The position numbers and the translations under genes were made by a program. A stretch of DNA of 64,000 bases. Source: Catajapyx aquilonaris (lineage: Eukaryota). The notes beneath the pieces were generated by a model. It saw only the letters and a program-made list of their open reading frames with translations. It was not told where the DNA came from and made no database searches. Positions 1 to 64,000 of the stretch are shown piece by piece. The stretch covers positions 1 through 64,000 of the forward strand of contig KZ538063.1 in NCBI GenBank assembly GCA_000934665.2. The letters run 5' to 3'. How positions within the stretch are numbered: position 1 is the first letter of the stretch; every line of letters starts with the position of its first letter.

Positions 1-402
1 TTTTTGCCTGTACCCTATTTATACCTCGTTGGCGTTGCCCCCACTTCAAAATGGCCGCCAAAACCATCAAAGATGGCGGACCCTATTTTTGCCTGTACCC
101 TATTTATACCTCGTTGGCGTTGCCCCCACTTCAAAATGGCCGCCAAAACCATCAAAGATGGCGGACCCTATTTTTGCCTGTACTCTATTTTATACCTCGT
201 TGGCGTTGCCCCCACTTCAAAATGGCCACCAAAACCATCAAAGATGGCGGACCCTATTTTTGCCTGTACTCTATTTTATACCTCGTTGGCGTTGCCCACA
301 CTTAAAAATGGCCGCCAGCCTTGGCAACGGCTCCAAACAGAGAGACGCGGAAATCAATGGCGCTGACCGAAGTTTGCGCCTCTTATGTAGTATATTCTGC
401 CT
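1..402. mobile_element. Right part of a P-like MITE (family A) with an internally amplified 85-86 bp tandem array
   Basis: About 3.5 tandem units start at 1, 86, 171 and 257, followed by the family terminus GTTTGCGCCTCTTATGTAGTATA. The same sequence occurs at ~5425, ~10282 and 16975. Confidence 0.8.
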
Positions 403-437
403 GATGGAATCAACAATGTGGACAATGTAAAACGGAC

Positions 438-2046
438 CTGTGTCTCTTGTGGAGAAGACGGCTCAGTTGTCTCTGAAGATTTGTCGTCATTCGTCCTGTG
501 GAAAGTGACAATTAAAGACATAGCCTGAGATGTTTGTACTCTCAACAGCTTACCATTCTGATATGCACTTGTCAACATCATCTGCTGAGGGCCTCTGGTC
601 CGGATCTCTTCTGCACATACTCCGAAGCAGCTCTTGCCTGTTTGGCGGATTCTGCTCTGCGAATAAGTATGGCATCACATTGTCCGAACCTGCTTTCAAA
701 GTGTCCAGAGCACGTTGCTGGTCACTCCTCGTGAAATCGCTTGGAAAGGACGTCATCCCCAAATAGAAGATGACTCCCAGTGCGAATATGTCAGATTTGA
801 AATCAGTTTGCTCTGTGCATGCTGCAAACAGGATTGTTGCTGACCCTCTGTTGTGGCTGTGGTATGTTGTTGGACTCTGTATGGGATATCCGGCTATCTC
901 TTTGGCCACCCCAAAATCGCCCAGTTTGACAGTCCCGTCCATGGCGAAATAGACGCTAGACGCCTTCAAATCCCTATGGATATGACCTTCTCCATGGATG
1001 TACTGTAAAGCTGACACTATCTGTACAAAGTATGACAGAAACTGTTGCTGGTCGACCTTTGACCTGTTCTTTCTAATGTAATGCTCAAGCGTCTCAGTCT
1101 TGCACAACTCCATTTGCAAGTACAGGTAATGAGATGTCCCGGCTAAATACACCTGCCGTTTGCAAATTTGTTGAGTAAAATGCTTCAAGTCCCAATCCTG
1201 CTGTTTGCTGGTCTCAATATTTTCCTGCCATGAGTCGTGTACAATCACTATATTTTGGTGACTCATATGTACCAGATCCAGCATCTCTGTTAATGACTTT
1301 TTGGAAGCATTGTGAAGAGCAATCCGTCTGATTGCGAACACTCCATGTTTGGTGTATGCTTCAAACACAAGTCCATGTCCATCAGAGCTGATGTGCTTGA
1401 TGGTCGTTAATGTGCTGCAGCAGTGACCTTTCTTCACTGGAAAAACTGCATCCAAGTCATCCTCAGTGCTGTGATAAATTACTGTAATTAGTAACCAATA
1501 ATGAGGTGAAAAATTATCCGTTCTTTACCTGGCATCCTCCACTTTCAATATGTCATCCAGGTGATGCAAGATATCTAGGTTTCCTGCTTCGACAGCCAGT
1601 GCTCTTGGTGACTTCCCTTCCTTCGTCTTTGCACCTGGGTCAGCCCCATTGGTCAGCAGAAGCTTGACCACCATCAGGCTGCCAAACTTCACCGCCAAAT
1701 GAAGCGGAGTTACCTGCATGTTGGTCTGGATGTCCACCACAGCTCCATTGTCCAGAAGCTTTTTGCATATCTGGACATTGCCTGTCTGGGCTCCCTCGTG
1801 AAGAGCTGACCGGCCATCTTTATCTTGAGCGTTGATGCCACATCCAGGGTGGTCAATCAGAGTCTCGCAGGCCATAAGCCTCTCTGATCTAGATGCCAAA
1901 ATGAGCGGGGTCAGATGATGTATTCCGCTTCTCATGTTCACATCGTCTCCTTGGTCCAGCAGGTATTTCACTACCTCGTGATGTCCCTCGGCTGCTGCCA
2001 CGTGAAGATGACTCCATGTCTTCTTGTCCCGTTCATCCTCGGACAT
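438..2046 (-). CDS. Ankyrin-repeat protein fused to an eIF2-alpha-kinase (PERK/PKR)-like, probably catalytically dead kinase domain; 3' end continues off the left edge. Exons 2046-1529, 1468-554, 495-438
   Basis: Exon 1 has 4-5 ankyrin repeats (SHLHVAAAEGHHEVVKYLL, TPLILAS, SALHEGAQTGN, TPLHLAVKFGS). A 60-nt GT-AG intron (1528-1469) joins it in frame to a kinase fold with PEK-family hallmarks (YLYLQMELC, HRDLK, YFAMDGTVKLGDFG, DIFALG, DPDQRPSA). A GTAAGC donor at 553 and acceptor at 497-496 give a further in-frame exon (TNDDKSSETTEPSSPQETQ), followed by another GT donor at 437. Confidence 0.85.
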
Positions 2047-4899
2047 TTTCTAGGTTAAATGTTTGGAAGAGTAAGTTTACTATAGGCAGCGGTCCTCCCA
2101 ATATTTCCAACCCGAAATTTGGCATTTCCCAAAATTTCTTGCGTGAAATTTTCAGTTTGATTTTTTTTTTAAGAGAGAGATAATTATGTTCCGTATATTC
2201 CTGCCCTGTGTGACGCAGGTTTACGTAATAACGAAGGCAATAATTGACATTCCATCACAATTGCGATTGACATCATCCTAATTGCGTTACTGTTCGTATT
2301 CCTTTACCCAGATCAAGCCCACCTGGCATGTGGATAAACCAACAATAGATTCAGTGACAATGCGGATCGATTGCACCTGTTGGGATCCATACAAACCACA
2401 GAAGGCAATAATCAAAACGTATGACAGGGCGGCATGTGCACAATTTATTACCAGTTGCTATATTCGAGCACTTCACATGATTTCCTATGCGCAATTTCAC
2501 TCGATGTTTACAATAATCGATTCATGACACGAGGCAAGTGGTTTTCCAATAATTGCAGGCGATACCCAATCACAAACGTAACCGATCTTCCATAAAGACA
2601 CACAGCAATCAGATCTCACTTATTGTGCTAGTTGCTCTGCGCTCCTGGTAAGTACCATTAGACTCGAATATGCAATTAATTTGGATTCTTAAATATTGTT
2701 GTAATTTTTTTAAAAAAATACTCACTGTATGTCTCTCGTCACAAACGAGCTCCACAAAGTGTCTGCATGTGTTTCTTATCGCAATTTAATCAGGTACATC
2801 GTTATCTCAGTTTATCACCTCTGTGCTTAGCAATAATCTGCAGGTGCAAAAAAAAACACATGAGTTATGCATCGTTTAATCTTCACGCTTCGTCATAAAC
2901 TACCCTAATTAATCCTTATATACGAGGATATAATTATCTCCATAACAATTTTTTTATTCAAATAGGAATAATTAATCCGGGACACTTACTATGAGAACTG
3001 GGTAAATAAAGAAAATAAATAAATACACATTCATTTTATTCCAGAGACGCAACTTTTTTTTTGCACAATCGCAATTATCTTGCCAATCATCAGTTACTTC
3101 CATGTTAATGGCTGTTGTAGAGCAATTCAAACTGACAGCTTGTTATTCTGATATGATCTCAAGGAAACCTGCTTTGAATTTCTTTGAAAATAATGAGTTG
3201 CGCAATAGATCTTGACCGGTTCGCATAAAAATATACCATACATTTTTATTTGCAAATATTTAAAAAGAATATGCAAAAGTTCTGCAATGCACAATGCGCA
3301 TGCACACATTTCCGGTCATGACATGACCAAATGCATTGTAAGCCAACACCCTCAACAAAGTACAGCTTGTACTTTAAAAACGCAATTGAATCCATGCAAA
3401 TTACTCACGTAACACTTTTTTTTGTGTGTGCATAATAATTTGATATGTACTTTTTTTTCCTAGCATGACGCAAGGTCATGCGAGTGAAAAATTATTACAG
3501 TGCATGATATAATCGCAAAAAAAAAGGAGGTGTAACAGTTTAATACGTACCAAATTGCCTCTTCAGTCTGTCAGAAGTAGTTCCACATCACGCAGCACTT
3601 TCGAAGGTAACATTACACGTACTCTCAACAATACCATGTACTTTTTTTTCGCACACAAAAAAATAGGGTCAGCCATTGCTCTATTTTTAAAAATTCGGAC
3701 AAACGTATTCTGATTCATGATTATTAATTTTTCGATAACCAATATGTGTACAAAAGGTAACAAAATGTTTGCATTTTGCGAAATTGCTCATTTTTTTTTG
3801 TGTAAAATTTTCACTCGAAATTTTTTTAGAGAGAAGGCATCAAATCACGATAACTGTAACGCTGAAGTTATCGTGATTTGATTATTATAGGCCCTTCTAT
3901 CTTTAAAAAAAAAATCGAGTGAAAAATTTCACACAAAATATTAGCAGTTTTGCAAAATTCTCTTTTTGAGTGAATAACATTTCTCTCCGCAAAAGAGTTT
4001 AACTCAAATAGAATGGAAAATTACTCGAAGGAAGAGCGATATAATGAATCACTCATTATATAGCTCTTCTTGAGAGTACTTTTCCACTCTATTTGAGTGA
4101 AATTGGTTTCGCTCACAGAAATAGTAATCTCCCAGTGGGAGATTACTATTTCTGTGAGCGAAACCAATTTCACTCAAGTTGAAGTGGTTTTTCTCTCGAT
4201 TCTGGGCCATTTCGCTCAAATTGATCGGAAAATCCACTCGATTTGAGTGAAATGATCGCTCAGTTGGAGTTGTGAAAATATCTCTAAGTGATCGAGTGAG
4301 TTCCGCAACAGTAGGAGAAATTGTGAAAATCACTCAAATCGAGTGGAAAAACGCTCGAAATATTTTGACTAAAAATTTCGAGTGTTTTTTCACTCGATTT
4401 GCTAGAGGGTTGGAGGGCCGATTTATTGCGACGGTTGCCTTCAGAATTTGGCCCCATGGGGAGTAGCTCTGGCAACGCTGTTGTCAAAACACTGGAGCTG
4501 CGCGAGTGTGGGTGCGCATTAGGTTATTGCGCTCGTTAAAAACAAGAGTGATTTCGAGTAGACTTTTTCTTCAATGACATAGAATGTTGTCAAGTCTCAT
4601 TTCTTGTTGCCAGTAACCGGAGGATTTTTCTCTCTCTAAATTCATGTACACGCGACCTTGGCGGATATAGTGAATCCGAAGAACCGGAAGTGGATTGTCA
4701 CCCGCAAGGTTAGCCATGTAACATATTTAGGGTCCGATTAATCCGAATCCGAAAACCGTTTGTCGCTATCCCATGCGGTTTAGGCCCTGATACCTGTCCA
4801 CAGACAGACGGACGGACATAGCCGGTGTTTTCGATGAGAAAATGTCTAAAATTAATCTGTCACCTGATTGTCTCTAATTCGCAGAGGTACAGCAACACA

Positions 4900-7800
4900 A
4901 TGCAAGTCATGATGATCCCTGTGGTACTGTTGTCCGTCCTGGCCGCGTGTGCCATGTCGGCTGGCCCGGAGTCATATGGAGAGTACGACTTCATTATTGT
5001 GGGTGCCGGTTCGGCAGGTTCTGTGGTGGCCAACAGACTGACCGAAGTGTGTGACTGGAAGGTACTTCTGATCGAGGCAGGAGGACTGGCACCTCGCATC
5101 GCAAGTGTGCCGTACCTGGCACCAGCCCTGCAGAAGACCCCGATTGACTGGCAATACTACACCGAGCCAGACAATCGAACCTCCCAATCGATGGACAAGA
5201 AGACCGGGTTCTGGCCCAGGGGCAAGGTCATGGGCGGAACCAGCATTCTCAACTACATGCAGTACGTCAGGGGAAACAGACGAGACTACGACGGTTGGGT
5301 AGAACTGGGCAACACCGGTTGGGGATACGATGACGTGCTGCCATACTTCAAGAAATCCGAGGACTTCCAAGGTAATCCTTTGGCAACATTGTCAAAATTG
5401 GCAAGGCCAATCAGATCAATAACAGAGGCGCAAACATTCGATTTCCGCGTCTCTCTGTTTGGGGCCGTTGCCAAGGCTGGCGGCCATTTTGAAGCGGGCA
5501 ACGCCAACGAGGTATAAATAGGGTACAGGCAAAAATAAGGTCCGCCATCTTTGATTCGCGCGTGTTATTGCCGTGTAAACCGCCAAAACCATCAAAGATG
5601 GCGGACCCTATTTTTGCCTGTACCCTATTTATACCTCGTTGGCGTTGCCCCCACTTCAAAATGACCGCCAGCCTTGGCAACGCCCCAAACAGAGAGACGC
5701 GGAAATCAATGGCGCTGACCCAAGTTTGCGCCTCTTATCCTCCCTGCTATTATCTTGTTTCTGAATCTGAAGGTAACGTGAGTGGCATCGACAAGGATTA
5801 CCATGGCTTTGGGGGCTATTTGACTGTCCAGGGATTGGACACGTTCAGGTCCCCACTGGAGCAGATGATCCTGGATGCTGGGAAGGAGCTGGGCTACGAC
5901 ACCAGGGATTGCAACGGGGCCAATCAGACCGGGTTCATGGATCTGCAAAGGACCACTAGGAGCGGACAGAGATGCGACACGGACCTGGCCTTTCTGGACC
6001 CAATCTTAGGGAGGCAGAACCTGAAGATTGCAATGCTCGCGCAGGTCCATAAGATCCTCATTGACCCAGGTAAGGCTGATATTTCCTACGCGACGAAGTG
6101 GCGCGCAGGAGTCGGTGTGGAGGTGCGGGGGGCAGTTCAGAGGATTAATGAAGCAGCAATGCAACGAACGTAATTGTGGCTTTGCCAAAGCTAGATGCCC
6201 ACTCTAACGCACTCTCTGAACAACCCGCGACCCGCGACCCGCGACCCTTCATCGCGTAAGAAAGATCTTCCGATCAAATAAGGAGCAGTAGAAAATCAAG
6301 AGGTTGAGAATGAAATCGGTATACTGTCGTCCCAAGGAGAAACACCATATCTCCAAAACTAGTAATGGTGACGTTTTTGAGATAGGGTGTTTTTCCTTGG
6401 GATGGCAGGATAGATGGCTCACACTTTCCGAAATTTAGTGGCACGACATGACGTATGGATTTTAAATCTCTCATTTTGTCAGGTACGAAGCAAGCGCATG
6501 GAGTGTTGTTCAAGATGGACGGTAAGATGTACGAAGCACATGCACGTAAGGAAGTGGTGTTGAGCACTGGCACCATTGCATCGCCCCAGATGCTGATGCT
6601 CTCAGGTGTAGGCGCAAAGGACCATCTGGAGTCAAAGGGTGTTCCAGTGGTCCTGGACCTTCCAGGAGTCGGAAAGAACCTGCACGATCACGTCTCAACA
6701 CTCATGATCTTCACTGCTGAAACTGGAGGAAAGGTGGACCCTCCAGCTGCACTGACAACACCCAATTTTCTGGTAATCTTTTTTTTCTTCCACGCATGAT
6801 GTGCATTGACCTAATCTGTGCCCTTGACCTATACAGGCATGGCTTGGCCAAGGTCCTAGCCCCCTGAACCTCCCTGGAGGCGCGGAGAACTTAGGATTCG
6901 TCCACTCCCAGTTCAGCAAAGTGGGCGAAGATGCTCCGGACATCCAGCTGATCTTCCTGAGCCTGTCCTTCCTGTCCGATCCAACCTCTCTGGACAACCC
7001 CCCCTTCTCCATAGGCAAATCAGCGTACCAATCGGTGTACCAAGAAGCCATGGGACGAGAGGCCTTCGTAACAGCTCCTGTCCTCTTGCACCCAAAGAGC
7101 AGGGGTTGCATACTCCTCAAGAGCTCAGATCCAGAGGCATACCCTGCCATATACCCCAACTACTTCAAGGATGAGCAAGACGTCAAGGTAAAAATTCTTA
7201 TTCAGCACGTTTAGTAAAAGCGACTCAAGATGAAGCGCTTCAGGTTCATGCTCGTAGCATGTCGAAATCCGGATCGTCCATGTAGTATTCACTGATACTT
7301 TTGAACACCAAAAGTATTGAACAGCCACCTTTGAACAATCACTGCTAGGTTTGAACAGCTTCGGTAGTAATCACTGCTAGTTTTGAACAACTTCAGTATA
7401 AATCACTGCTACTCTCAAATATCTGCAGTAGTAATCACTGCTACTTTTGACCAGCTGCAGCATGAATCTCTGCTAATTTTGCATCCTGAATTAGTAATCA
7501 CTGCTAGTTTAGAAAAGCTGTAGTAGTAATCACTGCTAGTTTTACAAAGCTGCAGTAAGTAGTAATCACTGTTATTTTAGAACCACTGCAGTATTAATCA
7601 CTGCTACTTTCAAATAGCTGCAGTAGTAATCACTGATACATTCAAATATCTGCTGTATAGTAATATCACTGCTACTTTTGAACAGCTGCAGTAAGTAGTA
7701 ATCACTGTTATTTTAGAACAACTGCAGTATTAATCACTGCTACTTTCATATATCTGCAGTAGTAATCACTGCTACATTCAAATATCTGCAGTATAGTAAT

Positions 7801-8614
7801 CACTGCTACTTTTGAACAGCTGCAGTAAGTAGTAATCACTGCTATTTTAGAACAGCTGCAGTAAGTAGTAATCACTGTTATTTTAGAACAACTGCAGTAG
7901 TAATCACTGCTACTTTCAAATATCTGCAGTAGTAATATCACTGCTACTTTCATATATCTGCAGTAGTAATCACTGTACTTTCAAATATCTGCAGTAGTTA
8001 TCACTTCTACTTTCAAATATCTACAGTAGTAATCACTGCTAGTTTCATATATCTGCAGTAGTAATCACTGTACTTTCAAATAGCTGCAGTAGTAATCAGT
8101 GCTGGTTTAGAACAGCTGCAGTATTAATCACTGCTACTTTCTACAGTAGTCTAACAGCTCTTTCTCCTCCCTGAAGGCACTGACAGACGGAGCCAAGATA
8201 CTGATGAAGCTCTCTCAAACCGAGACTATGAAGAAGATAAACACAACCTTCTGGTCCAAGCCTTACCCTGGATGCGAGGAGTACAATGATCCTAATCAGG
8301 ACGAGTACTGGTCTTGCCTCTTCCACCAACTGACCATCACCTTGTACCACCCTGTGGGCACCTGCAAGATGGGGAACGACGCCGACTCAGTGGTTGACCC
8401 GCAGCTGAGGGTCAAGGGGATCAAGGGCCTGAGGGTGGTCGACGCCTCTGTGATGCCAACAGTGGTCAGCGGAAACACAAACGCTCCTACCATCATGATA
8501 GCAGAGAAGGCCTCTGACATGATCAAGGATGCTTGGCCTCATAAGAACGAATGCAGCACATGCCCTCCCACTCCCACCAGTGGTCGTCGTAGGCGCAATA
8601 AGTGGATATTCTAG
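4900..8614 (+). CDS. Secreted GMC oxidoreductase (glucose dehydrogenase [FAD, quinone]-like), ~615 aa. Exons 4900-5371, 5773-6069, 6483-6772, 6837-7187, 8177-8614
   Basis: Signal-peptide-like N-terminus; FAD motif [74 protein letters not shown]; catalytic [10 protein letters not shown] and [17 protein letters not shown]. The five GT-AG-bounded exons sum to 1848 nt in frame. Confidence 0.95.
5425..5746. mobile_element. P-like MITE family A copy in a GMC gene intron
   Basis: Two long inverted arms (GAGGCGCAAAC...GTTTGCGCCTC) ending in CTCCCTG; homologous to 16975-17299. Confidence 0.8.
7335..8150. repeat. Intronic minisatellite, ~30-bp unit (CTGCAGTAGTAATCACTGCTACTTTTGAACAG)
   Basis: More than 20 degenerate tandem copies fill the last GMC intron. 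Confidence 0.9.
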
Positions 8615-9226
8615 AGAATATTTCCACCTCATTCCGATACGAAACCGCAAACGATAACGTGAAAACTTGTCTCTGTTATTTTCATCTCATTTCATTAAAC
8701 ATCCCACTGGTAAACCGCGTAATCAACTGTGTACAGTCGAGGAAATGAATAAGGTAGCAGACCTGAAGCATTGCTCGCGCAGTGTGCATGCCCATAATAT
8801 AATGAGGGTGAAATACTGTAATTGCAGACTGTATTAATATAAATAATTATACATTGCTCAGCTGAACATGCCGTTTTCCTTCAATATTTTGATCTCAGAT
8901 TATTATTGTAAAACTATAGTGCCAAAATTTGGCAAAAATCAGTATGACAGTGACAATAAAACAACATTAAATTAATTTATTAAAAATTAAAACAACATTA
9001 AAAATTAAACAACATTAAATGAAATGGCCTGCCTGTGGCCCGGCGATTTACTGCGCAGTACTACTCTTCAATCATAGATGGCGCAAACGCCCTTTGCACA
9101 CTCCTGCCACCCTCAGGTCGTGTGAGAGATGGTGGTACTGTCAGGTCGGACAAACATCCGACGGAGAGAATAAGCATATTAGGAAAAAATATTGTGGGAA
9201 CGACTGGTTTATTGACTGTATGTAAT

Positions 9227-10752
9227 TTAGGGGTTGATAATAATGATGATTGGAGGCTTTGTGGTGGTGGTAGGAGGCTTGGTCGTGGGCTTGGTCGTCG
9301 GAGGTTTGGTTGTTGGCTTGGCAGTCGTCGGTGGTTTGGTTGTGGTGGTGGTTGGTGGCACAGTCGTCGTCTCCTCCTCGAAACTGCAATCCACAGGAGC
9401 CACATTCACAGCTTGTCCTATAATAAACAAGTTCGAGCCATAACCAATACTTTTCTTTAAAAACAACAAACAAGTGCAATTATTGACAAACCTTGTCGGA
9501 CGCAGAATATCCGACAGTTGAACTGATAGCTAGGCATTATATTCAGATTGATTGTTTTCTGTCGCACGAACAATGTGTCGCTGCATTGCCTGTAATAATT
9601 GACATTGTTACTATTGCTCTCCTGAAGACATATACCGTGATGTATACTGACCCACTGGCGAGTCGGATACAGTTTCCGTTTCTGAAGTGGATACTACCGC
9701 ACGGACACTTGACAGTTATGAGACATCCAGCTCTGGGCTGTAAATGAGCCACAAAATTAGCATCGTTTGCCCTAAAGTGTCATGGCCGCGTCTTTGAACT
9801 CACCCCTGCTGAAAACGAATATGCCCTTGGAGCCACAGCCAGTTTCTCAGACATTCCTTCAACAGCTGACCTGGGTTTTCCTCTAGGCTGACCTCTTCTC
9901 CTGGGTTGACCTTTGGGCTGCTGACCTCTCCGTTGAGCCCTGTTAGGTTGGCTACGCTGAGCGTTCATCTTGTCGCGATGGGTCAGCACCACTATGGACT
10001 TCTGGAGCATCCTGTACTTCCCAGGCTGAAGTCCTACACAAAAGAATATTTTATTGCAACACCTCTTTATGTTCCTCTACTGTTTAATTACCATTGTAGA
10101 TCTGATTGGCTCTGAGCAGCTTCACATTCTGCTTCTTCCCAGTTTGTCTAGCCGGTTTCCGCTGCTGATTGTTGTTGCTTCTGGGCTTATTGGCAGGCTT
10201 CTTCCCACCTTTCTTCTGCCCGTTCTTGTTCTTTCCCTTCTGCTGGGGACCACGTGCGCTCTGAAACATTAATTAACGAATCATATACTACATAAGAGGC
10301 GCAAACATTCGATTTCCGCGTCTCTCTGTTTGGGGCGTTGCCAAGGCTGGCGGCCATTTTGAAGTGGGGGGAATGCCAACGAGATATAAATAGAGTACAG
10401 GCAAAAATATGGTCCGCCATCTTTGATTCGCGCGTGTTCTTGCGGTGTAGTACCCATGGCCGCCAAAACCATCAAAGATGGCGGACCCTATTTTTGCCTG
10501 TACCCTCGTTGGCGTTGCCCACACTTCAAAATGGCCGCCAGCCTTGGCAACGGCCCCAAACAGAGAGACGCGAACATCAAAGGCGCCGACAGAAGTTTGC
10601 GCCTCTTTATGTAGTATATGCTCCCTGCATTTCTTATAGAGATCTCTCACCGCTTGGTAAGTGTCTCCTTCGAGAGAAGCGTCTGCCAGTATTTCCAAGA
10701 TGACCAGAGAGACAATGGCGACGACCACGACCAGTCGCATCCGACCGTCCAT
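9227..10752 (-). CDS. Uncharacterised secreted protein, ~291 aa: signal peptide, basic K/R/Q/N-rich region, Cys-rich domain, Thr/Pro/Lys-rich tail. Exons 10752-10651, 10260-10092, 10033-9804, 9737-9652, 9589-9492, 9417-9227
   Basis: Hydrophobic leader MRLVVVVAIVSLVILEILADA; six exons with GT-AG boundaries and consistent phases totalling 876 nt; eight Cys across the last three exons; PTTKPPTT repeats. Confidence 0.7.
10282..10627. mobile_element. P-like MITE family A copy in intron 1 of the secreted-protein gene
   Basis: Inverted termini CATATACTACATAAGAGGCGCAAAC...GTTTGCGCCTCTTTATGTAGTATATGCTCCCTG; the left tip is missing a few bases. Confidence 0.85.
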
Positions 10753-11184
10753 GGGTCCGACTGACTTGACTGTATGACTCGGGTGATGATGTCTCAATGA
10801 CTATTTATTGCAGGGTGTTTATTTGTCATGTGTGAGTCCGGGGGCATTTTTCCAAGCATCCGGCTGGACAACGCCCGCATCTTTTGCAACATTGCATGGC
10901 CAATAAATCACTTCGTATCTCGGCCGGGTTAGAATACACCGGACAATGAGAGCTTCTCTACGTTTGCTTGCACACCTTCAATGCGACAATGACATGTCAC
11001 AGTCACGCGAAAAAGTAGGGGATTCTCTCTATCTCTCTCTCTCTGCTCATGACGTAACCAAAAAGTCGTAAAAATTCTGTCGCCGACCTTTCACAATATG
11101 ACACGAGCACGTATAATAATAATAATCTATGGTGCAGTTGGTTCTGACACTTCTTCGGACCTCAAGGATATCTATAGCTAGATT

Positions 11185-12134
11185 TTATACTATTATAAAA
11201 GACAAAGTTTGTTCGTTTGTTCATTTTAAAAAAATACCCATTTCATTCCCCTTTTTAAAAGGAATAAGCAAACAAACAAACTTCAAAATGCAAAGGTAGT
11301 TAGTTCGTTTAATTTAGTTAGTTAAGTTTAGCTGGCTAGTTTAGCTTAGTTTAGTTTAGTTTAGTTAGTTAGTCCATCCATTTTACACCCATTTCATACC
11401 AATTCATACCCATTTCGAAACAAACAAATGAACTAATGAAAAAAGGAATTTTACGAACAAACTTCTAATAATGCAAAGTTATAGTTAGTTAGCTAGGTAG
11501 TTAGCTATAGTAGTATAGTTAGTTCATTTTATGCCCATAATAATTACACCAATTTGGTACCCATTTTAAATCAAACACCAAACAAACTCCATAAGGCGAA
11601 GTTTAATTATTTGCTTATCAATTTAATACCAAATTTATACCAATTTTTAGAAGAAACAAACAAACTCCGTAAGGCAAAGTTAGTTGGCTGGTTTAGTTAG
11701 TTAATTAGTTAGTCCATTTTATACTCATTCCGTACCGATATTAAAACAAACAAACAATAAAGAACATGCTCTGGAGCCATATACTCATCAAGGTCACTCG
11801 CAATCGACGAAGTCGAGTGACGTCAAAATGACGTTGCCAATGCCAACCAGGGCAGGGGGAGGAGAATTGGCGACGTCATTTTGACATCAATCGACTTTGT
11901 CGATTGCGAGTGACCTTGATGAGTATATGGCTCCTGTCCTTTGAAGTTCGTTCGTTCGTTCGTTCGTTCGTTCGTTATAGTCAGTCAATGAGTTAGTTTG
12001 CTTGTTTGTCCACTTCATATCCATTTTATGCCCATTTTAAAACGAACAAACAAACAAACGAATTAGTTCGTTATAGTCAGTTTGCTTGTTAGTCACGTTT
12101 CGTATACCCATTTTAGGACAGGTTTCTTGCTAGT
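11185..12134 (+). mobile_element. Non-autonomous Helitron-like element with GTTT/GTTA/GTTC microsatellites
   Basis: Starts TATACTATTATAAAAG..., contains repeated ATACCCATTT modules and tetranucleotide tracts, and ends CTTGCTAG|T. A related shorter copy lies at ~17540-17690. Confidence 0.5.
11771..11936. mobile_element. Palindromic MITE nested in the Helitron-like element
   Basis: About 70-bp inverted arms GGAGCCATATACTCATCAAGGTCACTCGCAATCGAC.../...GTCGATTGCGAGTGACCTTGATGAGTATATGGCTCC; no clear target-site duplication. Confidence 0.75.
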
Positions 12135-13644
12135 TGTTAAACACATTGTTGTTTATTTTTGCAATAAATCAAAACTTGCAATCTGAAAAATGTCGCAATA
12201 AATTCAAAAACTTTATGCGCAGATAGCTGTGATTTTTGCAAAAATATATTTAGGTACACTGCACTGCGAGTGGGTAATGTTTGAATGAGTTAAAATTTGG
12301 ATCACATTCTCAATATATGTGACTTCGGTAAAAAAAAGTATAAAAAAGTTTATATGGGTTTTGGCGGATGTTACGTCACGTTGTGCATGTCCTTTGCGCA
12401 TTTGCACATTTCTTTGCACGCACTTTGCGCCGGTAAAGTGTCCGATAATTTGCAGCTAAGCGATGCAGGAAGTGCACGTGAATATGTTTGCATGATGATG
12501 GCAACTCCATGACCTTGAACCAGTTTTTTTTCCCATTAAGAAAAAAATCCATCAGTACAAGGTCAGCATTGAGGGCAACCCTCTTCAATGTCACTAGTGA
12601 CACCTTGGACACACACGTTCATAAATCTGTGTCACATGAGGAGGTCATTCCCGCCGTTTGTTATCAGGTCCCATTCACAGTGCAGGTCAACCTTGATTTC
12701 ATTTGACCGTGTGACACGTTACATAACAAAATTCTGCCCCATGTGCCATGTGGTTGCTGGGGTGAACAATCCACGACCTTATCAAATATTATAAAGCATT
12801 AGTGTCTAATTTTTAACTTGAGCATTTTTTTTGTGAGAGTGTTGCGAGATTCTCACGCTCGATGAAGAAGGGAAAATACTTCCGGGTTTTGATGAGATCA
12901 GTGGATTTTCCATGATATTATTGGAAAGACGGGATGTCGCACGTCACTTTCATGGCAAGTCGAGTCATGCGACGCATCATTGGTACAGGGTGCGTGTCAA
13001 CTCGTCCAACTGTCCCAAAAATAAGGTGTGCTGGGATAAATTGGTAGTACCGGGTACTGCTTACACTCCATCGCAAAAATAAAGGGAAACCGAGGGAAAC
13101 GGTCATGCTTATCGCACGTTATCCGACATAATTGAAACGCTTCCGTCATGTCGTGCCGCTACATAATTTCGGAAAGAAGCAGCGTGCGCCATCTACTGAG
13201 TTCCTTCCCAACTAGCACAAAACACAGCTGTCAATTATGCTCATCAGTACAAAGGCTTTACGACTCTTTTGTGACAACTATGACCATAATTTGTAAATGA
13301 CATTAAATATAATATGTAATAAATCAACTGCACTTGTTGCATCAATTTTTGAATTATGGCGGCAACTACTTGATGGGCCAATTAGAGAAAAAGGACCTGT
13401 TCATCCAATCAGCATCGAGAGGACATGCGCATTGTGCCACATGCACTGGAACGTGTAAATTGTTCTTCCCACTAATAAGTTTAATTGTTTGTGGCCCATT
13501 ATTTAAAAAATTATTATTTGTTTACACCACATCCACTTGTTTTTAAGTACTAATAATTGTACTTGAAACACGTAATTATTTGACAATCGAACATGTTTTT
13601 GTTGGCATCCCTGCCACCCTCCCCCACCCGCACGCATTTTCAAG

Positions 13645-13871
13645 ATGGCGTCTTCTGCTTTGCTGCTTCGAGACTTCGTCCCGAAGTGTCCTCCCCTTTC
13701 GCTTCTCCGTCGGTCCTTCCGCCTGAGTCCGGCCATGGACAAGTGCCAGTCCGGCCGGTACAAGGTGACCCTACGACACGACAAGCCCCTGACCTACGAG
13801 ATGGCCAACCCTCCACACCACATCGGACACAGGAAGTCATGGAACTCGTTCAACACATGTATGAATTACTT

Positions 13872-13928
<57 letters not shown>

Positions 13929-14874
13929 GGGTAGTACGCGGACTGACATGGGTACATTTTGTGAACTCCCCCGGGTGGTTTAGTCTATTGGAAATACCAC
14001 CCGAGACGAAGCCAGAGACGACCCCAACTCTGCATACTGGTGCCATAAAGTTGGATCACCCTGTATAATAGCTACATAATTATAATAGCTGCATACACTA
14101 ATATTTATGTATAATAGTTACACAATATAATAGTTACACAATATAATAGCTACATAATTATAATAGCTGCATACACTAATATTTATGTATAATAGTTACA
14201 CAATATAAAAGCTACATAATTATAATAGCTACATACACTAATATTTATGTATAATAGTTACACAATGTAATAGCTACATATACAAGTTACATGCACTAAT
14301 ATTTATGTATAACAGTTGTAGTTACACAATATAATGGCTACATAATTATAATAAATACATATAGCTACATAAAATTAGCTACACTATCATGTTTATGTGT
14401 AATAGTTAACGTTACATTATAATAGCTATTATAAGTTATGTAGTAGATAGTTTATTGCAAGCAAGTAATGCGAGTTATTGGCATGAGTATGAAACGGACA
14501 GACATTTTAAGATACTTGTGTATGCTCATTAAGTGTGTTGACATGTTCAAATATTACTGGTACGCTTTGTGTCGCTCATTGCAGGTAATTTGGAGGGCGG
14601 ACTGCGCAAGGCTGAAACGGCTGTGGAAGACGTGTTCATCCGTCGCTTCATGACGGGCACTTGGCACGGCATGTTTCTCTCCGAGGTGATCATAAAGAGG
14701 CAGCACAATCTGATCCGGGTGTCCGGGATAGTACTGAGGGCCATATCGTCACGCAAGATGTACTTCCTGGCGGGGTTCTGCGAGGAGATGCTGTCCTACT
14801 GGCTGCACTGTCCGGTCAAGCTGGAGATTCAGACGGTCGACGACAGGAAGGACGTCGTGTTCAAATACATTTGA
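13645..14874 (+). CDS. MRPS24: 28S ribosomal protein S24, mitochondrial (uS3m). Exons 13645-13858, 14585-14874
   Basis: GRYKVT...KPLTYEMANPPHHIGHRKSWNS joined in frame to NLEGG...EDVFIRRFMTGTWHG...SEVIIKRQHN...CPVKLEIQTV...VVFKYI; Arg/Ser/Leu-rich presequence. Confidence 0.93.
13873..13927. repeat. (TAA)n microsatellite in the MRPS24 intron
   Basis: Perfect trinucleotide run; AT-rich tandem repeats follow at ~14060-14400. Confidence 0.95.
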
Positions 14875-15620
14875 CTTGCCACCATAGGATGTGAAGTGTT
14901 AATTACATTAGTCATAAGCCACAGTGTACAGCCGGATTCAAAAGGGTCACTTGGTGCCATTGTACCAAATAAAATTTTGTCAACTATGTTCATGACATTT
15001 GCGAGAAAATAATGCAACTTTGAGTGTCCCCTAATTAGTTTCATTTATCACCATCATCATCACGGTGTTTCCCAAACAGATATGGGGTTGCCAGCGGATA
15101 TTGAGGAGGACCTCAGTTCATGAAATCATTAAATTAACTTAGTTCATGAAATCATTAAATTAATTTAGTTTATGAAATTATTAAATTTATTAATATCAAT
15201 TATACTGTATATTAACTTTATTAATATCAATTATACTGTATATTAAATTTATTAATATCAATTATACTGTATATTAACTTTATTAATATCAATTATACTG
15301 TATATTAAATTTATTAATATCAATTATACTGTATATTAAATTTATTTAAAGGTGCGATGAACGAAATGAATTTATTCACTTAATCCTGCAGTAATTAATA
15401 AGTACGCCCTCAATTATTTTTAATGACTTATTTGATAACTTCATTAACTTAATAACAATAACTGTAGGACTTCGAGTGAAACCCATGGTGCATGCATCTG
15501 CACTGTTGCGATACTCATTAATAATGCGGTTTAGCAGGATGAGGCTGGCATCGTTTATTACCAACATTATACAAAAAGCGGTGAGTTACGTTAGCGCCAC
15601 ATTTTCCAAGAAGCGAATAT

Positions 15621-16356
15621 TTATGCCTTGGGACTAACTCCGTGCATCTTTGCAGCCAAGTGTGCCTGGATCTTCATTTCCATTATTTCAGCGACGGCTG
15701 CAAGAAAAGGGCGCAACGTCAGAGAAGATGTACACTAAGCAACTGATAGAAGTACTAACCATCCCGAATCCTGCTCTTCTCAATACCGATGATCTGAACC
15801 TTCTCCATTTGCTCCGTCACGTACTTCACTTTCCTCTTGAAGTACGCCTTAGCATCCTCAATGTTCTGTAAAGCAACAAAATTAGCAACAATCTGCAATC
15901 GATATAGTTACGTCCATACCATTTCCACGTAGTATCCGGTCCCGATGCTCACCGTGACCGTATCTGCCTTTGAGATAACGCCAGGAACATAAATCTGATT
16001 ACAAATTAAGGTCCCTCACAAAAAAAATGAATAACCGCAACTACTTTTTTTTAAAAAAGGATACAGCTCCACCGAGCGGCACGATCATTTCCTTCCCCTC
16101 GCTCTCGGGCGTGAACGACTCGACGCAATCGCCCGACTCCTGATACTTCATCTGCGCATGCTTCAGAGTGCCCAACGAGTCCTGAAAGAAGCTGAGCTCC
16201 TGCGAATAATTTAAAAAAAAGGTGCAATTAAAAATATGATCTAAATGTAAACTTCAATAGAACCCAAACCTGTTCCAACTGCTGCTTGAACAAAGTGAGC
16301 TGATGGAGTGTCAGTTTGGTCAGGTCGAGCGCCTGTCCTTTAGGCGGTCCAGCCAT
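15621..16356 (-). CDS. PFDN5: Prefoldin subunit 5 (alpha-type), five exons
   Basis: Spliced translation MAGPPKGQALDLTKLTLHQLTLFKQQLEQ/ELSFFQDSLGTLKHAQMKYQESGDCV...GKEMIVPL/IYVPG...VTVSIGTGYYVEM/NIEDAKAYFKRKVKYVTEQMEKVQ.../AVAEIMEMKIQ, with short GT-AG introns. Confidence 0.93.
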
Positions 16357-16760
16357 AACTACAGCAGCTCTAATCAAACCTTTTTTTGAGGCTAAGGAGC
16401 TAATTAATACTGGAAAAGCGGGAGTAATTAACGGGCCTAAAAACACGAGTTAACAATCGGCGGCCATCTTGAATTTAACTCGGGCGCGTTCCAATCGCTG
16501 AAAATTGTTCACTGATAACCACATCAGAATAATATTACTGCATATATGAATTATTATATTTTAAATTAATTATGTACCATTTATTAATTAGATTCATGTA
16601 CGTAATTAGTTTAAACAGTAATTATTTTAGCATTTACAAGCTGCCATTCCACAGCGGTTCGAAACACGCCCCGATTCAAAATGGCGGCTGAAAATTTGTT
16701 CTAAAATAATTTCTTCTGATCATTATTTTGACTTGGCCGATCAGTTTTATTGGGTTTCAA
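16357..16760. promoter_or_regulatory. Probable bidirectional promoter between PFDN5 and the next gene, with outward-facing YY1/Pho-type motifs
   Basis: Head-to-head start codons ~400 bp apart; GGCGGCCATCTTG at ~16459 (minus orientation) and CAAAATGGCGGC at ~16677 (plus orientation). Confidence 0.6.
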
Positions 16761-18870
16761 ATGGCCCGAGGCCAATGTGTGGATATGGAGGCGTTGATGG
16801 AAGCGGTTTTGTCCACCAGACGTTTCATGGAAGAGGAACTAGTGTGTCGGATGGATAAATTGGAAGAGAAAATCGAGATGATGATGAGACAGATGGAGAC
16901 GAGGATGCTGATGAAGCTGGAGGATTGCATCAGGAAGGAGGGTATAATATGTCACGTATTGTATATACCTAGGGCAGGGAGCATATACTATACATAAGAG
17001 GCGCAAACATTCGATTTCCGCGTCTCTCTGTTTGGGGCGTTGCCAAGGCTGGCGGCCATCTTGAAGTGTGGGGAACGCCAACGAGGTATAAATAGGGTAC
17101 AGGCAAAAAACTATGGTCCGCCATCTTTGATGGTTTTGGCGGGCCATGGCAACTACATCAGGCGGACCAAATTTTTGCCTGTACCCTATTTATACCTCGT
17201 TGGCGTTCCCCACACTTCAAAATGGCCGCCAGCCTTGGCAACGCCCCCAAACAGAGAAACGCGGAAATCGAATGTTTGCGCCTCATATCATGCTCCCTGC
17301 CTAGGGTGAAGCGCAATATTTTTTTAACATTGCTAGTTGTTTGCAGTCGCAGCTTCGACAGACCCGCTATCAGATCCCCTGGAGAACAAGGAGGACATGA
17401 GCTTCAAAATGGAGGCAGAAGATGATTGGGGATCTGAAGAGGCTATGCAGGACTCTTCAGAATGTAGATATTCAGATGCGAATCACGTAAGTTAGGGGGC
17501 GCATCATATAAAATGGACAAACGATCAAACTTCGCCTTACATAGATTTAAAAGGCAAATTTTGTTTGTTTGTCCAACCATTTAATACCCATTTCATACTA
17601 TGGACAGGCAAACAATTAATTTTATACCCATTCGTACCCGTTTTCGTACCCATTTCATACCCATGCAAAAAAAGGGTTCTTTGCTAGCTTTTGAAAAAAA
17701 TTTGTTTACTTTTATCGTAGGTTGCGCACAGATTTGATGAAGGGGCTGGAGAAAATTCCAGGGCATTGTCACTCATGGGTCATGCAGAACAAAATATTGT
17801 CTGTGGTTCCAGGGCAGGTATGGCTAAATTTGCGGTTCCGTTGGAGGATGTTCTCATTAGTTTTTTTTTTATTATTAATTCTGCAGACGGGCGTCTGTTG
17901 CCTCGAGACGGATGTGGCCGAGCAGCTGGTACAAGCAGCGTCACTTCCACTGATGAGAGAGAGATGGAGTCATCTTACCAGGAAGACCAGCCGATAATAG
18001 TGGTTGATCATAGAGAATATGAAAGCAACAATTTCAGAGCAGTTACAGATGAAGATCCCCAAGACGAGAGATGCAGACGTTCAAAACCGGTATGTACTTG
18101 CGTTGAGAAATTTTGCAAACTCCAGGATTAGCACATCCTTTTTTTTCTGTGCAGCCTTTTCCTCTTCCGCATTTTTCGACAACAGTTCAGCCTCTGTTGA
18201 TGGGTGCACCACTCGCATCTGTGCAACATGCGCGATTGAATTCTCAACTTATAGATGAGATAATCATCTACTTGGAGTAAGCCATACCCTATTTTTTATA
18301 CTGTACATGTCATTTCTGCAAGCTCGTTCTTTTTCAGTACTGCAGACCTCATAACGATGGAAAATTGTGGACAGCGGAGATGGGAGTATCATAGACTAGG
18401 TAAAACTTTGGCTGAGACTTACATCAACATGTCTTGGGAGCAAAAAATTAACAAGTCAAAGGATTCGAGAAGATCCAAGGTTTGGGTAAGAGACACTTCA
18501 ATTGGGCACAATTGGAACATGTAATCTCACGTACGACTTATTTTTGTAGACGACTTTCATTCAGCGTTTGTCGCAAAGAAGAAAACAGCAGAAACTGGCA
18601 GCTTCCAAGAGGCCGAAAGGAAGAAAAAGTAACAATCATTAGTCTCAAGAGCCTGAGGAATTATTAGTTCCCAGCGAGGAGCCGAAGGTAATTATTCAGA
18701 ATAAATCATGCATATATGTTGTTGAATATAACCTTAATGTCATGTTGCAGGTATCGGAATCCAGTAATGGTACTCCCGGGATATGCGATAAATTGCCTGA
18801 GAGACAGTATGTGTGTCAACAAAGCTCGCAGATGGCGTCAACCAGTCATTCCGATGTCGCTTCATGAAAT
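16761..18870 (+). CDS. Uncharacterised multi-exon protein with an N-terminal Met/Glu-rich helical domain; 3' exon structure uncertain
   Basis: Exon 16761-16941 (DMEALMEAVLSTRRFMEEEL...) splices in phase 1 to 17347-17486 (VAASTDPLSD...FKMEAEDDW). Further GT-AG-bounded segments extend to ~18.9 kb. Paralogous to the 19504 gene. Confidence 0.6.
16975..17299. mobile_element. Complete P-like MITE (family A) with a 7-bp target-site duplication
   Basis: TIR CAGGGAGCAT...ATGCTCCCTG flanked by direct CCTAGGG at 16968-16974 and 17300-17306. CANRG termini with a 7-8 bp TSD fit the P superfamily; hAT is not excluded. Confidence 0.85.
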
Positions 18871-19503
18871 TGGGAAATGACTGACGAAGCAGTGAAAAAA
18901 ACCTGAGTGTTTGGTGGAAAACAAAACATTGTGGTTAACAGATACAATTACCGACATTGCAACATCGCTTGCATCCTAATTATGACGGGTCTTGAACAAG
19001 AGTAGTTTGTATGTACTATGACATACTAACGACTTCGACGTACACATAGAGGAACGTTTCTGCTTGATTATGTCAGACAGCCTGTAATACATGTGCCCCA
19101 AGTTTTTCCTGTACTTACCATTAAATGCAATAAAATGTATATTGCACCGAAAAAAATTGGCAACGTTGGAAATGCCGCCAACCAGTTCAAATAGGCTATG
19201 TTCCTGTGGCTGTACCAGAACCGGCCACCAAAAATATCAGCATAACTTTATTAATATATTTAGTAAAACCCACCATTACATAATTTACTTAAAATAATAA
19301 CCGTAAATAAAATTATTATAAAAAAAATAATGGATTTGTTCCAAATTATTATATTTAGAACTGTTCCATGTTTTGTTCGAAGCGGCGATAGGAACGGGCC
19401 CTCGGAAAGCCAACATGGCCGCCAAAACTTTGTGACATTTTCTTTCTTAGTTTCCCCTTTGATTTTTCGGCTTGTATTTCTCTCCAGACCCGAGTTAGGA
19501 GCA

Positions 19504-20777
19504 ATGGACGAGCCTCATAATGGTAGTCAGGACGGGCCTGTCAGTTTGGACACTTTGATGGAAGCTGTTGTGGGCAACAGGCGCTTCATGGAGGAGGAGT
19601 TGCAGTCCAGACTGGTCCTGATGGAGAGGAGGATCGTGGCCGACATTGAGGCCATGATGGAATCGATGGAGATGAGGATGCTGAGGAAGGTGGAGACCTG
19701 GATCAGAAGTATGGGCTGGCAGTCCTCCTTGTTTTTATACACGGTCATGATACGGTGCATTGCAGGCGGATATCCGGCCGATACGCAACAGGACGACGAC
19801 CAGGATGCAAGTGTGGGCTATGTGAAACTGGAGGCTGTAGAAGATGCTTGGAATTTGGAGGAGGATGATGAGCGGAACAATGGGGACGATTGCGCTCCCG
19901 ATGTGAAACCAGGCTGGGAAGAGCGACTCACTGACGGGCAAGATCCTTTGTTGGAATCAGGACAGCCCAGTTCTGTAAGCATTAAGCTGCCTTTACATGT
20001 GAGCGAGGCCTGTGAGCGACTTGACGAGCGGAGTAACATCGCTGAATAACCAGTATTGTTTGAGGCGAAAATCAATTGTTACTTTTGCCTCAAATAATAT
20101 TGGCTACTTTGCTTGGCGGAGACTTCGCTTGTCAAATGGCTCACATGTAAACGCGGCTTTAATATTTTCTTAAAAATATGAACGGAAAAAATTCAGTGAG
20201 TTGCCCAAAGTGACAATGGCATATCTCCAACTGGAGAAAAAATCTTTGAGAATTTGAATAATAATCCCTTAAACATTTTTGAATAATATTTTTGAATTAT
20301 TATTTATTATTTATTTCGAATAATTGATACAATTTATTTGAATAACTATTTATTATTTATTTCGAATAATTGATACAATAATTTATTTGAATAACTATTT
20401 AATATTTATTTCGAATAATTGATACAATAATTTATTTGAATAACTATTTAATATTTATTTCGAATAATTGATACAATAATTTATTTGAATAACTATTTAA
20501 TATTTATTTCGAATAATTTATACAATTTATTTGAATAATAATAGTACAATTTATTTGAATAATAATAACACTGTGCACTTTATTTTATTTTATTTTATAA
20601 TAAACGTAATACAAAAATTATTTTATTTTATAATAAACGTAATACAAAAATTATTTTATTTTATAATAAACGTAATACAAAAATTATTTTATTTTATTTT
20701 ATAATAATACAAAAAATTAATTTTATTTCATTATATTTAATAATAATACAAAATATTTGAATAAGAATAATAAGAAC

Positions 20778-20818
<41 letters not shown>

Positions 20819-22176
20819 TCAAATTGAGAATTTGAGAATAAAACTTAAATAGGTGCCACCATATCACAGTAGGAAAAATGCACTTCACTTACACATTAAT
20901 TTTAATTCAGTTTGATTTTAATATTACGCTGATCATATTTTTTTTACCAATTTGTATGGAGAAAATCAATTGAATTACCCAGAGTGACCATGGCAAATCG
21001 TACTGTAGGTAAATAAAAAATGTGCGCTTCACTCAATACATTAATTTTAATCATACTGGTATATTTTATTTTCTTACAGGAGACGCAGAAGAAATTTGCT
21101 GGGGATACAGGAGAAAATTCCGGAGAGACATCGGCGCTTTTGGCTCCTACTGATCGTGAGAGATGCTCAGATGAAGGTATGACTTAATCTGACCTTCGCC
21201 TGCAAAGATGAAAACTTTTTGCTATTGTTATGCTGCAGGTTTGCAAGATGGACTTGATTCAGTTCAAGACCAGATGCCCCGAAGGAACTCCGTGACTCAT
21301 GAAATCGTGTTTCTCCCTGAAGCGGTTTCAAGAGCCACCTTTGAGAGTGAGGTGTGTAGTTTGATTTTAACATTTTTGCACCTTGATCTTTCACAGAGGC
21401 AAAATCTGTCATGCATTACCACTAGTTTAAGACCAATGCCGTTCACTAATGAGTACGTATTACTTCAGGAGGATGTGGAATTTCTGTCGGGTCAGCAGTG
21501 TAACCGGTCATCTAGTAACAACAGTGCGCAGCCTGCTGAATCAGTCTGGGACACAACCCAGCCGAAGATGATGAGAACATTAAAGGAACCAGTGACTTCC
21601 GATGGAAATAGGTGTATGGCTAACGGGAGGCCACTGAATAGAAAGAAGTTTTGGTGCAGGTTGTGTACGTACAAGACTAACCAGAAGTCCCATTTAATCC
21701 GACACTGGGGACGTGTCCACGAAAAGACATCAAATCAGACGCAGAATTCGCAGACTAGCAAAGAATCAAGTTTGCTGAATATGCTGCGGAGGACAAGGTT
21801 CAAATGCAGCATGTGTCCCTACGCGACTGATAGGAAATACCATTATGATCGACACAGCATGAGCATCCATGGAAAGAAGCCAAACCACATGCAGAATTCA
21901 GAGGTCAATTATATCAGGCCCGAGGACAAGTCCCTGAGTGGATCAGAGGGGAAGAAGTTTCAATGCAAGATGTGTCATTACGGAACTGATAGGAAGGACC
22001 ATTTTAACAGGCACTGGATGAGAATCCATGCGAAGAAGTCGGATTCCTACGCAACTGATAAGGAACGCCTTCACGACACTCGCCACAAGATAGTATCGTA
22101 TCGGAATGAAGAGGACAAGAATTCAGATCAGACATCCGGAGATGAAAGTGGCGGAGACTCAGAGTCACCAACTTAA
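19504..22176 (+). CDS. C2H2 zinc-finger protein (three widely spaced fingers) with the same N-terminal helical domain. Exons about 19504-19708, 19766-19974, 21080-21176, 21239-22176 (the last block likely contains short introns)
   Basis: Fingers FWCRLCTYKTNQKSHLIRHWGRVH, FKCSMCPYATDRKYHYDRHSMSIH and FQCKMCHYGTDRKDHFNRHWMRIH; phase-consistent GT-AG introns upstream. Confidence 0.8.
19985..20158. mobile_element. PIF/Harbinger-like MITE
   Basis: Imperfect TIR AGCTGCCTTTACATGTGAGC...GCTCACATGTAAACGCGGCT flanked by TTA on both sides; sits 10 nt inside an intron. Confidence 0.7.
20270..20820. repeat. AT-rich intronic tandem repeats and (ATA)n
   Basis: ~49-bp unit TTTATTTCGAATAATTGATACAATAATTTATTTGAATAACTA..., ~33-bp unit TTTATAATAAACGTAATACAAAAATTATTTTAT, then an ATA run. 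Confidence 0.85.
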
Positions 22177-22691
22177 AAGTGTCCAGTGCCCAGCCTGTAC
22201 TTACAACAAGAAGTGTTCGCACGCGGATCGTGACAATGACATCATACTGTGTGGAAAGTGCATACAATATACATCTGTAACCGTAGTGAAGAGTAAAATG
22301 CCCCAGAACAAATCCAGTAAATATTCTTCTGGGACCTATTGAAACCAACGTTCTTGTTCAGCATATACATCACCGGAAAGCTCAACAGTACTTTAATTAC
22401 TCATACGGATATGGATAGGATGTGAATTGAATTTTGCAGCACGTGTCAGATGCACGCCATTGAAAACATCCTTTGTACATTCTGGACAGCGGATTTGTAA
22501 ACAAACCATTAAAAAAAAAAAAATCACGCCTGGCTGCCTCGTTATGCGGAAACTGATTGAGCTAAGTGGTCCACTCAATTGCTTCTTACGACGCCAGTCA
22601 TGAAGCACAACAATGTAATTGGACAGTTTGTTCAAACATGAAAATGCTGCTCTCCACTTTCCTCTGCCTTTCTCTGTGTCCTAGCCGAGGA

Positions 22692-23750
22692 TCAGTTCCT
22701 TTGAGACCTTTGAACGTTCCCTGCAGCCGTTCCTGGGGTTTCAGACCTGCGATGAATAGTTGGTGTCCAACCACTGGGCCCAGCTTCACCGAATGCTCTA
22801 CAGGCACGTGATAATGCAGTGCGCTGGTGAGAGGCCTCCTCCGTGCTGCTGACGTCCTCCCAAGTCGGGTCTTCATCCTCTACACGAGGTGAATGCACTT
22901 CCCCGCTGTAAGCTGGGGAATCAACCTGGCGGAACATGTCCTATAAAGTAAGTGGAAAATTACTGACAACTTTTCGTGACTTGAAAAACCTTTTTTAAAA
23001 ATATTTAACTACAGAAATTTCGAAATTTTTGAAGCGCATACTGACCGTGGCTGGACAGGAAGAGATGCCACCCCCATCGGGATGATTCATGGCAGGGGCG
23101 TCCTCCTCATAGTCCGATATGTCCTCGTATGGTCCAGGTTCATTCCGTGAAGCCTCCGCATCCATCATTTCCATGTCCACAGGTGCCTCCGAGATGCCAT
23201 CGCCATTAGGCGTTGCAGTCATCAGATCAGAACTTGCAGTGCCATTGTTGCTCGCAACATGGTCAGCTGCCTGCTGCTGGGTCCAGGGGGCATCTCTCGT
23301 CACATGAACCGGAGCATCCCTGCTGCGGTTGTTCAGAATGACCCAAACGGCTCCCGTCATGGTCACGTCGTCATCCTCATCGCTTCCATGGGGTGTCTGG
23401 TGAAGGGGATCAGGAAACTGCATGGATCTTAGCAGCTCTTTTAAGGTGCCTTCCAAACGCATATCGCATGTGATTTCTCCGCACTCAAACAACTCGATCA
23501 GCTTCAATACCGCATCTTTAGGGAATTGGGTCATGCAGATGGTGACTGTCCCATCGAAACGGTCTATACCACTGTCCTTTCCGAGAAGGCTCTTTATGAA
23601 CGGGGAGCAACGGATCAGAACCAGTTTGCTAGTCATGACCACTCCGTCCGAGCAGCATATCTTGGTGTCAAGAATGGGAGATGCATGTCGATCTGCAACT
23701 ACCCAATCCACAAGTTGGCTATCGTCTCGTATAAAGATGCAGGCCGTCAT
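22692..23750 (-). CDS. BTB/POZ-domain protein, paralogue 1 (no intact zinc finger). Exons 23750-23046, ~22940-22692
   Basis: DTKICCSDGVVMTSKLVLIRCSPFIKSLL...LKLIELFECGEITC...LKELLRSMQF. The last exon is homologous to those of paralogues 2 and 3 but stops at QRSQRN*. Confidence 0.75.
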
Positions 23751-24171
23751 CTTCTGGGAGAGGTCAAACGTTGAGGTGCACTGGAGGAGGTCATAAAAAA
23801 TATACGTCTGAATTACTTGAAAGTTGAACTGGAAATGAGCCGGGGCTTACTTGTTTATAAATGCCCTGTTGTTGTGGAGTTGCCTGGGCAAGCGAATGAA
23901 ACAGTGTTTGCTTTGGTAACATTCAAGCCAGGCCCTGTTTAAATTAAGTAAATAACAACCGATGAAAACAAGGCATTTTATTGATCATGTACACGCAACT
24001 TGGGTTAATTACTCATGCGTGACCTGTGTGGTGTCAATTGAATTTTGCAGTGTCAGACACACCCTGTAATGTTAACGAATCCTTCTAAACAAACATGAAA
24101 ACCACGGCGAAACAATAATGACCGACTGTTGCGTATGTGCTGAAAAAAATATTTCCCTCGATTGTACCCCC

Positions 24172-25305
24172 TTATCCGCACCGGGTTTTTAGAGAGCAAT
24201 GTGCTCGATTGCAATTACGGCGGTGTGAGTTCAAAATTTTTGTAAGGGTTCGCCTCTTCAGCCGATTGGCAGATGTCCTTTTCCGACCCACGCCATGCAC
24301 CTTTAGTTCATGCCCTTCCAGACTCTTTCTATGCGCATAAACTTTGCTGCACATGTCGCACTGGTATGAGCCCCTCTTGGCTGAGAGAAACTCCGGACCC
24401 TCATTCCTCTGTGCTGTTTGACCCAATCCCTTTGTTTGTGACCTCTGAATATTTCCTGCAGAGCGGCTGCGAGTAGTTGGCCTCCAGCAACTACGTCCTG
24501 CTTCACTGGACACTCTGGCTACGTAGATGTGATAGTCAGGCGACATATGGTCATCCATAATGCCGCAGCTGTCCTCCGAAGCCAAGCAACTGTCTTCACT
24601 GTCCATGCCCTATGAAGTCAAGAGAGTTACTTGGCTTATTATGAACCCTATATTATGTGTGTGTATGTGTAATCAGATTGTACACTAGCTAAAATCTGTT
24701 TTTACCTCCACAGAAGCAGCTGAGATCGTCCGGCTATCAACTGTGACGTCACCGTCAAAATCCTCTTGGGCAGCTTCGATCCATCTGCTGCCTCCATCCA
24801 CGACATCCCCTTGGAGATCCCTCGTCGCATTAACTAGAGGAGGACGGTCTGATTTTGCACCTCTGGTAACCCCATCCCCGCTGCGGTTGTGTCCAAAGAC
24901 CCAAACGCCGCCTTCCATGGTGACTTCATCGTCATCCCCATTTCCATAAGGCGTCTGGTGAAGCGTATCCGGAAACTGCACAGTTCTTAGCAGCTCTTTT
25001 AATGTGTTTTCCGAACGCTGATTGCAGGTGACCTCTCCGACCTCAAACAACTCGATCAGCTTCACGATCGCATCCTTAGGGAATTGGCTCATGCGGATGG
25101 TGACTGTCCCATCATGATCTAAGCACCTGTCGTCTCCCAGAAGGCTCTTTATGAACGGGGAGCAACGGATCAGAACCAGTCTGCTAGTCGTGACTACGCC
25201 GTCAGAGCAAACTATCTTGGCGTCCTGAATGATGGGGATGCGACGGTTCTCTTTCACCCAGTTCACGAATTGCCTGTTGTCTCGTAGGAAAACGCAGGTC
25301 GTCAT
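24172..25305 (-). CDS. BTB/POZ-zinc-finger protein, paralogue 2 (one C2H2 finger). Exons 25305-24706, 24609-24172
   Basis: DAKIVCSDGVVTTSRLVLIRCSPFIKSLL...; finger YQCDMCSKVYAHRKSLEGHELKVH. Confidence 0.8.
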
Positions 25306-25857
25306 CTTCTGGCTCTGAAAGACGCCAATTATTTCCATAACAGGTCACATTGGCATTGCCAACACAGATTGTTGATCTGATAAATACCTTTTATCGCCTT
25401 CGAACGGATGAGATCTAGAGTTTTAATCCGGGAAAAGCTGATCACAGGCTCTTTCCGTTGGGTCCAGTAGCCATTTGATGTGGGCAGTACTAGATCAAAG
25501 GTCACTGGAGGCGGTCAACATAGGTCTGGAACACTAGAACTGATGACCTTAAGCCGTTTGTTTATTTGGGGTTGCCCCGAGTGAGGTCACCTGACTACCT
25601 GGGGTAGTTTATTTACCAAATTCCCAGGCCGCAAATAATATTGGCAAAATGTCACGCCCCATTGGCCGACACTGTTTTGAAAGGAGCAACGACTGCAAGA
25701 GAAACAGTAGCCTCCAGTATAAGCAAATGACATGATGAAAACAAAGTGTTTTATTGGTCACGTACACTGATTTCCAAACAAACAAACATGAAACATCTTG
25801 CCTCGGTTTGGCTCGGTAAGTCTGTAGCCGTCTATAGTTTCTCCTCGGATTCCAGCC

Positions 25858-27401
25858 TTAAGCTGACTGTGTGCTGTCACTATTGTGTGAATCGACGCCG
25901 TCATCTTGGTGAACAACCTCCTTGTGCACACGATAATTTGTCGCAGTGCGATATCGCCGCCCACATCTTTTGCAAACGTATATGCGACTCTCATGCGTCA
26001 CCATATGGTTTCGCAACAGGAGGGCATGCGTGAATGCCCTATCGCATTTGGTGCACGTGTAGCGCCTCACGTCACTGTGCATCATATTTTTGTGAATCCT
26101 TAGGCTATGCAATTTCGAGCAGGTCTTTTTGCACATGTCACACGGGTATCTGTTTTCAGACTGTCTCCCGGCCCCTTGTCCTAAGAGCCCTTCCTGACCT
26201 GCATTCCCATCGGAACCTTGCATGTCAGACTGAGCCACTTGACTACTTGACTCCATTGCTAATTGTTGCCCATTGCCAGCAGCTGTTCCTGGTGTTGCAG
26301 TGCTGGGAGTCACTGGTCTCCAACCACTAACTTCGCTCAATATGCTGCCTGCGTAGTACCCGGACGGAATGCAGATTATAGGAGGGTGCGGGCGAGGGGT
26401 CTGTTCCACTTTGTCGCTGACCTCCGAAGCCGTGTTACCATCATACATGCCTGGGTCCTACAAGGTGAGGATAAATTACTGACACTTTCGGCAGTCCCAG
26501 ATCAAGTAGGAAATATTGGTTTGGACCAAGTGTATAAATTTTATCAATATTGATTGTCTCGGATAGATCATATAATCACAAGCTACCTCCGCAGAAGCAG
26601 CTGGGCTGTCATCACCACCATCAGCAGCGTCAACATCCGCTGGACAGGCTTCATCCCTTCGACTGCCACCATCCATCGCTTCCTCGTCATTCACTGGCTG
26701 CCTGGAGCATGTTAGTTGACCCTTCGAAAGTGAGCACACATATTATTATCGCATATCATGCGCTTGTATGGTGCCCGATGCACACTGACCATAGCTGTGC
26801 AGGAAGAAGTGCAACTGTTGTCACCAGTCAGATCGCCCAACGACTGAGAAACTGGGATGGGACCTTCCCCATCTGTATCCTGCGCCTCATCGGAAACACT
26901 AATTGAGGAAGGTTCACTTTCTGCCGGTTGCGGCTGGGTTTGGGAACCATCATCTTCGGCATCCCTCCTCACGTTAACCGGACCAACCGTGTGATTGTTT
27001 TGAATGCACCAAACTTCCTCTGTCACCATTACTTCCTCATCAACCACATCTTCATTGCATGTCATGTGAAGGAGACCAGGAAACTGCACGTTCCTCAGCA
27101 GCTCCAGGAAGGAAGCTGCCAAACGCTTATCGCATGTGACCTCACCGCACTCGCACAACTCGATCAACTTCTCCACCACATCCTTCTGGAATTCTATCAT
27201 GTACAGCGCGAATTTACCGTCACGATCAACTTTGTCTTCATCTCTCAGAAGGTCCTTTAGGAAAGGCGAGCAATGGACCAGGAGAAGTTTGCAACCCTCA
27301 ACGACTCCGTCGGAACAGAATATTTTGGTGTCCTTACATCTGCTTCCCACCATCCATCCCATGAACTGCGTGTTGCTACGTACAAAAACGCACGATGTCA
27401 T
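25858..27401 (-). CDS. BTB/POZ-zinc-finger protein, paralogue 3 (three C2H2 fingers). Exons 27401-26790, 26721-26587, 26457-25858
   Basis: DTKIFCSDGVVEGCKLLLVHCSPFLKDLL...; fingers YPCDMCKKTCSKLHSLRIHKNMMH, YTCTKCDRAFTHALLLRNHMVTH and YVCKRCGRRYRTATNYRVHKEVVH; phase-0 introns. Confidence 0.85.
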
Positions 27402-27584
27402 CTTGTGCGCCTGAAAGACAACCAATAATTACCCATGAAGCGCAACATATGACTCTACTTGCAAAATTTTCGTACTCTACAACTCAGTCAGTGCAAATAC
27501 GTATAGTTAGCATTATGTTTATTCACACAACCTCCACTTTTCAAACAAATACTAATCAACATCCGTGGAATTTTTATTTCACCC

Positions 27585-28330
27585 GAATAATTACAATTAC
27601 CTGTTATATTACTTATTGTTGAATAGAATTGTTGAATAATTACAATTACTTGTTATATTACTTATTGTTGAATATAATTGTTGAATAATTACAATTACTT
27701 GTATTACTTATTGTTGAATATAATTGTTGAATAATTACAATTACTTGTATTACTTATTGTTGAATAATTGTTGAATAATAATTGTACATTACTTGTATTA
27801 CTTATAAGTAATACAAGTAATGTACAATTATTCAACAATTATATTCAACAATAAGTAATACAAGTAATTGTAATTATTCAACAATTATATTCAACAATAA
27901 GTAATACAAGTAATTGTAATTATTCAACAATTATATTCAACAATAAGTAATACAAGTAATTGTAATTATTCAACAATTATTCAACAATAAGTAATGCAAT
28001 AAGTAATACAAGTAATTGTAATTATTCAACAATTATATTCAACAATAAGTAATATTGTATTGTTGTATTACTTGTATTACTTATTGTTGCATAATTGTAT
28101 TACTTATTGTTGCATAATTGTATTACTTATTGTTGCATAATTGTATTACTTGTATTACTTATTGTTGAAGAATTGTATTACTTGTATTACACTTATTGTT
28201 GAATAATTGTATTAAGTTACTTGTATTACACTTATTGTTGAATAATTGTATTAAGTTACTTGTATTACCTTGGTATTTACTTATTGTTGAATAATTGTTG
28301 AATAATTACAATTACTTATTGTGTTACTTA
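27585..28330. repeat. AT-rich minisatellite (~45-bp unit) with an internal inversion
   Basis: TTGAATAATTACAATTACTTGTATTACTTATTGTTGAATATAATTG units switch to the reverse complement at ~27805 and switch back near 28055. Confidence 0.9.
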
Positions 28331-29121
28331 TTGTCGTGCTAATTTGTTTGGTTTGGTGCCAACTGAATTTTCATACATTTTGTTGACATTGAGTTGATTG
28401 ACACGCTTAGCAACTTATTGTCAACCAAACACCAAAAAAATTGCAATTATTTTTTTTACTGTTCTAATGATGAGAAATTGATATTAATTTTTTGTTTTGT
28501 AAATAATATAATAATTGAATTATGCAGTACCTGTGGTTATATATGTACCTTTCAATTCCGCGCTACTCGCACAATTGATGCTTATTAGCTGTTCACGGCA
28601 AAGCCCGTCTTCAATGTTTGGAACATACCCAGACAAAATTTTGCAATGAACTGACCCCCTAGAAGGACTGGGGTAATACCATGTTTATGTTGGGGTTGCC
28701 TGGGTACTAATGTGGGCAACAATTTTATATTGTATATGTCCACCAGGTGAAAACAGCATGGAAAAAAGTTGATTTCACAGTGATTATGCCATTTTTTTGA
28801 CATGGAACCCATTATTTTGTCACATTTGGCATGCAAAACAAATAAGCTGCGCGAACTAGGGTGCGCACTCGGCTGTTGTTGAAGAAAAAAAACTGCCAAG
28901 TAGTTCCAGAAACTCCCTCCATTCGGCGCCACCTTCCAACTGCATTTTTTCTCTCTCCAGAGACTCCGCTGCCATCTACCGGCGACTTGACAAACTTTTG
29001 GGAAAAAATTGCAAATGGCGTCGCCTTCTCCAGTCAAATTATTTCGTTCGAACGGAGATGAAAATCTGGAGTTATTTTCGCTGGATCTAAAAGCCCTGCC
29101 TGTCCATCTTATCTCGGAATA

Positions 29122-31001
29122 ATGGCCAGCTCATCGACACAACAGCAGCTGGATGAAGTGAGGGATCCAAGAGGATTGTGCACATGGAACATCTCCCATC
29201 CCACCAAGGTTGGAAGAAAAAGGGAATTATTTTTAAAAATTAATAAAGGCATTTAAAATATGCAGGATGTATACAAATAATGTAATTATATTATATTATA
29301 TTTATACAGGGTGATGGTCCACGTGGGTCGTTTTAATTTAAACTGATATCGCCCGATATTATATAGGAATTATGTGAAATCTAGCTACGCATTTGGAACA
29401 CCCTGCATAAATAAATATATATAATTAAATAAAATATGTAATATACATAAACGAAGTTAATTAAAAGCAATAGGTTATGTTCACACTGTCCACGTATTTT
29501 TGTGTACGGCTGATCCTACAATGAACAAGGTCGCTTGGCAACAGCGTAGAACAATGCAAAATAATTAGACACATTTTATCTGCTCATGTCCTAGCCAGGT
29601 CCTAGCAGCACATTGTTCTTTATTTTATGCCCTGAAGAATTGAAGTCTGCTGCGGACCGAGTATAATCAGGTGATATTTGCCGGTCAGTAGTATGCGCTG
29701 ATATTGGAGGTGGAGAATTGTGCGAACTGTATGCTGTGTTGAAATTACTTCAATTTTTAAATCAATTGTTACAGGTTGTTGATCAGATCCCTGTGAAGAA
29801 AATGGCTTTGGCTGTGAAGGAACAACCCAGGACAGCGGAGAATGACAGCTCGAAGGTACACTCATTGCTCTTGATGACAATTAAACCGCTGGTATTAATT
29901 AAGATGTTGCGTTTGCAGACATTTTTCGATCTTCCCTGGGAGATGAAAGTGTGGATGATGTCGTTTGTGCCCAGGACGAGCTTTCCCATGGCCTCGCTTG
30001 TGTGCCAGGAGTGGTTCGATGTCGTCTTGGATCCGGAGTTGTGGCAGAATGTGGAGCTGAACGGTGAGGACATGACGGTCGAGAAGGCAGTCCAGGTCGT
30101 GTCCAGAACCACAATGATGAAGGCCCTGTCTTTGACCGACTGGAGCGAGGGTGTGGAACTGATCCTGGATGAGGTCAGCGAGACTGCTCCGAACTTGGAG
30201 TCACTCCGGCTGAGCTGGGTGACCTTCAATAAACATGGAGTGATCACCCGTCTCCTGCAGAAGTGTCAGAGGCTGCGGGACTTTGACATCCGGTTTTGCA
30301 CCTTCCCGGCTGATAGCATCCATCTGCTTGACACCCTCTCTGAATGTGGGCAGCTTCGGCGTCTGCGGATCGTTGACAACGCTGGTATGGCCCCGCTGAA
30401 CATGTCCCTGCCCCGTGCTTGGGGTCAACTGAGCGAGGTGCACCTAGACTCACAGGGTTGGGAAGCTTCAGACCCAGAGTTTGAGGTGATTGTGTCCAAC
30501 GCTGGTTCTTACATCAACAAATTGTCCATATGCCGGCTGAAGAACCCGGAGTCATACGCCCAGTTTGCGAAGTTAACGAACCTGAGCGAACTCCATGTGT
30601 CGTCGCCGACTCACCTGACCGACGCCTGCCTCATGGATGGGCTGGGCAGCCTGCAGAACCTCCGCCTGCTCTCCATGCCCCGAGCTGACTCCATCACCCC
30701 GGATGGCCTCTTCGTATTCCTGACCTCGGCCATAGTGGTCAGCTCTCTGGAGACCCTCAACCTCTCGTCAACCACCGAGCTGCTGGACACCCACCTGGCC
30801 TCCATCAGCTGGAACTGCCCTCGACTGACCCGCCTCTTCCTGAACAATTGCCTCAAGTTCAGCGCCGACGGTCTAGTGTACATGGTTCAGAATCTGCCCC
30901 AACTGCGTCTGCTGGACATCCGGGGCTGCCAGCAGCTGAGGATGCCCTCAGTGTACGACGAGATCAAGTGCCACAATCCCCTGCTGCAAGTCTGCCGGTA
31001 A
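29122..31001 (+). CDS. F-box/leucine-rich-repeat (FBXL-type) protein. Exons 29122-29208 (tentative), 29775-29855, 29919-31001
   Basis: F-box FFDLPWEMKVWMMSFVPRTSFPMASLVCQEWFDVVLDPELWQNVEL followed by Cys-containing LRRs (CQRLRDFDIRFC, CPRLTRLFLNNCLKFSADGL, LPQLRLLDIRGCQQL). The start could instead be the ATG at 29802. Confidence 0.88.
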
Positions 31002-31429
31002 CGACCCTGCAATTACCGCCATGGAGTTTGTCAATACCGCCCAAAAGTCGCACGACATATTTATAGCCCAGGTTGTACAGTATAGTAACCTCTCGCCAGC
31101 GAGATTGGCCAACGACAAAGAGCCCACATCAGCGGGGGAGATAGGCTACAAAAATTTCCGTCCCTGTTATTCATTGATTCTTTCCCCATGGACATATAAA
31201 CTGTACGGTGACACATTTCGTTGCGTTTTCATGCACAGCGTGCTGCGCTGCATGTTGCGGTTGATTCTAATTACAACAGGAGTGAAGAACATGTAAACAT
31301 TTTAACCCACCAGACACGGTTCCATCCCAAGGAATAATAAAAATAAAAATAAAAACATTTTAGCATTGCGCTCTCATTAATTTAATTGCAAGTGCAGCAT
31401 TGCTCTGGTTTTTGTTTGAAAACGCCCGC

Positions 31430-31750
31430 CTGCTGTTGGCGACCATGTCCAGTTGGTAACAGTGTCATGTTGGCATCCTGTTCCGATGTTGGCAACCGTG
31501 TTTCAGTTGGCATCCTGTTCCGATAGCAATCATGCCCTGTTGGCAACCGTGTTTCAAGTTGGCATCCTGTTCCGATAGCAACCATGCCCTGTTGGCAACC
31601 GTGTTTCAGTTGGCATCTTGTTCCGATGGCAGAGCACGGTTGCCAACAGAACGTAGCTCTCTGTCCAGTTGGCAACCTTGTTCAGCTCACGACGATGCCC
31701 ACGTTGGCAACCGTGCTTCAGTTGGCACCAATGCTCTGTTGGCATCCCTG
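31430..31750. repeat. ~51-bp tandem repeat built on GTTGGCAAC/GTTGGCATC, directly upstream of MDH2
   Basis: Units GTTGGCAACCGTGTTTCAGTTGGCATCCTGTTCCGATAGCAACCATGCCCT; about 5 degenerate copies. Confidence 0.85.
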
Positions 31751-31977
31751 TCCAAGATGCCCGATGGGACCCAACATGGCTGCCTGGATCCAATATGGCT
31801 GCTCGTAAGCGCATGCGCACTTTTCATTCCACGTTCGTGTCATCTCGGCTCGTCTTCGGCTTCTTCTTGTTCCCCGAGGTCTCTCTCTTCCTCTTCCTTT
31901 TCCTTTCGGTCTTCTCCTCCGCTTCGTCTCCCTCAGGATCTCTCTCTCTCTCTCGACCAGGAGCAGAATAAGACACC

Positions 31978-33616
31978 ATGCTGAGCAGGGCAGCACTCAG
32001 GGTTCAGGCGGTGGCCGCCTCGAAGAAGAACTTTTCCACATCAGCACAGGTATAAATGAGGGGGGTCCTAAAATATGTTCCTTTTTTTGGCAGCAGAACA
32101 AGGGTTGCGTAAAGGGGACGTCCTTGACCCCCCTCCCTGGCATATTAACCGTTCTGATTGCCACTTAATAAACCGGCCAAGCCCGCAAGCTGATAAAGCC
32201 CTAGTTGCGACATGCACGCTATGGAATTAGATGTTCCGCCGCATTATCATTGCAGAGGAATGTGAATGTGGCGGTGATGGGTGCGGCGGGCGGGATCGGC
32301 CAGCCCCTGTCCCTCCTGATGAAGCTGTCCCCTATGGTGAGCAAGCTGTCCCTCTACGACATTGTCAACACACCTGGAGTTGCGGCGGACCTCTCGCACA
32401 TTGAGACTCGGGCGCAGGTAATACACAACCGCTTTTTAAAAAATAGTGGACAGTGTTACATGTCGTACGCTCTTAGGTCAAGGGCTACGAGGGTCCCAGC
32501 CAGCTTAACGACAGCCTGAAGGGGATGGAGGTGGTGGTCATCCCTGCGGGAGTCCCACGCAAACCGGGGATGACCCGAGACGACCTCTTCGCCACCAATG
32601 CGGGCATCGTCAGGGACTTGGCCAAGGCCTGCGCGGAGGTCTGCCCAAAGGCCATGATCTGCATCATCTCCAATCCAGTGAGTTCGTTAATGAAAAGCTC
32701 GTCTGAAGAACTAAAATGGGTTCGAAATTTGGGAAAGTGAGGAGTCTGTGATTTAAAAAAAAAATGGCCAAGTCCACTAGGAAACATCATATGTTGCTGC
32801 AGTTCAGCTACATTCGGAAATGTGCAAATTTGATCAGCAACGTGTAATTTTGCGTGCGAAGTTATCTCCGATGTAACAATTACAGAATCAACTTATTTAA
32901 TCCTGTTGTTATTCCCCTTCAGGTGAACAGCACCGTGCCGATTGCGACCGAGATATTCAAGAAGGCAGGCGTGTACGACCCCAAGCGCATCTTTGGTGTG
33001 ACGACGCTGGACGTGGTGAGGGCCAACACTTTCATTGCTGAGGCAAAGGGACTCGACCCGAAGGATGTCAAGGTCCCTGTTATTGGAGGCCATGCCGGTA
33101 TCACCATCATGCCACTCATCAGCCAATGCAAGCCACAGGTCAGTATTTGCTTACTTGTGTCGGATGGGACTTCTGACAATCGCTATTTCGCCAGGTTGAA
33201 TTCCCCGCGGACCAGCTGAAGGCGCTGACCGAGAGGATTCAGGACGCAGGCACGGAGGTGGTGAAGGCAAAGGCGGGCAAGGGCTCGGCTACTCTTTCCA
33301 TGGCGTTCGCTGGCGCCAGGTTCGCTCTGTCGCTCATCAAGGCCATGCAGGGAGAGCAGGGTGTCGTCGAATGTGCGTATGTTGCGTCTGACGTCACGGA
33401 GGTCAAATACTTCGCAACACCTCTCATACTCGGGGTGAGTAACACGATCGTCTGATTGTACAGCAGATTTTTAATTGTGCTACTAATTTCCAGCCACAAG
33501 GAATCGAGAAGAACCTGGGCCTGGGCAAACTGAACAGCTTTGAGAAGGATCTCCTGGCGAAGGCCATCCCCGAACTGAAATCGAGCATCGCAAAGGGCGA
33601 GAAGTTCGTCAACTGA
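31978..33616 (+). CDS. MDH2: Malate dehydrogenase, mitochondrial. Exons 31978-32049, 32256-32417, 32477-32677, 32923-33138, 33195-33434, 33494-33616
   Basis: Presequence MLSRAALRV...[110 protein letters not shown]. Confidence 0.98.
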
Positions 33617-33860
33617 AAAGCCACGACAGTCAGCCTCCGTTTCCTGCAATGATGTACCAATTAATGGCATCGCCTCGTCACACATTTTACGCCTAATGAA
33701 CAGCCTGGTTTTAAAAAACCTGTCATGAATATTGTGGGTTTACTCGGAGGAAGAGTGTTTTTAGTGACGAGACGTAGGCTGCGTAGACCAATGGTTACCG
33801 ACCTTTTAAGTGCAACGGATCCACTCTTTACAGTCCGTGAAAAAAAAAGATTGATAACCA

Positions 33861-34190
33861 CTGTTGAATAGTCATGTTGAATCTTGTCCTGTACAAATTG
33901 AGTGTATAAAATTTACTCAAACTGAACCGCATCTTGTACTTGCATCTGAAGCAGTGTTACATGTTAACCCACAGTTTTCCGCAGCAACCACAAGGCAACC
34001 CGAGGATGCTTCAGCTGCTAGTACTTCCAGCTTCATATACAGCGTGTCCGTTTCGTCCCGATAGAAGGCCTTTGCATCTCTAGCAACCATGGTTAGATGC
34101 GCTCTTTCATCGCCACGACTAATGGCCGCTTTGGTAACATCCAATTTTCTACCATTTCATCGCAGAAATGATGGACTGCCGCAGCCGCCC
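33861..34190 (-). pseudogene. Degenerate partial duplicate of the 3' end of the CFAP53-like gene
   Basis: 33861-33922 is identical to 34313-34374 (62 bp). The following sequence resembles 34641-34860 (AFYRDETDTLYMKLEV vs AFYRNETEKLRMKQEM) with most of the last exon deleted. Confidence 0.75.
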
Positions 34191-34470
34191 ATGGATCGTC
34201 AGGTATTAGCCTCCCATTGATGGCAGAAACGATGACGTCAGATCGTTCTCTCCTTTTCCGTACATTATATTTTCATTTTACACAGACAAATAATATGGAA
34301 TTAAATTAGCGGCTGTTGAATAGTCATGTTGAATCTTGTCCTGTACAAATTGAGTGTATAAAATTTACTCAAACAAAAAAAAAAAATGCGAAGTGGTCGA
34401 AAATCCAGATATTGCCTAAAACTTGTACAAAGTGTTTTGCATTGCTGAACACCCTGCAATGTTGCTTCGT

Positions 34471-37400
34471 CTACTTGTTGGGAAACCTGGAGGCTGCGGC
34501 CCTCCTGTTCGACCCCATGCAAATGTCCGGTATTCCCAGGAGTCTCTTGACGCAATCCATCTTCTCCTTCTCGTCCAGCCTGTGCTTTTCCTCCGCCTCC
34601 GCCTCCTTCGCCTTCAACCGCTCCTTGTAATCCTCCTTCTCTTGCATCTGAAAGCAACGTTACACGTTAACAGTTTTCCGCAGCGTGAAAAAGCAATATT
34701 CCTGAGGCTAACCTGCAACTCGAGGGTGCCCCTGTACTTCAGCTGATCCCCCTTCCTCTCCATCTCCTCCATCTCCTGCTTCATCCTCAGCTTTTCCGTT
34801 TCGTTCCGGTAGAACGCCTCCTCCTGCATCTTCTCGCAGCCGTGGATGTCCCTAGCCCTGTTCTTCTCCGCCATCTGGTAGTTCCGCGCCGTCAGTGTTT
34901 CCTGAAAGAGAGATCGCACGGATAGTCGCAGGGTGTCCCATGTTGCAATCGAGTGTGGTACCTGCAGGAGCCTGTTGGAGTATGCCTTCCGAGCGCACAC
35001 GACCTGCCTGGCCCTCTCCCTGGCCCTCTCCGCCTCCTGCTCCACGGCCTCGTCCACCTGTGCGTCCACGTTCGCCTCTGCCTTCCGGTTCCTCTCCAGG
35101 TAGTCCATGTACTGCTGCATCTCCCTGCGGTCCTGCTCCTTGCGAGACTTCACCTGCAAACATTTCGGAGCGTCAGCGCACTCTTTGTTATTTGCTGCCT
35201 CGTTAGCAGACTAACCTTGCTGGCCTCCGCCTGCATCTCGGCCAGAGTCTGCTTCATGAAGGCGGCTTCTGCACCTTTCTCTTCATCCCCGAGCTTCTTC
35301 TTTCGCTGCTGCTCAGCCTCCCGCTGCTGCGTCATCATCTGTGCCGTTTCCTCCTTGGCCCTCTGCCTCCTCTGCCGCTCCTCCTCCTGTTCCCTCTCCA
35401 GCGTAGCCTTGATGTTCGCCAGCTCCTCTTTCTCCCTGGCCAACCTGATGAGATGACTCGTGTTAAGCCAAGGTTTAAGCGATGAATGTAAACTCTGCTT
35501 ACTTCTTGGCCTTCTCCTCGGCCTGCTCCTGCTCCCTCTCCCTTATCTGCTCCTGTATGACATGTCTTGCCTGGTACCTTGTCCTCCGCTTCTCCTCCTC
35601 CTCGGCTGCGGTGTACTCCAGCCTGGTCTTGGCCTCTCCGACCCACAGCTCCCCCCACATCCGCTCCATGGCCTGCTCCTCCTGGCGCTGCTGGCTCTTC
35701 AGGGACACCTGGAACTGCCTGTCCACCGCCACCTTCCGGACCTGCCGCTTGGACAGGTCCTCCCGGATCTCCTGGCTGTCACGCCTGAGGTAATTGCAAC
35801 GTTACACACTATGTCGGATATGAGATGAGCATGTGTGAGACTCACAGTAGCTGCTGGTCCCGCTTTTCCTTGACAAACTTGCGACGGTCGTCGTTTGACT
35901 GGAGCTCCAGCTGCTTTGCCACCCGCATGAGCTCCACCTTGGCCTCCTCCTCTGCTTCCTTCTCCATCGCCACGACCTGGTTGGCCCACTGCTTCTGCTC
36001 TCCTGCCAGCAAGACCCGCAGCCTGAGAAAGTGGACCAGGCGGTCATCAAGAGTGTCTCAATGGTATAAGGACAAGAGTCAGCCGCAGAAACATGCTTCA
36101 AGCGACTGTGCCTTTTCATTTCATTTTTAAATTATTAATCAGCAATTAATGATTTAATTACCAAATAAGTATTAATTATCAATCAATAATTATTTCTCTA
36201 TTAATTATTGTTTATCATTAATTATCAAGCAATTATAATTTTGCTTATTGTATTAATTACTGTTTATTCATTATTGTGTTGCTAATTATTTCTGCTATAA
36301 ATTATAATTATACAGTATCCATTAGGCATTAACAGAGACATTTATAACAAAAAAAATAATCAACACAAATAGCAATAAACACAGATATTAATTTATCAAA
36401 ATATTTACACAAATAACTGAAATAATAAATAGATGTTAATTCATCAAAAATAATCAGCCGTACAGATAACAATAATAAATATTGTAATAATTACATTAAT
36501 TTATCACGCAATTAGTTAACACAAATAACGATAAACAAATAACTAATCATGCGTCTCCTGAAAAGTGACATTTTGACATATTAACAATGCTGGTTTTGCT
36601 AAAAAATAAAAAAAATACTGAAAACTGAAAAGTAATTAATACTAAGCATAATTATTAATGACATCAATAGTATTGACGAAGTATTGATTACTGGTAATGC
36701 ATGTTTAATGAAAGGGTTAAAAATGTAACTATAGTTTAAATTTATTAAATTTCGTTGGATCACCCTGTGCTACAACTTGTAGCACAGGGTGATCCAACAA
36801 AATTTAATAAAGTTAAACTAGTAATTATTGTACTACGGTGGAGGCATATTAATTATGATTTATATGTTATTAATTACCTACGTGGTACACTTGTTAAGCA
36901 CTAATAAAGTATTAATATCAATAAATGAAACAAATAAGCATATTGATATTAATGGCGTTAACATTACTTATCAATTACTGACGGTTGGAAATGGTTTAAA
37001 ATAATTACTAATGTAAATTTTATTAGGCCTACATTCTCCCCGTGCTACAACTGTACATCTAGGTGGAAGCACGGTGAGTGCTTGACGAACCGCATTATAC
37101 GGAAGCTGAGCTGTGTTGTTGTTGCGGACAGTTACAAAGAGGCAGTGTGTACATGTCAAGCAATACACGTAATTCCGGTGAGGAAGCGTACGGTATTCCC
37201 CCCCAACCGTTTCGCTCATCATCAAGCATTGCGCCTCATGAATCATGCTCAGATTTTTTTTTTTCCTTCCATTAGCAAATTTTATTTCCCCCGCACCAGT
37301 TGTTGCATGCAACGCACTTGAAATATGCAAAATAATAAAAGAGAGGTGACACCTGCTAAAAAAAAAAAGTGAAAGCACATTTTTTTTTTTTGCACACTGC

Positions 37401-40400
37401 ACACATACCTTTTTTCATATCCATAAGGTTCGAGACGTGCTGAATATTGCGTCTAATTTTTTTTGCGCGCGCAAAAAATTTTCCACACGGCCCGGGCCAA
37501 ACTCTTTTTTTTTAAAAAAAAAAAAAAAGTGACTGAAAAAAATTAATCCTTCGCAGCTTCCTGAAGTGACTTATTGAGAAGTGTGACCGGGACAAATGAA
37601 TGGATCATCAGCCTTGGAGGAACAAGAGATAGAGAGAGAAAAGCGAGAGAGAGAAAAAAATGAGTGACGTCCATTCACCAACCAAGGGTTGATTAAATAT
37701 GCGAGGTCATCACCAGGAGATTTTTTTTACGACAATTTTTTTTGTCGCAAGTTTACGACTAGTCGCCAGTTACGATATATCTCGCTGCAGCATTTTAGAG
37801 GGAAAATGTTGGGGATTGTTTCCTCCAGCAACCATTTTAAGACGACGGAAGTAATATTTTGTGATGATAATATAAAGTTCCAGTATATTAATTTCAATTC
37901 GTTTAACTAATTCATTTGATTTAAGAAAGAAATGAGTTACACTTATCAGTTATTATTCATATTATTAGAAATATTATTTAGAATTTTTTAAGAATATTTT
38001 TAGAAATGAGTAGGCTGCACTTATCAGTTATTATTGATATTAATATATCATTAATTTGATTAAGTCAATAAATTTATTAGTTATTACATCGTATTAATTA
38101 ATAATTTTATTAAGTTAATACATTTATTAAGTTAATACATTTATTAGTTATTATATTGTATTAATTAATAAGTTATTACAGCATATTAATTTATTAGTTA
38201 TTATTGTATTGTATTAATTTATAAGTTACTGCAGCATATTAATTTATTAGTTATTATTGTATTATATTAATGCCTGAGTTATTCTTATATTAATTTATTA
38301 GTTATTTGCTGTATTGTAATTATGGGAAATTATTACGCATCATATTTTACTACACTACCGTATATTAATTTATCATTCATTATATTCATTAGTGGTTGTG
38401 TATTAGTTACATATAGCTGGTCAGCGGGACGTGTAGTTCGCCAATTTAATTTATGTAAAAGCTCAAGGCCCCCCCCCCTCCCCCCACCATTTTTTAAAAA
38501 CCACTCGAGAGTTCCCGGTAAACCTTGCAATTATTATTACGCGCACTTGACACTTCGCAAATAATGTTGTTTTTTTTGCACACGTCGCGTAACGTATGTG
38601 AGTAATAGGCTACGTATAATGCGTATACATATATGCAACAAACTTTCCCCATCTTTAGGGCAGATGTTTGACGAAACGGGGAGTTTTCCCATATGCCAAG
38701 CAGAATTTGCAAAAAAAAAAGAAAAAAGAAAAAGAAAAATTCGCGGAATACAAATATCGTCATCGACCTTTCATTGCCGCGATACAAAAAAATAATAAAA
38801 AATAACCCTGTCACGGAAACAGTTACAGTGTCATATAGCTGAAGTTATGACAGCCTGAGATCAAATCAGGGGAAATTCTCAATGATTCGCGCTGCCCAGC
38901 AGCACGAATTATAACACTAAATAAATATTATTAATAACTAACACGAAAGTGGTTAATTAATAACCGCTACAGAGAAATAACAATCATTACCATCTGATGC
39001 GAACGAAGAATGGTTAACAACTTAGTGACACACAAATGAATTATTAATAATTTCTACAGAGAAGTAACGGTTATTATCAGTAACTAATACGAATTAAGAA
39101 GGCTATTAACAACTGATACAAATGAAATAATAATTGACACGAATGAATAGTTATTAATAGCTGATTACAAATTAACAAAATAATTCTTGATGACAAATTC
39201 TGTAAATATATTAAATAAAGTGGCGTTCCTATTTATCTGGCGGCCAATTAATCACGTGTTGACAGCAGACCGCGAGGGCACATGCAACGCGTCAGTCATT
39301 ATCGCCATCAATCAGGCCTAGATTTTAATGCGCGTCCTGTAGTCTCAACAATGGATTGGGGGTGTCCAGAAGGTGACAATGGTGTATAACGCGAGAGAGC
39401 AATCAGTCAGTCTCGCCTGGTCAACGCAGCAAAGTGCTGCTCGGAGCAGCCTTGAATAATTTGGGTGCATGACCTGGATCCAGCCAAGGTCACACACAAC
39501 ATCACACACTTAGTTTTCTTTATTTTTTTCTTTAACTCTAATCGGCCAAGTGCACAGGGGGTCGCGGAAGGAAGTCCGGACCTCGGGAGCGACGTTGGGC
39601 GGAAACGACGCCTGGGCACGCACAGGCACGCGCACGGCATACACCCCCGATGATGCGGAATCTCATTCGCCTTATATACAGCACTGCGCGGCGCAATACG
39701 CTACTCCAGCCAGACTTTCATTCAAGTAATTGCAACAGAAGAAAACACTAAGGTTCACATTAGGAGCTAGAAGTTCTTGACAACCGCTAAAAGTGAACTT
39801 AAGCAGCCTAGTGACCAACAATCGCTTCCGATAGGCACTAATAATATTTTCGATCAAAATTAACTGGTTACAACAAGCAGCACAAGTATCGCTTCATCTC
39901 GCGGCTATACAGTCATAAATAATGCTTTCCATCAGTTATCTAGTTAAAATAAGCAGGTTAGGGTCCAAATATCGCTTCATCTCGACTTAATAATAATACT
40001 AATGACCTAATACTTAAGATAAACAAAGTTCACTGGTTCAAAATAAGCAGCTTACGATCCAAATAGCGACTCGCTACTAGCAGTTAACACTTTCGATCAA
40101 AGTTAGCAGCTTGGTGCCCGAAAATATATTAATCTCGACCCTTTAGTTTGTATAATTTTCGATTAAAATCAACTGGTTAAAATAAAATAGCAGCTTAGGA
40201 ACCCAATATTGCTTCATTTCGACCTGTATATGGCTAATACTTTACATTATAATTATAATTATCCATTATACAGGGTGGACCAACTTCAGGTGTCGTTTTA
40301 TAACGGCTATTAATAGAAGCGCTTTACGATTGACGCGTAGCAGCGACGTGTAAAATGGCCCACTTCGATGGCGCCGAAGTGGGACATTTTACGCGTCGCT

Positions 40401-42236
40401 GCTACGTCATCGCAAAATCACTGCTATTAATCGCCGTTATAAAACGACACTTGAAGTTGGTCCACCCTGTATAATTGGCAACTAATACTTCTGACAACAG
40501 TTAACTGCTAAAAATAAGCAGCTTATTGTCCCAAATAGCTGTATCCGGATCTAATTTTAGTTCACATGCTTCTGACAACAGTTAACTGGTTAAAATATGT
40601 AAGCTTATTGTCCAAAAATTGTTTCATCTTGACGTGATCACGTCGTTGACCGAGATCACGTCAAGATGAAACAATTTTTTGGACAATACTGCCGTCAGAT
40701 ATGAGAAGACCGTAACTCAATGTCCACTCTTCCTTGCGGCGAGATAAAAAAGCAGTGGTATCAACAGTCTTTTTGGACTGATGATACCAAAAGCACCCAA
40801 CAGGTGGAGTTGGGATGCCGTTCCTTTTTCTCCCCCCTTGCCCCAACGCCACCTCTTGGATGCTTTCGGTAACACTTGCTTTCTTTTCTCGCCGCAAGGG
40901 AAGTGGATATTGAGTTACGGTTCTCTCACATCTGACGGCAGAATAAGCCTATAACGCTTCTGAAATCAGCAGTTTATCCCTCCCCCAGCAAATGAAGTGT
41001 AACTGACTTGTCCTTCCGCATCTCCAGCACCTTGTCGAGGTCCTCGAGCTGCTTCTGGGTCATCCTCCTGGCGTTGTGGACGATGGCCTTGTCCATGGTG
41101 TTCCTCTCCCATGTCAGCCTGTCCCTGTAGTACTGGTCCTGCTTGCCGAAGTTCAGCAGCTCGGTCCTCTTCTTCTCGTCCTCTATCTCCTCCTGTGTCA
41201 CCCCTGGAGTCCTGTACGGGATGGTCCTCTGGATCTATATAAGGAGAGAAAAGAAAAGTCGCGGGAGTTCAGTCGCGTCTTGTACGCAGCTGAACGCGTC
41301 CACGGTTAGGTTGCATGTAGTAGCAGCACTTTCATCCGCACTACCCTGAGAGTGGCAGCAGTGTACAGAGAGGGAGGATGCGCCAAATATTGGAGGAATT
41401 TGGCACTATGTGTGCCGTGTTGCCAAGTTTAAGCGAATTAACCGGCAGATTATAAAGTCGCTAACCGGTCGTTTAACATCCAACTTTTTTGCCGGCACAG
41501 AACGCACAAAAAGAGCGCAAAACATGTAAAAATAGAAGTCCGTGCGGATCCGCTCTACTAACCTCCCCAGTGCCCGGACATCATTACCGCAATTACTATA
41601 TTCGCAACAACAGCATTGTGCTTCGTACCATTTATTTTATTCCACGAACGAAAAACATATGTTGCTCAACAAGTCCACTTGGAGGATTGCATGCGCACTC
41701 AGGAGAAGCAACCAGTTTTCAAACGTTGCTGGGTCCAACAATCCGGTTACCTCACATCGTGCGCAACGAAGCAGGTTTGTGTGACGGTGCAGCAACTTTG
41801 TCGCGCAGTAACTGGAGGAAATTTTACGAGGTGTAACATGCACCTTTTTTTTTAAAAAAAAACACCATGTTTCTTAAACCCCACTTAAACATCGATTAAA
41901 CAGCCGGTTAAAAGGGGGAGGCACACGTCATCCAGAATATCCGGTTTGATGCATGCGAAGAATATCGATTCTGTGCGGGCAAAAAAAAAAAAATGTAAAA
42001 AAAAAAAATCGGAAGCGGAATAGAAATAATTTCCGTGTGAAGGGTCAAGGATTAAAGTGCGTTGTATATGAAGTGTGTACAGTGTATAGAGTGTTACGTA
42101 CTTACCAGTCCGAAGACTCCTGGAGGACATCCTCGTATGTCTCTGGTCACTCCTTTTGGGTAGTCGAAACCTGCCGGTTCGCGTTTGGAATTATCGTCAT
42201 CGTCGGTGTTGAAAATGTTGGAGATTTTTCTCGACA
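34471..42236 (-). CDS. CFAP53: Cilia- and flagella-associated protein 53-like coiled-coil protein; start codon not located. Exons 42236-42106, 41234-41008, 36022-35846 and five short-intron exons to the stop at 34473-34471
   Basis: TRDIRGCPPGVFGLIQRT...RLTWERNTMDK...LEMRKDK/LRVLLAGEQKQW...RRKFVKEKRDQQLL/RDSQEIRE...ERMWGELW follows the CFAP53/CCDC11 pattern as I recall it; long E/R/Q/K coiled coil; exon phases are consistent across a 4985-nt intron. Confidence 0.75.
40271..40469. mobile_element. Tc1/mariner-type palindromic MITE (family B)
   Basis: TA|CAGGGTGG...CCACCCTG|TA; the element is almost fully self-complementary. Confidence 0.9.
40689..40941. mobile_element. MITE with ~65-bp TIRs and an apparent 4-bp (AATA) target-site duplication
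   Basis: AATA|CTGCCGTCAGATATGAGAAGACCGTAACTCAATGTCCAC...GTGGATATTGAGTTACGGTTCTCTCACATCTGACGGCAG|AATA. A 4-bp TSD is compatible with Sola-type elements (inference). Confidence 0.75.
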
Positions 42237-42286
42237 CTGCGGGGTCAAGAGGTCAACAGATTATTATTCAACCAATCAGCTATATA

Positions 42287-42493
42287 CAGGGTGGTCCAAG
42301 TTCAAGTGTCGTTTTATAACGGCGATTAACAGAAGCGCTTAACGATGACGTAGCAGCGACGTGTAAAATTGCCCACTTCGATTGCGCCGAAGATGCGCCG
42401 AAGTGGGACATTTTACGCGTCGCTGCTACGTCATCGCAAAGGCACTGCTATTAATCGCCGTTATAAAACGACACTTGAACTTGGACCACCATG
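42287..42493. mobile_element. Tc1/mariner-type palindromic MITE (family B)
   Basis: TA-flanked; near-identical to the other three copies. Confidence 0.9.
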
Positions 42494-43799
42494 TATAGGC
42501 GAGACTATAGGTTCTCGGCGAATCATCACCAACGTGCATGTATAGTACTACTTTCCCCCATGAGAGCGGCAGTAGCGTGCAGAGAGGGAGGCGCGCCATC
42601 TGTGAGTGGCATATCCAAGTGACGGGCAGTGTTGCCAAGTTTTATGCTGGAGTCTGTGCGTTTGTCCGCAGTACCACTACCCCTCGCACGACCCTGAGAA
42701 TGGCAGTAGTATGCAGAGATGCGCCATCTACGCGAGGGGTATGGTGCTATGTCAGCACGTGACACAAATCAGCCAAATCAGCCAGTAGATGTTCAAGTAA
42801 ACAGGACTTCAACTATATCTACCGCTCAGAACTTCAGGTGAACGTCCGCATGTTGCAACATTTCTTGAGTCCGTTTGCATGTCAAAGTACCGCGCATTAT
42901 GATTATTATTAACGGAAAAAAAATTATTCGGCAAATATCCGGTGGCCGGGATTCCACAACAAAACAAACGAACAGACTCTCGGGAAAGTGAATTCCCGAT
43001 TTTTGAAACAATGGGTCGTGACCGGCTTTGAAAAGGAAAATAATAATAATAATATTTTTTTGCATAGTAATTAGGCGTTATGATTATTGCAGGGGGATTC
43101 TCTTTTGAAAGGGAAGTTTTTGCATCCAGCTTTGATCTAATAAATCCTCTTGCTTTGTTTCAAGGAGGAAAAAAAAAAAAAATCAGTTCAACTTTCCAAG
43201 TTATTATTTACCGGCAATATTATTACGATTATGTACATAATAATAATATAATGATAATATGTTTATTACCACACCTTGGGCCAATTAGCCGTGTGGGGTA
43301 TTATGTACATGAATTATTATTATCATCATGTGCTGCAATAAAATGTGCTCTTTATTAATATATTATGCACTATTAACTGTTATGTATTTACATCATTGTG
43401 TATTATGTGCTTTGACTATTATTTATGATGAAATGTACCATTTATTATCACATTATGAATGGTTGATTAACATTATGTATTATGTGCAATTTATGTATTG
43501 TCTATTTATGTATCATTATGTGCAATTTATGTACCCTATTGTCTATTTATGTATTATTATGTGCAATTTATGTCATTTTATGTATTATACAGTATGTAAT
43601 GTATGAAACAATTTGTGTAGAATGTTATATATTTATTATTCTTATTGCTAGCCCTATAATATATTTTATAATTTAATATTACTACTTTATGACATGTGTT
43701 ATGTAGGTTACTATAATTATATTATGATGTATTATCGTGGAATTACAATGTGCTATTACATTACGTCAGATTTTTGTAATTATCCAAGTACATAATACA

Positions 43800-43802
<3 letters not shown>

Positions 43803-43870
<68 letters not shown>
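43803..43870. repeat. (TTA)n microsatellite
   Basis: Perfect trinucleotide run. Confidence 0.95.
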
Positions 43871-46207
43871 GATTTTACAATATATTATAATCTAAAACAC
43901 ACATTGCACCACTCTGGTGGTAATTTCAGTGTCATTACTGTATTTTTTGAATGCACAGCAGACACGTTTTCCACCCGGCCACCCACCCACCCACCTACCT
44001 ACCTCATCAACGCACGAGTGTACTGTACATGTGTGTGAGGTAAAGCAGGGTCATAAAATGTGAAACATGTTTTGAAACAGGAAATGTGTGTCAAGGTGAA
44101 TGAACTATCGGATCGGAACAATAATCGGACGGGCCACCAAGCTATAGTCTAGCTGGTTCAATAAATTTTTACAAGCCCCCCTCAAGTACAAAAAAATAAT
44201 AAAAAAGTACAGCATGATCAAGGACATTGTAATGCAAGAGTTACTTACTCTTTTATTTTGTCGCTTGATGTCCAGCAGACTTGATTGGAAGGTAAGAAAA
44301 ACGGCAAAGACTTTTTGCACACCTCGAAAAATCTACTGCCTTGTTTGTATCGATGGTTTCCCTGGATACCGAACTGCCAGCAGGAGGGGCATCAACCAAA
44401 CTTCCCAATTGTATAGTTCACACCCCTCTTACTTTTAGAGTAAGTCTGGCAACACTGGTTGCATGCACACTTGGTTCAGAAACAAAATTGGCCTATTTGT
44501 TAGAATATAAGAAAATTAGTCACACCAAGACCATCAGGGGTGCAAACATTTCCTCTCAACCAAGTGGGCCTTCAACTATACTGTTGGCATCCCTGGTGAA
44601 TTAGCCCGCAGTGTTGCCAACCTGATATATTATTATTTTTGAACGATGTCGTCTCCCAAGAAGTCCTTCAAAGTTTGCACAATGGACACAAGAAAGGTGA
44701 TGTCATTTGATGACACAACATTTCAAAGTGTCACCTTCGCGGAAGTTTCTCAACTTGGACGCAGCTCTTAAAAGACGTCCATCACGTGCGTGCACGTGCG
44801 TGACCGTCTCTCTCACACACGCCCACGCAGAAGGGTACTGTATAGAAGTACCTACCTGAGACATGGTCCCTCCGATGCAGCGATGCTCGTCCATCGGAAA
44901 ATGCGGGGACGCGTGACCCACGTTGGAGTCAGTGATGGTGAACTAAAAATTAACTACAATAAATTTAAAAATTAAAAATTCTCAAATTTACATTTAAAAA
45001 ATAAAAATATAGGAAAGAGATAAAATCATTCAATATATAATCAATAAATCATTTAAATTAATAAATGAATTAGAAGGAACAGGATTAATTGCATGTTAAT
45101 AACATTTACACCGAAAGTTGGTTTAAATGAAATAGTAGTTAATCGTCTTTAAATGATTCAATTATAAAATTAATGGTGTCCAAGCCTGTTCATAATAAAT
45201 GACTAGCAAGACAATGTTGCCAATTATTTTTAAAACCCGGAGCTCTCTCTCCCTGTATGCAGCATGTCATCCTATTCCTAGAAGAGAGTGAAAAACAGGT
45301 CGTTAAAAGGAAACTAGAGAGAGAGAGAAAAAAGAGGACGTGTGTTTCATTGACCTACTGACAGAGACCGCAATGTTGTCACCTGTGGTGACGAGATTGG
45401 ACGAAACACACGTCACACCGTCACTTTTTTTTTGAACTTGGCAGGTGTTGATGGAAACAGAATATTAAGATGCGTCTCTCGTCGCACCGGGTAACATGTC
45501 CCCATCAGAGGGAGAGAGAGAGAGAGACTAGGTGTGTAATAACATAAATTATTTGTGCGTTTTGCACGTGCTGATGTTACGTCACACACGTCAGGGAGTA
45601 CCGGCACGTGAGTTTTCCCCCTCTTGGTAACGATGCACGCGATGATGTTTACTGCGCCTCGTTGTGTTCGGCGGCAATTGGCACGGGTCCCGTCTAACGA
45701 AACCGGGACAAACAACACGTCTCGGCACTGTTACGACCCTGTTACGACCCGTGACGAAAACCCTGGAGGTCCGTCACGTAAACGTCACGTGGTACAACAC
45801 GAAAGGAACTATATGTTGGCACCACATGCAACGCAGATGGATTGGCCACCCTGCCAATCAACCAGTTACTTCAAACAGTTACTTTCACAGCAGTTATTTT
45901 TTGCAACTGTTACTTTGCAACGGTTATATATTTCACAAGCTATTTTAACTTTTAAGGTCTGTTTTACAAGAGTTATTTTTACAATGGTTATTTCTGAAAG
46001 TTACTTTTAAGGTCTGTTTTACAAGTTATTTTTACATATGGTTATTTCTGAAAGTTATTTTACTTCAGTTATTTTAAGGGTTATTTTACATTGGTTATTT
46101 TTGAAAGGCATTTAAAGGTCATTTTTAAATTAAACAGATTAATTTACTTTAAATTATTATCCGCTGCCACCCCCAATATTTGGGAAAAGACGTGATGTAT
46201 GATATAC

Positions 46208-46264
<57 letters not shown>
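46208..46264. repeat. (GAT)n microsatellite
   Basis: Perfect trinucleotide run. Confidence 0.95.
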
Positions 46265-47734
46265 CACGGCGTTTGACAAACAGATATGGGGGGTACAGAT
46301 ATGGAGATGATGATTTAAAATAATCATTTTTTATTAGTTTTGAGTTATTTATATTTTTACTTTACTTTACACTTTAGTTATTTGAAAGGTTATTTATAAA
46401 AGTGACCAGTAATTTTGAAAGTTATTGCATATTAGCTATGTTTGAAAGTTACTTTACAGTAGTTATTTTTGAAAGTTACTTTACAGTTACACTTGGAAGT
46501 TATTTTTAAATTGTTATCCTGAAAATTATTTTTGCATGAGCTATTTTTGAAAGTTATTTCAAATGTTATTTTAAAGCGTTAGCCTACTTTACATTACTTA
46601 TAACTGAAATTTAATATTTAAAATAGTTATTTATATTAGTTACACGTGCAAGTTATTTTACAGCGGTTATTTTGAGGGCTATTAAAAGTAGTTAGCTGCT
46701 TTTTGAAGGTGAGTGCGTAATAACAAGCAGCTTATGTATATATTTTGTAAAAAAAATTCGAACCGAAATTTACTAACCAGTGACAGGTCCTCTGATAAGC
46801 CATTGGTTAACGATTCACCTTCAGTTTGTCTGTACAACGGTGCATGCTGTGATTCATCATGTTCCACTTCTGGTTTACGTGGTACAACGGAAGAGAAGTT
46901 TTGTCAGCGGATAATCCGGAACTGAGAAGGCGAAAGGCCGCGCGATTGGTTACACAATTTATGGAGAGAGAAAAAAAAAATTGGGATTAATAAGGGATGA
47001 TAATCGTCAGCGTTGCCAACCTTCGTGTAATGAAGCGTTCATAATAATCCTGGAGGTGAAAGTGATACAGGGTGTTACAATTATTGCAATTAATGTCTGT
47101 ATGTATTATTTTCCCTTTCATTCAAGCTGCTTATTTTCAAACAGCTATTTTGACCGCAGAGGATTGGATATTATAACATCTCTCTTCCCTTCATTTCTCC
47201 TGTTGGACTTGTTGTGTGGTACAGGTGTATCCCCGGTATACAATTTTCAAGGGCCGAAGACTTTGAATTCAACACAGGCCTTTTGTGGGTCCCTCCAAGG
47301 CTAAACCGAGCATTAAACGGTATGCGCCCTTCTCTCTTGTCAGATTATGCATAACCCTGGAGTTAAAAGTTGAGAGTGTGCGGTGGGCAAAAACCGCGTG
47401 TGCAACATTGGAGAGAGAGAGAGGTTGTGGTGCATCATATGGCGGTGCATATGGGTTTGTGTATGGTATAGTGACGCGCGCAGACCCCTGCCACCTGTTT
47501 GACACCGGCCAATCCCTTGCCAGCACTACTTGCTCCTCTAGCTTCTCTCTCTCTACACCCCCCCCCTCACCACCCTCACTCTCTAGTCTCTCAAAAAAGT
47601 TTAGTAAGCTCCGAACCGGGAGATCAGCAGTCTGGCCGCGGACATGAGGACAGGTGCACACACATGAGGCAGTCTCTCCTCTAACTGACGGGTAAGTCAC
47701 TCACTAATATCTCCTATACAGTGCACTGGATTTA

Positions 47735-47980
47735 CCCAGGGTTAAATTACACCAGATCAACTTGTGCGACTGGCTAACTTTATTACACGGGGTTAACTTG
47801 CACCTGATTAACTTACACCGGTTGAACTTACCCGTGGTTAACTTGCACCGGTTGAACTTACCAGTGGTTAACTTGCACAGTGTTAACTTACACAGGGATA
47901 AGTTACATAAGATCAACTTGAACCTGGTTGACTTACACCGGGTGAACTTGCACTGGATTAACTCGTTCCAGGTTAACTAT
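47735..47980. repeat. ~15-bp minisatellite (GTTAACTTRCACCGG)
   Basis: About 15 degenerate tandem units just after a GTAAGT donor at ~47692 (probable 5'-UTR intron of the ZIP gene). Confidence 0.85.
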
Positions 47981-48629
47981 AGTGGCTGACCTGCCTAATA
48001 TTTCTGATCATGTGCACCTATTTATAGCACGTAATCGGGGGATTAGCAACTATTTTTAGTGACAATCGGCCATTATACTCTGGGCTTGTGGATACACAGA
48101 TGTGGACATATACGCCGGAGTAGTTTGTTAAAATTTTTGGTTATTACACCTTGCATTTTCTGGATTGGCTTAGACTTGGGACTAATCTGTCCGGACTAGT
48201 TACTCATGACTTACTCCTGATATTCTCATAGTGCAAGGAACTCCCCGGAAACTCCGAAACCTTTTTGTGACGTAGCGACTGTTTTGATTCGGTTCCTACG
48301 AGTGATGACACGGTTTTGCGTGCATGAAAAGGGAGCACCACTTTTATTTTCTAGACCGATCGTTAGACACGCGAGTTTAAACAACTAACGTGGGTCATGT
48401 ATCATTTTTCGGGGACGAGAACTTACTCCTGGCTTAACTTTTATCTTAGTTCAAATATATTCCGGTCTTGCTCCGAATTTACTCCGTAACGTATAGTCCT
48501 GACTTACTCCTGTGTGGCAACTTACTCCGGATTTGCTGCAGACTTAACTATACATACTAAGTACAGTTTGATCCTACTTTAAATTTACTCTGAAATTAGT
48601 GTTTTGTTTAGTCGTACTTATTCTCGTTT

Positions 48630-49095
48630 GCTCCAGCTTACTCCGGATCTACTCGAAACTTACTCCGGACTTACTCTTGGCTTACCTGAGTCAGGAGTAT
48701 ATAAGCCTAGAGTAAGTCCGGAGTAGACCCGGAGTAAGTATGGCGTAAGTCCGGAGTAAGTCAAGTGCAAGGTTGGAGTAAATACGGAGTAAGTCTAGTG
48801 CAAGTTTGGAGTAAGTACGTGGCAAGTCCAGAGCAAGTCCAGAATGAATCTCAAGTAAGTGCAGAGTAAGTCCGGAGTAAGTCAGGCTTACTCTAGACTT
48901 ACTCCGAACTAACTCTTGGCTTACTCTGCACTTACTTTAGAATCATTCCGGACTTGCTCTGGATTTACGACGTATTTAAGTTTTGAGTAAATCTACTGTA
49001 GAACAAGTCAGGAGTAATACCCAGGGTTAAGTCAGTCTTACTCTAGACTTACGCCAGACTAACCCTGGGTTTTACTCTGGACTTACTCCAGTAGT
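48630..49095. repeat. 11-bp minisatellite (TTACTCCGGAC) with repeated inversions
   Basis: Blocks of TTACTCCGGAC alternate with blocks of GTCCGGAGTAA. Confidence 0.85.
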
Positions 49096-49186
49096 AAGAC
49101 TGCGTCAATCACTGGCTTACCATTGGATTATCTTTCTCTTTCCACAGCACCTTGTTAGCAAGTAGTCTCCCCCAGACCACATCACG

Positions 49187-52100
49187 ATGGAGCTTGTGTT
49201 CCTGAAGGTCCTGGTGCTAACCCTGTCTGGGATGCTGAGACTCTTCTTCAGCTTGATCCCGCTCAAGATCATCAAGAAGATGACCGTGTGGGGCAACGAC
49301 AAGGACAGTTCCGAGGAGGTGGTGAGGAGGCGAAAGAGGAGGGTGGACACTGTCATGGCCCTGGTCCTGTGCTTCGGAGGAGGGATCCTCCTGGCCACCT
49401 GCTTCATCCACATGCTTCCAGAGGTCAGGGAGTCTCTGGACTCCGCGCAGAGGAACGGCGCGTTGCCCCGCACGGAATTTCCGCTGGCGGAGCTCTTCCT
49501 CTGCTGCGGATTCTTCCTGGTCTACATCCTCGAGGAGGTGGTGCAGTGCGTGTTCTTCCCTAGTAGCTACAAATCAAGTAGTGATGGTGCCAAAGACGCG
49601 GTTCAGCCGCAGACGGACGCGGCGGCGGCCATCAGGATACCGCGCGCCAGCAGCAACGGCAACAACAACGAGTTGACGCCAGCGTACGACCATCCGGACG
49701 CCATGTTCTGGAGGAAGGACGCCTTGTCGTCCAAGGCAAGACCACTAATCATAAATCATAATATTGAATCGTAATTGGTTTGGGTCTGTGACTATTTATC
49801 AGGTCGCGGTGAGTCATCAGTAGTGTTCAGCAGGGTAACCTACATGGTTGCCTCCCCCACCCTAGGGTGAGGACGGCACTCATGTAGGTTACCCTGGTGT
49901 TCAGAGAGTGAGGGTTCGCCAACTATGTGAGGGATAGGGTACTGCGTCCACGGTCGGGGTTGGTTCATAACTGCTAAATTAACTGCTTAAAATAGCAGCT
50001 AATATTTTTGGCAATTGCTAAAGAAGCTGTCTAAAATCAGCTGAAACTTTTGATAACTACAAAAATAACTGTTTAAAATAGCAGCTAATATTTTTGGCAA
50101 CTGCTAAAGAAGCTGTCTAAAATCAGCTGAAACTTTGATAACTACAAAAATAACTTTTTAAGAGAAACAGCTAATATTGATAACTAAAATGAGCAGCCAA
50201 TACTTTTGGCAACTGCTAAAGTAGCTGCTTAAAGTAAGCAGCTATTACTTGATGACGACTGAAAGTAACTGTTTCAAATGAGCTGATAATACTTTTGACA
50301 ACTGTTAAAGTAGCAGATTAAAATATAAAAACCACGATAGCCACTAAAATAACCATTTAAAATAAGCAGCTAATACATGATTAACTACTAAAAGTACTGT
50401 AACGATGTGAAGTGAACAGATAATACTTTAGACAGATTAAAATAGGCTATAACTTTATGTCTAATAATATATCTATTTTAAAATGAGCAGCAGCTAATAC
50501 TCGATAACTACTAAAAGCAACCATTTAAAATAAATAGCAGATATTTTTGACAACTGCTAAAGTAGCTGATTAAAAGATAAAAACCATGGTAGCTACTAAA
50601 ATAACGATTTCAAATAAGCAGCTAATACCTGACAACTACTAAAAGTACCGTAACTGTATAAAGTGAACAGCTAATACTTTCGACATATTCGATTAAAATT
50701 AGCTATAACTCTATGGCTAACAATATATATATATATATTTTAAATGAGCTCCTAATCTTTGATGTAACTACTAAAAGCAACCGTTTAAAATGAACAGCCA
50801 ATACTTTTGATGGCAGCTAAAGTAGCTATTTTAAATGATCAGCTAATACAGGGTGGTCCAAGTTCAAGTGTCGTTTTATAACGGCGATTAATAAAAGCGC
50901 TTAACGATGACGTAGCAGCGACGTGTAAAATTGCCCACTTCGATTGCGCCGAAGTGGGACATTTTACGCGTCGCTGCTACGTCATCGCAAAATCACTGCT
51001 ATTAATCGCCGTTATAAAACGACACTTGAACTTGGACCACCCTGTATTTGATAACTACTAACGGTAACCATTTGAAAATGAACAGCCAATACTTTTTGAT
51101 GGCGGCTAGAATAGCTATAGTTTTACAGTGCCAACCACTAGTGGAAGCGCAGCATTCTTTACCTTATATTCCTTCCTGCTCTTGACCAAGGTGAGACCTG
51201 CGGTGTCGCAAGTTCATCTTCTGGCGTCCAGCTTCTCACTGAACGGAGGCGACAAGACCGCGTCGGTGCCGGACCTGTCTCCGGTTCCGAACGGCCACAG
51301 CCACGAGCCTCCGAGCCAGCACAGCCACGAGCACGGCCACGGCAATGGCCACGGCCACAGCCACAACTTCAGCCTTGAGGACCTGAAGAACAAGTCGGCC
51401 ATCGCTGCCTTGAGGAACTTCCTCTTCGTCCTGGCCATCTCTTTTCATTCCATATTCGAGGGCATGGCCATTGGACTTCAGATGAACGAGAGGGACGTGT
51501 GGTTCCTCTTCGTCGCCGTCTCCATACACGACTGCGCAATCCTCTTCTGCATCGGGATGGAGATGGCCTCTTCCGGCACCAGGTTAGTACAACCACTACA
51601 ACCCAGCGGTTCCCAAACCTATGGGAGGGGTCGCCAAGCCTTTTCCGACCACGGCCGTCCCCATCAGGCTAGGGTGGGAGTTGCGGAGGGCTGACCTACC
51701 CTAACCATTATAGGAAACATTTACACATTATCGAGAATAACTGGACCAGGTCCACATATATAGGCACGAAAACAGCTTCTTGCCCTAAACTGTCATGGCG
51801 CCGGCTCTCCAACTTCCGGTTACTAGAGTCAACAATCCTTTGGATTTCTGAATAGCCTTGGACCTGCAAGTACCGGTACATGTTGTAATTGCATGGCCTT
51901 AGACAAAAAATTTTTACGGAAATGTTTAGTTCCGGATTAGACGGGAATCGGAAATTTGCAACTTTTTCTTTTGATTACATTTTCAGCAATAATTACAGTT
52001 AAGCTCTCTCTCTCTCTCTGTGTGTTTTTGTCGTATACCCTCCCCCGTAACAAACCTTCGTAATTTTACGACGCGTGGTATCAGCACTTGTGTTTTTTTC

Positions 52101-55100
52101 CACATCGACTCCGTTTCAAGATTACGCAAAGAGATGGAGGAGAGCAAAAGAGCTGCATTCCTGCTTTGCTTATTGCGAAAAAAAAATTGCAAAGTTTTGC
52201 TACAGTATATTTTTTTTGCCCAACGGCGGAGAAAGTAATAACAAAAATTGCAAAAATGAGCTCGCATATTAGTCAAGGAAAAAAAAAAAACATTGGGATT
52301 CCCTATAATACGGTTCCAGTTCAGTTACAACTTTTTACACCAATATTAAGCAGCTACTTTCTAACAGCTATTTATGAGCTTACGCAAACATTAGCTTCGC
52401 TCTTGCACTCTGGTACTGTACTGTAGAAAATTTATTTAAAAACCATGTAATGTTGGCATCCCTGTTCGCTTGTGTCACGCGACCAGCAGGCGTACATCTT
52501 CAAGTAAGAAGGCCTCCATCTATTTAGTAATGTAATTCAGCAATTTAACTCCAGCCTCAAGCTATTAAAAGCCATTAAGTCTGATCAATTAGCTACTTAA
52601 CCATTCAATTCAAACTCCCCCAGCGTTAATTTAGCTCATAAATGTAGCCATTTATTAATTAGAGCCATAAACTATTACATCTAACTATTATATTTGAGCA
52701 ACTGGTTATTTAACCATTAACTCAAGCCATAAGCTATTAATTTATGTAATATATCTAACTATTATATTTGAGCAACTGGTTATTTAACCATTAATTCAAG
52801 CCATAAGCTATTAATGTATGTAATATATCTAACTATTATATTTGAGCAACTGGTTATTTAACTATTATATTTGAGCAACTGGTTATTCAACCATTAATTC
52901 AAGCCATAAGCTATTAATTTATGTAATATATCTAACTATTATATTTGAGCAACTGGTTATTTAACATATTTGAGCAACTGGTTATTCAACCATTAATTCA
53001 AGCCATAAGCTATTAGTTTATGTAATATATGTAACTATTATATTTGAGCAACTGGTTATTTAACTATTAATTCAAACCATAAGCTGTTAATTTAGGTAAT
53101 AAATTTAGCTATTTAATTCGAGTCATTGTCTATTTAAAACGTTAGGCTATAAAATTCGGAGATTAGGATATTTGAACCTGTAGCTAATTTAGCTTTTAAT
53201 TTAGCTGTGAGATCAATAGTCATTAGCCATTTAACCATTTAATTCAAGCCTTAAACTATTAATTTAGCTATATAGTAAACTGAGTAATTTATTTCGATAA
53301 CTCAACTATTATTAAATCAGTGTATTAAATTTAGATATTAATTTGAGCTTTCAGCTATTATCTTAGCGGAATAATTAATTTCGAAACCTCAACTATTAAA
53401 TCAGTATTAAAGTAAGATATCAATTTGAGCCTTCAGCTATTTAGCTAGTTATGATATTTAAACTGATCAACATTCACGTGTGATTGTAGTGATTTTTTTG
53501 CTGCTATTTTCAAACTGGTTGCTAGGATAAACAATCCCAGATTTTTTCCACACCGCCATCTCAGGCCCGGGGGCAAGTGTGCCAGTCTATTGCGTGCTGT
53601 GCGCAAATATAGCCTCGACGTGTAAATAAACTATAATATCCTCGTTGTGGTGGTAGTAGGACGAGGTCGTAGTAGCCAATAAAAATGAAGGAGAAGAAAA
53701 GAAAGAGGGAGGGGGAAAAAACCCCCCACCATTTGTAACAGGTGATCGATAGCTATTAAAAATGGTCAGGGTATCGGCTCACATGTGCAATGGGAATGTA
53801 GGTTACGTGTCTGCTGACACTTTTATAGAGCCGTCAAATATATATATCAATGGCTTGGATTTGATGTATGGAGGAGGAGGAGGGTAATGTTCGTGCACTC
53901 TTGTTATATACATAGTACTACACACAGGCATACAATGATGTGGATGCGTGTCGCTAATGGTGGATTTTCCGGGACTCCAAAATGTGGGATTTACGGAGAT
54001 TAGGAGGGATTTCCGTGATCTTAGGTCATGGTCAGAGCAGGTGCACAAGAGTTTGTTTCATACCTTTAAAAAAAAAAATTAAAACCCCGGCGGCCGTTAT
54101 AGTCGTGCAGCTATAGAACCTGGAGGATCATCCGGGATTCACTTAACGGGGTAATCTTCTCCCGGTTGATTGATCCCGGTTTACAGTTAAGGTTCATAAG
54201 TCCACAGTGCGAGTATACACCGAACAATGACACATGTCCCTAGCTGAACGACAGCTCAGGAAGCACAGGGATAATTACGCTAATTAAATTCGCATAACCG
54301 TTTTGTCAGGTTGTCGACAACATCCGCGGATTGTTCTCTCTAACCACGTTTTATAAATATTTAATTTCATTATTTGTTATAGACTATTATATACATATAC
54401 AGTGAACCAGTTGCTAAAATCTGGCAACACTGCCCGACCCTCCCCCACTTGGACGTAGTACGATAACGATATGCCACTAACAATACGCCTATAGCCAAGT
54501 ACATAAATGATCAGCACCTGTTATTATTTTAAATTATTTTATCAGCGATTATATTTTAAGCATTGATATTAGTTATTACACTATCTGATATATTTGAGTA
54601 ATATATTATATTAGCTAATAAATTTTAGTTATTATACTAGTATCTGATATATTTGAGTAATTATATTAGGTAATCAATTTTAGTAATTATTTTGGCTGAT
54701 ATATTTAGCTTCCATATTAGCTGATACATCTCAGTCAGTTAATCTTAGTTATTATTTGAGCTATTATATTTTAAGAAATACCGTATATTAGTTATGATAT
54801 TAATTATACTAGTTATAATTTTAATTTGCATAATAATTAGTTAGCGTGTCATCGTTATTTACCTTTTATTATCTTTCAAGCGTGGTTCTATATAGGGTCA
54901 ACAATCCTCGACTCCCATGTATGATGTGAAGTTATTCCAGGGCAACGACAAAGTACTTCCGCGGCTACATACTGCCAGCGTGTGCATTTGCACACACATG
55001 CAGGTTGCGAATTTGCATTGCAAAACTCTCCCATCCTTGCTCCCATCTCTCCCTCTCCCCGCCCTAACTTGTTTTTTTATTTCATGATTCGCGAACCCGG

Positions 55101-56080
55101 GTGGGGAATGACCTGTCAAGAACTTTTTTTTTTGAGATGATGCGAAATCAATATACCGGACTTATCGGGTATAAAGTTTGAGCTTGAAAGGGTGACGTCA
55201 CAAGGGCGTCATTAGCGCTCAAAAAAATTATATATGTATTTTTTTTCCACTTCCAGCCGATCTCAGCTGGGCGAATTAATTGCAGGAAACTGGCAGATCG
55301 CGTGATCGGGGTCAATTGACCCAAAAATACATTCAAGCGATGGGATGTTAAAGGGCGCCGTGACCTTAGCCACTACGATGTAACATGTCGCAAAGTAGAC
55401 TCAGATATCTTTTAAAGTGTAGTCCACGTACGTGTAGTACTACATCCCTCACATAGGTGGCGCATCCTCATTCTCGGCACACTACGCCACTCTGACACTC
55501 CTACCCCAGCCTTATGTAGTTCCCCGTGCGCTTACTAGCTGTTATACCCCAACTTGACCTACGGAGTGAGGGGCTCTCCCTCAATCCTAGCCTCATTGGC
55601 TCGCTCATTGCATTGGTATACTGTACCCTTAGAGAAGTGGGTTTCCGCTTTGGCGCAGGTGTAGACCCCCAACCCTGGTGGGCGATTCTGTCGGTCTTAT
55701 AATATCGATACGAAAAGGCAAAATCGTCCACCAGGATCGCCACCCAATTGGGGACTACCATATCCCACCCAGGACAGAGTCACAGACTTAAGCCAATTAT
55801 ATTTGCAGGCTCCTCCACCTGGTTATGTACGTGATCACCCTGGCGCTAGTGTCGCCGCTGGGCGTGGCCATTGGCATTCTGGTGACCGAGAATGTGGCGC
55901 CACAATCGGCGGTCCAGACCTTGGTCCTAGCGGTCCTCCAGGGTCTGGCTGGAGGGACCATCCTGTACGTGACCTTCTTCGAGGTGCTGGCAGAGGACAA
56001 GAGGAAAGGTGACGCCAGTTGGCTACACTTGCTCTTCGTGCTCGTCGGGTTCGTCGGGATGACAGCACTCGAAGCCATAG
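49187..56080 (+). CDS. ZIP (SLC39, ZIP1/2/3-type) zinc transporter; terminal exon not found. Exons 49187-49735, 51191-51582, 55809-56080
   Basis: CFGGGILLATCFIHMLPEVRE, FPLAELFLCCGFFLVYILEE, His-rich loop HSHEHGHGNGHGHSH, AISFHSIFEGMAIGL, VSIH, VSPLGVAIG, LQGLAGGTILYVTFFEVL; a GTAAGT donor follows at 56081. Confidence 0.93.
50849..51044. mobile_element. Tc1/mariner-type palindromic MITE (family B)
   Basis: TA|CAGGGTGGTCCAAG...CTTGGACCACCCTG|TA, inserted in an AT-rich intronic repeat array (~49960-51120). Confidence 0.9.
52670..53100. repeat. ~70-bp intronic tandem repeat
   Basis: Repeated AACTATTATATTTGAGCAACTGGTTATTTAACCATTAATTCAAGCCATAAGCTATTAATTTATGTAATATATCT with partial units. Confidence 0.9.
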
Positions 56081-56484
56081 GTAAGTCAGCGCTACAGTTA
56101 TCGTGACTTGCCCTCCCTCACCTGCTGGGAGAGCCAGAGGTCATTTCTTCTTAAGTTACGTCAACGCCCGTCTTAAAACTTCTGGCCCGATGTGACAGTG
56201 TTGCTGTGATCAATCGCCGACGTCACGCATACCGGTTGTTGCATGCCTGCGCCCCCCTTGACCTTGCGCAAAACCTTACCGTGACCGAGTGTCCCCATCC
56301 CTTAAAAACACGCCGCCAAAATATTTGCACAATCATTTCTCTCGATATATACGTCAAGTCTTCTGTAACAACGCCATGTCCCAAACGACAAATAAATGCC
56401 TGCCTTCCGTAGCAGCTTTTCAAAAATATTTCTCGATAATAATAAAAATAAAAACAATATATAATAATAATATAATAATAATTC

Positions 56485-56745
56485 ATACCCCGTTATCAGC
56501 CATCGGCTCTTTAGGGGGGGGGGGGTTTGTTTTGCCTGGAACTCTTTGCTTTCATTTTTACTGCACTCTTTGGGATAGGATAGGGATGGAAGGAAGCGGC
56601 TGTGGCCTATTAATTACGGAAACAACTCCGGAATTTTTCTGGAAGGACCGTGGCAAACCACAGAGTTGCCAGTCCCGGGATTTGATCCCAGGACCTTCCG
56701 ATTAGCAGTCGGACACCATATTCCCTCCTCCAAACTGCTTCGGTA
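56485..56745 (-). mobile_element. tRNA-derived SINE (antisense)
   Basis: The minus strand has a B-box-like GGATCAAATCCC and a body GTGGTTTGCCACGGTCCTTCCAG...AATAGGCCACAGCCGCTTCCTTCC resembling, from memory, the conserved body of insect tRNA-SINEs; A/T-rich tail at ~56435-56484. Confidence 0.6.
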
Positions 56746-58579
56746 ATATTAAAACAACATCATTGTTCTATGAAATAATCGTGGCATTAATTAGTAACGA
56801 ATAATTCATTAATTGTATTATTATTATTATTACTACCAAGTACAAGTATATACGTCACAGTGTCGGTCGATTCCAAGAAAAAAGCCGATCAGCGAAGCGT
56901 GCGGTTCAGATACAACTTTTGAAAGGGTGCTAAACGGAGCAATAAGTTAACCCTCAAACAACAATAGGGGGTATAGTGTTACATGCACCAATTGAAGAGA
57001 TAAAGTTTGATAGCTGTACCGACCGCCAGATATTATACAACTTTTATTTCTGAGCAATGAGGTCGCGAGACGTCAGCAAAAAACACGATTTTTGCAAAAA
57101 AAAAAAAAAACTAGCAGGAAATCTGTGCAAAATAAGTGACCTTCTCTCATCCCCCCCTCNCCCCCTGCGAAGGGACCGTGGGAACTATGGTCAGATGCTC
57201 GAGTGAAAGTGAAATCCTTACGACATACACCGGTACCGACTTTTTAAAAAAGCAAAACCCGTGCAATCGTGAGTTACAAAGTGGTTCGCTAAAAATCGGA
57301 GCAAATTCCGGGAAAAAGTTAGCAAAAACTGTCTATGTAGTACCATATCCCTCACACAAATGGCTAATCCTACCTATCTGCACACTACCGCCACTCTCAG
57401 GGATGTACGAGAGATATATGATACTACATGCACCTAGCTGAGCAGATTTGTGCCGGCGCAGGCCAACGAACGTTATTGTGGCTTTGCCAACCCTAGTGAC
57501 GTACCCGAGCGGCCCTGTTTGTTGCCATGTTTCTCTAAAGAGTAGGAAACTGTCTGTGCATTTTATTATTCATCGCGCTTTTTTTTTTTGCGAGCAAATC
57601 CCACGCTTGCATCAGACACGTGCAAATTTTTAGTCAGAAGTCATGCAAATGCAACCGGCCGATTCTGGGTATAAAAAGCAATACCTGTAATTATAAAATT
57701 TTGGTCACGATACGCTCGCAAAAAAAAAAAAAAAAAAAAGGCTGAGAGTGAGAGTGATTCTTTTTGCGTGGGTTTAAAAACCGCATAAATGACGGTCTTA
57801 CTGGAATTGAAACTGGCGGATTACAAAACAGCAGATTAACGTCGGATTAATAAATGAGAAATGGTTTAAGTACTTAATGAATGAACTTTGGCAATTCCAT
57901 TAAAATGTGAGAGAAATATCGATATTATTGGCAGAATGCAGATGCGGCTTTTTTGCTGCTCACTGCCGTATCTTTGCATCGTTTCAACATGCGGTTTTAG
58001 CGCAGGCAACAATTTACAGTTGAAAAGCCTCCGTACATGCGTGCAGTGTACAGAGTGAGCTACATTTGAATGGGAGGTTCATCGCAAGGAATTTCAATGA
58101 GTTCTCCCCTAGGCCATTAGGTGCATTGACTAGAGCGCCCCAGCCGCTATAAACCGGCTACAAGGCCACGTAATTGGATTGCAATCCAGGTATACAGGCT
58201 GCCTTTTTTTTTTTTTTGTTAAACGGCCTGTATTTTTCCGTTTCTTTTTTGATCTTGTTGTTGTTAAAATCGCTCCCGGGCTCCGCGTTTAAACGTGGTG
58301 TGTCATGCAGAATGTTGAAGGACAAGGAGTCATCCACTCCTGGTGAACTAGATGATGATGGCCTCGGCTTACCTGATAGCCATCTTCGGTCAGAACAATG
58401 ACCAGAAAAAGGGTGTGGTCAAGGTGTGTGTACAGTACACAATCAACCCACGCATTCTTGGCAGATGAGAAAAGGTGCTAGGAAAGAGCTGATGTGAAGT
58501 TCGTTTTGCTGAAGTTAGTCTACGATTTTATTTGTAATTTTTTAGTCATTTTTATGACCACTAACAGTAATGCCGCCGA

Positions 58580-59125
58580 AATATATCGATATATCTCGAT
58601 GTACCCACATATCGATACCACATGATGTACAATTGTGTATCGATTTATTGTGATCTACCCAAATATATCGATAATGCGATGTGCACGTACATCGATATGT
58701 ATCAATATATCATAATAAATTTACCCAGGTATATCGATCTATCTCGATGTACCCACATATCGATCTATCTCGACGTACCCACATATCGATCTATCTCGAC
58801 GTACCCACATATCGATATCCCATGATGTATAACTGTGTATCGATATATCTCGGTGTACCCACATATCGATATCCCATGATGTATAACTGTATCGATATAT
58901 CTCGATGTACCCAAATATATCGATAATGCGATATACACGTATATCGATATATCGCAATGTATCAATATATCGATATAGTAAATTTACCTGTGTATATCGA
59001 TACTGCGAACAATGAAAGGAATGAACAAGTGTATATAGAAGTATCGTGATCTACCCAAATATATCGATATTGTGATGCATCATGTATCGATATATCGCGA
59101 TGTATTTATATTGATCCTATCGATA
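58580..59125. repeat. ATCGAT-rich minisatellite
   Basis: Units such as GTACCCACATATCGATCTATCTCGAC and longer variants; about 14 perfect TATCGATA octamers by my count. Confidence 0.9.
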
Positions 59126-60184
59126 TTCTTGGGCCCTGCCCTGAGCCACGTGATTGGTTGATGACGTCAAAGACCATCCTTATAGCTCCTCCAATTTCTC
59201 CGGACAGACAGACTTTGCACTTGATATGTATATATAGATTTTGAAAAAAGCCAGGCTCCACTCCAGGCAACGTTGCCACAGCGTTGCCAAAAGATTTGGG
59301 TTCAAAATGGGCACAACGACCTGCGGTATTTTGCGACGTAATTTGGACGCCTCTTTTGCAAACTTTTTTTTGCACAAAATTTGCATAAGTGCACGCGATA
59401 AGCTTTTTAAAAAATTCCTGCGTCTCATTTTCCTAGGTTCGTAAACACAAGAGGTTTGAAACTCTGTTTGCTACCAATGTATTCTATCTGTACCTGGAGA
59501 CGAGCCAGTGTTATTCCTGATTACCTATTCCCAAGGGCAGGCAACACTCTTTTAGGTTCATTTGCATCCTGCCCATTTCGTGACTGCAATGGACAGGTAC
59601 TCAACAGAAAGGTCTTGGGATAAGGATCGGGAGGGAAGGCGGGGCACCTTGCTATAGACTGGGGAGTTGAATAGATTTAGACCCGTTTTAAAAATATACA
59701 CTAAGTATAGTGACCAGGGGCTTAGACAAGAAGGGGTCAACTTGCAGAATGTAATGCCGGGCAGGCAGACGACAGACGCCAACCTTGGGGGGGGGGGGGG
59801 NNNNNGACAGACGACGATCCCTTGTCGGACCAATGTTGCTATTGTTTATTGTTGTTGTTGGAATGCCCCGCTGGGCAAGTCCAAGTCGTTTCCCGATTCA
59901 ATTTGCGATTTTTGGCACTCAGGTTCTTCTAAAAATAACTAATAAAATAAATACCGAATAAGTAATCAACAAAATAAACAGCTAATGAAATATCTAACAA
60001 AATGCTAGACAATAATAAAAAACAAAATAACAAAGTACTAACTAACAAAATGATACATAATAAATAACTAACAAAATGATAGATATTAAATAACAAAATG
60101 ATAGATAATAAATAACAAAATGATAGATAATAAATAACAAATTGATAGATAATAATAAAAATAAAATAATGAAGTAACTAATAC

Positions 60185-60345
60185 AAAATAACTAACAAAG
60201 TAACTAAAACAAAATAACTAACAAAGTAACTAAAACAAAATAACTAACAAAGTAACTAAAACAAAATAACTAACAAAGTAACTAAAACAAAATAACTAAC
60301 AAAGTAACTAAAACAAAATAACTAACAAAGTAACAAAATAACTAA
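60185..60345. repeat. 26-bp tandem repeat (AACTAACAAAGTAACTAAAACAAAAT)
   Basis: About 5-6 near-perfect copies within an A-rich tract. Confidence 0.9.
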
Positions 60346-61942
60346 CAAACAAAACAACGAATAAAATCAATAATTAATAACTAATAAAATAAGTAACAAT
60401 TAATACCTAACGAAATAAATAACTCAAAATGATAGTTAACAAGTCAATAACCCATCAAATAAATAACTAAGTGATAACTAATAGCTAATAAATTATTAGC
60501 AACACACAATCAGTAGCTAATAACACCACAACTAATAGATGGCCACTAATATATCTAATATTAACCCTAGGAAAATGTGATAACTATCATGGTTAATACT
60601 AATACCAGAGGAACTAAAATGAAATATAATTATGGTTATTATAAGTAAATTATGATTGTTAAAATAATCAAGGGTTGGTGACTGATTTTCGCACATGCCC
60701 CTTTCCCCCCCATGTCACGGGCAGTCACGCTGGGCAGGACCCTTCCAAAAAAATTGCCTGAACGGAGGTCAGGTATCTAGTCATAAAACATGGCTGGAAA
60801 AACCGGGACGCTATATATATATATATATTTTTTTTTGTTCAAATATTGGAGGGCAGTATAAGAGCCGGGGTGGGTTTTTATTATTCTGGTCAACCCCTCC
60901 CCATCAGATAGCGATCAAAGAACCATTTTATAGTACTCCCGATTTTTATTGCTGCCATTACCCAGCAGTGCGGATTCCCCTGAATTTATCGAGTTGTCGC
61001 CAAACAGTCCGTATGTGCCATGCGTCACAACCGCCAATTGTATATAATTTACGGCTGTTTGTGTACTCATTCTTGTAAACACGAGGGCGGATTTCATACC
61101 CATTTTATGCCCATCTTTCTTTCCACGCAGTTGACACACGTGACAATTTTTTAACCCGCTCTATTGATCCATGATTGCTCGATATGGTTGATAAATACCT
61201 GGAAATCTCTTCTGTTTTTTGTGTGTGTACAATGTGTATCAGACCTTGAAGGGGTGACGTGTGACACGCAAAATTGTTTGGACGCCCGCGACGCCATGGG
61301 ACGATCAACATTCCTTTTTTTTTGCACACATAAATGATTGAATTTCCTTGACCGTGACGACCACAATCCTCTTGTTGATTTTCTCGGTGGTAATAATGGG
61401 TAGATCTTACACGATTCCGGAAATACACGGATCACGACAACCGGCCGCAAGACCTGCTGCTGCTGCCTTTTGGTAATTGCGCACTTTCACACCGAGAGGA
61501 GGACCAATTACTCCGCCTTAGAAATGCTTCTTGCCGCCTCTATGGACAGAGAGACTTTTTTTTTTCCTTCTTGCGGTTGGAAATGAAGGTATCAAAAATA
61601 TAATGGAGAGATAAATTTTTTTAAAAGAGACTGCAGGGGGAGGCCAAGTGAGGAGATTGACGCAACAAGGCCGCAGCATTGGACACTTCACACACAGGCT
61701 ACAGTACTGTACAAAATAATAAAAAAATGGTGTAAGAAGGTCTCGAGAGAAAGCTTTTTCGAAGCCTTGAACCAGGCAGCAAATATTTTTGAATACGAAC
61801 TTCGGTTTATCTTCTATTTTGGTTATGCTGTAATTACTGGTATTTTGTGTGAGTCTAACGTATACTATTACTGCATACTATAACATCATTTAATATATTT
61901 CACTTGTTATATATTATTAATTAATTAATTGGTTTAAATATA

Positions 61943-62149
61943 CAGGGTGGTCCAAGTTCAAGTGTCGTTTTATAACGGCGATTAATAGAACCGCTTAACG
62001 ATGACGTAGCAGCGACGTGTAAAATCGCCCACTTCGATTGCGCCGAAGATGCGCCAAAGTGGGACATTTTACGCGTCGCTGCTACGTCATCGCAAAATCA
62101 CTGCTATTAATCGCCGTTATAAAACGACACTTGAACTTGGACCACCCTG
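61943..62149. mobile_element. Tc1/mariner-type palindromic MITE (family B)
   Basis: TA-flanked; near-identical to 42287-42493. Confidence 0.9.
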
Positions 62150-64000
62150 TATATCGCTTATAATTCATTTATTATTAATTTAATTTATACGAAATGTAAT
62201 GTTGCAATTTGCAGTCTTAATTGGAAACATGTAATATGCTATTTATGCTTAATTTTAACAAAATATCAAATCACCGGCATTTACTGCTCGTTTATGAAAT
62301 TGCCAAATGATCTAAATGAAATTATTGATACATTATGGATATCACGATACCGGTTCTTCGCACGCGAATTATTATCGAAGAATGAATATTTTTAGGGGGG
62401 AAAATGGCAGAATAGGGTGGTATATAGGGGCAGGAAAGTGGGACACCCCGACAAACTTTGCCTTTTATGATTATAGGTAAGATTTACTATCCATATTATT
62501 ATGTTTCATATATAAAAATTATCACATTATAATGATTTATTATGCAGAAGACAAATTAGGAAAAAAAATATTTCTTTCTTCATTGGTATTTCTTGCACAA
62601 TAATTTCTTTTTTTAATGCCTTAATTTTTCATTTCTTTCCTTCGCACTACACGGGCTTAAGTGAGAACGCATTAGTGAATATTCAGCTCCTTATATACAG
62701 ACGCGGAAGAGAACTAGGGTCCGTGACCAACCATACAATTAACCAAGCCCCAATTATTTGGTCCAGATTGATTAGTCTTGGCAGCTGGGTCGTTTGCATC
62801 CGTCACATCATCGCCCTCCTAAAACTAAATTTTGGTGTCGTGAGCAGACAGCACAAACGTGTTTTTGGGCTTCCTTCTTCTCCACCTATATAAGCAAACA
62901 GAAAGTGAAGAAGAAGATGCCTTCCGGGTTGTGTTAAGTGGACCTTAGGCAAGTTTGAGTGAGGGAAAAACCCCCCTTTTCCTCTGCTGAGTAAGGATTG
63001 TTGCACACAGACCTCTCCTTTACATGAGGATGGGGTCGTGTGCTGGACTGGCCATGGATCAGGTCGTCTCTCTTTTTTCTCTCTCCTTTCTAACGAAAGG
63101 CTGTGTCATAGCCCATGGGAGTGCCGGCAAACATGAAGGAAGAAAATGAGCAAAAAATAATTTGAATTGGATGCACACGGCACTTGGGATGCAGGCAGGT
63201 GGAACATGGAATTTTTTTTGCAGACGAGACTCTCTTCCCCCCCATGTACTAACTCATGCAATGCCCTTCTTCTCACCTCCTGTACCTGTTGCCAGCCCCT
63301 TGTCAATTTGCATACAAGGCGCCCCGAAAAATTCCAGGGTGACGCCCCAACCCACATTAGTCACTGGGAGGACCCACCTTACTAGAGTCAATTTTGCGGA
63401 CGGCACCATTTTGGCCTTTTTAAAAAAAGGGTCAGATTCTAATAGGCCGGTTGCAAAAAAAATGAGATGAAATCTGACGAAAAATTTCTCTCTAATTATT
63501 ATTTGATTTGATACAATCAGGCGATTGCATAATTATAAATTTTCCCATCAGTTTCATTGGTAGGGTCTACACGAGTTATTTTGAGCAATTATTTAATCAA
63601 AAATTATTAAAGATACTGAATTTATAGACACATGTTAAATTGCTTTCATGCATTTAACTTATATCATTCAACATCCTAATTTCATTATTTGACGTTTACA
63701 AAGTAATTTATATGAGTATGATTTTGTTAGATTTTCATTTTGATTTGATACAATCGGGCGTTTGGGGAAAAAATATTCCATTGCATAATTCGAGATTTTC
63801 TCACCAATTTTATTGATAAGTCAACACGTTAGTAAATTTGTTCAAAAATTATTAATTTAAGATACTACATTTAGGTACAAGTTAAATTGCTTTCATGCAT
63901 TTAACTTATATTATTCAAATGCTAATTTCATTCACTGACGTTTACAAACTTATTTTATGTGTTTTGATTTTTGTACATTTTCTTTGATTGGATATAATCG

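Follow-up and report, generated by a model that had tools for sequence, protein, structure and literature searches.

An ankyrin-repeat gene with a predicted pseudokinase domain of the eIF2-alpha kinase type in Catajapyx aquilonaris

The eIF2-alpha kinases (PEK family) are defined by four types of sensor, and arthropod members of the family take part in antiviral responses. RNase L carries nine ankyrin repeats. Baculovirus PK2 was reportedly described by Li et al. in 2015 as a mimic of the kinase-domain C-lobe. The eIF2-alpha kinases share a conserved dimer salt bridge in the N-lobe and recognize eIF2-alpha by helix alphaG (PMC6467004). Catalytically dead domains of the PEK type also act in the pathway, as known for PKR K296R, the pseudokinase domain of GCN2 and PK2 (PMC6467004, PMC12867742, PMC4014428, 2025 bioRxiv PK2 preprint). 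RNase L is composed of ankyrin repeats, a pseudokinase domain and an RNase domain, the pseudokinase domain serving as a dimerisation scaffold, and pseudokinases are defined at the sequence level by the absence of at least one of the VAIK Lys, the HRD Asp and the DFG Asp (PMC4718504).

We analyzed positions 1 to 64,000 of contig KZ538063.1 of the Catajapyx aquilonaris assembly GCA_000934665.2, a stretch of 64,000 nucleotides referred to as the window. An initial annotation made from the letters alone had proposed that two apparently separate minus-strand ORFs, one coding for ankyrin repeats and one for a kinase, are joined in frame by a 60-nt GT-AG intron. ORF 1 spans 2049-1525 and its TAA at 1527-1525 sits within the intron donor; ORF 2 spans 1524-550 and ends with a TAA at 552-550. 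At the level of the sequence the proposed junction was confirmed: the ankyrin part reads from the ATG at 2046 to the end of exon 1 at 1529 (GCCAG/GTAAAG), the kinase part continues behind the acceptor TCACAG/C at 1468 and runs to 553, and the frame is kept through the split codon AG/C. An alternative acceptor, TTACAG at 1483, was rejected, since by our reading it is followed by six codons and then a stop. The first Met of the kinase frame occurs only in TEMLDLVHM, after the Gly loop and beta-3, which makes a stand-alone kinase gene impossible. As the kinase ORF contains no Met before the N-lobe, an ankyrin-kinase fusion is the simplest reading. By our own arithmetic, the probability that frames of 324 and 174 codons stay open by chance at 42% GC is about 2e-9 and 2e-5, respectively. 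Two codons upstream of the ATG there is an in-frame TAG (2052-2050), the AG of which is a possible splice acceptor; the 14 minus-strand ORFs between 2036 and 4726 contained no Pfam domain. The locus appears to be an animal (arthropod-like) gene of two predicted exons, possibly longer, that would code for about 478 residues. All features are listed in Table 1.

Table 1. Features of the predicted ankyrin-kinase gene, with positions in the window
Feature	Position	Strand	Basis
Likely start codon ATG, AAAATG context	2044..2046	-	sequence reading
Exon 1: about five ankyrin repeats, then start of an acidic linker	1529..2046	-	Pfam and PDB matches
Predicted intron 1: 60 nt, GTAAAG...TCACAG, 28% GC, CTAAT branch-like site	1469..1528	-	sequence only
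Exon 2: linker of about 20 residues and complete kinase-like domain, 305 codons	553..1468	-	Pfam, PDB, AF2
Degenerate Gly-rich loop S27-S-D29-G-H-G32; Ser and Asp in place of the first two GxGxxG glycines	1372..1389	-	column counts
Codon AGA, Arg47 at the beta-3 (VAIK) lysine position	1327..1329	-	Lys in 33/33 canonical and 4/4 orphan rows
HRD kept (H164, R165, D166)	970..978	-	alignment
Codon AGC, Ser171 at the catalytic-loop Asn position	955..957	-	Asn in 33/33
DFG kept (D184, F185, G186)	910..918	-	alignment
Activation segment and P+1 region, G208 to E219	811..846	-	Thr211 kept
Helix alphaG, S243 and T246	730..741	-	canonical Thr 31/33, Glu 33/33
TAA stop of the kinase ORF, inside candidate donor GTAAGC (553-548)	550..552	-	sequence
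Candidate intron 2: 58 nt, GTAAGC...TTTCCACAG	496..553	-	sequence only
Candidate exon 3: 19 in-frame codons rich in Ser/Thr/Glu/Pro, ending at a CAG/GTCCGT donor	438..495	-	sequence only

The gene may continue 3' of 554, beyond the stop codon of the kinase ORF, as this stop overlaps a strong donor (GAATG/GTAAGC) that is followed by a candidate intron and a candidate third exon. The ORF around candidate exon 3 gave no Pfam match, and neither AATAAA nor ATTAAA was found on the minus strand in 1-552. The edge of the window lies about 550 nt beyond the stop, and any exons after candidate exon 3 fall outside it. With its 3' end possibly missing, the gene may code for one more domain, which would alter the interpretation given here. 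Some 230 nt past the stop codon there is a mobile-element-like repeat.

The repeats of exon 1, by our reading four full repeats and a C-terminal cap, matched the Pfam families Ank_2 (7.9e-40) and Ank (2.4e-29), and the best PDB matches of this region were ankyrin-1/2, NOMPC and designed ankyrin proteins. The product of exon 2 matched Pfam Pkinase with 7.7e-32 and 111.2 bits against a cut-off of 31.7 over residues 30-298, which places it in the protein kinase superfamily; its beta4-beta5 insert is short with about 30 residues. In the PDB the sequence was closest to PERK (1.1e-26) and GCN2 (1.1e-24), followed by PKR (3.3e-19) and HRI (3.5e-14), the best match outside the PEK family being BRAF (2.3e-16). 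A search of 1.84 billion representatives again gave PKR and PERK as best single-domain matches, with about 100 bits and 29-38% identity. Whole-protein scores down to 3e-49 belonged to multi-kinase gene models, e.g. tandem fish PKR, and were not regarded as nearer relatives. The AF2 model of the domain shows a bilobal kinase fold with a pLDDT of 85.3, disordered at residues 189-209. A Foldseek comparison of the model with the PDB returned PERK, GCN2 or PKR in every row listed to rank 40, a fold match that is biased because the AF2 alignment was built from PEK homologues.

We also placed the domain in three phylogenetic trees, none of which contained a labelled HRI row. In all of them the query was found on the PEK side of the outgroup split, with support of 98 in the first, 75 in a quick mixture-model tree and 96/76 under LG+G4; one Wee1 outgroup also fell on the PEK side in the 98-support tree and the LG+G4 tree. 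Under LG+G4 the query lay outside the clades of PKR (100/99), PERK (95/98) and GCN2 (100/100), and in the other two trees it was part of a basal polytomy. Its terminal branch is very long in all three trees, with 1.7-3.5 changes per site, and its identity to the eIF2-alpha kinases does not exceed 34%. A grouping with P0024 and P0032 in the LG+G4 tree (85/87), both PEK-like according to the PDB search, was set aside in view of the long-branch warning. The kinase-fold domain appears to be descended from the eIF2-alpha kinase family. The initial annotation had labelled it PERK/PKR-type: the likeness to eIF2-alpha kinases held in sequence, fold and phylogeny, the domain grouping with these kinases and not outside them. 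The named subfamily is too specific, as neither the PERK, the PKR nor the GCN2 clade includes the domain.

Ankyrin repeats had been described as foreign to this family, and in agreement with this none were detected in the 167 related proteins examined (0/58 by Pfam). No instance of an ankyrin plus PEK architecture was found among these 167 proteins or in the literature, where no paper joining ankyrin repeats to an eIF2-alpha kinase domain came up in a search whose scope left out bioRxiv supplements and subscription journals. Word-indexed homologue searches at near and longer lengths yielded distant kinases only (at most 41% identity, partial coverage), the ESM Atlas yielded generic kinase clusters only, and scans of metagenome and viral contigs found no relative. 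Neither an orthologue nor a paralogue came up in these searches.

The motifs quoted in the initial annotation, for the eIF2-alpha-kinase traits as well as for the altered catalytic elements, are all present in the translation: ISSDGHG (26-32), AIRR (45-48), SWQE (79-82), YLYLQMELC (114-122), HRDLKASS (164-171), YFAMDGTVKLGDFG (173-186) and GSATILFAACTE (208-219). We compared the domain with 33 canonical PKR, PERK and GCN2 domains at the 65 columns in which their conservation reaches 85% or more. The query keeps 38 of the 65 conserved residues and lacks 27; for comparison, 2 are missing from the median row and 14 from the row with the next highest count. Replacements include G27S, G29D, K47R, N171S, Y214F, P217C, E218T, T243S and E246T, many replacements being conservative (K>R, Y>F, N>S, T>S). 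Retained are alphaC Glu61, HRD, K168, DFG, T211 and R292, as well as the fold-critical residues W80, H158, D226 and G231, to which R292 also belongs. The glycines of the Gly loop are found in 30/33 (first), 33/33 (second) and 33/33 (third) of the canonical rows, and the APE motif is degraded by Phe214 in place of Tyr, Cys217 in place of Pro and Thr218 in place of Glu. The altered Gly loop, the Lys-to-Arg and Asn-to-Ser changes and the degenerate APE motif are thus real, at columns conserved in 30-33 of 33 domains. With Arg47 at the position of the VAIK Lys, the domain falls under the sequence definition of a pseudokinase.

Could the domain nevertheless be an active, atypical kinase, in which Arg47 and other residues compensate for the losses and which acts on eIF2-alpha or on a new substrate recruited by the ankyrins? 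HRD, K168, DFG, the alphaC Glu and the activation-loop Thr211 are in place, and kinases such as WNK and CASK retain activity although canonical residues are missing (PMC4718504). Since none of the HRD Asp, the DFG Asp, the alphaC Glu and the activation-loop Thr has been lost and an Arg can pair with the alphaC Glu, nucleotide binding or a weak, atypical activity is possible. However, four catalytic elements are hit together, namely two Gly-loop glycines, the beta-3 Lys, the Mg-binding Asn and the APE motif. One of the glycines has become Asp as in VRK3, where Thr and Asp at two Gly-loop glycines block nucleotide binding (PMC4718504), and by our reading of the translation the Gly-loop strand offers no compensating Lys. 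We regard an active kinase as very doubtful.

The extent of these losses also bears on the question of whether the locus is a working gene. A recently dead duplicate, two unrelated unspliced ORFs or an unexpressed relic would be consistent with the 27 lost positions, the failure of the homologue, metagenome and viral contig searches to find a relative, the nearby repeat and the absence of a polyadenylation hexamer in the 552 nt after the stop. On the other hand, both frames are intact over the 478 codons of exons 1 and 2 despite the long branch. Such a branch without stop codons is not attainable neutrally, from which we infer that the frame has been held by selection. With a GC3 of 0.51-0.56, against 0.28 for the intron and 0.37 for the flank, the exons have a coding-like codon-position composition. 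The ankyrin repeats still match their family profile, the fold-critical residues are kept in a confidently modeled domain (pLDDT 85), and the kinase frame is open up to the acceptor without a Met of its own. A non-functional locus is accordingly quite improbable in our estimate.

The initial annotation had further suggested a function within the eIF2-alpha stress and antiviral pathway. The protein could heterodimerise with PERK, GCN2 or HRI as a dominant-negative partner, or serve as a decoy for viral antagonists or for eIF2-alpha, with the ankyrins gating or localising it. The PEK descent of the domain fits such a role, and its long branch might result from an arms race. The comparison of the Lys-to-Arg change with PKR K296R was borne out, as this change is stated to be kinase-dead, and the viral kinase-like fragment PK2 inhibits these enzymes (PMC6467004; 2025 bioRxiv preprint). 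The surfaces that such a regulator would use have diverged, however. The N-lobe salt-bridge pair, R262-D266 in PKR, is replaced by His15 and Thr19, at columns occupied by R in 24/33 and by D/E in 27/33 rows, and the equivalent of PKR Y293 is Phe44 (Tyr in 33/33); PKR numbers were transferred to the alignment by offset from the Gly loop and beta-3, which is our own mapping. In helix alphaG, S243 and T246 stand in place of the conserved Thr and Glu that align with the eIF2-alpha docking residues of PKR, T487 and E490. As the docking and dimer surfaces that it needs are both altered as well, the decoy or dominant-negative reading has lost ground. K296R differs in that it retains its dimer and substrate surfaces. 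The pseudokinase domain of GCN2 acts in cis beside an active domain, whereas here a whole domain is fused to ankyrins. PK2 reportedly mimics a C-lobe, and a relationship to PK2 was rejected; no PK2-like protein occurred in the BFVD top 50. Overall, a regulator of the pathway seems rather unlikely to us. As the positions for back-to-back dimerisation and for eIF2-alpha docking are replaced, the protein has probably left the job of direct eIF2-alpha phosphorylation behind.

With the eIF2-alpha kinases the domain shares a beta-5 motif of the YLYLQMELC type, an insert opening with a PERK-like WQE, HRDLK, DFG and the activation-loop Thr. It differs by N-terminal ankyrins in place of their luminal, RWD/HisRS-like, dsRBD or heme domain and by replacement of the beta-3 Lys, the catalytic Asn, two Gly-loop glycines, the APE motif, the dimer salt bridge and the alphaG docking residues. 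As in ILK, ankyrins precede a pseudokinase, Gly-loop glycines are replaced and Ser is found at the position of Asn171 (PMC4718504). ILK, however, lacks the catalytic Asp and has DVK for DFG, while HRD and DFG are kept here. Membership was rejected on account of the kept HRD Asp and the absence of ILK from the listed top sequence and fold matches; this absence indicates a convergent architecture and not kinship. Membership among the ankyrin-bearing NEK kinases of protists was likewise rejected.

RNase L resembles the predicted protein in having N-terminal ankyrins followed by a kinase-fold domain predicted to be inactive. It differs in the number of repeats, which is five here, and in keeping a canonical nucleotide site. 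Neither RNase L nor IRE1 was among the 60 best PDB sequence matches or the listed Foldseek rows, and membership in this group was provisionally rejected for a gene whose 3' end may be cut. No RNase domain (KEN) was found in the ORFs downstream within the window, and the gene may run past its edge. An arthropod sensor built like RNase L on an eIF2-alpha-kinase chassis is conceivable: the ankyrins would recognise a ligand or a protein of a pathogen, the inactive kinase domain would relay binding by a new mode of oligomerisation, and the signal would either modulate the integrated stress response or activate a C-terminal effector whose exons lie past the window edge. We consider this a long shot. 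If true, the PEK family would gain a fifth branch, non-catalytic and with a role in immunity or stress sensing.

In summary, we favor a PEK-derived, non-catalytic pseudokinase scaffold with an ankyrin binding module, a reading to which we assign a tentative probability of about 0.45. The PEK-derived domain would no longer have the residues that phosphotransfer requires. A partner protein or a ligand would dock on the ankyrin repeats, and the folded kinase-like domain would act as a second binding or allosteric module, as in ILK or the RNase L pseudokinase. By analogy with these proteins, a scaffold role is the most likely one.

As a single locus without known relatives, the predicted gene carries the weight of a lead. 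A host-encoded dead copy of an eIF2-alpha kinase in arthropods could be a new regulator or sensor. An ankyrin-bearing member of the PEK family with its catalysis, dimer contacts and docking rewritten would show that this kinase chassis is reusable as a non-catalytic module, the same recycling that gave rise to ILK and RNase L from other kinase lineages.

Two adjoining open frames lie on the minus strand (174 codons in the first, 324 in the second) and are not due to chance, since by our own arithmetic such frames would arise with probabilities of about 2e-5 and 2e-9, respectively, at 42% G+C. The TAA closing the first frame falls within a donor-like motif, and a predicted splice with the split codon AG/C preserves the frame into the second ORF, giving a predicted product of 478 residues (172 + 1 + 305). 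G+C content of the predicted intron is 28%, in comparison to 37% in the upstream flank, and GC3 amounts to 0.56 in exon 1 and 0.51 in exon 2. An acceptor at 1483 was considered as an alternative and rejected, a stop being reached six codons later. Because translation of the kinase frame yields no Met ahead of the Gly loop and beta-3 strand, this frame cannot represent a separate kinase gene. The coordinates of the initial annotation, its 1529/1468 junction and every motif it quoted were borne out at sequence level by ORFs, donor, acceptor and translation. The arrangement of ankyrin repeats and kinase-like domain seen there is real, and the predicted fusion of both is well supported at the level of sequence.

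Coordinates of the predicted ankyrin-kinase gene and other features in the window
Feature	Position	Strand	Remarks
86-bp unit, tandem	1-317		3.7 copies at window edge, 97% matches
Candidate exon 3	494-438	minus	19 in-frame codons, Ser/Thr/Glu/Pro-rich; opened by TTTCCACAG/G 58 bases past donor; terminates in donor-like CAG/GTCCGT
TAA of kinase ORF	552-550	minus	within donor-like GAATG/GTAAGC
Second open frame	1524-550	minus	
Exon 2 start	1468	minus	acceptor TCACAG/C, 60 bases past donor
Exon 1 end	1529	minus	donor-like GCCAG/GTAAAG
First open frame	2049-1525	minus	
Start codon ATG	2046	minus	in-frame TAG two codons upstream
GMC oxidoreductase (glucose dehydrogenase-like)	about 4900-8540	plus	five exons, signal-peptide-like start; divergent from ankyrin-kinase gene
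86-bp unit, relatives	5435-5738, 10283-10627, 17008-17274		opposite-orientation copy pair at each, identity 88-99%
ORF cluster, BTB/POZ and C2H2 zinc finger matches	21193-27428	both	BTB Pfam scores weak
Single ORF	29667-30998	plus	444 codons; F-box-like and LRR matches weak
ZIP zinc transporter	49166-51691	plus	two exons (Pfam Zip 4e-19, 8e-18)

Since the ORF of exon 1 closes in a donor-supplied TAA, the TAA of the kinase ORF may be donor-supplied too. Neither AATAAA nor ATTAAA occurs within the 552 bases following the kinase stop, and more exons could lie past base 1 of the window. Pfam domains were found in none of 16 minus-strand ORFs up- and downstream of the gene, and the window contains no paralogue. 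The best relatives of the GMC oxidoreductase are pancrustacean glucose dehydrogenases, mostly at about 60–65% identity (maximum 67%). One of its introns harbors one of the three inverted-pair sites of the 86-bp repeat, which has the appearance of a mobile element of foldback or MITE-like type. Genes of the BTB-zinc finger type are common in arthropods.

Exon 2 matched Pfam Pkinase (7.7e-32), and its best PDB sequence matches were the eIF2-alpha kinases (PEK family) PERK (1.1e-26), GCN2 (1.1e-24) and PKR (3.3e-19), with BRAF (2.3e-16) as the best non-PEK match and HRI (3.5e-14) further down. When all 1.84 billion representatives were searched with HMMER, 16 proteins scored below 1e-30, because their gene models contain more than one kinase domain; examples are tandem PKR genes of fish, which include dsRBD and Z-alpha domains, and one mite PERK. 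Many public PKR models, as seen in the fish and frog records P0015-P0021, carry two kinase domains together with several dsRBDs and, in one case, Z-alpha. Such models probably result from the merging of tandem PKR/PKZ genes, and in kinase searches they raise whole-protein scores artificially. Ranked by single domain, the best scores were about 100 bits at 29–38% identity and belonged to PKR of fish and frogs, a Xenopus eIF2-alpha kinase, one kinase from a slug and PERKs of insects. An AlphaFold2 model built from 35 homologues was confident (pLDDT 85.3, pTM 0.85), with activation loop residues 189–209 disordered. Every Foldseek match listed in the PDB down to rank 40 was PERK, GCN2 or PKR, and Aurora A came next; this agreement is not fully independent as the input alignment was composed of PEK proteins. 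In BFVD giant-virus eIF2-alpha-kinase-like proteins matched best (identity at most 24%), and the baculovirus kinase-like inhibitor PK2 was absent among the best 50 matches listed.

For the trees, 233 retrieved proteins with a match were reduced to 107 spanning the whole domain, 14 near-copies were removed and six outgroups added. The quick tree of 101 rows placed the domain in a basal polytomy on the PEK side (split of 98 from 5 of 6 outgroups), outside the PKR clade (21 rows, 99) and the PERK+GCN2 clade (68 rows, 91), on a terminal branch of 3.46 changes per site vs a median of 0.5. A hand-chosen set of 49 rows (11 PKR, 16 PERK, 6 GCN2, 4 orphans, 11 outgroups) gave the same basal position under a quick mixture model (branch 2.1, split 75). 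A careful LG+G4 run on the identical rows placed it outside PERK (95/98), PKR (100/99) and GCN2 (100/100), with a branch of 1.68 and a split of 96/76; there it joined the divergent PEK-like rows P0024 and P0032 at 85/87, a grouping subject to a long-branch warning. Rows were labelled by source name in some cases and by clade position in others, and none was a labelled HRI. Highest identity was 34%, with a Drosophila PERK. The "PERK/PKR-type kinase" proposed initially therefore stands as PEK-like by PDB matches and trees, but falls outside the PERK, PKR and GCN2 clades; as judged by these comparisons, the domain belongs to no named subfamily. A branch of 1.7–3.5 changes per site is neutrally unattainable without stops, suggesting that most of the divergence arose under open-frame selection.

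We determined conservation in an L-INS-i alignment of 33 PKR, PERK and GCN2 domains, in which 65 columns were at least 85% conserved. The domain retains 38 of these and lacks 27, compared to two lacking in the median row and 14 in the next worst. Many replacements are conservative, and the fold-bearing residues, among them W80, H158, D226 and G231, as well as both reading frames are intact; a non-functional locus appears unlikely.

Replaced positions (numbered within the exon-2 translation; PKR numbering by our own mapping)
Site	Residue in domain	Canonical residue
Gly loop	Ser27-x-Asp29-x-x-Gly32	Gly 30/33, 33/33, 33/33
beta-3 Lys	Arg47	Lys 33/33
Catalytic-loop Asn	Ser171	Asn 33/33
P+1 / APE	Phe214, Cys217, Thr218	33/33 at each
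Helix alphaG	Ser243, Thr246	Thr 31/33, Glu 33/33
PKR R262 / D266	His15, Thr19	Arg 24/33, Asp/Glu 27/33
PKR Y293 / Y323	Phe44, Val76	Tyr 33/33, 31/33

The replaced alphaG positions are presumably those named T487 and E490 in PKR, where eIF2-alpha docks. All three surfaces defining an eIF2-alpha kinase are changed in the predicted protein: ATP/catalytic site, back-to-back dimer contact and alphaG docking site. A pseudokinase is defined in PMC4718504 as lacking the Lys of VAIK, the Asp of HRD or that of DFG; the paper also describes Thr and Asp at two Gly-loop glycines of VRK3 as excluding nucleotide (here Ser27 and Asp29) and a Ser in ILK at the position of Ser171. PMC11457141 pairs PKR K296 with E308 and places Y323 in the regulatory spine. 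According to PMC6467004, the K296R change leaves PKR kinase-dead, eIF2-alpha is recognized through helix alphaG, and the conserved salt bridge of the N-lobe dimer corresponds to R262 and D266 of PKR. Calling the domain a pseudokinase is well supported at the level of residues (Gly loop, Arg47, Ser171, APE), and with these replaced, residual or atypical kinase activity seems unlikely. Retained are alphaC Glu61, HRD, Lys168, DFG, Thr211 and Arg292. The initially proposed role as decoy or dominant-negative fits the PEK-like fold and the Lys-to-Arg change, however it depends on exactly those surfaces that changed and is rather unlikely; a role in the eIF2-alpha pathway is unsupported and somewhat weakened.

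Exon 1 matched Pfam Ank_2 (7.9e-40), which we read as four full repeats and a capping repeat. Among the best 60 PDB matches listed, the nearest solved relatives were generic (ankyrin-1/2, NOMPC, designed repeat proteins), and the ankyrin-pseudokinase proteins ILK and RNase L were absent. The ankyrin domain found phmmer matches in none of 167 retrieved related proteins, and a Pfam scan of the best 58 of 150 matches (20 at 1e-5, 38 at 1e-7) detected no ankyrin family. As judged by the relatives of the GMC oxidoreductase, the source is an arthropod-like animal to which nothing in the protein library is closely related, and this alone accounts for the lack of orthologues. In the literature searched, we found no paper joining ankyrin repeats to an eIF2-alpha kinase domain; the accessible part of PMC5851622 leaves ankyrin unmentioned and confines EIF2AK2 to chordates. 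We tentatively favor, at a probability of roughly 45%, a PEK-derived pseudokinase domain that would act as a scaffold, while binding would possibly be the task of the ankyrin repeats. What is new here would be a PEK-family pseudokinase carrying an ankyrin module.
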